A stretch of DNA of 64,000 nucleotides from an uncultured virus (IMG/VR IMGVR_UViG_3300013232_000195). Its lineage: Duplodnaviria > Heunggongvirae > Uroviricota > Caudoviricetes. Numbering within the stretch: position 1 is the first letter of the stretch; each line of letters opens with the position of its first letter. Positions 1-64,000 of this stretch are shown here, piece after piece. The notes below the pieces were generated by a model. It saw nothing but the letters and a program-made list of their open reading frames with translations. It was not told the DNA's origin and did not search any database. The position numbers were made by a program, and so were the translations under genes. The stretch lies in the IMG/VR virus record IMGVR_UViG_3300013232_000195; one strand, written 5' to 3'.

Positions 1-324
1 TACTTCGGCTCCGATAGTTGTAGCTGGGCCGAGATGTTATACTTCAACCTCAGAATGACGAGCACGGGATACCAGAAGTCGTTCTTGTACGTGGATGGGA
101 ATCTGTCAGTCGACTACGTTGGAAGATTCGAAAGATACGTGGAACATTTGGGCGAGGTCTGTTCCATCCTTGGGATTGAAGGCGGCAAGAAGCGTGAGGT
201 TCTAGCCAGGCATGAAAACGCTACGATTCATCTTCCCTACCGCCAGTACTATAATGAGGAAACGAAAGAACGTGTTCGCAGGATGTTCGAAGAGGACATA
301 GACACTTTCAAGTATGCGTTCTGA
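1..324 (+). CDS. Sulfotransferase family 2-like protein, C-terminal part (5' truncated by window)
   Basis: Frame is open from base 1; DYVGRFE ... YRQYY ... FEEDIDTFKYAF resembles the Sulfotransfer_2 C-terminus. Confidence 0.6.
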   Translation, partial: YFGSDSCSWAEMLYFNLRMTSTGYQKSFLYVDGNLSVDYVGRFERYVEHLGEVCSILGIEGGKKREVLARHENATIHLPYRQYYNEETKERVRRMFEEDIDTFKYAF

Positions 325-364
325 TTTCAAAGGATATTTTTAGAGTGATATGGTATAATCACAT

Positions 365-526
365 GATGCCACTGAGTTCCGTGGCAGTTGCCCGCAAGCC
401 TAATGGCTTGGGGTTCGGCCTCCAGTCGAGTGAGCCAGCTAATCACGCGGCATTCGTATGGCCTAGTCCATCAGGACCAGGCTCGGCTTTTGCCCTTGAG
501 CCACGGTAATCAAGGGCGTCTTTTTG
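365..526 (+). ncRNA. Structured leader or small RNA ending in an intrinsic terminator, upstream of thioredoxin
   Basis: TGGTATAAT at 351-359; hairpins TGCCAC/GTGGCA, CAAGCC/GGCTTG, AGTCGA/TCGGCT; terminator GCCCTTGA/TCAAGGGC followed by a T-run. Confidence 0.5.
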
Positions 527-536
527 TGAGGACAAC

Positions 537-878
537 ATGCTCGAAGTCAACTCTGTGAACTGGACCAAAGAAGTCAAGGACTCGAAAGTCCCCGTTCTCG
601 TGGATTGCTCAGCCGAGTGGTGTGGCCCATGCAAGATGCTCATGCCAGTCCTAAAGGACGTGGCGTCCAAGTATGCTGGCAGGATCAAGTTCGTGAAGCT
701 TGACGTGGACTTCAACACGGACTTGTCAAAAGACCTTGGCATATCCAGCATCCCGTGCTTGATCATGTTCAAGGAAGGGCATGAGACTGGGCGAATCGTG
801 GGCTATTCTGGAATCAATCCGATCATCGCTTGGCTGGAAAAACAAGAGAAGGGTAGCGAGTCCCAGCCGCCGAAATAA
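537..878 (+). CDS. trxA: Thioredoxin
   Basis: WCGPC active site, FVKLDVD, SIP cis-Pro motif; GAGGA RBS. Confidence 0.93.
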   Translation: MLEVNSVNWTKEVKDSKVPVLVDCSAEWCGPCKMLMPVLKDVASKYAGRIKFVKLDVDFNTDLSKDLGISSIPCLIMFKEGHETGRIVGYSGINPIIAWLEKQEKGSESQPPK

Positions 879-883
879 TCGGC

Positions 884-1552
884 ATGGGTAAGTTACGTCG
901 TTGGATACGCCAAGCCGCCCCTGATTTGAGAGCCTTGGAGCAACAGATCAGCTCCTCTGGCGAGACGTTGGGTAATCTAGGAACCGACCAAGTTCAAGTG
1001 GTCGGGGACTTCCAGCCTATCATCAACGTCAAGGGACATGGTCCAGTCAACGTTCCAATCACGCTGACCAGTGTCATCAACTCCATCAAGAGCTACCTCA
1101 ACAACTCGAATCGGCTTGCCGCAAACCCACAGCTACAAGAGTGGAAGCAAGCCATCAACTACATCACGGACATCAAGATCGGAGATTTCGGCCCTGGAGA
1201 GTTCGGACATGCCATATCCAAGGAGCCGCATACGATCTACGTGAATTGGGAAGGCATGCGCAAGCTCGTCGAGAACGCGGTCAACCAGCAAGTAGACGCA
1301 GCGTCCCAGGAGTTTGGCGTCCCGACAGAGCTAACGGACGACGTGATTGAGAGAATCAAGGTCAAGGTTGCAGAGCAGCTATATCGATGGGCCTCTTCGA
1401 CCGTGGCTCATGAGACGCGCCATGCCTTGGACTTCCAAGACGTGCTCACGAATATGTTGGGTGGACAAAAGGGCGACCTTGGTCAGGCCACTGAGTCACG
1501 GGCCGAGGCCGAGGAAAAGAGCGTCCAGAACGTACCTTTGCCTTCGTTCTAG
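884..1552 (+). CDS. Putative zinc metallopeptidase-motif protein, late-expressed
   Basis: VAHETRH (HExxH); late promoter motif at 849-876. Confidence 0.5.
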   Translation: MGKLRRWIRQAAPDLRALEQQISSSGETLGNLGTDQVQVVGDFQPIINVKGHGPVNVPITLTSVINSIKSYLNNSNRLAANPQLQEWKQAINYITDIKIGDFGPGEFGHAISKEPHTIYVNWEGMRKLVENAVNQQVDAASQEFGVPTELTDDVIERIKVKVAEQLYRWASSTVAHETRHALDFQDVLTNMLGGQKGDLGQATESRAEAEEKSVQNVPLPSF

Positions 1553-1826
1553 AAAGAGATTATGCAAACCATTATGCGTGGGATTGGCATGGCCCTTGGC
1601 CTCGTGATCATGACATTTAACGTCTTCTACGTTTGGGTCAAATGCAGCCTCTTTGGGGGTAGAAAGAAATGATGAACTTCATCCTTGGATTCTTGTGTGG
1701 GATACTCTTCTCGATAGGCGTGATCTTCTTCCTGAAGTGGCTTTCCGCATCCATCCACAAAATGGACTACATTTAGAAAAAGGCCCTTCTTGCCATGTAT
1801 GATTTTGGCAAGGAGGAGTTGATTTA

Positions 1827-2174
1827 ATGGACCAGAACATCGTCAAGAACCTAGGTGACAAACCCGTCGTCATCTGCGAGTACATGGCCGACCTTCTCGT
1901 CAGCATCCCTTCCAAGAACGCCACGCTAACCAATGATGCCCCGCCAATCCACGTCGGGGCCAGTCCGAAAGAGCAGACCGCCTTGTCCTATAAGCGTGCG
2001 TTCATGGCGATGATGAAAGAGAAGATGATGAACGAGCTTCAGTCATGGAACATGATTGCGGATCGGATGAAGGCTGACGACCTGTTCCCAGAGAGCGCCA
2101 CGATTAGCTGGGACGAGTTGCTCGAGTTCGTGAGTAAGATGGAAGGCCAAGTCGTGCCTCCATCACTGCAATAG
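1827..2174 (+). CDS. Hypothetical protein
   Basis: AGGAGGAG RBS, coherent ORF. Confidence 0.7.
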   Translation: MDQNIVKNLGDKPVVICEYMADLLVSIPSKNATLTNDAPPIHVGASPKEQTALSYKRAFMAMMKEKMMNELQSWNMIADRMKADDLFPESATISWDELLEFVSKMEGQVVPPSLQ

Positions 2175-2201
2175 GCAAACAGAAGCAAAGGAGACGTTTG
2201 G

Positions 2202-2567
2202 GTGAATGCAATTCTTTTCGTCCAGTTTAAGGATGCCGCAAAGGCGGGTCCTCTGGGATTCAGCGTGGAGTATCCTTATCCAGTCTATCAGATCGAGCCT
2301 GTAGACAAGGATGATGGGTCTTTATCGGCTCAGTTCCTTTTGGCCAACAGAGAGGGAAGCTTCTGCTGGATTGATCAAGAAGACCTCAAGCGGGTCAAGG
2401 GACAAGCCCAGAACGGCTCTGGACGCAAGTTCCAGCCCAATGGGCAGTCTCGGCGCGGAGAAGGTAACCGTCGCGAGCCGAGGGAGCGCTTTGGTGACCG
2501 ACAGTACCATGATCCCGTTCAGAACAACCCTCAGTACGTGAACCCACAAGGTCTACCGCAAGAGTAA
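2202..2567 (+). CDS. Hypothetical protein
   Basis: AAGGAG RBS, GTG start. Confidence 0.65.
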   Translation: MNAILFVQFKDAAKAGPLGFSVEYPYPVYQIEPVDKDDGSLSAQFLLANREGSFCWIDQEDLKRVKGQAQNGSGRKFQPNGQSRRGEGNRREPRERFGDRQYHDPVQNNPQYVNPQGLPQE

Positions 2568-2614
2568 AAGGATCGTCTGGTTCTCCCAAGGAATATGTAT
2601 CCTGGAGGACCAGA
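2568..2614 (+). promoter_or_regulatory. Putative late promoter inside an RBS-occluding hairpin
   Basis: AAGGA(2568-72)-N18-GAATA(2591-95); TCTGGTTCTCC (2576-86) pairs with GGAGGACCAGA (2604-14). Confidence 0.6.
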
Positions 2615-3099
2615 TGCTCATCATCGTCGCGGCGGATACGGTTGGCGGGGTGCCTGGCGTTAGCGCTACACCCACCGCCATGGGCGTTAATCCTGCTCCG
2701 GTCACCAACGTACCTTCCAACGTATACATGTCCGTCCTCACGAAGACGCCTGGCGTCTTCGTGGACACGCTCAAGCAAGTTCCAGAAGCGATGGCAAGCG
2801 TTCTACAACAGAACCCAGCGTTAATAGCCAATGACGCGACGGTATTGGCAAACTTGCCTCAAGTTTTGGCCACGAATGGCAACATCATGAACGCCTTGCC
2901 AGACGCCATGTTCATGAATCAGCCCACGATGGACGCATGGTCTAAGAACAACGCCTTCATTGCCGCGATGTTGCAAAACCAGTTATTCATGACGGCCCTT
3001 AACACGAACCCAGCCACTAGGAACGCTGTTTCACAGATCTCCAGCGAGGCTGCGCAAGCCGCTGGACCAGCGGCGGCTGGCGGTGGTGCTGTCAGATAG
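2614..3099 (+). CDS. Ala/Asn/Pro-rich hypothetical protein, possibly virion-associated
   Basis: GGAGG RBS; late promoter; low-charge composition. Confidence 0.6.
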   Translation: MLIIVAADTVGGVPGVSATPTAMGVNPAPVTNVPSNVYMSVLTKTPGVFVDTLKQVPEAMASVLQQNPALIANDATVLANLPQVLATNGNIMNALPDAMFMNQPTMDAWSKNNAFIAAMLQNQLFMTALNTNPATRNAVSQISSEAAQAAGPAAAGGGAVR

Positions 3100-3240
3100 T
3101 TTCTTCCTTGACTCTTCTTTAACTCAAAAAAGATCAACTATCTCATGTTGGATTGCTCGACCCAAGGATTTGCATGACTATGTAAAGGAATATGAAACAC
3201 TCTCCTGGAATAACAGAGAGGAATCCCAGGAGAAATAGGA

Positions 3241-4017
3241 ATGATAACTACATGTAAGCAATGCGGAGAGTTGTTCAAAACCAACAATACAAAAAGGATT
3301 TTTTGTTCTCATCAATGTTATGCAGACTCAAGGAGAAAATTCCCGTCTTGGATAAAAGTGAAATGCGAAATATGCAACAAGGAACTTGATGTTAAAGGTA
3401 CTAGGACGGGTAAGTTCCACACTTGTTCAATTGAGTGTAGATCAGAAAGGTCTAGGCGGATACTTTCCGATAAAAAAAATATAACTTGTCCTGTTTGCAA
3501 CAAGCAGTTTGAAGTGAAAAAATCTCACTCATCAAAGAGGACGTACTGTTCAAAAACATGCCAGGCAACAGCCTATTCAACTAGATACCTTGGAACATGC
3601 AATCCGAACTTCAGAAATGCAAAAACCAGAAGTGGTTACAGGATGATGATTCCTTTGCCTAATAAAAAGTGCATGCCACTGCATAAGTTGGTTGTGCTTG
3701 AAACTCTTGGTGTTTCAAAAATAAAGAAAGGCCTATGCATTCATCATAGAGATTGTCAAACAGAGAATAATTTTCCTCAAAATCTTGTTGTACTGACTAC
3801 GTCGGATCATTGGTGGCTGCACAAGCAATTTGGCAACGCTGGTCTATGGGCATTTTGTAATGGAAAATTATCTCTTGACGAGGCGTGCAGTTGGAGTAAT
3901 AATCCAGAACTAGCGAGACGGTTGTTGCCCATGAACGTCGTTGACCAAGTTCATTTAGCTTCGGAGATAAGCGATGATCAAGCTCAAAAAAACGATGGAA
4001 ACGGCCAAGTTGCCTGA
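3241..4017 (+). CDS. HNH homing endonuclease with repeated CxxC...CSxxC zinc fingers
   Basis: Three C-x2-C...CS-x2-C repeats; IHHRD...NN.PQNL...H HNH motif; AT-rich relative to flanks. Confidence 0.85.
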   Translation: MITTCKQCGELFKTNNTKRIFCSHQCYADSRRKFPSWIKVKCEICNKELDVKGTRTGKFHTCSIECRSERSRRILSDKKNITCPVCNKQFEVKKSHSSKRTYCSKTCQATAYSTRYLGTCNPNFRNAKTRSGYRMMIPLPNKKCMPLHKLVVLETLGVSKIKKGLCIHHRDCQTENNFPQNLVVLTTSDHWWLHKQFGNAGLWAFCNGKLSLDEACSWSNNPELARRLLPMNVVDQVHLASEISDDQAQKNDGNGQVA

Positions 4018-4402
4018 GTATGCAAATGATGCGGCGACGGGAGCAGATTGCTTCTTACCAGAAGATGTAAGGCTTTCTCCTGGTCTTGTAACCATGGTTG
4101 ATTTGGGCTTGCTTTTGTGCGATTGTCCATATCATATCGAATTGCAAATAAGAATGCGATCTGGTTGGGCCAAGAAGGGTGTGATGTTGGCCAACGGCAT
4201 AGGAAGTGTGGATTCAGATTATCGAGGAAACCTAAAGGTCTTGCTCTTCAACTCAACCCCAGTTGAGATCGCCTTGTCCAAGGGAGACAGAATCGTCCAA
4301 TTGGTTCCCGCTGCACGACTTCAGCACCATAAGTTTGAATGGTCTGATATCGTATGTCAGACCAAACGCGGCGAGGGTGGATTCGGTCATACTGGGGACT
4401 AG
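3974..4402 (+). CDS. dut: Trimeric dUTPase
   Basis: GAD, RSG, GSVDSDYRG, GDRIVQL and RGEGGFGHTG motifs. Confidence 0.93.
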   Translation: MIKLKKTMETAKLPEYANDAATGADCFLPEDVRLSPGLVTMVDLGLLLCDCPYHIELQIRMRSGWAKKGVMLANGIGSVDSDYRGNLKVLLFNSTPVEIALSKGDRIVQLVPAARLQHHKFEWSDIVCQTKRGEGGFGHTGD

Positions 4403-4834
4403 CCGCAAGACGTGGCGGCGGGTTCGGGCACACGGGACAAAAATGAGGAAAATGAGCTAGGCTATGCGATTATCCATGCCATTTATGGAGACTGAGCGCA
4501 TAAATGGTACGGACGTGGGACAGTTCTCATTTCCGCAACGTGAGACTTGTGAACGCGTTAAAACTCGTCAATGCTCTCTGGCCTCCATAATGGTAGGAGG
4601 CTAGTCATGAGCGAACTTGTGATGTGTCCGATTTGCCGCATGATTTGGGAATACAAGGGCAAATGTATCTTTCGAGGGAAGATGTACGATCCCAATCCGA
4701 CGAAGCGTGGGATTTGTACTTGTCCAGAATGTGAGGCTGAGCCAGTTCCTCCTCATATTCCTCCCAATGGCTCTGGAGTAGTGGGTGATCCTTCTCCTTG
4801 GCAAGAAAATGCAATCAAGGCCTTGGAAGGTTGA

Positions 4835-5482
4835 ATGAGGTTTATATACCATCACTGCATGAGCATCAAGGACGTCTCTTTCAAGGAGATCGTCCCTGAT
4901 CCAGTTTATAGCTTCCGCAAGTCAGTCGAGGAAGGTCTGCCTTACGGCAGAAGTACGACGGACTATTGCTGCGACCTACACGCGAACTGGTGGCTCGAGA
5001 AGCAGTTCGGCTTCTACCCTCTCTTTCTCGCTGTCGGTCATACCTACGAAGACATAAACATGAGCGGATACCCATACCAGTGGTCCCGTATAGTTTCCAC
5101 CTCCTATGACCAAGAAAGAAAGAAAACAGTTCACGTCTTGCGCAAACCAGGAGAGTTCAGGAATGACGTCTTGTTCTCGTACGAGAACCTAGAAGGCGTC
5201 AGGTTCGTGGACTACGACTACTGGTTTTGGATCCTGAATGCGTGCCTTGATGATCCAATTCCAGAGTATGTCAAGCGCCTGGTCATTAAGCCATCTTGGA
5301 ACAAGGCGGATTGGTTGCGTAAAGCGAGGAAAGAGCCCCATCACGTCATGGGCGTCATTCCAAGGCTAGACTTGCGCTTGGCTGATCGCATTTGGGTCAG
5401 GAATGCAAGCTCGGCTAAACTCCTTGCCGACATGGGTTTCAATAAGGTAAAGGTCAAGCGTATGAGAAAACCAAAATGGTAA
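4835..5482 (+). CDS. Hypothetical protein
   Basis: Long coherent ORF within a gene run. Confidence 0.65.
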   Translation: MRFIYHHCMSIKDVSFKEIVPDPVYSFRKSVEEGLPYGRSTTDYCCDLHANWWLEKQFGFYPLFLAVGHTYEDINMSGYPYQWSRIVSTSYDQERKKTVHVLRKPGEFRNDVLFSYENLEGVRFVDYDYWFWILNACLDDPIPEYVKRLVIKPSWNKADWLRKARKEPHHVMGVIPRLDLRLADRIWVRNASSAKLLADMGFNKVKVKRMRKPKW

Positions 5483-5484
5483 TT

Positions 5485-5517
5485 CGTGCTTGACTCCATA
5501 TCGAACCATGCTAGGAT
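5485..5517 (+). promoter_or_regulatory. Sigma70-like promoter with 16-bp spacer and CGTGC element
   Basis: CGTGC-TTGACT-N16-TAGGAT; the same geometry recurs across the window. Confidence 0.65.
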
Positions 5518-5538
5518 GCCGCTCGGAGGAACATAGGA

Positions 5539-6672
5539 ATGGCCATCTTCGTCCCCAAGACTTGCCGAGTCGGATTCCAGAAGCGCGAGGACACGTTTGC
5601 GGGGCAACTTGCCTACGTGATCTACTACGACAACGATTTGGTCTTGCGCAAGCAGAAAAGCTGGGACGGTTGGCGAGACCATAAGATCCCACCCATCGAC
5701 ATCGAGAACAAGCCGACCTCTGGGTGGGTTCTCAACAAGGGCCTCCGTCGCTACAGTTGGTCGCATTTCGGCTCGGGCCGATCCGTGATCCGCATCTACG
5801 ACCCGCGTGGCGTGGAGTTCGAGATTACCCCAGAAAACCTCATCGGCTTGCTCATGCATACGGACTGCTCCAAGAGGGAGATCCAAGGCGATTTGGTGTA
5901 TGCCTGGAACGGAACCGAACTCATGTTGTTGCCTTGTAGCAGCGAGGATTACCAAGAAGCGGTCGCATACACCAAGCTTCAAGGCAGAGGAAAGAGCGTC
6001 AGCGCCAAGGACTTGAAGGAAGGCTTCACGTACGTCACAAAGCACAACGAACAGTTGACGTACCTTGGCCGACACATGTGGTACGCTCCAGCGAGCTACT
6101 ACTCAAATCACGAAAAGCGCCATGGCAAGATGGAACACATCTTCTGCTACATGGCTCCCGAAGAAGAGTCTTACGAAGAATACGAGGATGACCTTGACGC
6201 GATGGCCGAGGCTGAAACCAAGCCCAAAAAGTCCGTTGATGTCCTCAAGTTCAAGGCTGTAAAAAGCGTTCCGTCATTGATAGCCGATGTTCTCACTGAC
6301 CATGCCCACGACCAGACGGCGAACTGGATCGATGCATTCAAGAAAACGGAGGAATCGTCGAAGATAGTCAGTTGGGTCAAGAAGCCTCTTCCAGAAAGTC
6401 GTTGGAAGTTGAAGGAATCTCACCATGAGATTCAAGCCACCATTGAAGTGGGTGGAAACTTCTACACGGTTAGGATCCGAGAACCGTATCGGTGGGGAGT
6501 CAGAGATAATGGGACCAAAGGCTTGCACTACTCAAAATCCACTTTGATCCATAAGGACGGTGGGTACGACTACTGCTCAAGCGAGAGTGAAATCAAGGTA
6601 GAGGATCGCTCGATCTTCTTCGACCTTTACGCCGTCTTTGAGAACGGCCTTAAAAAGAAATGGAGCCGATGA
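5539..6672 (+). CDS. Conserved phage protein of unknown function
   Basis: LAYVIYYD...SWDGWRD...IYDPRGVEFEITPENL resembles a widespread phage family (recollection, not searched). Confidence 0.7.
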   Translation: MAIFVPKTCRVGFQKREDTFAGQLAYVIYYDNDLVLRKQKSWDGWRDHKIPPIDIENKPTSGWVLNKGLRRYSWSHFGSGRSVIRIYDPRGVEFEITPENLIGLLMHTDCSKREIQGDLVYAWNGTELMLLPCSSEDYQEAVAYTKLQGRGKSVSAKDLKEGFTYVTKHNEQLTYLGRHMWYAPASYYSNHEKRHGKMEHIFCYMAPEEESYEEYEDDLDAMAEAETKPKKSVDVLKFKAVKSVPSLIADVLTDHAHDQTANWIDAFKKTEESSKIVSWVKKPLPESRWKLKESHHEIQATIEVGGNFYTVRIREPYRWGVRDNGTKGLHYSKSTLIHKDGGYDYCSSESEIKVEDRSIFFDLYAVFENGLKKKWSR

Positions 6673-7103
6673 TGCCAAACGAACTCGATGCCAAGGTCCT
6701 GAAGTTGATGGAAGACGTGAAGAAGCGTAGGGAGCGCGTCGGCTCTCTGAAGAAACCACAATGGAATACTTCTTGCTCCTTGCAGCTTCCTGGGCACGAC
6801 CGCCTCAACATTCAGGTTTGCAGTGACTTGAGCCTTCTCGCCTTCGTCTGCGGGACGCTCAACCGAATGTCACAAGACATCACGGCTGCCGCCAAGGAAC
6901 TGGATGTCCAGATCGAGCCAAAGTGGCAGAACTATGCCATCCAAGACTGGATCTCCGACATCAAGCTGCGTGTCCGCATCACGCAAATCAAAACCGAGCA
7001 AGATAAGCTCGCTGCCCTTGAGACCAAGTTGAAGGGCTTGACCAGCGAGGATCAGCGTCGAAAGATGGCCTTGGAAGAGATTGAAGCCGATCTTCAGGGC
7101 TGA
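6669..7103 (+). CDS. Coiled-coil hypothetical protein coupled to the upstream gene
   Basis: ATGA overlap; heptad-rich C-terminus. Confidence 0.7.
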   Translation: MMPNELDAKVLKLMEDVKKRRERVGSLKKPQWNTSCSLQLPGHDRLNIQVCSDLSLLAFVCGTLNRMSQDITAAAKELDVQIEPKWQNYAIQDWISDIKLRVRITQIKTEQDKLAALETKLKGLTSEDQRRKMALEEIEADLQG

Positions 7104-7168
7104 TCCACCCAATCCGTGCCTTGACTTCCGCATGCCTAGTGGTAGATTTGTCGTGGAAGGAGAAGAGC

Positions 7169-7402
7169 ATGGCGCGAATCAAGGTTCGTGGGTCTAGCAA
7201 AAAGGCCATCGTGGATGACGAGGACTATAAGGAACTTAGCAAGTACGAATGGTTCCTTTTCGATCGTAAAGATGGGATTGGCCCCCAAGCTTGTCGAGTC
7301 ACGGAAGATGGTGAAATCATCAGTATGGCAGAAGAGGTCATGATGAATATGGTCAATCAGGCGATGTCGATAGAAAAAGACAAACGGGCGAATCTCAACT
7401 AG
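7169..7402 (+). CDS. Small protein resembling the N-terminus of HNH/AP2 endonucleases, lacking the nuclease motif
   Basis: KKAIVDDEDYKELSKYEW; own promoter at 7121-7148. Confidence 0.5.
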   Translation: MARIKVRGSSKKAIVDDEDYKELSKYEWFLFDRKDGIGPQACRVTEDGEIISMAEEVMMNMVNQAMSIEKDKRANLN

Positions 7403-7467
7403 CGGAAAAATTCGTGCCTTGACTCGTTCCAAGGGCATGATAGAATTCATGCAATGGAGGACAACTA

Positions 7468-8697
7468 GTGTCCAAGCGCAAAGACGACGACCAACCCATG
7501 ATCGATTTCGGAGAGGCCGAGGCCACCCCGAACATAGCAGTTTCGACTCCAATCACAAGTCAGCCGCTCAAAATCCCAGACAGCGTCAAGGCGGCTTGCG
7601 CCACGCTTCCCGTCCTCTATTCCAAGCGCTCCGATGGCAAGATCCAGGAGTGGTGGATTGAGGTTGATGGCGACAAGTACCGCATGGTCTCGGGCATCAT
7701 CAACGGAGAGCATGTGACCTCCAATTGGACCGTGGCCCAGCCCAAGAACGCTGGCCGCGCCAATGCGACGACCGCCGTTGAGCAAGCCATTTCCGAGGCC
7801 AAGTCGGCATGGCAGAAGAAGCGCGATCTCAAGTACTTCGAGACTGCCAAGGAAGCCGAGGAATCCGAGCAGTTCAAATGCATGCTCGCCCAGAAGTTCA
7901 ATGACTACGAGGACGAGGTCACCTACCCCGTTTGGACGCAACCCAAGCTTGACGGCATGCGTTGCGACACCACTGTCGGGGCGATGGTCTCGCGGAATGG
8001 GAAGCTGATCGTGTCCGCTCCCCACATCCTCAAGGCTCTGGAGCCGATCTTTGCCGAGGATCCGAGTCTGCGATTTGACGGGGAGTTGTACTGCAACAAG
8101 CTGGCCAATGACTTCAACGCCATCATCAGCCATGTCCGCAAGACCAAGCCCACTGCGGAAGACCTCAAGGCCAGCGCCGAGGCGATCCAGTACTGGATCT
8201 ATGACCTCCCCAGCCATGGGGGCAAGTTCTCCGAGCGCAGCGCGGCCCTTGAAACGTTGCTCAAGAAGCATCCGCATCCGAGTCTAGTCTTCGTCCCCAC
8301 GTACCTCGCGGCCAACCGTCAGATCCTTGACTCCTTCTATGAGAAGTGGCTGGAAGAGGGATACGAAGGTCAGATGGTCCGAATCGATTCCGCGTACGAG
8401 AATAAGAGGGCGAAGTGTCTCTTGAAGCGCAAGGAGTTCGAAGATGGTGAGTTTGAGATCCTTGGCGTGTATGAGGGCATCGGGAACCGCGCTGGAACGG
8501 CTGGCTATATGGCCTTCAAGACCAAGGACGGGAAACCGTTCAAGAGCAACATCAAGGGCGGCATGGAATGGTACAAGAAGCTGTGGCTTGAGAAGGACGA
8601 ACTGGTCGGAAAGCAAGCCACCTTGCGCTTCTTCAAGCCGACGCCAGATGGCATCCCGCGTTTCCCGTTTGTGCATTCAATCCGAGATTTCGAGTAA
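7468..8697 (+). CDS. ATP-dependent DNA ligase
   Basis: QPKLDGMR (motif I), FDGELY, YEGQMVR, LLKRKEF, C-terminal PRFP OB-fold. Confidence 0.93.
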   Translation: MSKRKDDDQPMIDFGEAEATPNIAVSTPITSQPLKIPDSVKAACATLPVLYSKRSDGKIQEWWIEVDGDKYRMVSGIINGEHVTSNWTVAQPKNAGRANATTAVEQAISEAKSAWQKKRDLKYFETAKEAEESEQFKCMLAQKFNDYEDEVTYPVWTQPKLDGMRCDTTVGAMVSRNGKLIVSAPHILKALEPIFAEDPSLRFDGELYCNKLANDFNAIISHVRKTKPTAEDLKASAEAIQYWIYDLPSHGGKFSERSAALETLLKKHPHPSLVFVPTYLAANRQILDSFYEKWLEEGYEGQMVRIDSAYENKRAKCLLKRKEFEDGEFEILGVYEGIGNRAGTAGYMAFKTKDGKPFKSNIKGGMEWYKKLWLEKDELVGKQATLRFFKPTPDGIPRFPFVHSIRDFE

Positions 8698-8709
8698 TAG
8701 GGAGTAGAC

Positions 8710-8931
8710 ATGGAAAATCCAGAGATTACCAAGCCTTGTCCCTTTTGCGGGACGCCACCAAGAGTGGAAGACGGGGAACATGAGTCAAACATGAAGTTCC
8801 AGTACTTCATGGGGTCGAAGGAACGACCTCATTACGTTCAGTGCATAATGTGCGGGGCGACTGGCCCGTTGTCAGCGACGGAGCAGGAAGCCGCAGACGA
8901 GTGGAACAACGCCAAGTGTTGGAGCGAGTAA
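8710..8931 (+). CDS. Lar-like (restriction alleviation) zinc-binding protein
   Basis: KPCPFCG...VQCIMCGATGP...EAADEWN. Confidence 0.7.
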   Translation: MENPEITKPCPFCGTPPRVEDGEHESNMKFQYFMGSKERPHYVQCIMCGATGPLSATEQEAADEWNNAKCWSE

Positions 8932-9460
8932 GATGGAGTCTGCATACTACCAGATTCAATGCAGGACGGTTGGAGAGACCGTATACTGGACACATACCAG
9001 CGAGCCGCCACATCACAATTTTTGGGTATGGGGGTTCTTTCCTGATCTGGGAAATGATGATGAAGGGTATGGGTATGTTGACTTGGTTCATTTGGATGAT
9101 CGTTATCTATTTTGTGATAGGAATGGAGTCTGCGATCCACAGCCTTTGTTGTGGGCCGCGATAGTCCATCCATTACTTCCTCTCCATCAAGAGAAGTTTT
9201 TCAAAACTCCAGATGAATGCCGAAAGGCCGTTCTGAAGCATATTACCAAGAAAGGAAGCAAGTGAAATGTACGTCGACGTGATGTTCAAGACCCCCGACG
9301 CGGTTCAAACGGCCATAGACCGTATGGGCTTGAGTGAAGACGATCGAGAACTCGCGGAACGCCAATGCAAAAAGTGGGTTCAGTATGGGGAATGCGTAAG
9401 GATACGCATTCACTTGGATACGGGTGAGGCAGAGGTTCTTCCAGCGAACTGAGGAAAGTC

Positions 9461-9799
9461 ATGGAAAAGAAAAAGAAGAGGCTCGCCACTCCGCTTCCTC
9501 GGAAGCTACACATCGACGGCAAGGTCTGGACATACAAGCCAGGGACTTGCAATTCTTGGTCCAGTACGGTGGTTCTGAATCCTGAGAGAACCAAGAAGTG
9601 GCGCATTCCGATCCGAGAGCTACACCCTGACTACCCAGATTTGAACGACACGGAGTGGTATGCCGACGGGGATTACGATGACGACGAGGAGGTTGCCTTC
9701 GCCAAGAAGTTCGAGATTACCCCGAGTCTCGTGAAAGAACACATCATCAAGAACATCATTGGAGGGAAGGCTTGTGTCGTCAGACCAACCAACAAATGA
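9461..9799 (+). CDS. Hypothetical protein, paralog of 42431..42919
   Basis: Shared KRLAxPLxRKxHIDGxxWTYxPG and TPSxVKExI. Confidence 0.7.
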   Translation: MEKKKKRLATPLPRKLHIDGKVWTYKPGTCNSWSSTVVLNPERTKKWRIPIRELHPDYPDLNDTEWYADGDYDDDEEVAFAKKFEITPSLVKEHIIKNIIGGKACVVRPTNK

Positions 9800-11164
9800 G
9801 GAAGTCAAGCAAGCCATCCTTGATCTTCATGAGGGTTTTCATGCTCTTAACGAGCTACTTGAGACGCGGCAAAAGCGCATCGTTGAGTTGGAGGCCCGTA
9901 TCGTCGAATTTAAGGAGTACATCAAAAAGATCGACATGATCCACAGGAACGAAGAGGCCTTGAGGAACAAAGAGATTTCTGACATGCTGGACGTGTTCGC
10001 GAAGATCGAGATGGCGCTACGTGACGAGGGTTCCGCGTACGCCTTCATCGAGAGGCCAGGTTTGGACGCGCTCCGTTCCATCACCGCAAGAGGAAGGTAG
10101 CATGGGCAGCTTCCCTTCAATCCATGACGATGATATTGCCAAGGCGCTTGCCGCCAAGGCTCACATGGATGCTTGCAGGGCCGAGGCTGGAGTCGAAGAC
10201 AATGATGTTTTGTTCGAGTGGATCAAGCAAGCCAAGGCTCGGATGCGGGCTGATGCTATGGAGATTTCAGAACTAAAAACACATGAGGCATGGGTGTCCG
10301 CAAAAGAGTCTAGGGTGGCTAAAATGGTAGCACAGATCAAGTCTTTCGTCAGAATGCTTGAGACAAAGGAGTAATCATGGATTCGTTTGACGCCTTCTGT
10401 CTGTTCCTTGGGAAAGCCGCCTTGGCGCTGGCCGTGTTCTTCGTTCTGGCTACGGTAGGGACGCTTTTTACATCTTGGGTGATTACAAAGGTGTTTGGAA
10501 AAGACAAGGTTGATTCAGACACCAAGATGGTTGAGCGCATGGTATCCCTTCTGTCGGCCAATGAAGCCCTCTTGGCAGAAAAGAAAATCGCTCAAGAAGG
10601 AGATAAGAAATGACGGCTATGGATACAGAAAAGAAACCCAAGGTCGAGGTTGGATGGCTCCTTGAGCTGATGGACTTGACTCCTGGAGACGTGCATTCCG
10701 CTGGGTGGCTTTGCACGTGTCCTGGCTCTGGCCGAATTCAGTTTGCTTGCGTCCCCGAATGGGCATTGCGATTTGCCAGGAAAGAAGATGCCGAGGCCAT
10801 GGGAAAGATCCTCTCAGAAAATAACATCGCCAATCCTGGCTTCGGGCATAAGTTCATGGCGACAGAACACGTTTGGGACAGCTAGGAGGAACCATGGCGC
10901 TGAAGAATTTGACGTCTTGGATATGCGACATCTGCGGAGCAGGGAAGACTGTCGATAAAAACAAGAACCCAGAAGGATGGGTGAAAATCTCGATCGAGGA
11001 TAGTTACGAAGAACGCTGTTGGCATGACAAGGTGGTCTGTGAGAGTTGTTTGTCACTCATCGACAAGGCTCGCAAAAAGACTGAAAAACTTCGTCCATTC
11101 TCGCGTGGTACTGGTCCCGTCCATATCAGTGGGCAGTCTGGCGTGAACTACGACTGAGGTTCCA

Positions 11165-11440
11165 ATGATCTGCTTGCGCTGCGGACACTGCTGTTTGACC
11201 TCCATGGTCGTCATCGTTGACGACCCGAACAAGGGCATCAAGGAAGGCAATCTTAAGGCGATCAACGCCCTTGAAGAGCCGTGTCCGCATCTTCAAGGAG
11301 GCAAGCCAGGCGAGTACTCTTGCGCGATCCATGGGAAGAAGTGGTACAAGAAGACCCCATGCTTCTCTCACGGACAGATCGAGAGGGGAAACCAGAAGTG
11401 TCGGATGGGTGAATACATCCTCAGAAAGGGTAAAGCATGA
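11165..11440 (+). CDS. YkgJ-family (CxxCxxCC) cysteine-cluster protein
   Basis: CLRCGHCC...PCPHL...CAIH...PC. Confidence 0.75.
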   Translation: MICLRCGHCCLTSMVVIVDDPNKGIKEGNLKAINALEEPCPHLQGGKPGEYSCAIHGKKWYKKTPCFSHGQIERGNQKCRMGEYILRKGKA

Positions 11441-11787
11441 TTGGCCTCGTGGCGTTGCTGATACTCGCCTACGGACCACTGAACTGGTCATTCCCGTGGT
11501 GGGTCTGGCTGTTGTGCATTCTGTTCGGTGGCGTGTCCATGACAGTCAAAAACAGGGGGAGAAATGAAGATTAAAATTGACACTTTCGTTGAGAAGAAGA
11601 TGGCTGGAGCCATAAATGACTATGCGGAGGTTCCCGCATGGGTTGCTGACTTTGAAGACTGCGGCGTGTGTGGAGACAGGCTCGGGTTGAATGGAAAGGT
11701 TGTTGTCGCCAGCCTCGATTTTGCCGACGGGCATGGAGAGAATAAGTTCTTTCATAAGGCGTGCTTTGAAGAGGCCACGAAGAAGCG

Positions 11788-12735
11788 CTAGCCAGACACG
11801 ACCCACTTGACCTCTTTGAGCGCGTCCAGTTTGTCGCCGCCAGCATAGGACACGCTGCTTCTGAGGTTCTGCTCGATCTCCTTCAGCTTGTCCTCAATTG
11901 ATCCTCTGAACGGGATCTCTATCCTGCATCCCTCCACGTATTCCTTCGCGCCCTTGTTGTGTTCGCTGGCCGATCCGAAGTACTCCTTGGTTATGCGACC
12001 ATCCTCGTGGATGATCTTCTTCCCAGGCGACTCCTCGAACCCCGCAAGAAGACGTCCAACCATGACCATCTTTGCCCCAGCTACGAGCGCCTTGGCGATG
12101 TCTCCGTTCTCGACCACTCCACCATCCGCGATGACTGGAACCTTGACGGCCTTGGAACATGTAAGGACTGCCGAAAACTGTGGTCTGGAGAAGCCAGTCT
12201 TCAGCTTGGTATGACATACGGAGCCAGGGCCAACCCCGACCTTGACGGCATCTGCTCCCCATGTTTCCAGGTCTTTTGCGCCCTCCTCCGTGCAAACGTT
12301 GCCAGCTATAAGGAAGCTATCTGGAAGGGTATTCTTTATGTGATTGATCATGGATTGCATCTTGAAGCAATGCCCATGCGCGATGTCGATCGTTATGTAA
12401 TGCGGGTCGACCTTGGCATCGGCAAGGCGAGTGACGATGGCGCGGCTGTCATCGTTCACTCCAACGGAGATGCTCACGCAGAGGTTCTCCGCGTTCATGT
12501 CGGAGGCGAACTTGAAGGTGTCCACCCCGAACCGATGCATGATGTAGAAATACCCGTGAAGGGCAAGCCATTCTGCCATGGACTCGTCGATCACGGTCTT
12601 CATGTTCGCTGGGACGACGGGCAGCTTGAAGGTACTCTTGCCCAGCGTGCAGCGTAGGTCCACGCATTCCCGTGACCGAACCATTGAGAACTTGGGGAGA
12701 AGAAGCACGTCTTTGTAATGCAGTTCGCGTTCCAT
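11788..12735 (-). CDS. guaC: GMP reductase (IMPDH/GMPR family)
   Basis: [53 protein letters not shown]; start at MERELH after GGAGG. Confidence 0.9.
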
Positions 12736-12827
12736 GTTGCCTCCACTGGCATTATATGACCACCCTAAAGCAACACAACCCAATATAGCCTGCAAACATC
12801 AAGTGCTATTTTTTTCTAAAATTCTTG

Positions 12828-12855
12828 TTGCGCCGTGCCTGGGAGATGGTATATT
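12828..12855 (+). promoter_or_regulatory. Promoter for the Y-RNA-like leader and Ro60
   Basis: TTGCGC-N16-TATATT with TG extension and CGTGCC in the spacer. Confidence 0.6.
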
Positions 12856-12860
12856 CCCCT

Positions 12861-12924
12861 TAGCCGAATGCGGCTGAGTCTACATCTACCATGATAAGAT
12901 GACTCAGCAAAACTTTGTCGGCTA
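12861..12924 (+). ncRNA. Minimal Y-RNA-like Ro60-binding stem
   Basis: TAGCCGA/TCGGCTA closing helix; GCCGAATG matches the bacterial Y RNA GNCGAAN0-1G motif; GCTGAGTC/GACTCAGC helix; directly upstream of the TROVE gene. Confidence 0.7.
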
Positions 12925-13048
12925 CATTCAAGAAGAGGGGATCTTGGGCTTCCAGCCTGGGATCAAAAGTTCCGTTCGGAACAGAATGTAGCGAAAAAGG
13001 TAAGCATTCAAAGATAGATGCGCGGCATTCCGCGCAAGGAGGCCAGTC

Positions 13049-14683
13049 ATGGCTAACAAGAATCTGTTTGGTTCCCAGCGGTGGTCCACGCCTCAGGCGG
13101 ACACGACCAACGAGGCCGGAGGCAAGGCGTATTCCTTGACTCCCGAGCAGGCGCTCGCCCAGTATGTTTGCACGGGCTGCCTCAACAACACCTATTACGC
13201 CAAGGGCGAAGAGCAGCTTGACTTCGTCAAGCAGACCGTCAACAAGGTCAGCGACGAGTTCCTCGCGTCCCTCGCCGTGTACGGTCGTCGGAAGGCTGGC
13301 ATGAAGGACATGCCCGCGCTCGTCCTCGCGTTGCTCGCCTCCAAGAAGACCCCGAAGGCCACTTCGTTGTTCGAGAAGTCCTTCAGGAAGGTCGTGGACA
13401 ACGGCAAGATGTTGAGGACCTTCGTCCAGATCGTCCGCTCTGGCCAGACGGGCCGCAAGTCGTTCGGCAGCTCCGTCAAGCGAGCAATCAACAAGTTCCT
13501 GACCTCTAGGAAGCCCGACCAGCTCTTCCGTGACACCGTCGGCGAGTCCCCGTCGCTCAAGGACATCGTCCGCATGGTTCACCCGAAGTTCGAGGACGAG
13601 TCTCTCAACCAGATGGTTCGTCGAGAGCTTGGCCTTGACTACGAGGCGAAGAAGCTGCCGAAGCTGATGCGCGACTACGAGAAGTTCATCAAGGCCCTCG
13701 CGTCTGGAGATGCGGAGGACATGACTCCGCCAGACGTGGACTTCCGTCTGCTCACTGGTCACTCGTTGACGAAGGAGCATTGGAAGAAGATCGCCATGAA
13801 CGCTTGTTCTCACAAGCGGGTCCAGATGGTGATCGGTAACCTGAACACGTTCAAGCGCCACGATGCGCTGGACGAGGACGTCGCTCGCGCCATCGAGAAG
13901 ATGTTGAAGGACGAGACGGCTATTTGCGGGACGCCAGAGCATCCGTCGCGGCTCTTCCCGTACAAGCTGTGGACGGCCTACAACTTCGCCGAGGAGATGC
14001 CGACTCGGATCATGCGTGGGTTGGCAGCGGCGATCGACTTGTCGTTGTCCAACATCCCTGAGTTCAAGGGGAAGATCGTCGTATGCCCAGACGTCTCGGG
14101 TTCGATGTCTTCCGCCATCACTGGGGATCGCGGGACGGCGACCACGAAGGTCACGTGTCGTCACCTGGCGGCATTGATCAGCGCCGTGTTCTTGAAGAAG
14201 AACCCGGACAACACGACGATCATCCCGTTCGCTGATCGTCTGTTCCTTGACATCGCCAAGGAGTTTGATCCATTGGACACCGTGGCGACGAACGTGGAGA
14301 GGATCAATAATCTGCCTGGTGGAGGGACGGACGTCCACCTCCCGCTGGAACACATCAATCGGCGGGGCATGACGCCCGACTTGGTCGTGTACGTCAGCGA
14401 CATGCAGTCGTGGATTGACAGCCACCCGGGCTACGGCTTTGGCCAGATCACTGGGGCCATGTCGGAGTGGAACACGCTGAAGAAGCGGAGCCCGAAGGCC
14501 AAGGTAATCTGGATCAACCTTCAGGCCAGTGGTTCGGTTCAGGTCCCGAACCGCCCAGACGCCCTGAACATCGGAGGGTTCTCTGACTCCGTGTTCGAGG
14601 CCATGAACGCCTTCTGCCGCTCGAAGGACCCGAATGAGTGGGTGAAGGAGATCAAGGCGTACTGGAGCCCATCGGCGGACTAA
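13049..14683 (+). CDS. Ro60/Rsr-like TROVE-domain RNA-binding protein with vWA domain
   Basis: NEAGGKAY, DNGKMLRTFVQI, PSLKDIVRMVHPK, DVSGSM MIDAS, GGGTD, SDMQSW, IGGFSDSVF. Confidence 0.93.
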   Translation: MANKNLFGSQRWSTPQADTTNEAGGKAYSLTPEQALAQYVCTGCLNNTYYAKGEEQLDFVKQTVNKVSDEFLASLAVYGRRKAGMKDMPALVLALLASKKTPKATSLFEKSFRKVVDNGKMLRTFVQIVRSGQTGRKSFGSSVKRAINKFLTSRKPDQLFRDTVGESPSLKDIVRMVHPKFEDESLNQMVRRELGLDYEAKKLPKLMRDYEKFIKALASGDAEDMTPPDVDFRLLTGHSLTKEHWKKIAMNACSHKRVQMVIGNLNTFKRHDALDEDVARAIEKMLKDETAICGTPEHPSRLFPYKLWTAYNFAEEMPTRIMRGLAAAIDLSLSNIPEFKGKIVVCPDVSGSMSSAITGDRGTATTKVTCRHLAALISAVFLKKNPDNTTIIPFADRLFLDIAKEFDPLDTVATNVERINNLPGGGTDVHLPLEHINRRGMTPDLVVYVSDMQSWIDSHPGYGFGQITGAMSEWNTLKKRSPKAKVIWINLQASGSVQVPNRPDALNIGGFSDSVFEAMNAFCRSKDPNEWVKEIKAYWSPSAD

Positions 14684-14700
14684 CGTACAAGCAATGTAGA

Positions 14701-14730
14701 AAGAGGGCCACGCTTTCGCGTGGCCCTCTT
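14701..14730. terminator. Bidirectional intrinsic terminator after Ro60
   Basis: AAGAGGGCCACGC-TTTC-GCGTGGCCCTCTT perfect hairpin with T-rich tails on both strands. Confidence 0.8.
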
Positions 14731-14801
14731 GTTTTCACTGCAAGTGGCACATTCACTACGTAGTGAAGCTTGACAGAAGAGGGAGATGTGGTATTACTTT
14801 C

Positions 14802-14873
14802 GTGTGGCTCGGTCGCCCAAAGGGCCGCGTTGATGCTTTGGGTACCCCTCAATGAAAGTTGAGGGGTTTTTTT
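14802..14873 (+). ncRNA. Candidate small pseudoknot RNA with its own promoter and terminator
   Basis: TTGACA(14770)-N16-TATTAC; stem1 14802-10/14822-30; stem2 14815-21/14837-43; terminator ACCCCTCAA/TTGAGGGGT followed by a T-run. Confidence 0.5.
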
Positions 14874-14874
14874 A

Positions 14875-15351
14875 TTACACGAAGTCCCATCGGTCATATG
14901 GATTCGGAAGTTCTGGCTCTTCTGGAACTGGGTCATTCTCTTCTGGGTCTTCGTTGTCATACATCGACCAATGACTTGGAGATAGCCCAAAACCACCAGA
15001 CACAGACATCGCTCCAGGTGGCATAAATCCAGAGCCTAAAAACGAATTGGCATATATTACGCCACTTACAGCGCCAGTCTCGAATATGTCGCCATTCATG
15101 TTCGGCTCATTTGCGCCAGCAAGGAGTACCGATACTGTCCCCTTTTCTTCAAACGTTTCCAGGGCCACGCCTATTGACTTGGTGAGGCCATCGGCATTCT
15201 TCATTGGCGATACCGTGCCATCAGCATTCATGTAAAGCATGTCACCAGCCTTGATCGGAGCGTTCTTGGCCATGTCCACCTCAATGGTGGTCTTTTCGAT
15301 CTTCATGTTTAAGGTGTATCCGTCGTTAATCGTGTAAGTCTCGGCACTCAT
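14875..15351 (-). CDS. DUF2190/capsid-cement-like domain protein
   Basis: IKAGDMLYMNADG...SIGVALE...GTVSVLL. Confidence 0.5.
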   Translation of the reverse strand: MSAETYTINDGYTLNMKIEKTTIEVDMAKNAPIKAGDMLYMNADGTVSPMKNADGLTKSIGVALETFEEKGTVSVLLAGANEPNMNGDIFETGAVSGVIYANSFLGSGFMPPGAMSVSGGFGLSPSHWSMYDNEDPEENDPVPEEPELPNPYDRWDFV

Positions 15352-15420
15352 GCCAAAGGCCCCCCTTTCCTTTCATTATACGCGTGATATACTCAAGGTA
15401 GAAAGGAAGGGTAGCAACCG

Positions 15421-15858
15421 ATGAACAAGTCAGCCGAGTTCAAGTTGAAGCTGGCATGCGTGAGTACAGCCGCCTACGGGCTGAATGCCAGCTTGGACAT
15501 GCACGTGAGGATGTGTCCTCCCCCAGTCAGGTCTGCCATGAGAGGAGTCGTCTCGGCGCTAGGACAGAAGGGCGTGGAGATGATGTACGAACAGTCATGC
15601 AAGCTATTGAAGGCCATGGACGCGGCATTCAACAAGAAGTCAAAGATCTACGCGATGAAGGGCTTCAAGGGAGAGCCAGTGAGGGACTGGTACCTGCGAC
15701 TCAAGCTCTTTCTCATAGACTCGAACCAGATAGAAGACAAGAACATGACGGCCTGGTTCAAGACGGAGGAAGGGAAGCATACGCTTGACATGGTTCGGTT
15801 CGCCGTGTTCCACATCGCCGAGGAACTCGTCGAAGAGGCTGAGAAAAATGACGATTGA
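15421..15858 (+). CDS. Hypothetical protein
   Basis: RBS-preceded ORF heading a gene run. Confidence 0.65.
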   Translation: MNKSAEFKLKLACVSTAAYGLNASLDMHVRMCPPPVRSAMRGVVSALGQKGVEMMYEQSCKLLKAMDAAFNKKSKIYAMKGFKGEPVRDWYLRLKLFLIDSNQIEDKNMTAWFKTEEGKHTLDMVRFAVFHIAEELVEEAEKNDD

Positions 15859-16708
15859 CCAGAAGATACTCACTGCCGCGTCGGACTTGATGTCTCGGCT
15901 AGACTCGTCTGGGGCGCTGTCGCTTCCTGGCTTGGACGTGAAGAAGGTCGGCGACAAGTACTTCATCAAGGACGCCGAGTTGCCGAAGCTTGCCATCGAG
16001 GCCGTCTTGCTTGACGTCCTCGGGACGGATACCTCTCTGCTTGACGCGACGACTTGCAAGACCCTTCACACCGACGAGCGCCTTGCGTTCCTAGGGCTGG
16101 AGGGACAGCCTCCTCAAATCATGGCCTTGTTCGTTAGGCGGGCAGAGAACTTGTCCGCGAAGCTGGCAAACCTTTCTGCTTACACAAAGGTTTTGTCCGA
16201 GATGATGTATGCAAGTGGTGATACGTACTCGTGGGAGACGATGATAGAAGTTCCACTGCAAATCACGGGCTTGGTAAAAGACGGCTTTATTTTCACGAAG
16301 ATCGTTAAGCGGACGCGCTCATACACGGCAGAAGTAAGGCGGCTGGTCAAGTATGAGTACGATCCGAGACAGGAATGTACTAGGACTTCTGATTTTCATC
16401 CCAGGAAGCTTGTCCCCGGCGACCCGTGGCTCGTGAACCCGAAGTATTATCAGTCCTTCCGTATCAAATACAAGACGTTTCAAAAGGACGAGTTGATTAA
16501 TAAGATTATCAGTCCAAAGGTTGTTACCGTTCGATATGCGATGAGAGACTGGGAAATCAACTACGATGCATGTTACTGCGACTTAACCGAGTACGAGTTC
16601 CTTCGCTTGCTGGCTCAAGATGCCATTTCTCGCGGAGGCGACACGTCCGATCTACCAGAACTGTTCGAGAGCATCAACCTAAAGACCGTGGCGGAGAAGT
16701 TCAAATGA
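15848..16708 (+). CDS. Hypothetical protein
   Basis: Start at MTIDQK overlapping the upstream gene. Confidence 0.65.
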   Translation: MTIDQKILTAASDLMSRLDSSGALSLPGLDVKKVGDKYFIKDAELPKLAIEAVLLDVLGTDTSLLDATTCKTLHTDERLAFLGLEGQPPQIMALFVRRAENLSAKLANLSAYTKVLSEMMYASGDTYSWETMIEVPLQITGLVKDGFIFTKIVKRTRSYTAEVRRLVKYEYDPRQECTRTSDFHPRKLVPGDPWLVNPKYYQSFRIKYKTFQKDELINKIISPKVVTVRYAMRDWEINYDACYCDLTEYEFLRLLAQDAISRGGDTSDLPELFESINLKTVAEKFK

Positions 16709-17245
16709 GCGATTACGACGAATACCAGACGAGTCGAAACTATAACCTTGTCAATTCATGGCATGAGGGTGACCTTGCGACAGGGCAAGATGGTAACTAT
16801 ATCGAACGTTGGCCGTCCAAAATTGGTGAGCGCCGTGGTGTTTCCGTGGACGTTTTGACTTGGGTTGGGACAGATTCTGGCGCGAAGCATTTCAAGGTAA
16901 GTATCGAGGAAGTCGACAACCAGTTCTGGTCAGAGAAGAGAAACATGTGGGTCAGGGTTTTGTGTCACAACGGTTCGCGTGGACTCAGTCTGGGCGCGAA
17001 CGTGTTGTCGTCTAAGGACGCCGTGAAGCTGGCGAAGACGTACATGAAAATGATCGATCCAACAGGAAAGACTCATGTCTTCGTTTGGAAATGGACTGGA
17101 TCCGAGAGGCCACGTTGGATTAGGAGATAAAACATGACATACAGTGACAAACTCGGTTGGATTTGGTTCTTTGGTCTGCCGACTGGGCTAGCAGTGTTCG
17201 TGTTAGTCTTGTGGCTCAGCGGCAACTTACACTAAGAGGCTTCAG

Positions 17246-17665
17246 ATGAGGCTCATTCTCTGCTGCGCGATCTTCGTTCCGTGCATGGCCTGGGGGGCTT
17301 CTTGTCAGCCTTGGACGGTGAGGATCGTCTATCCGCAAACGTCCCAGCAAATTCGGTACGTGCCAAAGCCAAAGGCCAAGTACGTTCAGAAGGCTTGCTC
17401 AAGACAAGAACCAAAACAAGAGCCAAAACAAGAACCAGTTTGGGTACCACCAAGCCCATCTTCGTTCGTCTCTGGAAGCGCTGAGAAGTCCGAGTTCGAT
17501 GATTACAAGCGATGGAAGGAAGAGTACGACCAGAGCGAGCCAGTCAAGGCCAAGAAACGCAAGGAACAAACAGAAGAGGCAAGAAAGGTCATCGTGAATG
17601 CTCTCGACGGGACCCCGAGGGAGCAGCCAGTCAAGAAAGAGAAACAAGATGAAGAAGAAGAGTGA
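17246..17665 (+). CDS. Putative secreted protein with QEPK repeats
   Basis: Hydrophobic N-terminus; tandem QEPKQEPKQEP. Confidence 0.6.
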   Translation: MRLILCCAIFVPCMAWGASCQPWTVRIVYPQTSQQIRYVPKPKAKYVQKACSRQEPKQEPKQEPVWVPPSPSSFVSGSAEKSEFDDYKRWKEEYDQSEPVKAKKRKEQTEEARKVIVNALDGTPREQPVKKEKQDEEEE

Positions 17666-17892
17666 AGAGATCCTCGTCCCAGTTGAGAATGTTTTCGAGA
17701 ACGGGTTTTTCAGGAAGAAGACTGGGACATTCGTATACAAAGTCATCTCGTCTAGCTCGGCCAAGTTCCTTAACCTATCTGACCAATACGTTTACGGCGT
17801 TACGCATAACGGTAACGTGGCTTCCGTGAAGAAAGGCACGCTTGTGGTACCGATGACCGTTCTTGGATTCCTAGATGTGTATATCAGACCTC

Positions 17893-18192
17893 TCAGCTCG
17901 GTCGAGGAGGGCGAGCTTGACCCGAACGTTGATTACGACGAGGAGTGTCCCCAATAGGCCAGCGCTTCTCCTCGTAAGCTTCCACCAGTCCAACCAACCT
18001 CTCCAACTCCTCGTACTCGACCGTCTCTGGCTGGGCCTCCCATAACTCTTCAATCCGAATCAAGGCGAGTTCGTGATCCTCATCGGAGCGCAAACGCTTC
18101 TCTTTGTGAAGCATGAGCAGCTTGTTTTCTCGTGCCTTGTCAACACACTCCATGTCACAGTTGTCGTTCGGGTCCCCGCAGTGGTGTGACAC
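17893..18192 (-). CDS. HigA-antitoxin N-terminal-like protein lacking the HTH
   Basis: RSDEDHELALIRIEELW...ELERLVGLVEAYEEKRWPI. Confidence 0.55.
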   Translation of the reverse strand: MSHHCGDPNDNCDMECVDKARENKLLMLHKEKRLRSDEDHELALIRIEELWEAQPETVEYEELERLVGLVEAYEEKRWPIGDTPRRNQRSGQARPPRPS

Positions 18193-18825
18193 GTTTGTCC
18201 TCCTATGAGAACCGCGTACCGATCATGTCCGTGAATTCGATCGGACAGTCGTTGATTATGGCGATGAACTCTTTGTGGGTGTACTCGCGCCCGTACTCGT
18301 CGCGTACACATTCGAGCCATTTTCGTGTCTTTGATATACGCAGGGCTTCCTTCTTGGGCATGGCCCAAGAGAACGAGCAACAGCTCGTTACCCCTTTCTT
18401 CGTCGTGAGGCTTTTGTTAAAGCCTAGCTCTCGGCCAATGGCCCCCTCGTCGATTTCTTCGTTCGGGGGACGTTTGCCACACTTGGGACATTTCTTATGC
18501 CAAGTCACATCCCGCCGTGACCATTCGTTCTCCGCCACGGCAGAGAAGCCGTTCTTTGACAAGCCGCCTCGGCAGGCTATGAGATGCTCATGCTCTTTCT
18601 TTTTTTCTTCTTCGTTCGGGGGCAGTTTGCAGTAATGGACGTACTTCTCCCCGTCTGCGCAGAACGTTTGCTTGCAGTCCCAGCAATACCAACCAGCGGC
18701 TGACCGCTTACCAATGTGTCCGCCGCTACTGAAGTAGAAGTTCGTGCCCATGTTCTTCCTCCAGTTCCAACTATACACTTGAACGTGCCTCAAGTCAAGG
18801 TATACTGTATCCTAGGAGGCACAAA

Positions 18826-21048
18826 ATGAAGCTACTGGTTCTACTGGTCGGGGCGCAAGGGTCTGGGAAGACCACCTACTGTGAGCAATCGCTCAAGGGG
18901 TACGTCCGCGTGTCCCAAGACGACCAAGGCAAGGGTCACTTCGATGTGTTCAACGAGGCCATCAACAATGGCGCTCCGCTGGTAGTCGTTGACCGCATCA
19001 ATGCCGAACGTGCTCAGCGCGGGCGCTACCTCGTTCCCGCGAAGAAGTTGGGATACCGAACCAAGATCATCTGGTTGACGACCGAGAAGGACGAGTGTCT
19101 TAAGCGCTGCGTCAACCGCCGCAATCACCCAACGTTGGCCACGAAGGATGCCGACAAGGCAATCAACATGTTCTTCTCTCGCTTGCAAGCTCCGTCCCGC
19201 CGAGAGGCCGATGAACTTGAAGTCATCGGGCCAGCGCCGTACTACGTCAAGATCAAGGACATCCGAGAAGAGATCGGCCAGCGCAACTACTTGGTTGTGG
19301 GCGACATCCACGGCTGCTTGGACGAGTTGAAGGAACTCTTGGAGGCTTCTGGCTTTGACCCGGACGAGGACGTTTTGATCACGGTTGGAGACATCGTTGA
19401 CCGTGGGCCGAAGGTCAAGGAAACCGTGGAGTTCTTGCGTTCTCTGCCGCGCTACTACTCCGTCATGGGAAACCATGAGGAGAAGATGCTTCGTCTGTTC
19501 CGTGGGACTCCAGTGAAGGTCTCTCATGGACTCCAGACCACGATTGACTCCTTTGGCGGAAAGGTTCCGCAAGAGGTCGCGGACTGGGTTCGGACGTGGC
19601 CGCTGATCCTGCGTGTCCCAGATGGATACGTTGTTCACGGTGGGTTCGATCCTCTGAAGACCCCCGAGGAGCAAGGGAAGGCCGACTGCATCTACATGAG
19701 GTACTTCGGCGGCGAGAACTACTTCGACTCGCTTGGCGGGACGATGTGGTACAAGCTCTGGCCGTCCGACGCGCCTCGCGTCTTCTTCGGCCATGACCCG
19801 CATGCCGATGGTCCGAATTACAACAACGTCTGTCACCTTGACGGTGGCTGTGTGTTCGGTGGATACTTGAAGGGATGGTCTTCCAAGACCAAATTGGTGT
19901 ACTACGTGAACGCGAAACAGAAGTACTCGACCAGCGAGATTGAGGCCGCGCTGACCAATCCGAACGAAGAGGTCAAGCGCCGTGAGGTTCTTCTCAACGT
20001 GGGGCTGTTGCGTGGAGACCGAACCGACGACGGGGCGTTGGCCGTCTACACCTACACTGACCAGTGCGTGTTTGATCGCGCATGGGACAACATCACCCTG
20101 AACTCGCGTGGGCATGTGTTCAACATGGCTACGGGAGAATGCGTGGCTCGGCCTTTCGCCAAGTTCTTCAATCTTGGGGAGAGGGAGGACATTACCTACG
20201 AGAAACTTCCTTGGGACAAGCCGTACGAGGTCTTCGAGAAGGTTGATGGTTGGCTTGGCGTCCTCTACCGCCACCAGGGGAAGTTCTGTGTGTCTTCTCG
20301 TGGGTCCTTCCACTCTGAGGGGGCGCAATGGGCGTCTGGTTTCATCCAGACCAAGGACATGTCGTTCCTTCCAGACGACGTGACCTTGGTTTTTGAAATC
20401 ATCACGCCAGAGCAGAAAATAATCCTTGATTACAAGGGCGAGAAGACGCTCTATGTCCTCGCGGCGTTCAACCGCCACAACGGGAATGAGTACTCCCGTC
20501 AGCAAGTGGAAGAGTGGGCGAAGATGGCTGGCTTGCCAGTCGTTCCGAAGCATGACAGCCTCACGATCGAAGACTGCATGAAGATCGCGAAGGAGATGGA
20601 AGGCCGCGAGGGCTTCGTGATTCGATTCGAGGATGGACGTCGCGTCAAGGTCAAGACCGACTGGTACTGTCATATCGCCAAGATCATGGCGAACATGACC
20701 CCGATTGCCCTCTGGGAATGCATGAAGGATGGCAAGGTCCCAGACGAGCGGATGCGCGAGATCCCAGAGGAGCTTCGGGCGCTGGCGGAACAGTACAAGG
20801 CCAAGATCGAGGGGCAGTTCTCTGGACTCAAGAACCTCGTCTTGGAGCGCTTGAAGCCACTGATCGACAAGCATAAGGATAGCGGAGACCGCAAGGCATT
20901 CGCCTTGGAAGTCGCGGGAATGCCTCACATCGTTCGTCGTTGTGCGTTCCTTCTGTTGGACAAGAAGGAGGTTGACCAGGTGATCATGAACGAGATCTAC
21001 CCGAAGTCCAATAACTGGGTGGACACGTCTGGCGTCATGGAAGGATGA
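18826..21048 (+). CDS. Trifunctional RNA repair enzyme: polynucleotide kinase, calcineurin-like phosphoesterase and T4 Rnl1-like RNA ligase
   Basis: GAQGSGKTT P-loop; GDIHG/GDIVDRG/GNHE; RPFAKFFN, EKVDG, EGFVIR, KVKTDWY. Confidence 0.9.
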   Translation: MKLLVLLVGAQGSGKTTYCEQSLKGYVRVSQDDQGKGHFDVFNEAINNGAPLVVVDRINAERAQRGRYLVPAKKLGYRTKIIWLTTEKDECLKRCVNRRNHPTLATKDADKAINMFFSRLQAPSRREADELEVIGPAPYYVKIKDIREEIGQRNYLVVGDIHGCLDELKELLEASGFDPDEDVLITVGDIVDRGPKVKETVEFLRSLPRYYSVMGNHEEKMLRLFRGTPVKVSHGLQTTIDSFGGKVPQEVADWVRTWPLILRVPDGYVVHGGFDPLKTPEEQGKADCIYMRYFGGENYFDSLGGTMWYKLWPSDAPRVFFGHDPHADGPNYNNVCHLDGGCVFGGYLKGWSSKTKLVYYVNAKQKYSTSEIEAALTNPNEEVKRREVLLNVGLLRGDRTDDGALAVYTYTDQCVFDRAWDNITLNSRGHVFNMATGECVARPFAKFFNLGEREDITYEKLPWDKPYEVFEKVDGWLGVLYRHQGKFCVSSRGSFHSEGAQWASGFIQTKDMSFLPDDVTLVFEIITPEQKIILDYKGEKTLYVLAAFNRHNGNEYSRQQVEEWAKMAGLPVVPKHDSLTIEDCMKIAKEMEGREGFVIRFEDGRRVKVKTDWYCHIAKIMANMTPIALWECMKDGKVPDERMREIPEELRALAEQYKAKIEGQFSGLKNLVLERLKPLIDKHKDSGDRKAFALEVAGMPHIVRRCAFLLLDKKEVDQVIMNEIYPKSNNWVDTSGVMEG

Positions 21049-21086
21049 TGATCTCCACTCGCCTAACCAGTGAGTGGAGACTAATC

Positions 21087-21593
21087 ATGCAGATCCGAAG
21101 AGTAGGTTCCCAATCAGACCTTCTTTCCTCAGCCTTGGCCTTTATGGCCAAGGCTGGGAGTTTGAAGGCGAAAGCCGCCTTGGAAGATGAACTCGAGTCC
21201 CTTCAAGGCAAGAGCGAGCAGTCGTTCAATTCTTTGGGCTGGACGCTCATCTCCGAGGACAGGGAGCCGTCTTTCGCGCCTGGCGGATTTGACCCCTCGT
21301 CTGGATACCATGATCCAGAGGGTGGCCGCAAGACTGGCGACCACATCGTCATGCAGGGAAAACTTAGCGGGACTCTCTTGATCTATCCGCAAGTCATGGC
21401 CATTCGCAATGACCAGAGTCCCATCGACTACTTCAAGAACTACCTTTACGACGAGCTTCCAAGTTCGATCAGCGGTGTTCCAGAGACAATTGACCGTGAG
21501 GCCACTGAGGCGAACATCGTCAAGTTTGAGCCGATCGGAGAAAACCAGTACCACGTCGATGTCGACATGACCATCGTCGGGACGAACCCGTAA
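21087..21593 (+). CDS. Hypothetical protein, probably late-expressed
   Basis: RBS sequestered in hairpin TCTCCACTC/GAGTGGAGA; degenerate late promoter. Confidence 0.6.
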   Translation: MQIRRVGSQSDLLSSALAFMAKAGSLKAKAALEDELESLQGKSEQSFNSLGWTLISEDREPSFAPGGFDPSSGYHDPEGGRKTGDHIVMQGKLSGTLLIYPQVMAIRNDQSPIDYFKNYLYDELPSSISGVPETIDREATEANIVKFEPIGENQYHVDVDMTIVGTNP

Positions 21594-21653
21594 CTTTTAA
21601 CTTGCACTTTATCAGAAAAGTACTATAATACGCTGGCTTCTTTAGGAGGTCTC

Positions 21654-22097
21654 ATGGCTAGGGTAGTCGTCGCTGGTCGTCACAACAACAAGGCTGAATG
21701 GGAGATATGTTACATCTGCCTGGAGGCTGATCATGCTCCTTACGTGGCTCAGCAGATCAAGAACCAAGAAGGCAAGGATCTCATCGTTGGATACTGCGAC
21801 GAGGATGATTTTTTCAACGGCAAGCTGACCAAGATGAAGATCGTCAAGGAGGGAGGTACTCTTCCCGCCCCCGAGTCTTCCATCAAGAAGTTCAAAGAGT
21901 ATCCGTTGGATCATCCAAAGGTGAAATCCGCTCCTCCTCCAAAACCCATTCCAGCACCAGTTCCAACCCCATTCCAAATGGCAGAGGCTAAGAAAGTGGA
22001 GACGGTAGAGCCTCCAAAAGAGAAAGTTCCAGAGAAGTTGAAGGATATCAAACCAACCGCCACCAAGCCAACCAGTGAGCTGGGCAAGTTCAGGTAA
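21654..22097 (+). CDS. Hypothetical protein with Pro/Lys-rich tail
   Basis: TTGCAC-N16-TATAAT promoter and AGGAGG RBS. Confidence 0.7.
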   Translation: MARVVVAGRHNNKAEWEICYICLEADHAPYVAQQIKNQEGKDLIVGYCDEDDFFNGKLTKMKIVKEGGTLPAPESSIKKFKEYPLDHPKVKSAPPPKPIPAPVPTPFQMAEAKKVETVEPPKEKVPEKLKDIKPTATKPTSELGKFR

Positions 22098-23023
22098 TCT
22101 GTCCGAGTAGGATTATAGCTTGGAGGCATATCATGGAACCAGGCGTCTATCTTTATCACGCGGAAGTCCAGTTGTGGTACTTGAGGTGGATTGGCTTCTT
22201 CCTCGGTCGCGGGACGTTTCCCGTACATACTTGCGTGTACGTCAAGTTGAAGTCTACTGGGTATTGCTTCAGGATGGAGCTTACATCTGATCCTCCTACG
22301 CAACAGACAAGGACCGTTGGACGTGGTGATGGTTACACGATCCAGATCACGCGAATCGAAGAAAAGGACATGAAGGGAGAGTTGGTGGAGGGATGCTGTC
22401 AGCTAGTAGCCATGCTGGTCACCGAAAACTACGCCTCTACTCGATACGGAGACTTGAACTACTATAGCGCGGAGCGCGACTGGTTTGACAAGCCTCAAGG
22501 GTACGGTGGCCCGATGTTCGATAGATACACGTGCAACACGTTCACTTATTACGTTTTGAGGGAATCGCTGCTGGATGGATCTCTTCCTCCCAAACCCAAG
22601 GGAGCGATGGGATGGGGTCTCTCTCCGAAGTTCCCTGGGCCTTCTCTCTAAATTCTGTAAAGGGCGTCGGACTCGTCTGTTACCACGTCATAGTCTCGGC
22701 AATATGGCCGAATTGCTCTTGCGCAAGACACCTTTCCGTTCCACTCATGAGCGATACGTCCATCTGGAATATGGGCGTCCGTGATGTCTGGGTGGAAGAA
22801 AATGGGCATGTTTAGGGATAGTCCGTCGTACATGGCCACTTCGCCATCCCGCCGCCAATACCAGCAGCCGACGTGCCAAGTCATGCCTAGGTCCTCCTAG
22901 TCATATTCTTCCAGACACGTGCTGCCACCTTGGTTATCTGTTGACGTGCCGAAAGGATCGCATATACTTACTTAAGTGTAGACCGCGTAAGTTGTTCTTT
23001 CGTGACAAGAAAAGGAGATGGAC

Positions 23024-23599
23024 ATGAGTAAGGGTTGGATCATCGCGCTGGGAATCGGCGGGTCGCTTCTGTTGATGGTGATCATCATGCTGTTCTACGG
23101 CATCGGGGTCAGCAACAAGGAAGCTCGTCTGCGCAACCAGATCACGGCCAAGCAAACCGACAATACGAACGAGTACGACAACATGTGGAAGAAAATCAAG
23201 CAGAGCGCAGAAGTAACGGATGGCCAGAAAGAAGCCCTCCGCCAGATCTTCGTTGACCATGCCAAGGCCCGCAGCGGGGACGGAGGAAAGAACGCCGTCA
23301 TGCTGTGGATCAAGGAGAGCATTCCAAATGTGGATACCTCGACCTTCAACCAGTTGATGAACATCGTCACGGGTAGCCGTGACCGATTCACCATGCGCCA
23401 GAAAGAGCTTTTGGACTTCAAGCGAGAACACGACAACATGATCGATACGTTCCCATCTTCGATGATCCTTTCGTTCCTTGGACGTGGAAAGATCGACGTG
23501 GTGATCGTGACCTCGACGCGGACCAAGGAAGCCTTCCGAACGGGCGAAGATGATGACACGTCCGTTTTCGACAAGGGCAAGAAACCAGCGGAGAAGTAG
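23024..23599 (+). CDS. LemA-like membrane-anchored protein
   Basis: N-terminal TM helix, coiled coil, C-terminal TFPSSMILSFLG similar to LemA. Confidence 0.55.
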   Translation: MSKGWIIALGIGGSLLLMVIIMLFYGIGVSNKEARLRNQITAKQTDNTNEYDNMWKKIKQSAEVTDGQKEALRQIFVDHAKARSGDGGKNAVMLWIKESIPNVDTSTFNQLMNIVTGSRDRFTMRQKELLDFKREHDNMIDTFPSSMILSFLGRGKIDVVIVTSTRTKEAFRTGEDDDTSVFDKGKKPAEK

Positions 23600-23601
23600 T
23601 C

Positions 23602-23952
23602 ATGAAGATCATCGGCTTGTCGACGTTGTTCATGGCTGGCGTCTGGTTGGGACTCATTCTGTCTGTGTCTGGTTGCAGCCAACCAGACAAGAACGGCCTA
23701 AATAGGATGGGTGGGTCAGTCGTGACGCCGATAAGCGCAGCTACGACTGCTGGACAGGAAGTAGTCACGATATCTTACGATGATTTGAAGTCATGGCTTG
23801 AGAGCCATAAAGACATCAAGATCTGTTCGGTCACCAGCATTGATAGAGATAACTACGGGATGACGACCGCCTTCTTGATTGTCTACGAGAAAGCGATTTC
23901 AGACACTTGCACGAGTTGTGGGCAGAAGGTTCCAGTGGAGAAAAAACCATGA
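23602..23952 (+). CDS. Putative lipoprotein
   Basis: Lipobox-like VSGC after a hydrophobic signal; domain similar to the next ORF. Confidence 0.6.
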   Translation: MKIIGLSTLFMAGVWLGLILSVSGCSQPDKNGLNRMGGSVVTPISAATTAGQEVVTISYDDLKSWLESHKDIKICSVTSIDRDNYGMTTAFLIVYEKAISDTCTSCGQKVPVEKKP

Positions 23953-24263
23953 AGAAGGGATTCACGCTGATCGAACTTTTGGTGGTCGTAGCCATCATCA
24001 TGATCCTTGCTGGAATGATCATTCCAGTTGTCGCTAGGAGCAGAAACAAGGTTGATCCTATTCCAGTCCAGATAGGACATCCTCAAGCTGAGAAGTCCCC
24101 AGTCCCGTCGTCCAATCAGGAGATGGTCACGGTGGAGAAGGGCAACTTGGAGAACTACTTGGCCAACATGGCGTCCCGTAAAGTGGTCTCGGTCACGCCA
24201 CTCTACAAGGACTATACCAAGGTTCCGTCACACTACCTCGTGATCACCGAGAAGACGGAATGA
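23949..24263 (+). CDS. Prepilin-type N-terminal cleavage/methylation protein
   Basis: MKKG|FTLIELLVVVAIIMILAGMIIP with Glu at +5. Confidence 0.85.
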   Translation: MKKGFTLIELLVVVAIIMILAGMIIPVVARSRNKVDPIPVQIGHPQAEKSPVPSSNQEMVTVEKGNLENYLANMASRKVVSVTPLYKDYTKVPSHYLVITEKTE

Positions 24264-24518
24264 TTTGGGTTGACTATTGGGTTGATTGGCTAGGGCTTGG
24301 AATACTCATTGGGATGATTCTCATGGCTATTCTGCTCAAGCTGTCCAAACCGAAGTAAGGAGTCAAGTATGTGGACTGTCCAATGCTACATCGGTGGGAC
24401 GTGGATAGACATGGGCGACAAGACCCAGTTCCTTGGCCCAGCCAGGGAGATCTTGCGAACATGGGAGATGTTGCAACCAGAGAATAAGTTCAGGTTGTCA
24501 TTCAAGGAGTAGTTTGCC

Positions 24519-25697
24519 ATGTGGGTCTGTTACTTGCTCTGCGCCTTGCCGCTTATCGGCGGCCTCTGGGCATGGATCTACACCAAGAAGGTCGTGTGGT
24601 GGGAGTGGCTAGTTTCTGTCGTGGTCGCGATCGTTGCATGCTTCATCTGGCATATCTGCCTCGTCTGGGGAATGACCACCGACCAAGAGATATGGTCTGG
24701 ATACATCACCGTGACCACGCATCATCCTAGATGGGTGGAAGAATACCAAGAAGCCATCTACAAAACGGTAACCAAGACGCGAACGGTAGGATCTGGAAAG
24801 AACCGCAGAACCGAGACCTATACGGAGCGTGTTTTCAGCCACTACGAGACGCGCCATCGAACCCATCCAGAGCATTGGGACGCGGAGGACACGCTAGGGT
24901 ACAATTACGACATCGACCAAGCAAGGTTCGAAGAAACGTCCAAGGCATTCGGTGGATACGAGACGAGGAAGGTATCCAAAAGCGGATTTGATTCTGGCGA
25001 TCCGAACATCTATGTCGCCCACAACAAAACGGGCATCATCTTTCCGACCGTCACCATAAAGTCGTGGACGAACAGAGTCAAGAGCGCCCCGTCGCTGTTC
25101 TCGTATGTAAAGGTTCCAGAAGGAACGAAGGTGTTTGATTACCCATACCCGCTCAACAAGGGCTGGGCAAGTTCTAATCGACTCTTGGGGACATGCCAGA
25201 ACGTTCCGATCCTTGAGTGGGATAGGCTCAATGCACGACTTGGATCCACAAAGAAAATAAACTTGATTGCTTGCGGGTTCCCAACCGAGGGAGATGGCGA
25301 TTCTTGCATGGCGCAGTTCCAAGAAGCCGCGTGGTTCGGCGGCAAGAAAAACGACCTGGTGATTTGCATCGGAGGAACGCCGCGTAGCCCATCGTGGGTC
25401 AACGTATTCGGGTGGACCGAGCGGGAAGACTGCAAGCGCAACCTTGAAACGTTGATCCTGAAAGATGGTTTCTGCCTTGAAACGCTACCAGCCATAGAGA
25501 AAGAGGTCTTGGCGAACTACCAGATCAAGGACTGGTCTAAGTTCGACTACCTAGAGATTGAGCCAAGCCCTTGGGCATACGTCACGATCTTGCTTATCAT
25601 TCTTGTAACTCAAGGTGGCGTATGGTATTTCGCGTTCTCCAATGAGGAGAACAAGGACGAGACTCTGTTTGATAGGTTGAAGCGTCGGCAGGGTTGA
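24519..25697 (+). CDS. Membrane protein with TPM-like extracytoplasmic domain
   Basis: Two N-terminal TM helices, one C-terminal TM helix, WFGGKKNDLVICIG. Confidence 0.55.
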   Translation: MWVCYLLCALPLIGGLWAWIYTKKVVWWEWLVSVVVAIVACFIWHICLVWGMTTDQEIWSGYITVTTHHPRWVEEYQEAIYKTVTKTRTVGSGKNRRTETYTERVFSHYETRHRTHPEHWDAEDTLGYNYDIDQARFEETSKAFGGYETRKVSKSGFDSGDPNIYVAHNKTGIIFPTVTIKSWTNRVKSAPSLFSYVKVPEGTKVFDYPYPLNKGWASSNRLLGTCQNVPILEWDRLNARLGSTKKINLIACGFPTEGDGDSCMAQFQEAAWFGGKKNDLVICIGGTPRSPSWVNVFGWTEREDCKRNLETLILKDGFCLETLPAIEKEVLANYQIKDWSKFDYLEIEPSPWAYVTILLIILVTQGGVWYFAFSNEENKDETLFDRLKRRQG

Positions 25698-25740
25698 TTG
25701 GGTCCCAGACAGAAGAAGTAGAATGTCAAGGGAGACCCAG

Positions 25741-26181
25741 ATGAAGTGGTTCAATAAACTAGCTCAATCAGAAGCATCTCCACAAGAAGTAGAGGCGCGT
25801 GCCTTCCAAGCTGGATACACCATCAAAGCGTATCATGGAACCAGTAAGAATTTCAGAGTCATGAAGCCAGCCTTTGGGAACGCTTTATGGTTTTCGACTA
25901 ACATGTCAAAGATAGAACAAGGTAACTCTGGAGCCAGTGGAACGTCAAAGATATTGTCGGTATATTTGAGGATCACAAAGGTCGCAGGCTGGAAAGAATA
26001 TGAGAATCTTACCGAAGGACAGTTGCTCTCGCAAGGTTATGATGGCGTGAAATTGGACGACGACTATGTCGTTTTCCACCCAGAACAAGTAAAGTTGGCT
26101 GACCAAATAACGTACGCCAAGGGCAAGCCGATCCCATTGTCAGAGCGTTTCAATCCATCCATCAAAGACATGAGGTATTGA
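25741..26181 (+). CDS. ADP-ribosyltransferase-fold (ART-PolyVal-like) protein
   Basis: AYHGT, LWFS, VYLR, GYDGV, YVVFHPEQVK, IPLSERFN. Confidence 0.65.
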   Translation: MKWFNKLAQSEASPQEVEARAFQAGYTIKAYHGTSKNFRVMKPAFGNALWFSTNMSKIEQGNSGASGTSKILSVYLRITKVAGWKEYENLTEGQLLSQGYDGVKLDDDYVVFHPEQVKLADQITYAKGKPIPLSERFNPSIKDMRY

Positions 26182-26183
26182 GA

Positions 26184-28850
26184 ATGAAAATCACGTACAA
26201 TTCCGACCCTGAATGGATCGTAAAGTGCGCACAGGATAATGCGCCAAAGACCTACAAGGTGTCTGAGCAGCGGTTTCCCTGGCTGGTAAAACAAGTTGAA
26301 CGCCTCAACAAGATGGTGGCAAGCATCAATAAGCGTGGTGCTGAGTTCGGCGCGTCACAGATGCCTCCTATTGAGATCAAGATCGTCAATAACGCCATTC
26401 AGATCCAAGACAAGTCAAATCCAGACATGGTTCACATTGGCAAGGAAATCCAGATTACAGGTCAAGCTCCTCAGATCAAGGGATGGCAGTTTGTCGCGTC
26501 CATTATGCCTTTGGTAGACGAGCAAGGCGCTCAGGCAAACGTGATCAAGGGCGTCCCTGGGTCTGGCCCAATCCCAGAGAAGTACAGGAGCAGCGTTCCT
26601 AAGTGCGACTACTGCCAGCAAGCCCGCCGACGCAATGAAACGTACTTGATGCTCAACCAGGCGACCAAAGAGTACAAGGAAATCGGTCGCAATTGCTTGG
26701 CGAAGTTCCTCAACACGACCTCCCCAGAGTCGGTAGCCGACATGGCCGAGGCATTTGCCTCCTTCATCGAAACGGTGGAATCCTTCGACGAGGAGTTCAG
26801 CTCTGGCGAGTTTGACGGTATGGGTGGTGGTGGAGTCAGAGGAGTGGCCATAGGGACGTACGTGGCCAATGTCATCGCCATACAACGTGCTGCTGGTTGG
26901 CTTCCAAGAGGCAAAGCCCGAGAGGAAGGACGTGAGGGAACCGCGACGGCAGACCTCGCTTGGGACTACATGGATCCGAAGAGCAGGGACATCGTGGCCA
27001 AGGTGGTAAGGAAGATGTCTGGCAAGGAAATTGAGCATCGCCCAGAGGACATCGAGTTCGCCAAGAAAGTGATCCAGTGGGCTAGGGATCTTCGCAAGAG
27101 AGCGCCAGAGAGCCTGAACGACTACCTAAGTTCCGTATCCTCAGCCACGTCTGTCCCGTTCATTCCTAAGAAGCTTGTTGGGTACGTCGCAAGCATCGTT
27201 TCGGCCTACCAGCGCAACGAGGACCGCAAGGGATACTTCAAGGGAAAGGTGCAAAAGAAGAGCGCCACGGAGCAAGGAACAACCGCGTGGCTCCTAAAGG
27301 ACGATAAGGGAAAGGATGTCGTTTGGTTTGACGCGCAGCATGACCCGCAGATCGATGCCATGCTTGACAAGGCCATTGCCGACCAGTCCGACATCTACTT
27401 CAAGGCCTCGTTTGACCGTACCGACTCCTACACTGGACAAGGAATGACTCAAGCAATCATTGAGAAGTTCATGAAGCCAGAAGAGTACGCCGAGGAAAAC
27501 AAGGCGGCCATAGAAGCAGAACAAGCAGCCCAAGAGAAGCTGAAGAACGCTCCCCCGCTTGCCCCTCAAGGCAAAGCAAAGATGACGCTTACAGTGGACA
27601 AGATCAAGTACATCGAGTCCCAATACGGAACCAAGGCCAAGTACGAGATGACCGACGAGTTCGGTCGCAAGTTCTTCTGGATGACAAGTTCCGCACAAGA
27701 GTTGGAAGAAGGGCAGACCTACGTGGCCAACGTGACCATCGGATGGGAGAAGCTGCCTGGCCAGAACAAGCCATTGCTGGACGCCGAAGGAAAGCGCTCT
27801 CTGGCAAAGGACAAGTTCTCTGGGGCAATTCGTTTGGAGTCCGTCAAGCCGCTATCCGTGGGTGGTCAAGCGCTCATAACTGGTGATGACATCAACGCCA
27901 TCAACAAGCAGATCAAGGATGTAAGGCAACAACAAGACGTACTCAACGAGCAGATCAAGCCCCTCTCCAGCGAGGAATACCAGCTTCTCAATGACGCTGG
28001 AGTCCCTACTTCCCTCGGTCAAGACCGCATGAAGGACCTCGCTGATGCCAAGGCTGTTGTGAATCGTGAGATTGAACGAGCCAAGGCGTCACCACAAGAC
28101 CAAGAGTTCGAGCCGAACTACGAGGGCGCGAGCCATTACTTGGGATACAAGTTCAGTGGCTTGAGGTACAGAAGCATTACTCCAGAAGAGTTGCTTCAAG
28201 AAACGAACGCTATTCGTGCAAAGAATGAAGAGGTAATGGCTAGGATTAAGTCTTTCGTTCCTCAAGTGGAAGCTCTGATGGCCGAGTACGCTGCGGCCAA
28301 GGGAGACTGGAAGCTCGAGTCCACGAAGGCCAAGCAGATGCACGATATTCTTAGTACCTTGCAGAACGAGTACGGAAGGTACGGATCAAAGGGCAACGAG
28401 GGCGTCGTAATAGACTGGCCTTACTTCAGGAATCCTGGTTATCTTGGCGAGAGGGACGTCGCGCAGATGGTTAAGTTCTTCAAGGAGCCAAAGGCGAACT
28501 TCGATCGGATTAACTCTGCCACGGAACATGCCACGAACGCCATCCAGAGCGGGACTCCGATGGATGTGAACAAGATCTACAAGCCTGATGGCATCGACTT
28601 CCAGAAGAGGGATCCAGTCTACCCCTCACGCTTCATCCAGGTAGCTCAGCAAGTACTCTCTGACATATCCAAGGCAGAGGCTAGGATGCCAGTCGTACTA
28701 CAGCAACTTGTACCTCTTAAGGAGCAAGTCGAGACCCTTAAGAAACAAGAACTTGACTTGCATCACAAGTTAATAGAAATGGATGAATTGAAGAAAAAGG
28801 GTAGGCCAAGGACGTCTGCTTGGATCGCTGGGATAATCAAAAAGTCTTGA
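26184..28850 (+). CDS. Large multidomain phage protein (zinc-binding N-terminal domain, OB-like repeats, coiled coil)
   Basis: GWQFVA...CDYC..RRRNETY...IGRNCL; two beta-rich repeats; long coiled coil. Confidence 0.7.
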   Translation: MKITYNSDPEWIVKCAQDNAPKTYKVSEQRFPWLVKQVERLNKMVASINKRGAEFGASQMPPIEIKIVNNAIQIQDKSNPDMVHIGKEIQITGQAPQIKGWQFVASIMPLVDEQGAQANVIKGVPGSGPIPEKYRSSVPKCDYCQQARRRNETYLMLNQATKEYKEIGRNCLAKFLNTTSPESVADMAEAFASFIETVESFDEEFSSGEFDGMGGGGVRGVAIGTYVANVIAIQRAAGWLPRGKAREEGREGTATADLAWDYMDPKSRDIVAKVVRKMSGKEIEHRPEDIEFAKKVIQWARDLRKRAPESLNDYLSSVSSATSVPFIPKKLVGYVASIVSAYQRNEDRKGYFKGKVQKKSATEQGTTAWLLKDDKGKDVVWFDAQHDPQIDAMLDKAIADQSDIYFKASFDRTDSYTGQGMTQAIIEKFMKPEEYAEENKAAIEAEQAAQEKLKNAPPLAPQGKAKMTLTVDKIKYIESQYGTKAKYEMTDEFGRKFFWMTSSAQELEEGQTYVANVTIGWEKLPGQNKPLLDAEGKRSLAKDKFSGAIRLESVKPLSVGGQALITGDDINAINKQIKDVRQQQDVLNEQIKPLSSEEYQLLNDAGVPTSLGQDRMKDLADAKAVVNREIERAKASPQDQEFEPNYEGASHYLGYKFSGLRYRSITPEELLQETNAIRAKNEEVMARIKSFVPQVEALMAEYAAAKGDWKLESTKAKQMHDILSTLQNEYGRYGSKGNEGVVIDWPYFRNPGYLGERDVAQMVKFFKEPKANFDRINSATEHATNAIQSGTPMDVNKIYKPDGIDFQKRDPVYPSRFIQVAQQVLSDISKAEARMPVVLQQLVPLKEQVETLKKQELDLHHKLIEMDELKKKGRPRTSAWIAGIIKKS

Positions 28851-30306
28851 GCCATGCCCGTGTCGCAGCCGTTTGGGCCACGGGTATTTCCCTGACGAAT
28901 TCGACGGCCTCTCCAGAATAGGTTCGCCATTCACCCAAGGCGGATACTCGGTGTCCATAACTCTTTGGCTTTGCCTTGAATTCGAGTATGGCTATCTGAT
29001 CGTCTGGAACTTGTGCAAGGGCGACTGGATCCGAGTTGAAGTAAAGAGGATCCAAAGGTCCTCCAGCTTCTTCCCTGAAAGCAGACCAAGACTTGAACAA
29101 CTGGAATAACTCTTGAGTCTGCTTTTCTGGACTAAGCTTCCTTCTGAATGTGGTGTAATGGTCATCTACCGTACCATGTGTCCATTTTGATTCTGGGACG
29201 GGTTCCCACCCTTCCTTGGCCATCTCTACCGTGCTTTTTGGGAAGCCAGTCCCGTAGGTTTCATACCCAGCTAGGAGTTCCTTGACCTTTGCTGGTATCT
29301 GGCCATTCCATTTGAACCCTTCGCTGCTTCCAGTTCCAACGTAACCCATCCAGTTGTTGATCCATGGGCGCTTGGATCCTGCCCCCTTGACGGCCAGGTC
29401 GATCAGGTCCATCAAGGTTGTCTTTCCCTCGGCGAATGCCTTGGCCTCCTTGAGGTTCGAGTAGATCCCCTTGGCGATTCCTAGTTCCTTGGTGAAGGAG
29501 ATCGTGTTGCTTTCTCCTCCGCCTAGACCCTTGCCAGAGGACTGGTTCAACTCGTCTCGGCTCTTGAGGCCTTGGCTCAGAACCTCGTCCTTGGCGGTGG
29601 TGACGTGGTACAGAGGCTCCGTAGGCAATGGGCCGTGGCCAGGGTTGAAGTAGAACTTCCTTTGCTCGGCATCCTTTGGATCAACGCGGCCAGTCGAGAT
29701 GGCCCATCCCATGACGCGCTCCCATTCCTTTTTCAGGTTCAAGTAGCGCTTGTATAGTTCTTCGTTGTCGATGATTTCGTCGAACGTCTTCCCTGGAATG
29801 TTAAGCTTGACCCATTCCTCTTTGGTCATGGTGGTCGGGTCAGCCAGTACCGCAGCGAACTTGCACGATGACTTAACCCACGCGACGACGCGGTTGTTTT
29901 TGTCGACTAGGCTGAACGCGTTCTGATCTAGGAATATCGTCTGTGGCTCTCCCCATCTTCCAGCAACTTGCTCGTATCCTAACTCTCCATCAAAAGCCGA
30001 CTGAGGGATCACGACTGCATCGTGTCCAAGGGTCTTGGCCCAAGCGCAAAAGCGTCCTGTCAAGTTTGGATGAAAGCGCTCTTGAGACGCCCCGATCCCG
30101 CTCTCATTCCATGCTTTTATGGCTTTTTCTGGTGTGTCCAGAACCAATGGGTTGGTCGCCTTGTTCAGAACTTTGACGACTTTACCAGACGCGCTGCCAT
30201 AGGATTCGGCCAAGCCCACGTCATGAGCAACGAAAAATGGGACCTTCGGGCGTCCCTTTATGGGGCCTTTGGTGATCCCGTGATACAGAACTTGGTCCTG
30301 TCCCAT
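28837..30306 (-). CDS. Protein with two ART-fold-like domains
   Basis: LYHG..PFFVA..LAESYG..NPL..GHDAVVI and LYHVT..SQGLKS..ISFT..GEWR; start placed after the late promoter at 30341-30314. Confidence 0.55.
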   Translation of the reverse strand: MGQDQVLYHGITKGPIKGRPKVPFFVAHDVGLAESYGSASGKVVKVLNKATNPLVLDTPEKAIKAWNESGIGASQERFHPNLTGRFCAWAKTLGHDAVVIPQSAFDGELGYEQVAGRWGEPQTIFLDQNAFSLVDKNNRVVAWVKSSCKFAAVLADPTTMTKEEWVKLNIPGKTFDEIIDNEELYKRYLNLKKEWERVMGWAISTGRVDPKDAEQRKFYFNPGHGPLPTEPLYHVTTAKDEVLSQGLKSRDELNQSSGKGLGGGESNTISFTKELGIAKGIYSNLKEAKAFAEGKTTLMDLIDLAVKGAGSKRPWINNWMGYVGTGSSEGFKWNGQIPAKVKELLAGYETYGTGFPKSTVEMAKEGWEPVPESKWTHGTVDDHYTTFRRKLSPEKQTQELFQLFKSWSAFREEAGGPLDPLYFNSDPVALAQVPDDQIAILEFKAKPKSYGHRVSALGEWRTYSGEAVEFVREIPVAQTAATRAWLKTF

Positions 30307-30311
30307 AGACT

Positions 30312-31961
30312 TCACTTCAGCGATAGATGCTCCATCTCCTTGCCGTCGCTGGCCAGTAGTTTGTCTCCAGCGGCCCATAAAACACCGCTCCAGTCGTCGT
30401 CAACCTCCATTGAGGCGCTCGATCCGATTCTGGCCTTGAATACTCGTGCTTTCTGGTCTCCAATCGCCATGACACAGTTCAAGGAGTCAAGCAAGGCGAA
30501 GTTGACTTCTCGTTCCGCAACGTCAGCATCTACCATCACTTGCGACTCGGATTCTGTGGCGATGACGGTGACTCGGTCATAGCGTTTTCCGTTGTATCCT
30601 ATGGCCGAGAAGACGCCCGTGGTTCCACTCGTGTTTGCCTGGAACTTGGCATCGATCACGCGGTAGCCCTTCAGCTCGGCCACGTTCAGATGCCAGCAAG
30701 TCTTCGTCTTGGGGAAGAGCATGACTTGGCAAGTCCCGAACATGTCCTGGATCGCGCATCCTTGGAAGCACTTGGTTGCCTTGGGGAGGACGTTGTAGAT
30801 GGTCATGGGATATGGCGTTCCGTTAGGCAGCAATCCCACCTCGACCAGCTTGTCCTCGTTCTTGATCAGAATCATCCCGTTAGACCAGACGAGGTCTTGC
30901 CCTACGAAGTTGGTAGTCGTGGCAGTTCCAGTCTCTCCATCGGTGACGATCAGCTTCTCGTTCTCGAGACCCAAGACGTATGGTTTCTTGACCCAAGCCA
31001 AGTGATGTCCTTTGAATGAGCCGCTAGTCGTTCTCATGCCAACCAAAGAGCTGTCCGTGAGGTAGAAGTAGGCCCCTTCTTGGAACATGAACTCTCTGAT
31101 CTCGTAAGGCAGATCGTCAAGCGTCTTCCTCTTGACCTTGCCGAGGCCCTTCTTGACCACGGGGATGAGGGTAATGATTGGAGCGATGAAATCGAATGGC
31201 GGAGCGGTTCTCTCGCCCTTCTCGAGTACTGCCGTGTACCAATCGAGGTAGGCTTGTGGGATCACTTTGAACGGCTGGCAGACTGGAGGTACCGAGACGT
31301 TCTTGTTGAGAACGCTCACGTTGTGGATCATGCGCTCGTCTACGGACTTGTAGGACGAATGCTTCCCACGGTAAGGGTGAATTCCAATGAACAACTGGAA
31401 GGAAACCACGGCGAAAGAGAACCAGTCCGTCCCCTCGCTGAAGGTCTTGCTGTGTCGGTCTCGCACGGATTCCATCAGGGCCGTGGCATGGAAACTGGGG
31501 GTCTGGTACGAGTCCACATCGATGAAGTACAACTCGCCGAACTTCTGGTCTGTCATGAAGTTCATCTCGTTCAAGTCGACGATCAGTATCTTCTTCTCGT
31601 GGCAGTGCTGAACGCCCTCTCGCATGGTCTTGACCAAGCGCATGACGTGATTGTTGGTGATGCCGTTGCGGTCACGGAAGGCCTTGGTGAAGAGTTGGCA
31701 AAGGGTATAGGTGGACGGCAAGTAGCGCATCGTGTAGCCGACGACGCGGTTTCCATCGAAGATCTGTTCCATCGGGCGAATGATGTTCGGTAAGGTGATA
31801 AGCGACAGTTCATCCATCTTCTTGCTCGGGATGGTCTTCTTCGGATCCGAGTAGATCTTGTATGCGGTCTGGCCCTTGGCATAGACGGATGCTTCGCCAC
31901 CAGAGGCGACGAAGTCCGATTTGCTCAGGCTAACCGTTCTTTTCCCCGCCGTTATCTGCAT
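30312..31961 (-). CDS. Ser/Thr protein kinase (TerY-P type) with beta-rich C-terminal domain
   Basis: GGEASVY, YKIY, VDLNEMN, IDVDS, DWFSFAVV..LFIGIHPY. Confidence 0.85.
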   Translation of the reverse strand: MQITAGKRTVSLSKSDFVASGGEASVYAKGQTAYKIYSDPKKTIPSKKMDELSLITLPNIIRPMEQIFDGNRVVGYTMRYLPSTYTLCQLFTKAFRDRNGITNNHVMRLVKTMREGVQHCHEKKILIVDLNEMNFMTDQKFGELYFIDVDSYQTPSFHATALMESVRDRHSKTFSEGTDWFSFAVVSFQLFIGIHPYRGKHSSYKSVDERMIHNVSVLNKNVSVPPVCQPFKVIPQAYLDWYTAVLEKGERTAPPFDFIAPIITLIPVVKKGLGKVKRKTLDDLPYEIREFMFQEGAYFYLTDSSLVGMRTTSGSFKGHHLAWVKKPYVLGLENEKLIVTDGETGTATTTNFVGQDLVWSNGMILIKNEDKLVEVGLLPNGTPYPMTIYNVLPKATKCFQGCAIQDMFGTCQVMLFPKTKTCWHLNVAELKGYRVIDAKFQANTSGTTGVFSAIGYNGKRYDRVTVIATESESQVMVDADVAEREVNFALLDSLNCVMAIGDQKARVFKARIGSSASMEVDDDWSGVLWAAGDKLLASDGKEMEHLSLK

Positions 31962-32844
31962 CTTCGGGGTCCTCCCATGCGATCGCGGCCAAACCAATGT
32001 CGTCGTGGTTGCTCCAGCCCTCGGCCTTGGCTTCCTTCTGGAAGCCTCTAAGCCTTCTCGAGACAAACTGCCCTTGGGTTCCCTTAAAGGCAACCAGTTT
32101 GTCGATGACGTCAGTGAGGGCCACGGAAGACTTGCTCTTCGATGTTTCCTTGGCGCTGCTCTTTAGTACGGAGCATGCCCCGTCGGTGATGGCGAATGCG
32201 ACGTCCCCAGGGGCCGCTGGCCAGAAGCACGAATACGGTCCTGGCGGGATGATGGTCAATGCGTTTTCACCCCAGCCAGACTTATACTTCACCCGATGCC
32301 TTATCTTCCCGTTTTCATTGGCGACGAACTGCCTCTTCCTGTTCTCGTCAAGCTCGTAGCTGAGGTAATACGGGCAACCGCTTGGGTAGTTGACTTCTAG
32401 AAGGTGAATTGCATCTTTTTGCTTCAGCCCGATGACACCGTCTCCAGCTATGAAAAACCCAAAGCCTTGCGCCTTCTTGTCGTGTCGTATCGCAAGGAGA
32501 GTTGCGTCAATGGCATGAGGTTCAAGACCAAGTTGTCTGGCAGAATAGCTTGCCAGCAAGGCAATGGCCTTTGAGTTCGTAGTGGTCGAGCACGACTCGA
32601 ACGGGCTGACTCCTTGCAAGACTGACTCGATGGCTGAGAGGACGAGCAAGCGAGACCCTATGTCGGTGTCTGGGGAGCCAGAGCATCCATCAGAGACGAA
32701 CGCCCATTTCTCGCAAGGCAGCGAGCCTTCTTCCCTTCCCATGGCCGTGTAGTCCATGCCAGGGATGGGCGCGTCAAGAATCCTGGCGTAGTCTTGGCAG
32801 ACCAGATGGCTCTCGCCTATGATCATTCCAGCATCGCTGCTCAT
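31930..32844 (-). CDS. PP2C-family protein phosphatase
   Basis: GESH..CQDY, VSDGCSGS, DATLL, AGDG, ITDG, HDD. Confidence 0.85.
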   Translation of the reverse strand: MSSDAGMIIGESHLVCQDYARILDAPIPGMDYTAMGREEGSLPCEKWAFVSDGCSGSPDTDIGSRLLVLSAIESVLQGVSPFESCSTTTNSKAIALLASYSARQLGLEPHAIDATLLAIRHDKKAQGFGFFIAGDGVIGLKQKDAIHLLEVNYPSGCPYYLSYELDENRKRQFVANENGKIRHRVKYKSGWGENALTIIPPGPYSCFWPAAPGDVAFAITDGACSVLKSSAKETSKSKSSVALTDVIDKLVAFKGTQGQFVSRRLRGFQKEAKAEGWSNHDDIGLAAIAWEDPEDADNGGEKNG

Positions 32845-32854
32845 GGTCCGCTCC

Positions 32855-33089
32855 TTAATGCCCGTCTCGAATGATGCCAGGCTCGTAGGCAGTTTTCAGC
32901 TTGATGACCTTGCCTATCATCCTTCTTATGGAAGCCCCTCTATGTCCCCAAATGAAAACACAGTCGTTTTCCACGAACCCGATCTTCTCTTTGAGACTCT
33001 CCTTGACCCAGCTTTCCGCCACGGCCTTGTCTGCGAATGGGCCGTAGTGCTTGGGGCCGTAGTCGTCTAGCAACTCAACGATGTACATG
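32855..33089 (-). CDS. Small hypothetical protein inside the operon
   Basis: GGAGG RBS before MYIVELL. Confidence 0.55.
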
Positions 33090-33145
33090 GCTTCCTCCGA
33101 ATGGTTGCCCATGGCCGCAAGGCCATGGGCAACCCAGATGTTCCA

Positions 33146-33883
33146 CTAGAACGTCAGCGACTTGCTCGGTCCGCCCGTCCCCAACGCGCTCGACTGGGAC
33201 GATATGCTCTTGCTGACGAACTCGGCCAGCCTCGCCAGTTTCTTGGCCGAGGCGTCCGCGACGACCACGTACTGAGTGAAGCCAGCGTCCTTGTGGAACT
33301 GGTCCAACAGATCCTTGACGTGGGAGTCGGTCACTCTGACTCCAACGAGGATCGACACCATGGACTCGAGGTTCTCGCCCTTCACGGCATCGGCAAGAGC
33401 CTGTTTGACATCCTTCTGGGATAAGGCAGAGGCGTTGTCCTCTCCGTCCGTGAGGACGATGACGATGGCGTTCACGGCGTAGTCATTCTTCACGAGCGAC
33501 TTGCCGTAGTGGTTGGTGGCCTCAATGCCGTTTGTGGCGGCATCGAACAAGGCCGTGCAACCTCCCGTCTTGAGGACGCCATCGTACTGGTCTGGGCTGC
33601 ATTCCTGAAGCAGCTTGAACCCGTGTTCCTCACGCAACGTGGTGTTGAACGTGACGAGCCGCAACATCAGGTTGTCGGCTCGGGGGGAGTACTTGCAAGC
33701 CTCTACGACGGCCTTGATGACTCCCTCCATTTCCTTCTCGAACCCCGAGACGGAGCCTGTCACGTCCACGACCATCGTGACGAGCGTGTACTCGGTCGCT
33801 TGCAAGTCGCGCAAGCGGGTGGCGGAGTAGCCGAAGTTGTCCGTGGGCAACTTCTTCTGTTCCAGATTGGCGAGGCTAGGCAT
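33146..33883 (-). CDS. von Willebrand factor A (TerY-like) protein
   Basis: VDVTGSV MIDAS, TALFDA, LTDGEDNAS. Confidence 0.88.
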   Translation of the reverse strand: MPSLANLEQKKLPTDNFGYSATRLRDLQATEYTLVTMVVDVTGSVSGFEKEMEGVIKAVVEACKYSPRADNLMLRLVTFNTTLREEHGFKLLQECSPDQYDGVLKTGGCTALFDAATNGIEATNHYGKSLVKNDYAVNAIVIVLTDGEDNASALSQKDVKQALADAVKGENLESMVSILVGVRVTDSHVKDLLDQFHKDAGFTQYVVVADASAKKLARLAEFVSKSISSQSSALGTGGPSKSLTF

Positions 33884-33917
33884 TGTATGGCCCTCCTTCT
33901 TTCCTTTGCTGTGTGGA

Positions 33918-34724
33918 CTAGGTGAGGAAGTCCACGGTGTTGGAGACCTTCATTCCCTTTGCGACCATCTCGTCGCGGAACGTGGTGTACAAGCCCTCGA
34001 ACCCAGGAACTGGGCTGGTGGCATCCTCGAGGAGAACGATCTTGGCCACGAGCTTGTCGTCTTGGAACTGCTTGACGATGTCTCGTACCGTGTTGGCGAG
34101 GCAGTGTGATCCAGCCTCTCCAGCGACGGCGATGAGGTCGGCCTCCATCAGCGTCTGGACGAACTCCGCATTGATGGACGTCTTCGGATCGCTCGGGTCG
34201 GGAACCTCAGCCTGAATGGCGCTGTAGTGTTCCGTGAACGGGTTGCTGCCCTTGGCCACGAAGTCGATCGTGGACAAGTTCGTCGCGCACCAGTCGTTCA
34301 ACTCCTTGGCCAGCTCGGGGACGATGGCCGCTCCTGGCGTCCCGATCAGGCAGTGGGGAGGCCAGATGCAGAGCGGGTAGCGCTGGCCCTTCTCCAGAGC
34401 CGTGACGTAGTTCACCATCCGCTGGAAGCAGCCAGGAAGGCTCGGACTCCACACGCCGTCCTTCACGTCCTGCGCGGTGATGATCGTGAAGGGCTTCGGG
34501 TTGTTACCCTTGGTGTCCTTCCAGAAGACGGGGTGAGCGACGTCCACCATGTGGTGGGAGTCGAGGGTCACGTGGATGTCATGCAACTTCTTCTGCGTCC
34601 GCTTGACGAACGTCGAGAGCCGCTTCATGTCCGCGTCTGCGCCCTTCACGAACAGCGCCCCAGAAGGATTGCAGAAGTCCTCCTGCGGGTCGATCACAAC
34701 CAGATCCACCTTCTTGATCGCCAT
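33918..34724 (-). CDS. pncA: Nicotinamidase/isochorismatase-family cysteine hydrolase
   Basis: IDPQEDFC, DSH, WPPHC, KG, GEAGSHC catalytic set. Confidence 0.8.
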   Translation of the reverse strand: MAIKKVDLVVIDPQEDFCNPSGALFVKGADADMKRLSTFVKRTQKKLHDIHVTLDSHHMVDVAHPVFWKDTKGNNPKPFTIITAQDVKDGVWSPSLPGCFQRMVNYVTALEKGQRYPLCIWPPHCLIGTPGAAIVPELAKELNDWCATNLSTIDFVAKGSNPFTEHYSAIQAEVPDPSDPKTSINAEFVQTLMEADLIAVAGEAGSHCLANTVRDIVKQFQDDKLVAKIVLLEDATSPVPGFEGLYTTFRDEMVAKGMKVSNTVDFLT

Positions 34725-34746
34725 GGTCGTTTCTCCTTTCATGGCC

Positions 34747-34790
34747 TTAGTGTCACATCCACACCATCCTTATTGTGAATATTACACTAC
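34747..34790 (-). promoter_or_regulatory. Two tandem NrtR-type operator boxes overlapping the operon promoter
   Basis: TTAGT-GT-CACATCC-AC-ACCAT and TTATT-GT-GAATATT-AC-ACTAC (GT-N7-AC); minus-strand TTGTGA-N16-TAATAT. Confidence 0.75.
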
Positions 34791-34862
34791 ATTCCTCCGA
34801 TCACAACGTCTTTTCTGGCACTTGACGACCGAATGTGATTCAAACGGATGCGTCATCATGGG

Positions 34863-35666
34863 TTACAACTCAAAGAAAAAGCCATTTCGCTTGCTTTCCC
34901 AGAACGATTTCTGGTCGTATCTGTAAAGTGCCGCTGGGCGGTGAGCCGTTCCCTCTTGTATTTTGCACGGCTTGAGGATTCCCATGGAGAGGATCTTCTT
35001 GCGGAAGTTGCGCTTGTCGAAGTTCCTGTCAAGGACGGCCTCGTAGGCCTCTTGCAGCGTTGTCAGCGTGAACTCCTTGGGCAAGAGCTTGAAGATGACG
35101 GGCTGGTATGCCACCTTCGCCGCGAGGCGCTCAAGCGCGTAGCTGAAGATGTCGTAGTGATCGAACGCGAATGCCCCGCCACGCAAGTTGACTCGCTGGC
35201 CGTTCTCGTCCCGTTTGATCGGAATCCAGACGGCTTCTTTGGCATCGCTTCCAGCCTTGGCCTTCTGGAAAGAGGACACGTCAACGAGGGCCATGTACCC
35301 GACCGTGATGTATCGGCCACGAGGGTCTCGCTTCGGGTCTCCAAACGTGTAAAGCTGTTCCAAGTGGATGTTTTTCGGTGAGATCTGACGATGATCACCA
35401 GCGGTGATGCGAGAGTACGGGAACTTTGGTGTCTCCTCAAGGACGATCCCCGTTTCTTCCTTCAGTTCTCGCAGCGCGGTTTGTTCCAAGGTCTCGTCCA
35501 TCTGGATGTGACCGCCAGGAAACGCCCAGTGGTCGGCGAAGGGGTCCTCCTTGCGCTTGATGAGCAAGATTTGCAACTCCTTAAAGACAACGTCGTACCC
35601 GAAGATGATGACGTCGGTGGTCACGCAAGGCATCGGATAGTTGTAGGTGTAGGTCTTTTTGCCCAT
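34863..35666 (-). CDS. nrtR: NrtR Nudix/winged-helix transcriptional regulator
   Basis: PGG...ETLEQTALRELKEETG Nudix box, LEQLYTFGDPKRDPR, AFDH, LLPKEFTL, DKRNFRKKI, RPAALY. Confidence 0.92.
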   Translation of the reverse strand: MGKKTYTYNYPMPCVTTDVIIFGYDVVFKELQILLIKRKEDPFADHWAFPGGHIQMDETLEQTALRELKEETGIVLEETPKFPYSRITAGDHRQISPKNIHLEQLYTFGDPKRDPRGRYITVGYMALVDVSSFQKAKAGSDAKEAVWIPIKRDENGQRVNLRGGAFAFDHYDIFSYALERLAAKVAYQPVIFKLLPKEFTLTTLQEAYEAVLDRNFDKRNFRKKILSMGILKPCKIQEGTAHRPAALYRYDQKSFWESKRNGFFFEL

Positions 35667-35677
35667 GGATTGTCTCC

Positions 35678-35698
35678 TTAGTGTCAAGGCTACTATAT
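35678..35698 (-). promoter_or_regulatory. NrtR-type operator box upstream of nrtR (autoregulation)
   Basis: TTAGT-GT-CAAGGCT-AC-TATAT overlapping the -10 of TTGACT-N16-TAGCCT. Confidence 0.7.
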
Positions 35699-36844
35699 CT
35701 ACGGCAAAAGTCAAGGCACAAAACTTTCTTGACTTCTTGAGAAACGTGGCTATGGTTGGTGCTCAAAGGAGATCGGAATGAAAACACTAGCATTGATCGT
35801 CACGTTGTCGTTCTCTTGTCTTGGTGTCGCGGCAGAACCATTCCCGGAAGCGGCCAAGGAATACTTCATGGCTTGCCTTCGCGGGAACGGAGAGAAGGAG
35901 ACGAAGGACTTCTCGTGGCAAGTAAGCAAGCTGTACGGCTTCACGCTCAGGCAAGTTAAGACAGCCACTTGCTTCTACCAAGAGGGCAAGTCTTTCGATC
36001 AAGCGATGAACGAGGTCATAGCGTTCGAGTCCAAGAAGGGCAGGTTCTTCCGCGCCATGCTTCTTATCGCGATAGCGGGAGACTTGGGGATGGATCCAGT
36101 GGTTCCAGAGAACGTGAGGGCGTACCTCAATGCCCGCTACTGTTCTTCTTGCGGTAGTTGGTGGGTCGGACCCAGAGCCTATAATTGCTGCCGCTGCGAT
36201 GACAAGAGCGCGGGGTCTCGACGCTGTGTGTTAAAACAAGGACATCTAGGTGATCATTCCTATGATCTGATGATGGAGTTGGGTCCGATTCCAGCAATGG
36301 GTGAGATGCAGACAAGACCTTACGGACCTTGAGGAATACCATGGACTCCATAATCAGAAGCCTCTTTGAGTTGATACCAGAGCCGTTCCGTCCGTACGTG
36401 GCGTTCGGGCTTTTGGTCTTGTACATCGTTACAAAAGCCCGCAGCGCCTCCAAGAGCCAAAAGATCACCAAACTGGTTCTTGTCGTTTGCCCCAAGCCGA
36501 AGGAGGGCGAGAAAGGCCTCCTTCGTACACCCTCATGGTGGGACAAGTTGGTTGATGCCATTTTCTAAGGAGTAGCCATGGACAAGCCAAGCAAGTACTG
36601 GGTCAAGTACAACAAGTCGTGGCTTGATTTCGAGAATGACGGCCTCGCTCGGGCTGGCATGTTTGTTGAGGTCAAGGGCAACACGTACGACGCCGAGGCC
36701 GTAGAGACGTACTTGATCGGAGACGTAAACGAAAATCGCGGGGTATGCGATGATTGTACGGCCTTCCCCAAAGGGGCCATCGTGTTGAGGTACAAGCAGC
36801 TTGTCACTGACGACATGATGAGTATTTAGCACTTCTTCCGAAAA

Positions 36845-36877
36845 CGTGCTTGACCACAAGGACATGCCTAGTAGGAT
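36845..36877 (+). promoter_or_regulatory. Promoter for the paralog array and radical SAM gene
   Basis: CGTGC-TTGACC-N16-TAGGAT. Confidence 0.65.
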
Positions 36878-36896
36878 TCGCGCCAGGAGCTAGGTC

Positions 36897-37193
36897 ATGA
36901 AAAAGCGTGACGGACATGTGTCGAACAGTTCTTCCACGTCGTTCGTTCTCATGCTCTCCGCCAAGGACGATGCTTTTCTGAAGGACGAGCTTGATACTGA
37001 TGAACATGACGATAGGTTAGCCTTAGCAATGTTGCAAAGGCCAAAGTACAAGCGCGTTGGTGGAAAGCACATGGTTGTCTATAAGGAATCCGAATACTTG
37101 GGTTGTGGCGGGATTCCTTCGCTTGCCAAAGCTTTGGTAGAAAAGATTCCTGGCAAGTACATTCTGGAGATCAAAGAAGGAGGAAGTCCGTGA
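36897..37193 (+). CDS. GHVSNSSS-motif paralog 1
   Basis: MKKRDGHVSNSSSTSF. Confidence 0.85.
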   Translation: MKKRDGHVSNSSSTSFVLMLSAKDDAFLKDELDTDEHDDRLALAMLQRPKYKRVGGKHMVVYKESEYLGCGGIPSLAKALVEKIPGKYILEIKEGGSP

Positions 37194-37555
37194 AGATCCG
37201 AGAAGGTCACGTCTCCAACAGTTCGTCCTCGTCCTTCATCATCGTAATCAAAAAGAAAGACTACGAGGCCGTCTTACAAGATCTTGACGGGCTACCAAAA
37301 AAGATCGCCAAGGCGTTTGCTTGGCAAAGCCTTGGAAACAAGGATCTGATTATGGTGGCGAACTGGTCTGAAATGGATGGCAGTGACACATTGGACCATT
37401 TGGGATTTAGGGAGAAACTTGGACTAGACAGACCTGGCGAAGAGGACGATGACGAGGTAGACAACTCTTACGAGCGTTTTCATGACGCTTGGGACGAGGT
37501 TCGGGATGCGCTTGAGGAAAAGTCATCCTTGTACCTCAAAAACGAGGATAACTAA
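37190..37555 (+). CDS. GHVSNSSS-motif paralog 2
   Basis: GTG start; KIREGHVSNSSSSSF. Confidence 0.85.
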   Translation: MKIREGHVSNSSSSSFIIVIKKKDYEAVLQDLDGLPKKIAKAFAWQSLGNKDLIMVANWSEMDGSDTLDHLGFREKLGLDRPGEEDDDEVDNSYERFHDAWDEVRDALEEKSSLYLKNEDN

Positions 37556-37557
37556 CC

Positions 37558-37962
37558 ATGAAACTCCGTGATGGTCATGTCTCTAACAGCTCGTCGTCTT
37601 CATTCATTTCCGTGATGACGAAGGCCACCTTCGAGAAGGCCAAGGCGGACGCTGGAGAGTTCGCTGGCAAGTTGGCCGATCTCGTTGCACAGCATCATAG
37701 GCTCGGAAATGAGGACATCGTTCTCATTGCCGTACGGGCCTACGAGGGCAACTATTTCTACGGTGATCCACTTTTGGAGCCAACGAAGATCAAGGCTCGT
37801 GGATGTGAACACCCCATCTCGGACGCGCCGTTCTGTAACATGTGTGGCAAGGCTACATGGGTTGAGGAGAACGAATACCCAGACTGGCAAGATGCCTGGG
37901 AAAAGTTCTGCGAGAGCATCCCAAAAGGAGAGGAGTTCGGAGAACTCCAAGGAGACGAGTAA
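37558..37962 (+). CDS. GHVSNSSS-motif paralog 3, with zinc-ribbon insertion
   Basis: MKLRDGHVSNSSSSSF; CEH..FCNMCG. Confidence 0.85.
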   Translation: MKLRDGHVSNSSSSSFISVMTKATFEKAKADAGEFAGKLADLVAQHHRLGNEDIVLIAVRAYEGNYFYGDPLLEPTKIKARGCEHPISDAPFCNMCGKATWVEENEYPDWQDAWEKFCESIPKGEEFGELQGDE

Positions 37963-38246
37963 TGAAAGTACGAGAAGGCCACGTTTCAAACAGTTCGTCG
38001 TCATCGTTCGTCTTGGTCACCACCAAGGAGAACTTCGACAAGGTCTACGCCGAGGCAAGTAGCGAATCAAAGTCGTTCGCCGATGAGCAAGCAATACACA
38101 AGAAGATAGGAAGCCAGGAACTGGTTTTCTTTGCGGGCGGAGGATACGAAGGCGGTGACATTTTCGTGGGGGACGACTGGTACGAATTCAGAGAAGCCCT
38201 CTGCGAAGATGAAAAAGCCACCTACTACCACCGAGAAGACATCTGA
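37962..38246 (+). CDS. GHVSNSSS-motif paralog 4
   Basis: MKVREGHVSNSSSSSF. Confidence 0.85.
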   Translation: MKVREGHVSNSSSSSFVLVTTKENFDKVYAEASSESKSFADEQAIHKKIGSQELVFFAGGGYEGGDIFVGDDWYEFREALCEDEKATYYHREDI

Positions 38247-38259
38247 TAAGGAGACTGCC

Positions 38260-38598
38260 ATGAAGGTTCGCGACGGACATGTTTCAAACTCCAGTTCTTC
38301 CTCGTTCGTTCTGCTGACGTCAAAGGAGAACTACGAGAAAGCGGTGGCTGACGCTACTCCGTGGCAGCGAGCCGTCGCAGAGGCGATGAAGGGAGAAGAA
38401 GGCAAATTCCTTGGCATTGACGTGGTAAGCTTCTGTGGATGGAGCGATGCTGGTGGCGGGAGTTCGTTTGAGTACTTGCGCGAAGAAATCAAGTACGAAG
38501 GCGATGACGAAGAGAGCGCGTACGATGGATGGGATGCGTTCGAGAAACTCTTGAAGAGGAACAAGGACGCCATTTTTGAAGGTGGCTCGGACTGGTAG
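38260..38598 (+). CDS. GHVSNSSS-motif paralog 5
   Basis: MKVRDGHVSNSSSSSF after AAGGAG. Confidence 0.85.
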   Translation: MKVRDGHVSNSSSSSFVLLTSKENYEKAVADATPWQRAVAEAMKGEEGKFLGIDVVSFCGWSDAGGGSSFEYLREEIKYEGDDEESAYDGWDAFEKLLKRNKDAIFEGGSDW

Positions 38599-38615
38599 TA
38601 CCCAAGGAGAATACC

Positions 38616-39020
38616 ATGAAGGTTCGTGATGGACATGTCTCAAACTCCAGTTCTTCCTCGTTCGTTCTGATGACCACGAAGGAGAACTACGAGAGGGCAT
38701 TGGCCGAGGCCGATCCGTATGTCAAGGCCGTGGCAAAGGCTCTGGTGGACAAAGACGAGTCGAAGCAGACCTTCCTTGGCAGAAAGATGGTAGTCTTCTC
38801 CCACTACAGCGACTCTGGAGGGAACGGAACATTTTCCTATCTTGAGGTTAAATGCGCCCCTCCTCGAAGAGAAGACGTGCAGCATGACGAAGAGGATGAC
38901 GACTTAAACGAAGACGAGGACTACTGCGAGGAAGAAGCCAAATACCTCGCATGGCAGAAGTTCCAAGATCTTCTTAACAAGAACAAGACAGAGGTGATCT
39001 CAGCCCGTACGGGAGGCTGA
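38616..39020 (+). CDS. GHVSNSSS-motif paralog 6
   Basis: MKVRDGHVSNSSSSSF. Confidence 0.85.
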   Translation: MKVRDGHVSNSSSSSFVLMTTKENYERALAEADPYVKAVAKALVDKDESKQTFLGRKMVVFSHYSDSGGNGTFSYLEVKCAPPRREDVQHDEEDDDLNEDEDYCEEEAKYLAWQKFQDLLNKNKTEVISARTGG

Positions 39021-39050
39021 GAAGGCTAGGAATCAAGCAAGGAGCGACAA

Positions 39051-39443
39051 ATGAAGATTCGCGAAGGACATGTGAGCAACAGTTCGTCGTCATCGTTTCT
39101 CCTCGTGGTCACCGAGGACGTCTTTAAGAAGGCCCTCAAGGAGGCGTCTCCTCTGGTCAAGGACATTGTCAAGTACCTGGAACCAGAGAAGAGGAAGGTC
39201 TTTGGCAAGAAGGTCGTCGTCATCACCACTCAAGATTGTCATGGTGAAGGAACCATCTTCAACATGATACAGAATGGCGACGTGAAGGTGGATGTCCCCA
39301 AGAAGGAGGACGATGAGTCTGGTGAGTACGCAGACGACGCCGACTACATCAAGCGAGAGATCGCCGAGGAAGCCTGGAATGACTTCGTGTCCAAGCTCGA
39401 GAAGAACAAGGACGATGTCTTCACCCACACGGAGAGCTACTGA
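39051..39443 (+). CDS. GHVSNSSS-motif paralog 7
   Basis: MKIREGHVSNSSSSSF. Confidence 0.85.
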   Translation: MKIREGHVSNSSSSSFLLVVTEDVFKKALKEASPLVKDIVKYLEPEKRKVFGKKVVVITTQDCHGEGTIFNMIQNGDVKVDVPKKEDDESGEYADDADYIKREIAEEAWNDFVSKLEKNKDDVFTHTESY

Positions 39444-39647
39444 TGAACCCATCAGAGCCACGGCTGATTCTTATCGGCGATATGATCTTGAACGTGAACC
39501 ATATCGTTCGCGAAGAAGATCAGCCGTATCGCCGACGACGATCACCGCTTGTTCATAAAGATGCGTGACAGCCAATTCGACATCACCGCCAAAAGCAAAG
39601 AAGAATTGGACGTCTTCTTCTTAAGGATACTCGGAGGAAGATCATGA
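39443..39647 (+). pseudogene. Small frameshifted ORF inside the array
   Basis: MNPSEPRLILIGDMILNVNHIV continues in another frame as AKKISRIADDDHRLF...LGGRS, ending in an ATGA overlap. Confidence 0.45.
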
Positions 39648-40000
39648 AGCTCCGCGACGGTCACGTTTCGAATTCAAGTTCGTCATCCTTTGTCCTCGTG
39701 ACCACGAAGGCCAATTACGAGCGAGCGTTGAGCGAAATACAAAAAGGCGCGGAAACCAAGGACAACGCAGAATTCATCTTGGCGGTTGCCAAGAAGCTGG
39801 CACGCGAAGGCAGGCTTGGGGGCATTGACATCGTCAGCTTTTCGACGTATTCTTGTGAAGGTGAAGGAACGATCGGGCAGATGTGTGTGGACGTCGAAAG
39901 CAAAGAGGAAGACTACGGCAAGTACGAGGCGTGGGATGAGTTCAGAACCATCCTCAGAAGCAACAAGGATGACGTCTTCGTATCGTCCCATTGTACGTGA
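39644..40000 (+). CDS. GHVSNSSS-motif paralog 8
   Basis: MKLRDGHVSNSSSSSF. Confidence 0.85.
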   Translation: MKLRDGHVSNSSSSSFVLVTTKANYERALSEIQKGAETKDNAEFILAVAKKLAREGRLGGIDIVSFSTYSCEGEGTIGQMCVDVESKEEDYGKYEAWDEFRTILRSNKDDVFVSSHCT

Positions 40001-40023
40001 CAACAACCTTTGAGGGGAACACG

Positions 40024-41124
40024 ATGTCAACGCTCTACCCCGACATGAAAACGACGGATGACGTCAACAAGTTCGTCTCCGAGAATGGCGAATTTAAGGT
40101 TTTCAAGTCGCCCAGTTACAACTACGTCTACGACAAGATCAGCGGACGCTTCGCCAGGTGGGGCGAAAAAGAGGAAGACGATCCCGCCTACGGCCCAGCC
40201 CCAGAGATTGCCGACATCGAAATCTCCGTGGACGGATGCCCAGACCGCTGCCCGTTCTGCTACAAGGGAAACATGCCGTCCAAGGCCACAAACATGACCT
40301 TGGATACGTTCAAGGCCATCATCGGCAAGATGCCCACGTCGCTCACTCAAGTGGCCCTTGGAATCACGGGAATGCAAGCCAACCCAGACTTGCTTCCGAT
40401 CATGCGCCATTGCCGCAGCATGGGCATCGTACCGAACTTCACGCTGGCTGGATCAGACTTGACCAAGGAACTGGCCATCGAGAGCGCCAGGCTGGCTGGG
40501 GCCGTGGCCGTGAGCGCCCGAAAGGGAACCAAGGACCTCTGCTACGAGACGGTTCGCCTCTACAATGCCCTTGGCTTGAAGCAAGTGAACATCCACGTCA
40601 TGCTCTCGGCAGAGACGGAAGACTTCGCCAATGAGGTCATCCACGACTTCCAACATGACGAAAGACTGAAGAACCTCAACGCGGTGGTGTTCCTCGGGGT
40701 CAAGCCGAAGGGACGGGCGAAGGACAAGTTCCACCCACTCCCGCAGAGCGGATACGACAAGTTGGTGTCGTATTGCTTGGAGAATGGGATCCGCTTTGGC
40801 TTCGACTCTTGTTCGGCCTCTCGGTTCGAACGGGCCGTGGACAAGGCAGAAGTGTCAGACGCCTTCAAGAAGGCGATGAAGCTTCGTTCGGAAAGTTGCG
40901 AGAGCGACTTGTTCAGTTGCTACATCAACGTGAAGGGCGAGTTCTGGCATTGCTCGTTCTCCGAGCACGAGCCGACCTTCGCCTCGGTGGACGTGTTGAA
41001 GGCGAAGGACTTCGTTCGGGACGTCTGGTACGCCCCAGAGGTAAACGCCTTTCGAGAGCGGTCGTTGGCGGGGATCAAGGACGGATGCAGACAATGCATC
41101 GCGTTCGACGAGATCAACCATTAG
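40024..41124 (+). CDS. Radical SAM enzyme with SPASM/twitch-like C-terminus
   Basis: CPDRCPFC (CxxxCxxC); SCES..SCYINVKGEFWHCSF...C. Confidence 0.9.
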   Translation: MSTLYPDMKTTDDVNKFVSENGEFKVFKSPSYNYVYDKISGRFARWGEKEEDDPAYGPAPEIADIEISVDGCPDRCPFCYKGNMPSKATNMTLDTFKAIIGKMPTSLTQVALGITGMQANPDLLPIMRHCRSMGIVPNFTLAGSDLTKELAIESARLAGAVAVSARKGTKDLCYETVRLYNALGLKQVNIHVMLSAETEDFANEVIHDFQHDERLKNLNAVVFLGVKPKGRAKDKFHPLPQSGYDKLVSYCLENGIRFGFDSCSASRFERAVDKAEVSDAFKKAMKLRSESCESDLFSCYINVKGEFWHCSFSEHEPTFASVDVLKAKDFVRDVWYAPEVNAFRERSLAGIKDGCRQCIAFDEINH

Positions 41125-41297
41125 GAGAAGGCGGATGGCAAAGAAAAGGAAGCCCATCGACAAGCTGTCGGACTACCGAATCCTTTCAAACAAGGACGAC
41201 AGCGTGATCTCTTCGTTTAAGTCGACCAAAGAGGCCGCCGAGTCGACTCTCAAGTACTTCAAGCGGCAAGTGGATTGTCGCATGGAGAAGACATAGC

Positions 41298-41570
41298 ATG
41301 ACGCGCCGTAACTTCATGTCGGTTGCGTTGGGCTTAATTGCCATAGCAGGAGTTGCTAAGGCTGCACAAAAACAAAAGCTGAGCAAAGAGGAACGTGACG
41401 CCATACTCGCCAAGGCCTTCGAAACCAAGGAAGGCAGGATGATGCTTGTTCAAGCCATGGTACAGCCAATTCGATGCGGTGGATGGGAGTACTGCCAGAA
41501 CGACGGCGCTCTCATAAAAAACCGCCGCAAGCCATGTCCTAAGTGTGGAAGGATCATGGATAAATGCTAA
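41298..41570 (+). CDS. Tat-like signal peptide, capsid-N-arm-like segment and zinc ribbon
   Basis: MTRRNFM..AKA; ERDAILAKAFETKEGRMMLVQAMVQPIR; CPKCG. Confidence 0.55.
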   Translation: MTRRNFMSVALGLIAIAGVAKAAQKQKLSKEERDAILAKAFETKEGRMMLVQAMVQPIRCGGWEYCQNDGALIKNRRKPCPKCGRIMDKC

Positions 41571-41851
41571 GGCGACTTGCCGTAAAGGTTCTTGTCGTTC
41601 TCCTCAGGCCGCTCGCGTGGATATCCACGCGAGCGGCTTGCTTGTTCAACTCATGGATCGACAAGCTGACGGCCAAGCCTTGCTTTGGACAGATGGCTTT
41701 TCCGATTAGAAAGGCCATTGACTATCAGTCGGTTGGAAGGAAGCTCATGGCGGTTGAGGAGTTGCCGCAGAGTCCCGCGCTGATCTGTTACATTCGAGAC
41801 AAGTACGACTCTACTCTGGATGAATCAGAGAAAACAGAAACGCCCCAATAA
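41564..41851 (+). CDS. Small protein with a major-capsid-like segment
   Basis: MAFPIRKAIDYQSVGRKLMAVEELPQ. Confidence 0.5.
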   Translation: MLRRLAVKVLVVLLRPLAWISTRAACLFNSWIDKLTAKPCFGQMAFPIRKAIDYQSVGRKLMAVEELPQSPALICYIRDKYDSTLDESEKTETPQ

Positions 41852-42015
41852 CCAAGACTAGTACCAGCAAGATCGTGGGTATTGCCAAAATCAATGCTAC
41901 CACGCTGCATACCCAGAGAAGAATTGCCTCTGCAAAACGGTTCATTGGTCCGTGCCCTCACTTTTATTTACACCGTTGACGGTGCCAAGTCCTATGGTAA
42001 ACTCAAATCGGAGGC

Positions 42016-42441
42016 GTGATGATCAAGGCATGTGGAACCTTCACATACGATCCGCGCATGAGGGGACAGAAGGTCGAGGAACCCTTCTGGCTGATTCTTT
42101 CATGCGATCCAGAGATCGGCGAGTATTACTCGTGGCTCCTGCTCAAGCAGCATTGCGTAAAGCTGCGTCGGCCAGGCTGGAAGGCTCACATCAGCGTGAT
42201 CCGTGGGGAGAAGGTCGTCAACTCAACGGCATGGGGCAAGTACGCTGGTCGGCGGGTTGGATTTGAGTACGAGCCAATCGTGAAGACGAACGGAAAGCAT
42301 TACTGGCTGAGCGTCGAGAGCGAAGACTTGCTTGACGTGAGGGAGTTCTACGGGCTTCCAAGAGTGACGTACCCGAAACTGCATCTGACCTTGGGCAACG
42401 ATTTCTTATCAGAGGTGAAAGGAGAAGCCCATGGAACGTAA
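42016..42441 (+). CDS. 2H phosphoesterase
   Basis: Two HxS/T motifs, AHISV and LHLTL; own promoter at 41976-42003. Confidence 0.75.
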   Translation: MMIKACGTFTYDPRMRGQKVEEPFWLILSCDPEIGEYYSWLLLKQHCVKLRRPGWKAHISVIRGEKVVNSTAWGKYAGRRVGFEYEPIVKTNGKHYWLSVESEDLLDVREFYGLPRVTYPKLHLTLGNDFLSEVKGEAHGT

Positions 42442-42919
42442 AAGGAAACGGCTGGCCAGTCCCCTCCGAAGAAAGGTTCACATCGACGGAGAGGAATGGA
42501 CCTACTCGCCTGGTCATACCACGTTTATCCTTAACCCTGCGAGAGACAACAAGATAAGCGTGAGACAGATTGACTTCTTCCCAGGGCTGACATGGGACAC
42601 GCTTGAGAGAGCAGAGGACAAGGGGTACGCTCACCAGTTCGCTGTTACGCCCAGCGTCGTCAAGGAGTGGATTGAGACGAAGCTGCTGGGCAAAGTCTTC
42701 AAGGCGTCCTTGAGGGTTCGCCAGATCGTTTCGGTCACGAATCGCGGCGGCAAGGTCAGCCTGACAAGTTTCGAGGGAAGCGACTCGCTTGCATGTACGG
42801 TCAAATGGCCCGATGGGAAGACGCGAATTCTGGCGTTGTCGGAAGACGAGGCGCGTCAGCTAAGGTCGCGCTGTGAGGTCACGGACACCGAACCGATCAC
42901 AGTAGGAGATGCCCGATGA
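42431..42919 (+). CDS. Hypothetical protein, paralog of 9461..9799
   Basis: Shared N-terminal domain. Confidence 0.7.
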   Translation: MERKRKRLASPLRRKVHIDGEEWTYSPGHTTFILNPARDNKISVRQIDFFPGLTWDTLERAEDKGYAHQFAVTPSVVKEWIETKLLGKVFKASLRVRQIVSVTNRGGKVSLTSFEGSDSLACTVKWPDGKTRILALSEDEARQLRSRCEVTDTEPITVGDAR

Positions 42920-43217
42920 AGCGCATCTGGAGGCTGAAAAACAGTGGTGGACCTAGCTTCATGGTCGTCGCCGAGAAGGAGTCCATAGAGCGGCTTGCGC
43001 TTCATTTCAAGATCATTAAGGACATCAAGAACTTGGGATACAGTGACATCACGGATGGATGGGAGCAGTACCCGAAGGAAGCCATCAAAGAGGTCTGCTT
43101 GAAGGCTCCCGAAGGCGTTGCTGGAGTGGAGATGGACGCGACGTCTTTCACTTGGACGGTCTGTGACGAAAAAGGTGAAATGTGGAAGGGAACCAAGGGA
43201 CAATTCTAGGAGATGCC

Positions 43218-43799
43218 ATGAACCTCGGGAACATGATCGACACCGCCTTCAAGGACCAGCATCAAGAGATCCTAAGTCGTGGCAACGCGACAGCCAAAAA
43301 GATGGTCTGTCCCAGTTGCGGCAAGGCAATGAAGTTCATCGACGAGGGAGGCAAGTACTTCTACGTCTGCGTGGACTTCCCCTCGAAATGCGACGTGTCC
43401 CACGGGACGTACTCGGACGGGCGTCCGCTCGGCAAGCCCGCCGACGCCGTGACCCGCAAGCTTCGGGCGCTCTGTCATCGCAGGATGCAGGAGTTGCATG
43501 ACACGTACAGAGGCCCCTTGAACCCCAAGACCGTCCAAGGGTACTTGTACTGCTACATCACCGAAAAGATGGGCATGGCTGACCTCCACTTCGGCTTGCT
43601 GAACGACCAGGCTTGCAAGAAGGCCTTGGCCATACTCGAGGCCTCCACGATCGAGCAAATCGTGCAGTATGTGAAGGACAAGAAAGACCAGCCTTCCAGG
43701 GACGAGAAGCTCATGGCCATCCGAGGCCTGTCCAAGAAGACGGTCGAGAGCAGTGAGGATCGGCGAAAGCGGCTGGCCCTCAAGGGGATCTACATCTAA
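43218..43799 (+). CDS. DUF3268-like zinc-ribbon protein
   Basis: CPSCG..C..C..HG...PLGKPAD..R..R..H, HFG. Confidence 0.65.
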   Translation: MNLGNMIDTAFKDQHQEILSRGNATAKKMVCPSCGKAMKFIDEGGKYFYVCVDFPSKCDVSHGTYSDGRPLGKPADAVTRKLRALCHRRMQELHDTYRGPLNPKTVQGYLYCYITEKMGMADLHFGLLNDQACKKALAILEASTIEQIVQYVKDKKDQPSRDEKLMAIRGLSKKTVESSEDRRKRLALKGIYI

Positions 43800-43847
43800 C
43801 CATTCGTGCCAAACGTGTGGTATAGTGTAACAGGAGGTCTTTGAGCA

Positions 43848-44384
43848 ATGACGCCACTCATTGAAAGGGCATCTGAAGCCGCGACTAAGGCGCATGCTGG
43901 CCAGAAGCGCAAATACACTGGAGAGGACTATGTCGTCCATCCAAGGTCCGTGGCTAGTCGCGCCATTGACATGGGACTTGACGAGCATGTTATCGCTGCC
44001 GCGTTCTTGCATGATGCCGACGAGGATACTAGCTACAAGATCCCCGCTATCCGCCGCGACTTCGGAGAAGAGGTCGCCGACTTGGTCGCTTGGCTGACTA
44101 ACCCAAGCAAGGGATCCAAGGCTTCTCGGGCTGAACGTAAGGCCATGGATCGCGCCCACATTGAGGATGCGCCAGACGAGGCAAAGCTTCTAAAGGGACT
44201 TGATCGTCTAGACAACCTTGAGGACATGAAGGGGGCCGAGGACAGTTTCAAGACCTTGTATGCAAAGGAAAGCCTTTTGCTGGCCGATTCCATTGCGAAG
44301 AATGCTCAGATGCCGCTCGTTCTCGTCGTAGCTGATGCGGTAAGGCTGGCGGCTGAAGACCTCCTCGAGGATGCCAATGATTAA
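43848..44384 (+). CDS. Stand-alone HD-domain (p)ppGpp hydrolase-like protein (SAH/Mesh1 type)
   Basis: AHAGQKRK..Y..HP, AAFLHDADEDT, K..DRLDN. Confidence 0.82.
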   Translation: MTPLIERASEAATKAHAGQKRKYTGEDYVVHPRSVASRAIDMGLDEHVIAAAFLHDADEDTSYKIPAIRRDFGEEVADLVAWLTNPSKGSKASRAERKAMDRAHIEDAPDEAKLLKGLDRLDNLEDMKGAEDSFKTLYAKESLLLADSIAKNAQMPLVLVVADAVRLAAEDLLEDAND

Positions 44385-44936
44385 GTTCTGCCGAAAGCTC
44401 ATGAGGGAGATACGCTCCGTCACGGCCATCCCTCAGTTCTCCCTGACTTACGAGGAGACCAACTCGAACACGTTTTTATTGAAGAAGCCGTGGTCTGCAT
44501 TGTCGCTTCCTCCATGTACCACCGCCGTCCATCGGGAGCGTATGGTCTTAAAGTCTGGCAATGACATAATCTTGGCGGCTGAGAAGGAAGGCAAGAGAAG
44601 GATCTACGTGAGCCGAATCAGCACGTCTTCTGAAATAGTGATAGACGAAATTGGTTTCCGTGAACGCTTTGAGGGGACTCCGTTTGAGGAGATCAAGCGG
44701 GCAATCAGCTTCAATGAATTCAACGCCTTCGTCTTGTGGTTCGTGTCTGGAGGGTACTATTTCAAGAAAACGAGCAAGCCGATCTGCTTGGATCAGATCA
44801 AGGAGCTTGAACTCTTTTATCCCCCGACCATAGGTCATGGAGAGGGCATGCGATTGGGTACGGGCAATCTGGAAAATGCCCCTTGATTAAATGACGTGCT
44901 GCGTTAGCATGCCATTCTGGAACATGGAGTTACGAC

Positions 44937-45812
44937 ATGTCAGACGAAGAGCTTGAAGAAGAAGAGTCCCAAGATCCATTTGAACCAGAAGAAGATCCTG
45001 GTACTTGCGTTGTTTGTGGCAAGGAATACGAGGTCGTTCGGCCAGGGAAGAGCCAGCCGACTTGCGACTGCCACATGCGTTGCGCATGCGGTCGCATGAA
45101 GAACTGGTACTGCGATGGTGAACATCCAACCGACAAGAAGGGCAGCGGGTACTTGTGTCCAGCTTGCGGTACGGTCGGTCCTTCTTCACTGATTTTGAAC
45201 AAGTCGCTCGTGTGTCGTCCAGTCGTGTCGTCTGACTTTGAGAAGGCCAGTCTCCTCACCCACGTAAAGCTTGGAAAGGTTGAACTGCCCATACCTTTCG
45301 GCCATGGGTTCTTCTTCAACACCGAGGATGGACGGCTGATGTATAGCCCTCATGCCTTCCATCTTGAAAACCGAAACACGTGGAGTATGGACTCCGATTT
45401 CCCGCTCGAGATTCCAGAAGACGTTGATGTACGCGCCAAGGCTGGATTCTGGGCGATGATGTCTTCCGTCATTTTGATGGCCTTGGATGGACACCCAGAG
45501 GCCAGCAAGTGGCGCGTGGTGTACGAGATCGCTAGCAGTCTGGAGAACGAGGAGAGGGCGCGAGCCGTCCAGATGAAGAGGTACGAGTCTTGTCAGTTGG
45601 TCATTGCTGGCCTGAGTGGCCCGTGCATATCTAATGGCGGAGAAGCCCTCAAGATCGAACTGAAGAAATTGTGTCCCAGCTTTAGCGTCAAGGACATCTC
45701 GAAAGAACTCAAGTCCTTGCCGTTTTCCATCGGAAGATACAACCTCGGACAATGCCTCCAGATCCAGCGAGACCTCTTCGCTCTTGGGGCATACGTCCAG
45801 ATCAAGCCTTAA
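44937..45812 (+). CDS. Cys-rich zinc-binding protein
   Basis: Multiple CxxC motifs. Confidence 0.6.
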   Translation: MSDEELEEEESQDPFEPEEDPGTCVVCGKEYEVVRPGKSQPTCDCHMRCACGRMKNWYCDGEHPTDKKGSGYLCPACGTVGPSSLILNKSLVCRPVVSSDFEKASLLTHVKLGKVELPIPFGHGFFFNTEDGRLMYSPHAFHLENRNTWSMDSDFPLEIPEDVDVRAKAGFWAMMSSVILMALDGHPEASKWRVVYEIASSLENEERARAVQMKRYESCQLVIAGLSGPCISNGGEALKIELKKLCPSFSVKDISKELKSLPFSIGRYNLGQCLQIQRDLFALGAYVQIKP

Positions 45813-46240
45813 GGAGAAACCATGGAAGAGGCTAATTTCGGCAAGAAGTACTCCAAAGAGGACATTTTCGCGGCCCTTGATGTGCGTGATGAACTCAAGG
45901 CAAAAGAAAAGAAGAACGATGTGGGATGCATGGCTCTGATAGGCATCTTGACCATCATGTTCTTCAATGTCGTTGTCTTCACCATTCTACAAGGATACAT
46001 TCTTGTGAGCGCTTGGGAATGGTTTGTCGTTCCGTTCGGAGTGTCCGCGATTGGTTTCTGGCATGCATATGGTATTGCCATGACCGCCAAGTTGTTCTCT
46101 CGCGGCATTGGAAAAGCAGAGAAGACGGAGAAGGCAGATATGGAAGAAGTATACAAGTTCATGAAGACGTTTGCCCTTCAGACTGTCGGCTTGCTCTTCG
46201 TTTGGCTGATTCTGTACTTGACCCATTGTATGATGTAGTC

Positions 46241-47008
46241 ATGGAAGACTACGGCGATACCAGCACGCAGAAGCGCGTCGACTACACAGAACTCGTCCGC
46301 AAGCTAGTGGACGTGGACGAGTTCAAGGCTTGTGACCCGCCCCTTTATGATGACTTGATCGCCCAAGGATTCCATAGGGCCGCTTTCTTCCCTTCAGACG
46401 TTGCCGAAAAGCTCGTCCTTGACCTAGGCGCCCATGTCGGCATGTTCACGACATTGGCCGTGGCTCATGGGGCCAAGTCCGTGTTCTCCGTCGAGATGAA
46501 CCCAGACAACTATTACAAGCTGATCCACTTCACCGAGAAGATGGACAACGTTCAGTGCAGAAACTGGGGAGTTTCGGACGGGAGAACCGACTTCCTCTAT
46601 CCTCGTGAGGCTGGCTCGATCTGCAAGGGACACAAGGATGGACAGCCAGGCGAAACGAGCATTCCAGCCGTGTCGTTCGATGATGTTGTTAAAGCTTCTG
46701 GGTTCATGTCTAAGTCCGAGGAAGCCGTACTGAAGATTGACATAGAGGGATCCGAGTATGACGCCCTTTATTGCGCCTCTGGAAACATGATCAGAAGGTT
46801 CAAGACCATCTTCATGGAGACACACCCTCCAGTTGGAGAGCCAGGTCCAGCTAGGAGCAACGCCTTCATCAAAGAGTTCCTAGGGTTCTTCGGGTTCAAG
46901 GAAGTGTTCGCGACTCCGATCTTCTTCTTTCGATGGGATGCTGATGGGAAGATCACTGCTTGCGACAAGGTAAAAGACCTAGAGATAGTCAAGCTGGTAC
47001 GAACCTAG
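46241..47008 (+). CDS. FkbM-family SAM-dependent methyltransferase
   Basis: VLDLGAHVG, VE.NP.N, LKIDIEGSE, METH. Confidence 0.88.
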   Translation: MEDYGDTSTQKRVDYTELVRKLVDVDEFKACDPPLYDDLIAQGFHRAAFFPSDVAEKLVLDLGAHVGMFTTLAVAHGAKSVFSVEMNPDNYYKLIHFTEKMDNVQCRNWGVSDGRTDFLYPREAGSICKGHKDGQPGETSIPAVSFDDVVKASGFMSKSEEAVLKIDIEGSEYDALYCASGNMIRRFKTIFMETHPPVGEPGPARSNAFIKEFLGFFGFKEVFATPIFFFRWDADGKITACDKVKDLEIVKLVRT

Positions 47009-47104
47009 AACCATTCATTTCTTACTTGCAAAACAGGCCAACGTGGTTACCATTATGGCATCAAGCCATTTGAAGATGGCTAGTTTGAGTCTAGGAGATG
47101 AACG

Positions 47105-47350
47105 ATGAAGGCGATGAAAGCACGTAAGCAAAGATCAAAGCTCTTGCGTCCAGCGGGATGCATCTCGCCCAACGAGGCGGCGAAGGAGTTCGGAATCACC
47201 GGCGAGGCAATCAAGCAGTGGATTTACAAGGGCAAGCTGGCCGCTGCCAAGGCTGGCAATGGCTATTGGTGGCTCCGAAAGGAAGACCTCAAGAAGTTCG
47301 TAGCCGATCACCAGAGCGGAAAGACATTGGTCTTTAAGCTTCATAAGTAA
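47105..47350 (+). CDS. Excisionase-like HTH DNA-binding protein
   Basis: SPNEAAKEFGIT..AIKQWIYKGKL.A.K.G..W. Confidence 0.8.
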   Translation: MKAMKARKQRSKLLRPAGCISPNEAAKEFGITGEAIKQWIYKGKLAAAKAGNGYWWLRKEDLKKFVADHQSGKTLVFKLHK

Positions 47351-47353
47351 ACT

Positions 47354-47389
47354 AAATTGGGGTGGCGGAATTGTCCGCCACCCCAATTT
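47354..47389. terminator. Bidirectional terminator between convergent genes
   Basis: AAATTGGGGTGGCGGA-ATTG-TCCGCCACCCCAATTT. Confidence 0.85.
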
Positions 47390-48373
47390 CTATGTGAATG
47401 ACAAGTACTTTGGCGGGATGTTTCCATAGAAGGCCACCGTTTCCTCGCTAAGGCCCTCACTGGCGTACTGCGAATAAGCGTCGTACTCGATTCCAAGCTT
47501 GTAGGCCAAAGCCGATCTCATCTCCTCGTCTTCGAACGGCCCTTCCTTGGAAACACGAGGCATGTACCCGTCTTGCTTCATCAGTCCCACGTCAATGGCT
47601 ATAACCATGTCGCCATACGAGCCTATCGCGTTTTCGTTCCATGATGTGAATACGGCATCTGTCATGCCCTTGTTCGACATGGATCTCGTTTCAGATGCTG
47701 CTTGCAAGCCCTTCCTCTTGATGCTTTCTAGGTTCTCTGAGTCAGTTGCATGGTAGAGGATCGTTCCTGGTCCTTCTCTGATTCCATCCCAGAACTCCAC
47801 GTTGTGGTCTGGGCATGGAACGAAGTTGGCCAAGTTGTGATCCCAGATCCCGCTGAGCCATTCGTGCGCTTCTTCCACGTTCTCAGATGAAAAATCGACG
47901 ACGTACACCCTATTCCTAATGGTCACCGTCACCAGAGGATCCGCAGGAGACACGCATGCGTTCTGGAACGAGATCGTCTTGGGGTTGTAGATCTGGGAGA
48001 AGTGATCTAGAAATTCATTGACCCCTTGCGGAGACGTCTCGAGCAGCTCGGTCAGCGTCCCAAGGGGGTTCTTGGTTGGGTCTGGCCAGTTCGGATCTGC
48101 CATAGGTTCATATTCGGATGGGTCATACCAAGGGAATGTCTTCTGCGTCTGCCCAAATCGCCTTGGGGACACGCTTTCAAACAGAACGTCGTTCGGCCCT
48201 ATCTTGTGCGAAACACCGCCGCAAACGAATTCCACCTCAACGCCGTTTTCTTTGGCGAAAAGGCTGGCCTCTTGGGCGGACTCGAACTCCTTGTCGGGGT
48301 GGCAATGGAATTTTGTGGCCCACTTCCTGGTGGCCATGCGGCAAGTCGAGCGGATCCAAGACCTTAGCATCAT
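47390..48373 (-). CDS. Protein with C-terminal ART-fold (Tpt1/DUF952-like) domain
   Basis: LYHAT..NLESIKRKGL..AVFTS..YG..IAID..E..GNIPPKYL; late promoter at 48408-48381. Confidence 0.65.
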   Translation of the reverse strand: MMLRSWIRSTCRMATRKWATKFHCHPDKEFESAQEASLFAKENGVEVEFVCGGVSHKIGPNDVLFESVSPRRFGQTQKTFPWYDPSEYEPMADPNWPDPTKNPLGTLTELLETSPQGVNEFLDHFSQIYNPKTISFQNACVSPADPLVTVTIRNRVYVVDFSSENVEEAHEWLSGIWDHNLANFVPCPDHNVEFWDGIREGPGTILYHATDSENLESIKRKGLQAASETRSMSNKGMTDAVFTSWNENAIGSYGDMVIAIDVGLMKQDGYMPRVSKEGPFEDEEMRSALAYKLGIEYDAYSQYASEGLSEETVAFYGNIPPKYLSFT

Positions 48374-49387
48374 GCACACATATTCGTGCTTATGGGCTTG
48401 ACTTCCTGTCGAGCGGAAGTATCATCCGCTTGGACTGGTGTGGAAGCGAGTACTCTGAGGATTTTTCCGTGACACAGACTGAGATGATTGAGGAGTTCCA
48501 ATGTCCTGGTTGTACGGTAGGCGGACCTGGAGTTTGCAATAGTTTATCGCTCAAGTCAATGGAATATGGTTCATGCGGAAAAGCCTTTTGGTGCGACAAG
48601 CATTCCGCTGGAACGTTCATGTCTGGTATCGGAAGGATAGCTCTCGGGCTACCAAAGGGCTTTAACAGGTATGGCCCTGGCGACAAGCTTGAAATCAGGC
48701 TATTCGTCAATGGTGACAAGCCGAAATGGGATCACTTGAACATTGCCGTATGGGCGATGGTCATTGGTGGGTTCTTGTTCGTAAGGACGTATTCTCCACG
48801 GGTTAACCGCTGCGCCGTGGACGTTGTCGAGGGAGGCGACCTTGGCATGGTACCAGGGGCCATTGATGTGGGCAAGTTCATTGACGAGATTGATTAACAT
48901 GGGACACTTCGAGAAGAACGAGAAGTACTACAAGGCCGTCGTCAAGGTAACCATCATCAGCAGAAATCCTTTCTCTGGAGAGGAAAAGCTCGGTGAACTG
49001 GCCATGGCCACGGAACAAGGCGATGACGTGGCGCAGTTGAAGGTCATCGAGCATGGCGAACTGTCTCCGAAAGAAGCCATCGAGGAGCTTGAAGGGATGG
49101 GGAAGACCGCCGCCGCGCTGGGCATCGAGGCCTAGCATGTTCACCAGGCATGAAGACCGCGAGACTTTGGAGCGGGTGAAGCGTTGGCCGAACCTGATGA
49201 AGAGATTCTATTACGTGCGGATATACTCTGCGGAACACGGGGCGTTCTGGAGAGAGAATGGTGCTGGATACACCACGCAAGAACACGAGGCTTGGGTCCT
49301 GCCGTTTGAACGGGCGTTCTTTAATACGAAACACTGTGGCAAAGAGAAAAAGATCCAGTTCGTAGAGGCTGGATGCTAGGAGGGAAC

Positions 49388-49780
49388 ATGAAAGAGATTT
49401 CATTTGAAACGTTGAATGGGCTTGTCTTTGAGAAGTTGGAGGAGTCCAAAGACAGAGACGAGGTTCGTATCACTGCTTCTGGTCGAGAATTCTTGATGAA
49501 GCATGATCAAGATTGCTGCGAAAGTGTCCGCGTTGAAAGCATAAAGGGAGACATTTCCCGAGCCATCGGCGAGACCATCATTGATGCGACGGAGAACTCA
49601 AATCGCGGCGGGGAAGAGGGCGCAGAACCGAAATTAGACGAGTGGGACGATTCGTGGACGTGGACGTATTACACGATTCGGACCCAGTCCGAGACGATCG
49701 TGATCCGCTGGTACGGAACCAGCAATGGGTACTACTCCGAGCGTGTCGACTTCTACGAAGTTAGTGAGGAGTTGTCATGA
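49388..49780 (+). CDS. Conserved phage protein (QDCCE...SNGYY family)
   Basis: HDQDCCESV, WTYY, IRWYGTSNGYYSE. Confidence 0.7.
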   Translation: MKEISFETLNGLVFEKLEESKDRDEVRITASGREFLMKHDQDCCESVRVESIKGDISRAIGETIIDATENSNRGGEEGAEPKLDEWDDSWTWTYYTIRTQSETIVIRWYGTSNGYYSERVDFYEVSEELS

Positions 49781-50904
49781 CGCCAAAAGAGTTGTTCAAG
49801 AAGGTCAAGGAAGATGAGGAGCGCCTTCTCAGAAGGCTAGAAAGCGCCTCCACGTCCAATTCAGACTTCTTGGACAAACTGGCTATTGGTTTAGAAGACA
49901 TCCGCGAGGAAACCTCCTTTGACTGGGGAAGGACTTGGATGCTTCGCAAGTATTACGGTCCGTTTGAAATTCATCAAAAGGAGAATTGTCTCACCATTAA
50001 CTTTGGTAAGGGCAGAAAGCTTTTTTGCACGTTTATTTGCGATGAAGTCTTTGACATTTCATGCAGTAACAAGGTACTTCTTGAGAATGATGGGAGTTTA
50101 TATGACAGCATCGGAAGGGCTTCCATGATTAACATCGAGTCTCCTGGGGCAGTTTCTCAAGCTCTTGAGTTGATCATGAGAGTTCTGGTAAAGTCCGAGG
50201 TGCATGGATGAAAATCGTAAGAACTGAAACCGAAACAAAAACAAAGATCGTCGAGGCGGGAATGCAATGCGATCTCTGCAAGGAGACGGTTGATAATCCG
50301 ACTGGATGGTTCAAGCAAGGTCAGGGTGATAAAGTCCCATCCATGTTCTACATTACTCGTTTCGAAGCCAGCGTGGCAGAGAGCTTGCCTGGGTACTACG
50401 TCACGCATGGGCTAAGGGCTGACTTTTGTCCTAAATGCGCCAAGTCGGTTGTTGCAGCGCTCAAGGCTCTCGGCGTAGAACTAGAGGAGTTCGAAGAAGA
50501 ACGATGAACCCCACAGAGATGCTAGAGACCCTTCGGCGCCACAAGAACGATGCCGCCCAAGACGACAAGACCAGGGTTGCTGGCCAAATCGAGTTCATGA
50601 AAAAGGTTTACGAGGGACTGAAACAAGTCCAGCCATTGATGAAGTTCCGTAAGAAGAAGTTCTTCGGGTCATCCGTTGAGCAATTCACTCTCGACGGGAA
50701 CCTAGACGAAATGAGAGTGAAGTTCGGAGACTTCTCTCTCACTTGCGGGTTCGCATGCAAGGAGTTCAGGATTTGGCCTGATCAAGCTTTGCTGGCCATG
50801 GACTCGCTGTTCATTGGAGCCGTCGCCCATGACCTGATCAAGGTCAAGTACGCCTCGGATGCCGTTGACGTGATCTTGAGGATACTGGTCAAGCACGAGG
50901 AGGT

Positions 50905-51303
50905 TTAGGACTTATACCATTTTTGTATATCTGACGTTCTTTTCCTATGACAGTTAGCACATATAACTTTACATTTAGAGATTTCTAAGAATATGCTTTC
51001 CCAAGCGAAATTCATGCGGCAAACCATATAGCTTATATTGTGTTTCTTACCTTTGACATGGTGGAATTCAAGGCATCTTGGATCAGTTTCACCACAGTCT
51101 TCGCAAGGATGCTCTTGAAGATATCTAATCATATTCTTTCTTATGTTTTCTTTGTAACGCTTGTTTCTATCTATATAGTATTTCTTGTTTTTCCTATAGT
51201 ACTCGTTGAAGCACGATTTACATTCAGCATGAAGTTCAGTCTTGTTTCTTTTGCTAAATGCACATTCTGGTTTTTCAACTTTACACTTGCAACATCGTTT
51301 CAT
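50905..51303 (-). CDS. HNH endonuclease
   Basis: CCKC..CKSC; PCEDCG..LEFHH..KCKVICANCHR; AT-rich; antisense insertion beside the tRNA. Confidence 0.85.
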   Translation of the reverse strand: MKRCCKCKVEKPECAFSKRNKTELHAECKSCFNEYYRKNKKYYIDRNKRYKENIRKNMIRYLQEHPCEDCGETDPRCLEFHHVKGKKHNISYMVCRMNFAWESIFLEISKCKVICANCHRKRTSDIQKWYKS

Positions 51304-51352
51304 GGTAGTATCCTCCTTAACTGTTGTTCTATGGTTAGGAAGGAGATTCCTC

Positions 51353-51441
51353 GTCCCCGTGACCAGAATGGATAATGGCCTGGCTTCCTAAGCCAGTGTG
51401 GCGCAAGCCGCGTGCAGGTTCGAGTCCTGCCGGGGATGCCA
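51353..51441 (+). tRNA. tRNA with CCU anticodon (Arg, AGG) and an atypical long variable arm
   Basis: Acceptor GTCCCCG/CGGGGAT, G73-CCA; anticodon arm CTGGC-TTCCTAA-GCCAG; variable arm GTGGC-GCAA-GCCGC; T arm GCAGG-TTCGAGT-CCTGC. Confidence 0.9.
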
Positions 51442-51503
51442 GATTTTTCGGGATTTTTGAATTGACGTGCTGCTTCCATGTTGTAATATAGAAGTATGGG
51501 CAA

Positions 51504-51730
51504 TGGCCCAAACGGATGCAGAGGGATCTACATCTAAGCGACGGCCCAAGAGGCCAAACTGGAGAGAGCGACCCAGCGCAGCAAGCTCTCCTGAGACGTC
51601 AAACCGCTGGTGGACAGCGAGAGTTCAGGATCTCGACTGGACGAAAAGACTGATCCCCCTACTTTTGCCGTCCTGTGTCTCAAATACTGGGTGACGTAAT
51701 GGGCCACGCGAAAGCGTGGCCTTGCTTTTT
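51504..51730 (+). ncRNA. Large Y-RNA-like structured RNA
   Basis: Promoter TTGACG-N16-TAATAT; ACGGATGCAG-AGGGATC-TACATCT...AGACT-GATCCCC-CTACTTTTG-CCGT mirrors the 12861 element; terminator GGCCACGC-GAAA-GCGTGGCC with T-run. Confidence 0.65.
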
Positions 51731-52710
51731 ATGTGTAAATCGTTAGCTTCATGGCTTGATGATACTTGGTATAATCAATAGGCTTGGAAGGAGGACCTAT
51801 GGATTTCAAGGTGAGACTTATGCGTACGGTGTCCTTTGAGTCGGACGTGATCGTTCAAGCCGCGAATGAGCAAGATGCAAAGCGGCAAGCTCTTGAAAAG
51901 GCCAAGTTCATCATATGGGAGTATCGTAATAGCGCAGAATACGAGGTACTTACGATAAAGAACAAGTCCAATCCAGACGAGGAAGAGACGAGCACGGAGC
52001 TAAAGAACCCTCATTGACGTGCCTATTCTCCAATGATATATTAGCATTGGAGGTGGACATGATCTTCTTCACGCGACACGATGTTGACCTTGAGGCCATG
52101 CGCAAGCGAGTCAACAAGAAGGGCATGTACAAAAAGGACAGCCGAGAACTTCTCAACAAGCTACTCGACTTGATGGACGCTGGACTTCTTGCCGACGCCT
52201 ACGAGTTCTACTGCTCTGACGAGTGGAACACGGACGACAGGCCTAGGGAATTCCTCCCCTTCGACCTGGCCGAATTGTTCCAGCAGATCACCTTCGGAAA
52301 CTGGGTACGCCCCAAGGGAACCTCGCCGATCAGCAACAAGCTGCCTCTTGGTGGACTGCAAGCGCGGCGGGCCGTGGTCGAGGAGAACGTGATTCATTTC
52401 CGCTGCAAATGCGGACACGCGCAGACCATGCATTGTGGCCCTGCTGATGACTGCAACAGATACAAGGAAGTAGACACGCAGAAAGAACTTCCCACGGGCA
52501 ATAGCTGGGCTGGATGGACTTGGGATGTCACCCGTTCCAAAGGCAAGGTACGTTACAAGAACGTGAAGTGCCCGTCTTGCAACACCAACGAGATGGTCGA
52601 AAAAGCCAAGTCCCGCATCCCCAAGTCTGTTCTCGAAGGCAGGAACATCGTCATTTACTACAAGACGCCGCCCAAAAGGTAAGGTATGATCCCCAAGAAA
52701 GGGACATACC

Positions 52711-53730
52711 ATGCAGATCAAAGACCTTGCGCCGTGTACCTACTGGAAAGACGAAAGAGTAAACCCACACGAGATGCTTGCTGTAGGGTGGCTCGGGAGC
52801 AAGTATCCGAAGGTCAGCCATAAGGCTTCCGCAGCGTTCGTCAGGAAGCTGGAGAAGCTGGTTAAAAACCGCTTCGAGTACATTACCTACATGGGAGTTC
52901 ATTTCTGCGAGTTGTGCGAAGAAGGCAATAGGTATCAAGAGCAAGGGCAGATTTTCATCCCGTGCAAGTACGGTAAGGTCTTCGCCGCTCCAACGATGAT
53001 CGTCCACTACATTAAGGCCCACGGATACGTCCCACCTCACTCTTTCATTGAAGCCGTGATGGAAACAGAGAAGATCGGCGGCGAAAAGTACGAGGCGTCC
53101 ATATCCGAACGCGCCCCTTCCCTAGCCTCTTGGATGAAGTCGTACAGCAGGTATGGCGTTCAATTCAAGAACGGGAATCGTCCCGTGATTAGATACAAGG
53201 CTCATAAAGATCAATACATAGTAAAATCACCAGCCAAGAAGACTGAAATCGAAATCGAACACATGATGCGTACGGTTTCCAGTGACCGCCATGCTTACGA
53301 CGCATTTATGTTCTTGGTTGATTCTGGAGCCTTCAGCAAGAAGCAACAACTAGCCTTGATGAGTACTTTGCACATATTCTCTGGGAACGAGTCGTATACG
53401 CGGCCAGTCCCGAGTGACTTGCCAGTCAAGAACCGTCCATTCGACGAGGCCGATCAGATGCTAAAGGAGGCTTCCGCCAAGGTTGGAACGAAGTACGACC
53501 CGAAGCGCGGTTACGTCGTCAAGCCAAGAGCCAAGGAGGCGGACGTCAAGGAAGTCGACTTCAAGCCAAAGAAAATCAAGACGCAACGGGCTCCAAAAGA
53601 AATTGGCGGCGGGGGAGAATTCCTCAGGGGCAAGGATGCCGAGGAGTTGCGTTCTAAATTGACGGAACAAATGCGTCTTACCAAGCACTTGGATGACATC
53701 AAGAAGATTGAAAAGACAGACTCCAAATAG
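52711..53730 (+). CDS. Protein with conserved N-terminal metal-binding domain
   Basis: AVGWL..G.H.CELC..AP.MI.HYI..H.Y.PP..FIEAV. Confidence 0.6.
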   Translation: MQIKDLAPCTYWKDERVNPHEMLAVGWLGSKYPKVSHKASAAFVRKLEKLVKNRFEYITYMGVHFCELCEEGNRYQEQGQIFIPCKYGKVFAAPTMIVHYIKAHGYVPPHSFIEAVMETEKIGGEKYEASISERAPSLASWMKSYSRYGVQFKNGNRPVIRYKAHKDQYIVKSPAKKTEIEIEHMMRTVSSDRHAYDAFMFLVDSGAFSKKQQLALMSTLHIFSGNESYTRPVPSDLPVKNRPFDEADQMLKEASAKVGTKYDPKRGYVVKPRAKEADVKEVDFKPKKIKTQRAPKEIGGGGEFLRGKDAEELRSKLTEQMRLTKHLDDIKKIEKTDSK

Positions 53731-53788
53731 GCACGTAATGCGGTTGACTTCCCATCCTTCCATGCGATAATGCGTGGTAGGAGGAGTC

Positions 53789-54373
53789 ATGGACATCAAG
53801 ATCCTTGGCATGCGCGACAAGGCCCCCGAGGGCTACGCGGTCATCAATTCCACTTCTAGGTCAAAGGACTTCGGGGTCGGGCTTAGCCCCTTCTTCCTTG
53901 GACCCATCCCGCTATACAAGAACCGCGTGGCCCAGTTGATGGAGAACGCTTGGCAGTATGCGAAGCTCTATCAGAACCATGCGGAGAACGGAGAACCGAC
54001 CAAGGCGTACTGGAACTGGGCCGAGCGCGGCTGGGCAGAGGGAGTCGCCCATCGATACCCCATGGGACGTGGGTCTAAGCCTCTTTGTTCGCTGTGGGAC
54101 GGGGCGAAACTCACGTACACGAGGGCGCGGCGAGTCATCTATGCCCCCTTGTACGCGGAGGCGGTTAGGAAGACGGACGCCTTCATTCATCTGGCCGCTC
54201 AAGCCTTGACTGGACCACTGGCCATACGGGACTTTGATGGGTACGACCATGACGCCCTTGGAATGACGCTTGACCAGGTCATGGCATGTGAGACGCGAAA
54301 GATGGGGCATGCCTTCGTACTTAAGATGCTGCTTCTGCAAAGAACTGACTTGTTCGAAAGGATCGCGCCATGA
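53789..54373 (+). CDS. NADAR-like (DUF6939-type) protein
   Basis: TSRS..LSPF..MENAWQYAK..ARRVIYAPLY..GHA. Confidence 0.5.
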   Translation: MDIKILGMRDKAPEGYAVINSTSRSKDFGVGLSPFFLGPIPLYKNRVAQLMENAWQYAKLYQNHAENGEPTKAYWNWAERGWAEGVAHRYPMGRGSKPLCSLWDGAKLTYTRARRVIYAPLYAEAVRKTDAFIHLAAQALTGPLAIRDFDGYDHDALGMTLDQVMACETRKMGHAFVLKMLLLQRTDLFERIAP

Positions 54374-55341
54374 CCGAGAAAAAAACTAAGTTGACAGACG
54401 AAGAGCTGGAGCTCCTAGACGTCATTCTGCTTACGCTATCCCGCAGCTTTGCGCGGGCCGTGCTTTACAAGAAGGGGTCTGGCTGGGCATGGCATGAACC
54501 TTCCTTGGTTACTCTGGCCATTTCCGATACCATCTACACCTTGAAAAAGCTGATCGTTGGTTTCGATGATAGGATCGACGAAATGGAGAGGTTCTTGAAG
54601 ACGGATACGGCGTACAAGGCCCCAGAGCAAGGGGCCGAGTTGGCCGAGCGTTTTGTCTGGCTCAGGAACGAGTTGGTCAAGGCGAACGTGAGGGTTACTC
54701 CGCCGATTGTGGCAAAGAAGGGACGTAAATGAAGATCACTGAGATGGTCATGGCTGGCGAGGCTCCACGTCCAGCCAACTTGTCCGAGGAAACGACCAAG
54801 TTGCTCCTCGAGAAAGAGGGCGAGTACGTGATGGTCAAGGATAAGGACGGCAACGTTCGAGTCCTCAAGGCGAAAAAGTAAATGGCGACGGAAAACAAAA
54901 CGGAATGGATCAAAGGGCTTTGGCTTGGGACGGTTCCAGGCACTTTGACTAACGAGGAAATACGAGTTTGGGAAGCGGCGATAGCTGAGTATTCCATGCT
55001 CGTCAGGAAATCACAGCGTGACCAGCCACGCAAGGCAGAACGAGAGCGAGAGTAGTAAGCTCAATTACCTGGAGGTGAACTGTGAGGTGCAGCGTATGCG
55101 GGAACGACGACGGGGAGTCGTATTTTCTGGCGATTGCAGGATGGACAGTTACGAAAGTTTCCGAGAAAGCGGGGAGGAAATACATCACGCCAGAGGATGT
55201 TTCCGACGCCTTGAAAGAGTGGCCCGTAGGACGAGTACGAGCAGACGTACTCGCGGTGATAGCGAAACAGACAGAATACGGGTGCGAGGACGCAGGACTA
55301 TGTGCGTTCATCGCATGGCGCTCAAGGTGAGGAGTTAACAC

Positions 55342-55641
55342 GTGCGTGGGCAGAAGATACATACGCTGAAGACGTGGCCACCGTACTTCCAAGACATTTG
55401 GGAGGGTCGGAAGACTGCGGAAGTGCGCAAGAACGACAGGGACTTTGCTGTTGGCGACGTGCTGATCCTGAACGAGTGGAACCCCGAAGAAAACGAGTAC
55501 ACGGGCAGCTGTCTTCGTGTCCTCGTGACGCACATGCTCAGGTCTACTGATGGTGATTTTGGGCTGAAGCGTGGATACGTGATGCTCAGTTTCACGATTA
55601 AACGCAGGGGCGAAACGTGGGTCAAGGATTCAAGGCAATAG
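55342..55641 (+). CDS. ASCH/PUA (DUF3850) domain protein
   Basis: LKTWPPYF..G.KTAEVRKNDRDF.VGD.L.L.EW..YTG. Confidence 0.85.
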   Translation: MRGQKIHTLKTWPPYFQDIWEGRKTAEVRKNDRDFAVGDVLILNEWNPEENEYTGSCLRVLVTHMLRSTDGDFGLKRGYVMLSFTIKRRGETWVKDSRQ

Positions 55642-56165
55642 GAGAAGCCATGACAAAACGAGAGCGAACGGCCATCAGGAAGGCCATACGTCTGATCCAC
55701 CACGAGGATAACTACTACGGTGGCATGGACATCCTGGCCCGACTTGCTGGCCTTCGTGTCAGGAAGGACAAGATCGTGGAGACCACGATCGCCGAGTTGT
55801 GCAAGAACAGGGAAAACAGAGAATTCTTCGTGGAAGGGGAATGACATGGACCAGAAAGAAGCCGAACTCTTCAGGGCCTTCACGGAAAGCGATCAAGGCT
55901 TGCGCATCTTCCTGAAGCAAGCCATCGCCATATCCGACGACATGCTGGCCAAGAGTACGGATGCCGAATCGAAGGTGGCATGGCTTGAGATGAGCATCGC
56001 CTCCAGAAAACTTGACCTTGAAGCATGCGAAAGGATACTCAAGTCCGACAGCGCCGCATGGGGCAAATGCAAAGACATTACGAACAGTTTCTCTTGATAG
56101 TATCAAGAATCTTATTGACAGCGGCGAAAATCGCCCATAATGAAACCCTAAACTGGAGCGCTGAC

Positions 56166-56435
56166 ATGACTGCTACCGAGCCGTCCGCCAAGATCGTCAA
56201 CATTGAGATCGGGGTTTATCGAGGCGGCGATGGCTACTTTTGCGTAACTGACATCGCCCGCCACGAGACCACTGGCGAGCGTATGGTCATTTTCAACACA
56301 TCGTTTAGGGGAAAGTCATTCGTTTGCTCGGAGCAAGAATTCTTACAGAAGGGCTTGACCAAGGTGTTGTGCGGTTTCGAGAAGCGCGTGGCCACTCCTT
56401 GCGCTCCTCTGGATTGGCTATGGAACACCAGGTAA
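56166..56435 (+). CDS. DUF1653-like protein
   Basis: G.YR...Y.V..IARHETTGERMVIF. Confidence 0.55.
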   Translation: MTATEPSAKIVNIEIGVYRGGDGYFCVTDIARHETTGERMVIFNTSFRGKSFVCSEQEFLQKGLTKVLCGFEKRVATPCAPLDWLWNTR

Positions 56436-57373
56436 TTTTTGTGCTTGACTGAGACAGTCCCTATGGTACCATCATCTTCACGGAGGGCGTGAAGATGGGT
56501 TTCTTGAAAAATCTCTTCAACAAACCAGACCAAACGAAAGAGTTGCTCCTTGAGTTGAAAGGTTCTGTTGAGGCAACTTCCAAAGTCGAAGACATCGAGG
56601 CGGAAATCAAAGATCTTGACGCCAGAAAAGACGCCTTGACGGCGAAAGCCCGAGAGTTATCGAAGTCCCTCGCCTTGGAAAAGAAAGATCAGATCAGCGA
56701 GGCCATCAAGAAAGCCACATGGACGATCTTCTTCATTCACAGTACGGCAAGTGGTGGACACTGGTCACTAAGCAGCGAAGACCTCGCCGAAGAACTTAAA
56801 AAGATATGTGATATGGTCGTAAGATACCCCAGAACCATTGAAGAGATAAAAATCTTCAAAGACTTCGATGTTTGGGCAAACGACAACTACGTCTCGTTGC
56901 AACTTCGTCGTTGCCCTCCGTACATGGAGTTGCTTGACAAGGAACCGTTGGGTGTTGAGAACTCGGCCCTCATACTTGCTGAGGCAATCAAACGGGCTGG
57001 CCTAAAGATAGACCAGGCCGACACGCGATCCAAGATAAATCATGAGCAGAGCTTGATCGATGGATACAAGCTTCTCATGGATGCTGGGAAAGGAGACTGA
57101 AATGGTTGGGTTGATTTTTCTGGTCTTCGTGTTGTTACTCTCGGGCTTCTTGATCATTTACTACACCATAAATTGGCCAAAATTCCCAGCCGAGTCGGCC
57201 ATCCCGAAAGGGTACCGCCTCTGTGTCGTTAAGGAAGGCAAGCCGAAGTCTGGCATGCCATACTACGTCCCAGAGGACCAGAAGAGTGACGTTCGGATCC
57301 CATGGGATCAGTTCGTGACGCATTTCCCAGAAGAGCTTCCGAACTTGAACAAAGAATCGAAATAGGAGGCATC

Positions 57374-57991
57374 ATGTTGAACCTGATCCTTTCAGTTGGG
57401 GTTGATTTCTTGGTGGCAACGCTGATAGCGTTCGCCCTCATCGTCTACATGGTCGAGCGGAAGATCACTGGCGGGGCGGTCTTCATGGTGGCCGTGTACG
57501 TCGGACTGATACAGTTCTTCTTCTATAAGGGCTGGACTCCAGTTGACATCATCGGTTGCGTCAAAGAGCATGCTTTGGATGTCGTGATCGGGGCCATCAT
57601 ATACTTCATGATCGGGACGGCTTGGGCATTCATCAAGTGGTGGTCGTTCGTCAAAAGGGAGCGTAGGCGCTATAATGAGGTTTTCAACAGATTCATTAAA
57701 GATCATGCTGAACTTAAAGGTGTTTCAATGGCTAATTGGCCAGAAGATATGATTCGTCAGTTGAACCATAACGTTTCGAGCGAGTACTCTTACGATGATC
57801 AAATCCGCGTCAGACCAAAAGTTGAAAACTTCAAGGAAGAAATCTTCCTCTGGATCGGTTTCTGGCCGTTCTCGGCCTTCTGGACGGTCATTGATGACCC
57901 TATCAGGCGCATTTGCGCTGGCATCTACAACTTGATCGGTAAGCGACTCCAAGCCATCAGCGACAGCGCATGGAACGGGGTGGACAGGTGA
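57374..57991 (+). CDS. Multi-pass membrane protein
   Basis: Three hydrophobic helices; W..FWPFS.FWT.I.DP. Confidence 0.7.
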   Translation: MLNLILSVGVDFLVATLIAFALIVYMVERKITGGAVFMVAVYVGLIQFFFYKGWTPVDIIGCVKEHALDVVIGAIIYFMIGTAWAFIKWWSFVKRERRRYNEVFNRFIKDHAELKGVSMANWPEDMIRQLNHNVSSEYSYDDQIRVRPKVENFKEEIFLWIGFWPFSAFWTVIDDPIRRICAGIYNLIGKRLQAISDSAWNGVDR

Positions 57992-60685
57992 AGACATACT
58001 ACAAGGTCGTCGCAGAGGTCAATGGCAAGCTGTACTCGGCCATGATGGCTCATATAAAAGAGGTTGGCGTCGAATATGGCGTTGGTACGTGGTCAAAGCC
58101 GACCATTAGCGGGTCCGTGTTGTACTGTTTCGCCAGCCTTAAACGGGCGAGAGAATACATCCGAGACCTCAACGAAAAGAACACGAAGTTCAGGATCTTC
58201 AGGTGCAAAATCAAGAACGAGTCGTTATGTGACGCGGATGTCTCAGCGTATCTTGATACAAAGTCCATCTTGCATTTCTGGGGCTTCGAGCCTTCTGCCC
58301 CGAACTTGTATTCAGTCGGCAAGATTTTTAATTGTGTTGTGGCAGACGAAGTTATGCTGACCAAGGAGGTCAAGCTTTGAACTTGAAGCAAGCCGACAAG
58401 ATACTCTCCAAGCCAGAGTGGATAGAAGGTTTGAAGACGATGGAAGGGTATCGAAGGTATGAGGACGACACGCGCCATGCCCACTTGGATGTGATCATCG
58501 GAGATGATGGTGATGCCCACGTGTCTTTCTGGGCAGACCCAGACGACATCTACCAAAGCAAGGTTTGGCCCTCACTGCGCTTCCGCATGCCAATGAGTGG
58601 TGGCGGAGAAAGCCCTAGGGTCAGGAAGGCCTTGCTACTGCTGGCCGCAGCCATAAAGCTGGACAACGAAGAACATCCTCAAAACAGGCAAGATTAAAGA
58701 TGCCAAACGAACGGTGTTCCGCGTGTGACAAGGCTATCCGCTGCTACAGTTGCAGTGAGCCAGCAACCGTTGTAACGTGCGAGTCTCTGGCAACGCCATA
58801 CTGTGACCAGTGCTACAAGGATTACTTGGCCAGGAAACTCGGATCAAAGACATGGCCTTCGAGCCGTCCCATCAGCGAGTGGAGAGCAATCTGCCCTCCT
58901 TGGCCTCATCCGTCACATCCTGGGTGTGGAATGATACCGAACCCATGCCATCCAGACTGTCCCGAATTGATGAGGGCCGTAGCATCGAAGGTAGCATCGA
59001 AGTTGAAAAAGGACGCTTGACCATGAGAAGCATGATCGAGTTGGGAGGAAAAATTATCTACGATGACGGGAGCGAGGCATCACCAGAAGATGTGAAGGCC
59101 TTCTGGGCGGCCAAGGAAGAATTCAAGGTCAATCTTGAAATTGATGCCATTGAAGAACAAGCCAACCGTAAAATGTGGGAGGAGAAGTACCTCACGAATA
59201 TGCGGGAGTACTTCGGGTACGACGACAAGCCCTTCTCGGACTTCAAGAACTGGTCAGATGCAGATCTGGTTTGGCAACTATCCACCACGTTTTTTGACGC
59301 TAGCGCATGCGAAGATGAGGCAGCGCAAATGATTTTTGATCGTGGCGGGTACGTCGAACTGTATGACATCCCCGCTGGAGACCTAAAAAAGTGTATTTCA
59401 ACAGCGAGTGAGTACTTCCCCGACCACTGGAAGGCCGCTTTGATCGGATTTGCCAAAGGTGAGCATGATACATGAAAAGAGACTGGAAGAAGACTAAATA
59501 CAGAGTAAGGATCAAGGAGTACTTGTTCTTCGCGAACTGCCTCAAGCACCAGAACTGCAAGGTCATGCTGTCCTCAATCGGCCCGTATTCCGCCAACAAG
59601 GTCATCAAAGGTGACAATCACCCATTCGACGTGATCTACCACTGGGAGTCTCATGGAGAGTTGCTTCCAACCACGCATCCCGAGGCGCTCGAATGGATCA
59701 TGATCGGGAAGGCGGCACGCGATTGGCATATTTCTGAATGGGGACAAGGGATGGCCGAGGGGATCATCAGTCCGTGCGAGCTGATACTTGACGGGGTACC
59801 CTCCAGTCTGGTAGACTCTGCTAAGAAGCGTAGGGATGCATTACCGTATCAAGGCCCCTCGCTGGACGTGCTCAGGAGGATGATGACGTGACCAAAGGTA
59901 CGGTCTGCAAGCATTGCGCATGGGCCAAATGGGAGACAACCTCGTCTGGCCGCATCAAGCGCCATGTCTGTGGCAAGTGTACGTTCACCTTGAAGGATAG
60001 CGACTTGCCGAAGGTTCCTCCTCACTGGGCATCCTTCTCGTGGCGAGACGCAAACGAATTAAACTCCCATGGTAAGGATTACGGCATTTGGCCAGATAGC
60101 ATGCCAGATTGCCCTTGCTTCAAACCAAAGGACGAATGATGCCAAGGAAAAAGAAACAACAGATCAAGGAAGACATTCACTTGCTGCCAGAGTACTGCGA
60201 GGCGTTCTTGCGGCTGGCCAGGAAAGAAGACGACATGATCGCGGCCTTCATCAAGGAACGGGGGATGAAGGACGTTGTCGGGTACATGGTTCAAGAGATC
60301 ACGGAGAAGTATTCCGACAAGACCACCTTCACGATTGACGATGGTCGGTTGTACAAGGTCGTCGAGTACCTCCGCCAGGTCTACATCGAAGGTCTCTGTG
60401 CCGAGATGGTGAAAGAGGGCCTTCTGACTGAGGACGTGACCGAGGACGGTCAAATCATGTACACTCGAACCGACAAGATGCCGCCAGAGGAGAAGTGACC
60501 ATGAAGAAGAACTCCAGAGCGATTTTCGTGGACAAGGACGGCGGTAAGGCGGAATACGCTATCCGCTGCTTCAAGGATAGTAAGCGCAAGTTTACCCACA
60601 AGCTCAAAAAGTTCGACGCGGCGATGTTCAAGAAGACAGCGCTGCATCTGGTCAACTACCTCTCCAAGGAATACGGGGTCTAGCC

Positions 60686-60928
60686 ATGAGCGACAGCATG
60701 CATCCATGCCCGAAATGCGGCCAGCCGACGCCAGACGAGCGGTACCAGATCGTAGGGACGCTGTTGTGTACCACATGTACCCCACAAGCCCCACGCCTCT
60801 TCGGGGCCATGATCTACGACCACAAGACGGGCGGAGTTCTAGAGGTCTGCAACGAGGATCAGTTCAAGGCCATCAAGGCCCACAACGACCCATCCAAGGA
60901 CATGGACTTGGTCGATTTCACACCGTAG
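60686..60928 (+). CDS. TraR/DksA-type C4 zinc-finger protein
   Basis: CPKCGQPTPDER...LCTTC. Confidence 0.6.
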   Translation: MSDSMHPCPKCGQPTPDERYQIVGTLLCTTCTPQAPRLFGAMIYDHKTGGVLEVCNEDQFKAIKAHNDPSKDMDLVDFTP

Positions 60929-61160
60929 GAGATGGATTCATGAACACGCTTGAGGATATTGAGGCTAACCGCGCCAGACAAAAACTTTGTGACATCATCA
61001 ACAAAGAGGTTAGGGGGTGTCTCAAGTCAGCGTTTTCCGCCCATCCTGAAGGACCACAGTTCGAGTCGATCAGGAAACGACTCGTCAGATGCTTGACGAG
61101 CAAGACCTTGCTGGAAAGGATCAAGCCCTTGCTTTAGTACCAGCAAGGAGGAGGCATGCT

Positions 61161-61709
61161 TTGATCGAAGGCCCACGCATCCATGCCTCGCGCAAGCCAG
61201 TCGAGCGGTTCTGGCCACCAGTAAACATTTCCCCATTCCATCAAGTATATCGTAAGCCGCCAGGGCTATGGTATGGATTCCGCGACGAGTGGCTCACTTG
61301 GTGCAGACAAGAGCAATTCAACGACGACGAGTACTCGTGGTTCTACTCGGTTGACTTGAGCAAGGTCAAGATGCTATTCATCACCTCCGACGAGGAACTG
61401 GTCCAGTTTGAATCGCGGTATGGCTGTGACGGCTGGTCAATGAATCGCCTCTTGAAGGATCTCCCGCGAGAGCCGCGCATCGACGACATTGACTGGAAGA
61501 GGGTCATGCGGGACTACGAGGGCATCGAAATCGTCCCGTATCTGTGGAAATGCAGGCTTGACCACTTGTGGTACTATGGATGGGACGTGGCCAGCGGATG
61601 TGTGTGGGGCGGCGACCCAGAATTGATGTGGATGAAGCCGACGCATAAGCTCTTGAGGAAGTACATCAGACACAAGAAGATACGGGAAAAACGCATATGC
61701 AAGACATAG
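61161..61709 (+). CDS. Conserved phage protein, possibly ART-like
   Basis: IHAS..KPPGLWY..IDW..Y.GIEI..WYYGWDVASGCVW; TTG start after AGGAGGAGG. Confidence 0.55.
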   Translation: MIEGPRIHASRKPVERFWPPVNISPFHQVYRKPPGLWYGFRDEWLTWCRQEQFNDDEYSWFYSVDLSKVKMLFITSDEELVQFESRYGCDGWSMNRLLKDLPREPRIDDIDWKRVMRDYEGIEIVPYLWKCRLDHLWYYGWDVASGCVWGGDPELMWMKPTHKLLRKYIRHKKIREKRICKT

Positions 61710-61904
61710 ACCCAGTCAATCTCGAGGAAGACCCAGAACTCGACCGTTTGATTGAGTTCTGGGTCAAGAACAGGCAGCAACTAGCGTTCATGCTGAACGT
61801 GGACTACATTGAATTGACAGACAAGGGGCTGCTTGGGCATAAGGTTGTCATGAAGAAGGGACAGCCTGTTCATCTTGTCCTAACTAAAGATCAGATGTCA
61901 GCTT

Positions 61905-62738
61905 TCAAGCCCTAATCCTCTTAGCGTACTCCGCCACCACTCGCCGCATCTCTTCTTCAACGTTTGGCGGGTCCACCTCGCAGAAAAAGAAGTCATCTTC
62001 CATAACGGCATCCACCCGCTTGGGCTTCAACTCCAGGTCCAGATCACCCTTGGTCATCAGGACTGGTTTGTTCCTTAGACCCATTTCGTGCATTATCATG
62101 CCGACCTTGTACGGGCTGGTCACGCCCTCGTCGTACACGTTCATCACTAGGGGAACCCCGAACCCCGTGGCGTCCTTCTCGTCGACCAGGAACTCGATGG
62201 TCTTGGCGATGGTCTCCGCGCTGGTCATGCTGTTGGGCGTGTCGATCAGCTTGGTGTACGAAACGAGCTTGCTCAACGTGTTTCTTGGAGACGGTACTGG
62301 CGAGTATACCTGGCGAGGCCTCAGAATGGCCACCTTGCGATTATGAGTTTCCTTGCTCATTACGGCCTCGCAGCAGACCTTCGTCCACGAGTAGAAACAA
62401 GCTGGTGTCGGTGGGCTTCCAGGGAGGAATGGATGACCAGTTTCATCGTATGGGCCGTCCCATATGCACCCGCTGGAGATGTGGATGTACAATTGATCCT
62501 TGATCTTCCTCAAGAGTCGTATGGGTTGGGCCACGTTACAATCAAATGCCCGAAGTGGATTCCTCTCGCAGTCTTCCAGCGATGTCTTCCCAGCCGTGTT
62601 GATCACCACGTTTACGTTCATGTCATCCAGAGCGTCTTGTTCCAAGTGGTCCATGATGCCCACGAAGTGGTGGGCTGGACGAAGACGTTCCTTAAGGAAC
62701 GTCCCTAGATGACCTCCGCCAATTACCAATGCGTTCAT
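61905..62738 (-). CDS. RmlD-like NAD(P)-dependent sugar-nucleotide reductase/epimerase
   Basis: VIGGGHLG, VINTAGKT, HISSGCI, YSWTK (YxxxK). Confidence 0.8.
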   Translation of the reverse strand: MNALVIGGGHLGTFLKERLRPAHHFVGIMDHLEQDALDDMNVNVVINTAGKTSLEDCERNPLRAFDCNVAQPIRLLRKIKDQLYIHISSGCIWDGPYDETGHPFLPGSPPTPACFYSWTKVCCEAVMSKETHNRKVAILRPRQVYSPVPSPRNTLSKLVSYTKLIDTPNSMTSAETIAKTIEFLVDEKDATGFGVPLVMNVYDEGVTSPYKVGMIMHEMGLRNKPVLMTKGDLDLELKPKRVDAVMEDDFFFCEVDPPNVEEEMRRVVAEYAKRIRA

Positions 62739-63257
62739 GGGGCTTCCTCCCGTTCGAATGGCAGCATCAGGCAGACCTCGTATGAGAGTGTCACTGGAAC
62801 TGGTGCGACAAACACGTGCATTTCTCCAGCCTTACGTGCCTTCTCTTGCTTCAATACTCGGATGGTATGCTTCTTGATGTCGTTGAAAGACTCCATAAAG
62901 TTATCTGGAGACCTGAACTGATACACCACCGAGGTTACCGTCATGGACGGCCCGACCACTGACGCCTGAGTGTTCGACACGGGAATGGCGCTACACCATA
63001 TGCCCTTACGTCTGACAGACAACTCGGCGTCGTAGGTTAGTTCTGCCTCGGAGAGGATCTCAAGCCACAGTACCTTGATCATTGGTTTGATTTCGGCATA
63101 GAACATCCTCTCGTCTACCAGAACGGGATCCGTTTCAAAGGCTGGATTCATTCCTAAGTCCTCCATAGGAATGATCATACGCTCGCAAAAAGACGTGCCA
63201 AAAACACTTGATGGGAAGAGAAGACGTGATATGCTCCCGCCGTGATTGGAGGTAGGT

Positions 63258-63941
63258 ATGCCTCAGACTTTAGTAGTGAACTTCCTGAAGGCGTTGTCAG
63301 AGTCAAGGATGTCGTATGTTTTGGCTGACCAAGTCTCTGCAAAGAACCTCGTGGTTCTGCTCTTGCGTCAATTGTCAGTCCGTAGTTTGTGGTATCTTGA
63401 CCCAGCAGTTCACTTGGCTGGTTTGGAGGCTCCCATTCTGAAGCTGGAACCTCATCGTGCCGACCCACCGTTCTCTGACTTTGGGTTCATCAAAGGCGGA
63501 CATGGATTTCATCTATATAATTACTCATGTGCGATTAAATTCGAACATTCTGATGCAATCTCTATCGGAAGCAGGGGTTTGCAGATCCCTCAATGGTCAA
63601 CGAGACCTTGCGTCAAGATAGACGTACAAAAAAATCCCAGTACGGTCTCGAAAACAGACGACTTCGTTGCTTCGATTGTGAACAATCAAATCGTCATACA
63701 CAAGGACCGACGAGGTTTTTTTGTGAGCAGCAACAACGCTTATGGATTCCAGATGCCGATCCTTGATTACCCTGAAGACGAAGCGAAAGAGGAGAAGCCG
63801 ATCTCTCCCCAAGAGGAGCTTGCCCAAGTGACCGAAAAGCTGTACGACGTGCGACACAAGAAGGCTTTCTATGACCCAAGAGTACTTTTGAAGAGATACA
63901 AGGAGTTGACGGGACGTGACCAGCCTGGTTTCTACGCGTAA
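63258..63941 (+). CDS. Hypothetical protein
   Basis: TTGATG-N16-TATGCT promoter, GGAGGT RBS. Confidence 0.65.
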   Translation: MPQTLVVNFLKALSESRMSYVLADQVSAKNLVVLLLRQLSVRSLWYLDPAVHLAGLEAPILKLEPHRADPPFSDFGFIKGGHGFHLYNYSCAIKFEHSDAISIGSRGLQIPQWSTRPCVKIDVQKNPSTVSKTDDFVASIVNNQIVIHKDRRGFFVSSNNAYGFQMPILDYPEDEAKEEKPISPQEELAQVTEKLYDVRHKKAFYDPRVLLKRYKELTGRDQPGFYA

Positions 63942-64000
63942 AGGAGAAGCTTCACTAGGATGAAGACCTCGCAGAGAGACATCGTTGAGCGCATGCTCAA

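Follow-up and report, generated by a model that had tools for sequence, protein, structure and literature searches.

A tandem array of tagged small proteins linked to a maturase-like radical SAM enzyme in a large uncultured phage

Described systems and the layout of the phage locus

In RiPP systems of the SuiB/SuiA (streptide) type, a single enzyme gene adjoins ribosomal substrate genes that have a recognition sequence in common, and SuiB, like SkfB, CteB, PqqE and ChlB, resembles the phage enzyme described here in fold. The enzymes anSME and AtsB are also radical SAM proteins with auxiliary clusters, and their substrate is a full-length protein, modified at Ser or Cys; the sulfatase motif is C/S-x-P/A-x-R. 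The internal proteins of phage T4 share an N-terminal capsid-targeting sequence and are suspected to act against host defences. Triceptide synthases crosslink aromatic-X-X motifs, His included, and at least one of them, HtkB, is described in PMC11499958 as tolerating the exchange of His for Phe. FxSxx peptides pair with rSAM-SPASM enzymes, according to PMC7159879. We found no description of the pairing reported below in any paper.

The window, that is, the whole 64-kb stretch of DNA analysed, comes from a large uncultured phage. It contains eight co-oriented, tightly packed tag genes on the + strand (36897–40000), encoding proteins of 94–134 aa, followed on the same strand by a radical SAM enzyme gene (40024–41124). 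Scanning the 64-kb window by regex and with a family HMM gave exactly eight tag copies each time and no decayed ones. The initial annotation, which had described eight tandem paralogs with a near-invariant 16-residue N-terminus and a CxxxCxxC enzyme behind them, was thus borne out.

Tag protein 1 (36897–37193, 98 aa) starts with MKKRDGHVSNSSSTSF and has a short body with a pI of 7.8; its family HMM match (E 1.5e-14) is limited to the N-terminal two thirds, and the C-terminal W-x-x-F helix, assigned earlier to copies 2–8, is absent. The bodies of the other seven are acidic (pI 4.5–5.0), so the acidity ascribed to the whole array holds for all but copy 1. Tag protein 2 (37190–37555, 121 aa, HMM E 7e-30) has a GTG start that overlaps the stop codon of copy 1, with AGGAGG upstream. 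Tag protein 3 (37558–37962, 134 aa) carries a CxH...CxxC insert that had been called a zinc ribbon; the Cys/His insert is real and recurs in the metagenomic relative P0015, but it matched no Pfam zinc-ribbon model. The start of tag protein 4 (37962–38246, 94 aa) overlaps the copy 3 stop by 1 nt, and tag proteins 5 (38260–38598, 112 aa; the copy chosen for modelling), 6 (38616–39020, 134 aa, HMM E 1.3e-40) and 7 (39051–39443, 130 aa) follow. A 200-nt gap (39443–39643) then precedes tag protein 8 (39644–40000, 118 aa); it holds a 41-aa ORF (39443–39568) and a promoter-like site (39577–39606), and no decayed tag gene was found in it. The 67-nt gap before copy 1 contains a sigma-70-like promoter candidate, TTGACC-16-TAGGAT (36850–36877, + strand), which agrees with the consensus at 9 of 12 positions. 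What had been read earlier as one promoter is a consensus match only: the region contains five promoter-like sites, a number not above that in shuffled sequences (3.0 ± 1.8), and the site in the gap preceding copy 8 is a second candidate.

A conserved N-terminal tag on unrelated bodies

All eight window proteins start with MKxR[D/E]GHVSNSSS[S/T]SF, and the columns M1, K2, R4, G6, H7, V8, S9, N10, S11, S12, S13, S15 and F16 are invariant in the eight-copy alignment. Over codons 2–16, 237 of 420 pairwise codon comparisons showed a synonymous difference and 45 a non-synonymous one, and identity was 35% at third positions and 89% at the amino acid level. The Ser codons are a mix of TCN and AGY. 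The tag is therefore conserved at the protein level, as first proposed from the codon usage. Among 396 distinct tag proteins, K2 (395), G6 (377), F7 (378), V8 (375), S9 (392), S15 (382) and F16 (380) are near-invariant, as is R4, which was an anchor of the search pattern. Position 6 is Ser in nine proteins and Thr in eight. Position 7 is aromatic in 390 and Leu or Met in the other six; the usual residue there is Phe, and the window tag is the rare variant with His. In the AF2 model of copy 5 (mean pLDDT 87.9), residues 1–12 are coil and the block of residues 1–10 has a mean pLDDT of 50, suggesting that the tag is flexible.

Clustering of 382 distinct tag proteins gave 124 body clusters, and none of 134 tag protein representatives had a Pfam match at E≤1e-4. 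The tag is thus a portable module, placed in front of no fewer than 124 unrelated bodies. This arrangement differs from SuiB/SuiA-type systems, in which the substrates are short peptides: here they are folded proteins of 90–320 aa, in which the first 16 residues are conserved and a whole domain varies, and up to 16 substrate genes occur at one locus. It also differs from the anSME/AtsB systems, in that the substrates are many unrelated small proteins. The tag is Ser-rich, in keeping with the action of anSME and AtsB on Ser or Cys, but the sulfatase motif is absent from the tag, both in the eight window copies and in the 396 proteins.

The conserved Asn-Ser and the Ser-Ser run at a flexible N-terminus could also point to self-processing, in which an N-to-O acyl shift at a Ser would cleave the tag independently of the enzyme, leaving Ser or a pyruvoyl group at the new N-terminus; pyruvoyl enzymes cleave at X-Ser. 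Known self-cleaving active sites are built by the fold, however, and since the bodies fall into 124 unrelated clusters they have no such site in common. As self-processing would, moreover, leave the tag–enzyme linkage shown below unexplained, we regard it as the least probable reading.

Linkage of the tag genes to the enzyme across genomes

The initial annotation had proposed co-occurrence across genomes as a check, and this was strongly positive in both directions. Among 80 IMG/VR loci retrieved through the enzyme, 65 had 1–13 strict-motif tag ORFs within 10 kb (57 of 70 when grouped at 90% identity, median 4 tag genes). Nearly all of these ORFs shared the strand of the enzyme, and the distance from the enzyme to the start of the array was often 14–300 bp. 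Of 22 loci retrieved through the tag family, 15 contained the enzyme. In the whole collection, given as 2.9 million contigs, the tag pattern had only 533 matching stretches. A whole-record search of enzyme records lacking a strict-motif neighbour detected tag genes in 5 of 10, including all three that are at least 90% complete; the five still without tag genes are 3–31% complete. In L079, an enzyme-bearing record of at least 90% completeness, variant tags are situated inside the 10-kb flank. Among five tag records without an enzyme neighbour, the same search located the enzyme in one, about 50 kb off, and this was the sole record at least 90% complete. All four near-complete records tested therefore contain both parts.

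The linkage extends to cultured phages, namely the T4-like Slopekvirus/RB43/RB16 group and Vibrio phage D479, which has five tag genes 2–10 kb upstream of the enzyme. Klebsiella phage PMBT1 encodes the enzyme (45% identity) and, about 20 kb away, two MKIRSGFVSNSSSSSF proteins. Among GenBank phage records, the enzyme was found in 173 and a tag protein in 175, with the same host genera. Adjacency is not obligatory, because tag genes and enzyme lie 20–50 kb apart in T4-like phages and several complete genomes. When 2761 ORFs of the 80 enzyme loci were clustered, the enzyme was the only universal member, and neither a protease nor an exporter nor any other third partner recurred, a further difference of this phage-encoded module from SuiB/SuiA-type systems. 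Fusions of a tag protein to the enzyme were searched for and not found. In five bacterial metagenome-assembled genomes (MAGs), a tag protein, found once per genome, is translationally coupled to an enzyme 28–30% identical to that of the window. These data indicate that tag genes and enzyme are linked genome-wide.

Such a distribution bears on whether the tag is instead a sorting signal, for example for packaging into the capsid and injection, or a stability or degradation signal, with the enzyme merely co-regulated. The array does recall the T4 internal proteins, being composed of tandem, fast-diversifying small proteins of large phages that have only a short N-terminal sequence in common, and the absence of tag–enzyme adjacency in T4-like phages would suit this reading. 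The T4 capsid-targeting signal, however, needs no radical SAM enzyme, whereas the tag co-occurs with one enzyme family, whose members are 28–56% identical to the window's, and both parts occur in every near-complete genome tested. The tag also turns up outside viruses, in bacterial operons whose genomes have a single tag gene each, a setting in which a capsid plays no part. We therefore consider a sorting or stability signal very unlikely.

The radical SAM enzyme and the putative modification

The enzyme (40024–41124, + strand, 366 aa; phrog_7293, E 5.5e-85) likely starts at the ATG at 40024, 6 nt downstream of GAGGGG, rather than at the TTG at 39991. Its CxxxCxxC motif is formed by C72, C76 and C79, and its Cys-rich C-terminal part is SPASM/twitch-like; C263, C292, C310, C355 and C358 are also conserved (77 sequences). 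The canonical SPASM pattern has seven Cys, and this pattern is not evident in the enzyme, in which about five C-terminal Cys are conserved. The AF2 model (pLDDT 95.5) matched SuiB best (Z 24.9, rmsd 3.4, 313 residues aligned over model residues 20–366), followed by SkfB (Z 22.2), CteB (19.5), anSMEcpe (19.3, 274 aligned), PqqE (18.9) and ChlB (18.5). The predicted fold is thus nearest to SPASM/twitch radical SAM enzymes that modify peptides or proteins, with RiPP maturases as the closest. Unlike SuiB/SuiA-type enzymes, it falls under every curated family cut-off: the best NCBIfam matches, faint ones to the peptide maturases WgkB, StsB, PqqE and MftC, scored 18–20 bits against cut-offs of 380–650, and the Pfam Radical_SAM and SPASM scores of the window enzyme were both under gathering.

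Faint matches of the enzymes to NrdG-type activase models (E 0.005–0.12), and the presence of pyruvate formate-lyase activase among the structural neighbours (Z 13.2), raise the idea that the enzyme is an activase and that the tag proteins carry a glycyl radical at Gly6 of R-x-G-[F/H]-V, by analogy with pyruvate formate-lyase activase, which acts on an R-V-S-G-Y loop, or with small autonomous glycyl-radical proteins. The near-invariant R4 and G6 and the aromatic residue after the Gly would fit. Yet the Arg-to-Gly spacing is unlike that of the glycyl-radical fingerprint, the Ser and Thr variants at position 6 lack the Gly, the SPASM/twitch maturases score 19–25 against 13 for activases, and the tag is N-terminal and predicted to be flexible rather than a buried loop. 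This makes a glycyl radical highly improbable.

Modelling of the enzyme with copy 5 gave a complex score of 0.42 (runs 0.42/0.42/0.49) against 0.01 for the best of three controls, with at least 62% of contacts agreeing between runs and a partner pLDDT of at least 60. Of 157 solved complexes, 116 reached the mark for this score, as did 2 of 215 mismatched pairs; at scores of 0.60 or less, only 18 of the solved complexes and both passing mismatches did so. These benchmark counts are rough for the enzyme and copy 5 (own alignments, riding ligands). A score of 0.42 belongs to the weak band, in which a pass is wrong more often than right except for pairs already thought likely, and the multimer prediction proposed earlier thus lends weak support to a contact between the enzyme and copy 5.

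A contact alone would equally suit a tag that is a docking handle only, with the tagged proteins as adaptors or regulators that bring the enzyme to its real targets, be they proteins of the host, nucleic acid or small molecules. Linkage likewise reveals a partnership, not which molecule is modified, and 124 body clusters would suit target-specific adaptors. On the other hand, the nearest structural relatives modify the peptide they bind (SuiB with SuiA, CteB, anSME with a sulfatase peptide), ten consecutive near-invariant residues including the Ser run exceed the usual need of a docking strand, and the bacterial operons retain just one tag protein beside the enzyme. We judge a pure docking role unlikely.

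From the linkage and the fold, together with the predicted flexibility of the tag, we infer that the locus is probably a two-component phage module, as the initial annotation had suggested in proposing one maturase with a diversified substrate array: a SPASM/twitch radical SAM enzyme resembling peptide maturases and eight protein substrates sharing the tag M-K-x-R-x-G-[H/F]-V-S-N-S-S-S-S-S-F. The enzyme would dock on the tag, its 5′-deoxyadenosyl radical would take hydrogen from a tag residue, and a post-translational change would be left in each tagged protein, conferring one common property on all of them. The bodies, fast-diversifying and mostly acidic, probably have their targets in the host and would act early during infection. 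Against a maturase stand the folded substrates and the position of the conserved part at the extreme N-terminus, unlike the leader/core layout of RiPPs.

As to the chemistry, we would guess first at an intramolecular crosslink, aromatic-to-C-beta, within [H/F]7-V8-S9 (−2 Da), with Ser oxidation or epimerisation as alternatives. The tag has an aromatic-X-X triplet, [F/H/Y]-V-S, as do the triceptide systems (FxSxx/FxsB, His-Xaa-Ser), and the [F/H]-V-S form fits the cyclophane motifs of known rSAM maturases; unlike in triceptide systems, the crosslink is putative here. The six tags in which Leu or Met replaces the aromatic residue do not fit an obligatory aromatic crosslink. One NCBIfam model bears the name 'His-Xaa-Ser system radical SAM maturase'; HxsC was matched by a bacterial homologue only, far under the cut-off (E 3.6e-5), and FxsB was absent among the NCBIfam matches listed for the enzymes. 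FxSxx is C-terminal and released by a metallopeptidase, whereas the tag is N-terminal without a linked peptidase. PMC7159879 places FxSxx and rSAM-SPASM genes next to STAND ATPases in bacterial conflict systems; similarly, in the five bacterial MAGs, whose operons are of an immune type, the tag/enzyme pair lies behind an Avs2/NACHT-like gene.

The tag array and the proteins that carry it

Eight tag genes of 94–134 codons each, all encoding a shared Ser-rich N-terminal sequence (the tag), occupy positions 36897–40000 on the plus strand and are followed by a 366-codon radical SAM gene with a CxxxCxxC motif (40024–41124, plus strand). This arrangement, proposed in the initial annotation, was borne out by the ORFs, by a regular-expression scan and by a family HMM, and both searches returned exactly eight copies. 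All eight proteins begin with MKxR[D/E]GHVSNSSS[S/T]SF, in which 13 of the 16 positions are invariant, and the portions behind the tag (the bodies) are merely 32–35% identical to that of copy 1. The bodies had been described as acidic, which holds for seven of them (pI 4.5–5.0) but not for copy 1 (pI 7.8), which ends before the common W-x-x-F helix. The genes are packed in an operon-like manner, with overlaps at two junctions (GTGA at 37190 and TAATG at 37962) and other gaps mostly of 2–30 nt, except for a 200-nt gap ahead of copy 8. The single promoter suggested earlier has a candidate at 36850–36877 that matches the consensus at 9 of 12 positions, but such sites were no commoner in this region than in shuffled sequences. 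The gap ahead of copy 8 contains a 41-codon ORF (39443–39568), whose start overlaps the copy 7 stop codon (ATGA) and which shares its reading frame with copy 8, a single stop codon lying between the two; this ORF matched no family, and no decayed tag copy was found in the gap (39443–39643).

Over motif codons 2–16, 237 of 420 codon pairs differed synonymously and 45 non-synonymously, third-position identity was 35% compared with 89% at the amino acid level, and Ser codons alternated between TCN and AGY. These data indicate that selection at the protein level maintains the tag, as had been argued from the mixed Ser codons. A DNA-level repeat or gene conversion was ruled out by the same identity values. 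The region 36500–41300 showed no DNA similarity to GenBank phages, and a tblastn search of phages with copy 6 gave no match, the low-complexity filter probably masking the Ser run.

No family in Pfam, NCBIfam or PADLOC matched the tag proteins. The PHROGs family phrog_7397 aligned to all eight at positions 1–24 only (E 0.001–0.1), with one alignment reaching position 88; its function is given as "unknown function", as is that of phrog_7293, which corresponds to the radical SAM enzyme (E 5.5e-85, residues 26–372 of the 377-aa TTG-start translation). When 1.84 billion proteins were searched with a profile built from all eight, 1570 cluster representatives were retrieved at E<=0.001 and 461 at E<=1e-10; these were usually 105–135 aa long, and the tag stood at the start in all that were inspected. 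Among 396 distinct tag proteins, the tag was near-fixed at K2 (395), S9 (392), S15 (382), F16 (380), F7 (378), G6 (377), V8 (375) and S13 (347), while conservation at R4, N10, S11 and S12 is built in, these being the anchors of the search pattern. The bodies of 382 tag proteins fell into 124 clusters, and none of 134 representatives matched Pfam at E<=1e-4. The tag is a portable module. Self-processing of the tag, raised earlier as an alternative, deserves almost no credence, because 124 unrelated bodies could not support it.

AlphaFold2 modeling of copy 5 from a 144-row alignment gave a confident alpha/beta domain (mean pLDDT 87.9), with residues 1–12 as coil and an average pLDDT of 50 over the first ten residues. 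Foldseek searches of PDB and BFVD with the body returned nothing at E<=0.001. The top Z from VIA-align against 48,161 chains was 4.7, with generic ferredoxin-like or helical entries, and matches in the ESM Atlas were confined to unnamed viral clusters (scores 0.88–0.89). No convincing structural relative of the body emerged, which does not imply a new fold.

Histidine at position 7 was found in eight of the 396 proteins, all of them window copies 1–8, and also in several metagenomic relatives of the window. The window thus carries a His-bearing variant of a tag that otherwise has Phe at this position. Within this clade, the enzymes (the window and the metagenomic relatives P0165–P0167 and P0169) all have F36Y, L63A, F112L, F123L and M126I relative to at least 85% of the 72 others. 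These five substitutions may reflect co-variation of substrate and enzyme; we do not count them as evidence, because the clade is a single lineage and represents one event.

Linkage of tag genes and enzyme in phages

The co-occurrence of tag genes and enzyme on which the initial proposal depended was found from both sides. Among 80 IMG/VR loci fetched with the enzyme, 65 contained 1–13 ORFs with the strict tag motif within 10 kb, nearly all on the same strand, and the array often began 14–300 bp from the enzyme. Among 22 loci fetched with the tag family, 15 contained the enzyme, beside arrays reaching 16 tag genes. The tag pattern is rare, matching 533 stretches in the collection (given as 2.9 million contigs). 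After enzymes were collapsed at 90% identity, 57 of 70 groups were positive (median, four tag genes). The 13 negative groups comprised the T4-like group, with tag genes approximately 20 kb from the enzyme, one group with tag genes approximately 50 kb away, two groups with variant tags outside the strict pattern, four with tag genes elsewhere in the record, and five showing no tag genes, whose records are fragments of 3–31% estimated completeness. When 2761 ORFs from the 80 loci were clustered, the enzyme was the sole universal family, no family other than the enzyme and the tag proteins occurred in more than eight loci, and no linked protease, exporter or other partner recurred. Two longer tag proteins were found among longer proteins and neither was a tag–enzyme fusion, an absence that is weak evidence.

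The enzyme occurred in 173 GenBank phage records and the tag protein in 175, and the hosts in both sets belong to the same genera (Klebsiella, Enterobacter, Cronobacter, Citrobacter and Escherichia; RB43 and RB16 are among these phages). The T4-like cultured phages with both components form one clade and were counted as one case; Vibrio phage D479, with the enzyme and five tag genes 2–10 kb upstream, is a second. Since E. coli, Klebsiella, Enterobacter and Cronobacter all have culturable T4-like phages with the module, and a Vibrio phage carries it too, the hypothesis that the enzyme modifies the tag is directly testable.

Several loci showed local rearrangements. In a 194-kb relative (L005), the gene immediately upstream of the enzyme (9078–9365) belongs to the tag family; an internal deletion took the tag and shifted the frame, so that the gene reads MKIRQG before the frame is lost, and its body is preserved from 9129 onward. 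Immediately upstream of this degraded gene is a tRNA-like sequence (approximately 8990–9065). The enzyme gene is in two pieces about 1 kb apart in another fetched locus (L020; 3–440 and 1431–1934) and in two pieces in Cronobacter phage vB_CsaM_leB, which suggests an intron or homing-endonuclease insertion. Endonuclease-like genes adjoin the enzyme in L005 and in Vibrio phage D479.

The enzyme and its proposed action on the tag

The ligands of the SAM-binding [4Fe-4S] cluster, C72, C76 and C79 (CPDRCPFC in the window), were invariant in 77 aligned relatives, across which C263, C292, C310, C355 and C358 were conserved in the C-terminal part. In SPASM/twitch enzymes, a Cys-rich C-terminal domain serves auxiliary Fe-S clusters, seven Cys being the canonical number for SPASM. 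None of the curated family cut-offs (Pfam and NCBIfam) was reached by the window enzyme, which scored 21.5 bits against Radical_SAM (PF04055; gathering threshold 29.5) and 16.5 bits against SPASM (cut-off 21.5). Two relatives, L005 and the bacterial locus L111, did exceed the PF04055 threshold, at 41.0 and 51.8 bits, and a bacterial homologue scored 26.9 for TIGR04085 (cut-off 27). The AlphaFold2 model of the enzyme (pLDDT 95.5) showed Z values of 17–25 to many solved radical SAM enzymes, and the enzyme is thus predicted to adopt a partial TIM-barrel radical SAM fold. The closest structures were SPASM/twitch enzymes that modify peptides or proteins, namely SuiB (Z 24.9), SkfB (22.2), CteB (19.5), anSMEcpe (19.3), PqqE (18.9) and ChlB (18.5, level with many others), and the C-terminal part aligned with SuiB, SkfB and anSME up to residue 366.

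The most likely reading is that the enzyme binds the tag proteins by their flexible N-terminal tails and carries out radical chemistry there. A complex of motif protein and enzyme, a check proposed with the initial annotation, was predicted with a score of 0.42 for copy 5 (runs 0.42, 0.42 and 0.49) and 0.01 for the top control; contact agreement between runs was at least 62% and partner pLDDT at least 60. The prediction stands clear of the control, but its score falls in a weak band: of 157 solved complexes, 116 passed the mark, as did 2 of 215 mismatched pairs, and scores of 0.60 or below comprised 18 of the 157 solved complexes plus both passing mismatches, counts that are rough here, as the run used custom alignments and riding ligands. 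Tag proteins that serve only as docking adaptors for the enzyme would be consistent with the linkage; this is an unlikely explanation, since ten consecutive residues are extremely conserved and docking alone is at odds with the habits of the enzyme's nearest relatives.

Glycyl-radical carriage by the tag proteins is very improbable. A glycyl-radical activase acts on a Gly in an R-V-x-G-[Y/F] loop, and such activases are small and have no SPASM part. The tag does contain Arg and Gly, but in a different spacing (R-x-G), and position 6 is Ser or Thr in 17 of 396 tags; the C-terminal part of the enzyme is rich in Cys, and its Z values to SPASM enzymes are 19–25, compared with 13.2 to PFL activase.

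If the enzyme does act on the tag, our leading guess, by analogy, is an aromatic-to-C-beta crosslink within the triplet [F/H]7-V8-S9, which would change the mass by −2 Da. Of 396 tags, 390 have F, H or Y at position 7, with V or I and then S after it, as in the aromatic-X-X substrate motif of triceptide systems. Triceptide synthases are described as crosslinking aromatic-X-X motifs with any aromatic residue, one of them accepting a His-to-Phe exchange (PMC11499958), and FxsB-type enzymes as making cyclophanes (PMC10114670). SuiB, the top structural neighbor, is described as making a Lys-Trp crosslink, and NCBIfam has a model for a "His-Xaa-Ser system" maturase. Counting against the guess, position 7 is Leu or Met in six tags, and the enzyme falls below the cut-off for all cyclophane-synthase families: scores were well under cut-off for cyclophane-synthase models (WgkB, E 4e-4) and, with bacterial homologues, for HxsC (E 3.6e-5) and the KxxxW maturase (E 4e-9). 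Ser oxidation, as by anSME, and epimerization, as by EpeE, would be alternative chemistries. The substrate motif of anSME in sulfatases is C/S-x-P/A-x-R, which is absent from the tag (MKxRxG[F/H]VSNSSSSSF), and the scanned motif proteins had no Pfam match.

The system also differs from RiPP systems, which have short leader/core precursors and a linked leader protease or exporter, whereas the tag proteins are 90–320 aa long with a confident globular model and no such partner recurs in the 80 loci. We file the enzyme as a putative SPASM/twitch radical SAM maturase with many folded, N-terminally tagged phage protein substrates. Most known radical SAM maturases act on small antibiotic-like peptides, and only a few dedicated proteins are known as substrates; the enzyme family described here appears to serve a portable 16-residue tag on more than 100 unrelated, wholly uncharacterized families of phage proteins. 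Full-text searches of the literature outside subscription journals and supplements turned up no description of the tag or of its pairing with the enzyme. Should the tag prove to be modified, this would represent a new viral post-translational modification and give a first handle on many phage "dark matter" genes, and it might yield a short, genetically encoded tag with which proteins could be modified enzymatically.

Bacterial operons and neighboring genes

A scan of one genome per prokaryote species gave 141 matches to the tag pattern, and all 15 loci kept were from MAGs. Five of these (L110, L111, L112, L115 and L117), labeled as Acidobacteriota/Terriglobales or Verrucomicrobiota, share a translationally coupled four-gene operon (approximately 6750–11500 in L110–L115 and 2–2878 in L117). 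It encodes a protein of ~950 aa with SMEK_N (E 1e-29 to 1e-31) and NACHT NTPase regions, resembling Avs2 (PADLOC E ~1e-23), a ~128-aa protein of unknown kind, a ~137-aa tag protein starting with MKIRxGFVSNSSSTSF, and a radical SAM/SPASM enzyme 28–30% identical to that of the window. Each of these MAGs has one tag, and the L111 operon, on a contig of 1.47 Mb, has integrase genes on both sides. Of 401 genomes sampled from the query's phylum, two had the bacterial enzyme type, one of them being the query genome. Because this context is independent and has a single substrate, it strengthens the enzyme–substrate reading. A sorting or packaging signal would leave both the enzyme link and these operons unexplained, and we regard that role for the tag as improbable.

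Judged from gene content, the bacterial operon places the tag/enzyme pair in an immunity-type setting and looks like an undescribed defense-type system; the Avs2/NACHT linkage suggests a role in immunity or counter-immunity. The operon parallels conflict systems of bacteria in which an FxSxx peptide, an rSAM-SPASM enzyme and a STAND ATPase are associated, and for which the authors predicted the crosslinked peptide to be a toxin or signal (PMC7159879). The phage bodies being small, acidic, fast-diverging, multi-copy and located among early-type small genes, we suggest, as guesswork, that they are host-directed effectors. A broader and rather doubtful view is that tag and enzyme form a shared post-translational "currency" of phage–host conflict. 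Bacteria would use one matured tag protein with an Avs2/NACHT-like nuclease-NTPase in an immune switch, and large phages would use their own enzyme and up to 16 matured tag proteins, with more than 100 bodies, to jam, mimic or exploit the pathway. On this view, folded proteins rather than peptides would receive a new radical crosslink or some other radical edit.

Other genes of the window were also noted. An isochorismatase/nicotinamidase-like gene and an adjoining Nudix and NrtR winged-helix gene (33918–35714, minus strand) lie immediately upstream of the array, in the opposite orientation, and could be a phage NAD-related pair. A cluster of Ser/Thr protein kinase-like, PP2C phosphatase-like and vWA-domain genes lies at 30312–33883 (minus strand); it is conceivable that the Ser-rich tags are targets of this kinase, and nothing links them. 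A set of nucleic-acid repair and metabolism genes (7468–21048) includes an ATP-dependent DNA ligase (7468–8697), a GMP reductase/IMPDH-like gene (11788–12795, minus strand), a Ro60-type vWA protein (13049–14683) and a 740-aa fusion of kinase-like AAA_33, metallophosphatase and T4-type RNA ligase (18826–21048).

Follow-up and report, generated by a model that had tools for sequence, protein, structure and literature searches.

The current view of Y RNAs is that of modular adaptors, in which a constant handle holds the Ro60 protein and a variable end picks the partner, and Y RNAs that combine constant handles with variable ends are known. In the available text of Chen et al. 2014 (PMC4201824), the 5′ strand of Y RNAs is described by the motif GNCGAAN0-1G, location within 4 kb of Ro60 serves as a criterion for reporting a Y RNA, and second Y RNAs without a tRNA-like domain are already represented by YrlB and by Yrn2 of D. 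radiodurans. Studies of phage-encoded Ro60 are just starting, with one structure and one PNPase-hijack proposal from 2025 (PMC12135203); according to the available part of that report, the Ro60 of phage phiLo binds phage Y-like RNAs (Yrl1 and Yrl2) as well as host PNPase. Here, these systems are compared with two Y-like elements located at 12.8 kb and 51.5 kb of a 64,000-nucleotide stretch of DNA (the window, whose features are given in Table 1). The 51.5-kb element had been described in an earlier note, made from the letters alone, as a larger Y-like RNA with an unfamiliar effector domain; based on the sequence comparisons below, it would best be filed as a divergent member of the known Y RNA class.

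The window is phage DNA, with PHROG matches to a virion structural protein, HNH endonucleases, DNA ligase and RNA ligase. A blastn search against 50,697 phage records returned no nucleotide match to the window and no homolog of the 51.5-kb element. The Ro60 reported in the earlier note is indeed a full-length homolog (ORF 13049-14683), matching D. radiodurans Rsr (2NVO) at 3e-18 over residues 17-525 and the Thermus phage phiLo Ro60 structure entries 9KOP and 9L5Y at 5e-13, and the end of its ORF lies 36.8 kb from the 51.5-kb element. The leader of this gene contains the 12.8-kb element, a simple hairpin with an apex of 12 nt compared to 115 nt in the 51.5-kb element. The leader stretch 12855-13000 as a whole folds with a z-score of -3.71, and a two-hairpin domain closed by ACAUUC/GAAUGU is found directly after the 12.8-kb hairpin (12926-12995). 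At the other end of the gene, the terminator stem GGCCACGC/GCGUGGCC occurs in only two copies in the window, one in the Ro60 terminator (14706-25) and one in the 51.5-kb element, with ~0.01 matches expected by chance. This common stem suggests that the two loci may have a shared ancestry or re-use the same terminator cassette. Downstream of the Ro60 terminator and before the next gene, 14764-14879 may contain a third small-RNA gene (TTGACA-16-TATTAC, ~80 nt, then terminator CCCCUCAAUGAAAGUUGAGGGG and a U run), which was matched by neither of the two covariance models used below (R1 and R2) and is not a handle-bearing unit.

The gene-free gap 51304-51798 contains, in order on the + strand, a tRNA gene, a promoter-like site, the 51.5-kb element and a terminator. 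All sequence features of the element listed in the earlier note were recovered at their positions, including a promoter and a terminator of its own. The Y-like handle and insert span 51512-51671 on the + strand with the same motif order as the element at 12862-12923, and transcription is predicted to start near 51496. By R2 coordinates, the element measures 168 nt and is the longest unit seen, with all others ranging between 60 and 154 nt. At the position of its 115-nt insert, other Y-like RNAs have a small loop, a tRNA-like domain or other hairpins. The adjoining tRNA (51353-51441) was called as Arg; its variable region contains an extra arm of 14 nt, its discriminator base is G, and CCA is encoded. 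Long variable arms characterize Ser, Leu and Tyr tRNAs rather than Arg tRNAs, which makes the Arg identity questionable. Immediately upstream of the tRNA gene and the Y-like element lies an HNH endonuclease gene on the - strand (50905-51303; phrog_2255, 7e-26).

Table 1 Features of the two Y-like loci of the window (z, fold z-score; R1 and R2, covariance models).
Feature	Coordinates	Strand	Basis or remark
First Y-like RNA, YrlB-like simple hairpin, Ro60 gene leader	12862..12923	+	R2; handle descriptor
Ro60/Rsr homolog, 544 aa, full-length	13049..14683	+	Pfam vWA_Ro60 2e-13; phrog_850
Ro60 gene terminator	14702..14737	+	Same 8-bp stem as 51.5-kb terminator, loop inverted
tRNA gene, anticodon CCU	51353..51441	+	Directly upstream of 51.5-kb element
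Promoter-like site, sigma-70-type, TTGACG-16 nt-TAATAT	51462..51489	+	9/12 consensus matches
5′ leader hairpin UGGGC-AAUG-GCCCA	51497..51510	+	In free and handle-constrained folds alike
Closing stem, 5′ strand ACGG	51512..51515	+	Model alignments (R1, R2)
5′ internal loop AUGCA (DNA ATGCA; consensus AUGCu)	51516..51520	+	Rfam consensus and model alignments
Handle helix 2, 5′ strand GAGGGAUC (DNA GAGGGATC)	51521..51528	+	7/8 pairs with 51652-59
Conserved UACAUCUA (DNA TACATCTA)	51529..51536	+	Identical in 12.8-kb element; consensus CUACAU
Apical insert, 115 nt	51537..51651	+	No Rfam family; z -0.71; nothing similar in fetched loci
Handle helix 2, 3′ strand GAUCCCCC (DNA GATCCCCC)	51652..51659	+	Model alignments (R1, R2)
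3′ internal loop UACUUUUG (DNA TACTTTTG), 8 nt; consensus ...CUUG	51660..51667	+	Model alignments
Closing stem, 3′ strand CCGU (DNA CCGT)	51668..51671	+	Model alignments and handle descriptor
3′ trailer	51672..51700	+	Joins alternative hairpin 51592-51684 in free full-length fold
Intrinsic terminator: 9-bp GC-rich stem, GAAA loop, U-rich tail	51701..51730 (stem-loop 51701-22)	+	Stem recurs only in Ro60 gene terminator

An architecture common to both elements had been proposed, and this was supported. The printed Rfam consensus lines of YrlA and YrlB present the same motif order as both window elements, so that the shared architecture corresponds to the Ro60-binding handle of bacterial Y RNAs. 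A covariance model without any window sequence, R2, was trained on 22 handle units taken from phage records other than the window (five sources). Its best match over the window was the 12.8-kb element (59.0 bits, E 4e-13), followed by the 51.5-kb element (20.8 bits, E 0.0042) and, in third place, a match of 12.1 bits. True units outside the R2 training set scored 52-59 bits compared to the 20.8 bits of the 51.5-kb element. With R1, the model made first, the element scored 7.6 bits and was left unlisted at E<=10 in a whole-window search. When R2 was applied to loci from huge collections that had been pre-selected for the 5′ pattern shared by both window elements, 6 of 86 chance loci reached 19-30 bits, the best of them lying antisense inside a 543-aa ORF. 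Since chance loci with the 5′ motif can score this high, the covariance score of the 51.5-kb element rests mainly on its 5′ half. The candidate loci L084 and L078 were discarded as Y-like units, being false positives of the covariance model. A sequence-only HMM of the 5′ half ranked the 51.5-kb element third (E 1.5), and with the 3′ half it was not among the 20 matches listed at E<=100.

A handle descriptor found two sites in the window, namely the 12.8-kb and 51.5-kb elements, and none in 300 dinucleotide shuffles; it likewise gave no match on 13 viral and 78 metagenome loci in which the 5′ pattern is a chance occurrence. That pattern itself is also limited to these two sites within the window, even with two mismatches allowed (0.00 expected), which is circular as the pattern was derived from the two elements; the descriptor and R2 tests are non-circular. 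Among the 22 reference units, aligned by fitting to the model, 93.8% of cells in the handle helices are paired, 13 of 14 pairs have changed on both sides, and none of 500 shuffles reached as high a covariation score.

Against this background, the handle of the 51.5-kb element is sub-consensus. Its closing stem has 4 pairs compared to 6 in all 22 reference units (98.5% of cells paired), and helix 2 contains one A-C mismatch. The helix had been said to be changed in sequence yet to retain pairing, and GGGATC/GATCCC does form the core of 51521-28/51652-59, where seven of eight pairs are kept. Both handle loops are of consensus length (5 nt and 8 nt). In the uppermost pair of the closing stem, an A of the CGAAUGC consensus has become G51515 and its partner, a consensus U, has become C51668, i.e., the A-to-G change in the 5′ strand is compensated by a U-to-C change on the 3′ strand. 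The resulting G-C pair, in place of the usual A-U, is shared with 2 of the 22 reference units, both of them units of locus L015 that lie beside a related Ro60, the closest relative. Compared to the GNCGAAN0-1G motif as given in the available text of PMC4201824, AACGGAUG of the 51.5-kb element agrees at four of six fixed positions and thus departs from the published motif. The general layout of the class is present, with two helices, an asymmetric loop (5′ AUGCN, 3′ ~8 nt ending UUG) and CUACAU, and a Ro60 ortholog, which is a criterion for the class, is encoded in the same window. Overall, the 51.5-kb element very likely carries a genuine Y-type handle.

Likeness to YrlA (RF02553; Y RNAs of Salmonella and Mycobacterium, PMC4201824) extends, by the Rfam consensus and the R2 alignment, to the closing stem, the AUGC loop, helix 2, CUACAU and the 3′ loop ending UUG, and to being encoded in a genome that has Ro60. 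In contrast to YrlA, the 51.5-kb element has no circularly permuted tRNA-like domain (T arm, acceptor-like stem and D arm), has its own promoter and terminator and a shorter closing stem, and is located 36.8 kb from Ro60 and not within a few kb, i.e., beyond the 4-kb distance set in the same text. The UACAUCU handle extension equals the consensus of YrlB (RF02565), the type to which the 12.8-kb element belongs; however, YrlB is an ~80-nt single hairpin with a small apical loop, whereas the 51.5-kb element contains a 115-nt multi-hairpin insert and has no match to the Rfam YrlB model at E<=10. Yrl1 and Yrl2 of phiLo are similar in being Y-like RNAs of a phage whose own Ro60 is their partner, but these are described in the available part of PMC12135203 as lying just upstream of Ro60 with a CGAA motif, whereas the 51.5-kb element is far away with CGGA. 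In size and organization, a unit at 4641-4790 of L015 comes close, as it is 150 nt long with a non-tRNA insert and the variant GGAUGC ... ACUUUUGCC; however, it is the fourth unit of a tandem array next to Ro60, has a 6-bp closing stem, and its insert has no sequence similarity to that of the 51.5-kb element. The units of Myxococcus phage Mx1 resemble the element in their tRNA-gene surroundings and their distance from Ro60 (11 kb), but they are YrlA-like, with one annotated as a hypothetical CDS, whereas the 51.5-kb element is not tRNA-like. The unusual properties of the predicted 51.5-kb RNA are its stand-alone promoter and terminator, the 36.8 kb to Ro60 and the size of its insert; the apparent lack of a tRNA-like Y RNA in the 64 kb examined is unusual as well.

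Folding was then considered for the element and its insert. When the core (51512-51671) was folded alone, the handle was the minimum-energy structure with a mean pair probability of 0.92. In the free fold of the full-length RNA, the probability of the handle was 0.00, at 5.3 kcal/mol above an alternative fold in which the 3′ handle strand is tied up by hairpin 51592-51684 (z -2.81, equaled by 3 of 200 shuffles). This hairpin was evaluated as an “anti-handle” switch and rejected, as 300 shuffled inserts out-competed the handle equally, with a similar energy gap (mean 4.5; 35% at least as large); 51592-51684 is for this reason not counted as a designed switch. The ~110-nt insert with several hairpins proposed earlier is present as 115 nt (51537-51651), but its fold is no better than that of 54 of 200 shuffles (z -0.71). 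That its module is of a non-YrlA type was upheld, with Rfam YrlA, YrlB and tRNA models giving no match over 51442-51900 at E<=10 and the YrlA and YrlB models none in the whole window at E<=1, and the insert is not a tRNA mimic. T-loops have a U..A signature. The hairpin that had been called T-loop-like, CGAGA-GTTCAGGA-TCTCG (51618-35), exists, but its 8-nt loop lacks the U..A signature; it overlaps a neighboring hairpin by two bases, competes with two other hairpins and has pair probabilities of 0.00-0.01 in the full-length ensemble. Similarly, the complements behind the suggested long-range pairs ACCCAG/CTGGGT and TGGCCCA/TGGGCCA exist, but their pair probabilities are 0.00-0.02. The description as an “unfamiliar effector domain” was overstated for an insert that is a singleton with a predicted fold no better than shuffles.

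A scan of IMG/VR with the shared 5′ pattern gave 14 loci. Coding DNA that fits the pattern by chance accounts for 13 of these, and for most of the 80 metagenome loci with flanks that the corresponding pattern scan produced. In the fourteenth viral locus (L009), a tRNA array of a phage, nine units have this handle design; two of them are matched by Rfam YrlA at 43.5 and 31.8 bits, below the gathering score of 69. Two further units are found outside the main array of this record (G001) at 35021-35096 and 13128-13209, scoring 54.5 and 52.8 bits with R2 without having been used in training, and one of them lies 22 kb from the array. No Ro60 was found within the 47 kb of this record, which is ~21% complete. 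In L015 (IMGVR_UViG_3300010293_000060), four tandem units at 4329-4790 directly follow the Ro60 gene (41-43% identical); only the first is detected by Rfam YrlA (55.7 bits, again under the gathering score of 69), and three go undetected. At least six Y-like units are present in L018, and one unit very like the 12.8-kb element is located among 15 tRNA genes in L089. In Mx1 (OR576727.2), whose Ro60 is the closest among cultured phages (41% identity to the window Ro60), two units at 45168-45295 and 45520-45625 sit in a tRNA array 11 kb from Ro60, and both are considered YrlA-like because they carry T-arm-like GGTTCGA hairpins. The second of these (L141 1521-1626) overlaps the “hypothetical protein” CDS WNM70101.1 (45524-45646), probably an RNA gene annotated in error as protein-coding. 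Y-like arrays with varied inserts, often within phage tRNA arrays, are common in related records, where the distance of a unit to Ro60 or to other units can reach 11-22 kb. Neither of the Rfam models, YrlA and YrlB, detects the two window RNAs, which the handle-only model recovers together with units hidden in tRNA arrays and the one annotated as a protein in Mx1.

Relatives of the 51.5-kb element itself were sought by several routes. Blastn-short of the element against all fetched loci found no homolog of it and nothing similar to its insert, and antisense matches of just 13-14 nt were at chance level. The flanking protein at 52711-53730, searched in viral and metagenome contigs, led to no locus with a homolog of the element or of its neighbors, nothing was found when the flanking proteins were sought in Mx1, and tblastn with two other window proteins identified no close cultured relative. 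Among sequencing runs, no RNA run with this sequence was found, and one DNA run containing a fraction of 0.07 of the window words left 51.0-52.7 kb uncovered, with only 39 bases matched near 50948-50986.

In the explanation we prefer, the 51.5-kb element (~51496-51730, + strand) is probably a gene of its own, encoding a non-coding RNA of ~235 nt that belongs to the Y class. A rival reading is a decayed or disrupted unit, in which a paralog of the 12.8-kb element took ~100 nt into its apical loop and became a non-functional relic, possibly still transcribed. The insert, which folds no better than shuffles and is without relatives in the searches made, is in line with such a history, as is the sub-consensus handle (4-bp closing stem, A-C mismatch, 20.8 bits compared to >50 for true units), and the HNH homing-endonuclease gene just upstream (50905-51303) marks a recombination-prone spot. 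However, the promoter and a strong terminator frame the element exactly, the insertion is found exactly where functional units place their variable domain, and the handle has loops of consensus length and a G-C substitution compensated on both strands; we consider decay unlikely. Alternatively, the handle RNA could serve another partner, such as a host Ro60 or a tRNA-processing or tRNA-modification enzyme. Y-like units do occur inside the tRNA arrays of L009, L089 (15 tRNAs) and Mx1, the 47 kb of the L009 record contain no Ro60, and the 51.5-kb element abuts a tRNA gene. This is countered by the Ro60 that the window phage itself encodes, by the L009 record being just ~21% complete, and by the binding of the handle to Ro60 demonstrated experimentally in bacteria according to the available text of PMC4201824, leaving another partner distinctly unlikely.

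Two further alternatives were considered. As a cis-acting leader or attenuator for the genes from 51799, it would act through pairing of 51504-10 with 51700-06 and read-through, for which the complement exists and a same-strand gene follows 70 nt after the terminator. Against this, the pairing has a probability of 0.00 in the ensemble, a 7-nt complement within 235 nt is estimated to be expected by chance, the gene downstream is served by a separate extended -10 (TGGTATAAT), and the handle consensus would be left unexplained, which makes attenuation very improbable. A small protein gene is extremely improbable: the frame is open across the element (ORF 51467-51694, 75 aa, with 63 aa left if translation begins at the ATG at 51503), but a comparison of the 75-aa product with proteins of 41-132 aa gave no homolog and there was no Pfam match, the ORF starts inside the promoter, and it has no Shine-Dalgarno sequence, unlike the neighboring genes.

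Under the preferred reading of a stand-alone Y RNA gene, host RNA polymerase would transcribe the 51.5-kb element and the handle of the RNA would dock on phage Ro60; that the RNA is made and bound by this Ro60 has, judging from the sequence, a somewhat better than even chance. The 115-nt insert would then form the variable “effector” end that tethers Ro60 to another factor, for which host PNPase provides a precedent, or could instead stabilize and gate the Ro60 particle. We offer only as a speculative suggestion that the insert might be an effector module that links the Ro60 ring to a non-PNPase partner, with a role in tRNA repair or counter-defence. Such a partner could, equally speculatively, be the phage kinase-phosphatase-RNA ligase, a fusion encoded at 18826-21048 in the window, or a host defence nuclease, and it is a similarly doubtful proposal that a role of this kind explains the separate transcriptional control beside a tRNA gene. 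If the assignment is true, a minimal Y RNA in the Ro60 leader together with a larger one under its own promoter would provide a simple system for finding the partners of variable ends.

Elsewhere in the window, an NrtR-like NUDIX and winged-helix protein adjoins an isochorismatase-like (nicotinamidase-type) protein on the - strand (33918-35714), and this pair could be an NAD-metabolism module of the phage. Genes for protein kinase, PP2C-like phosphatase and vWA-domain proteins are clustered at 30312-33883 on the - strand.
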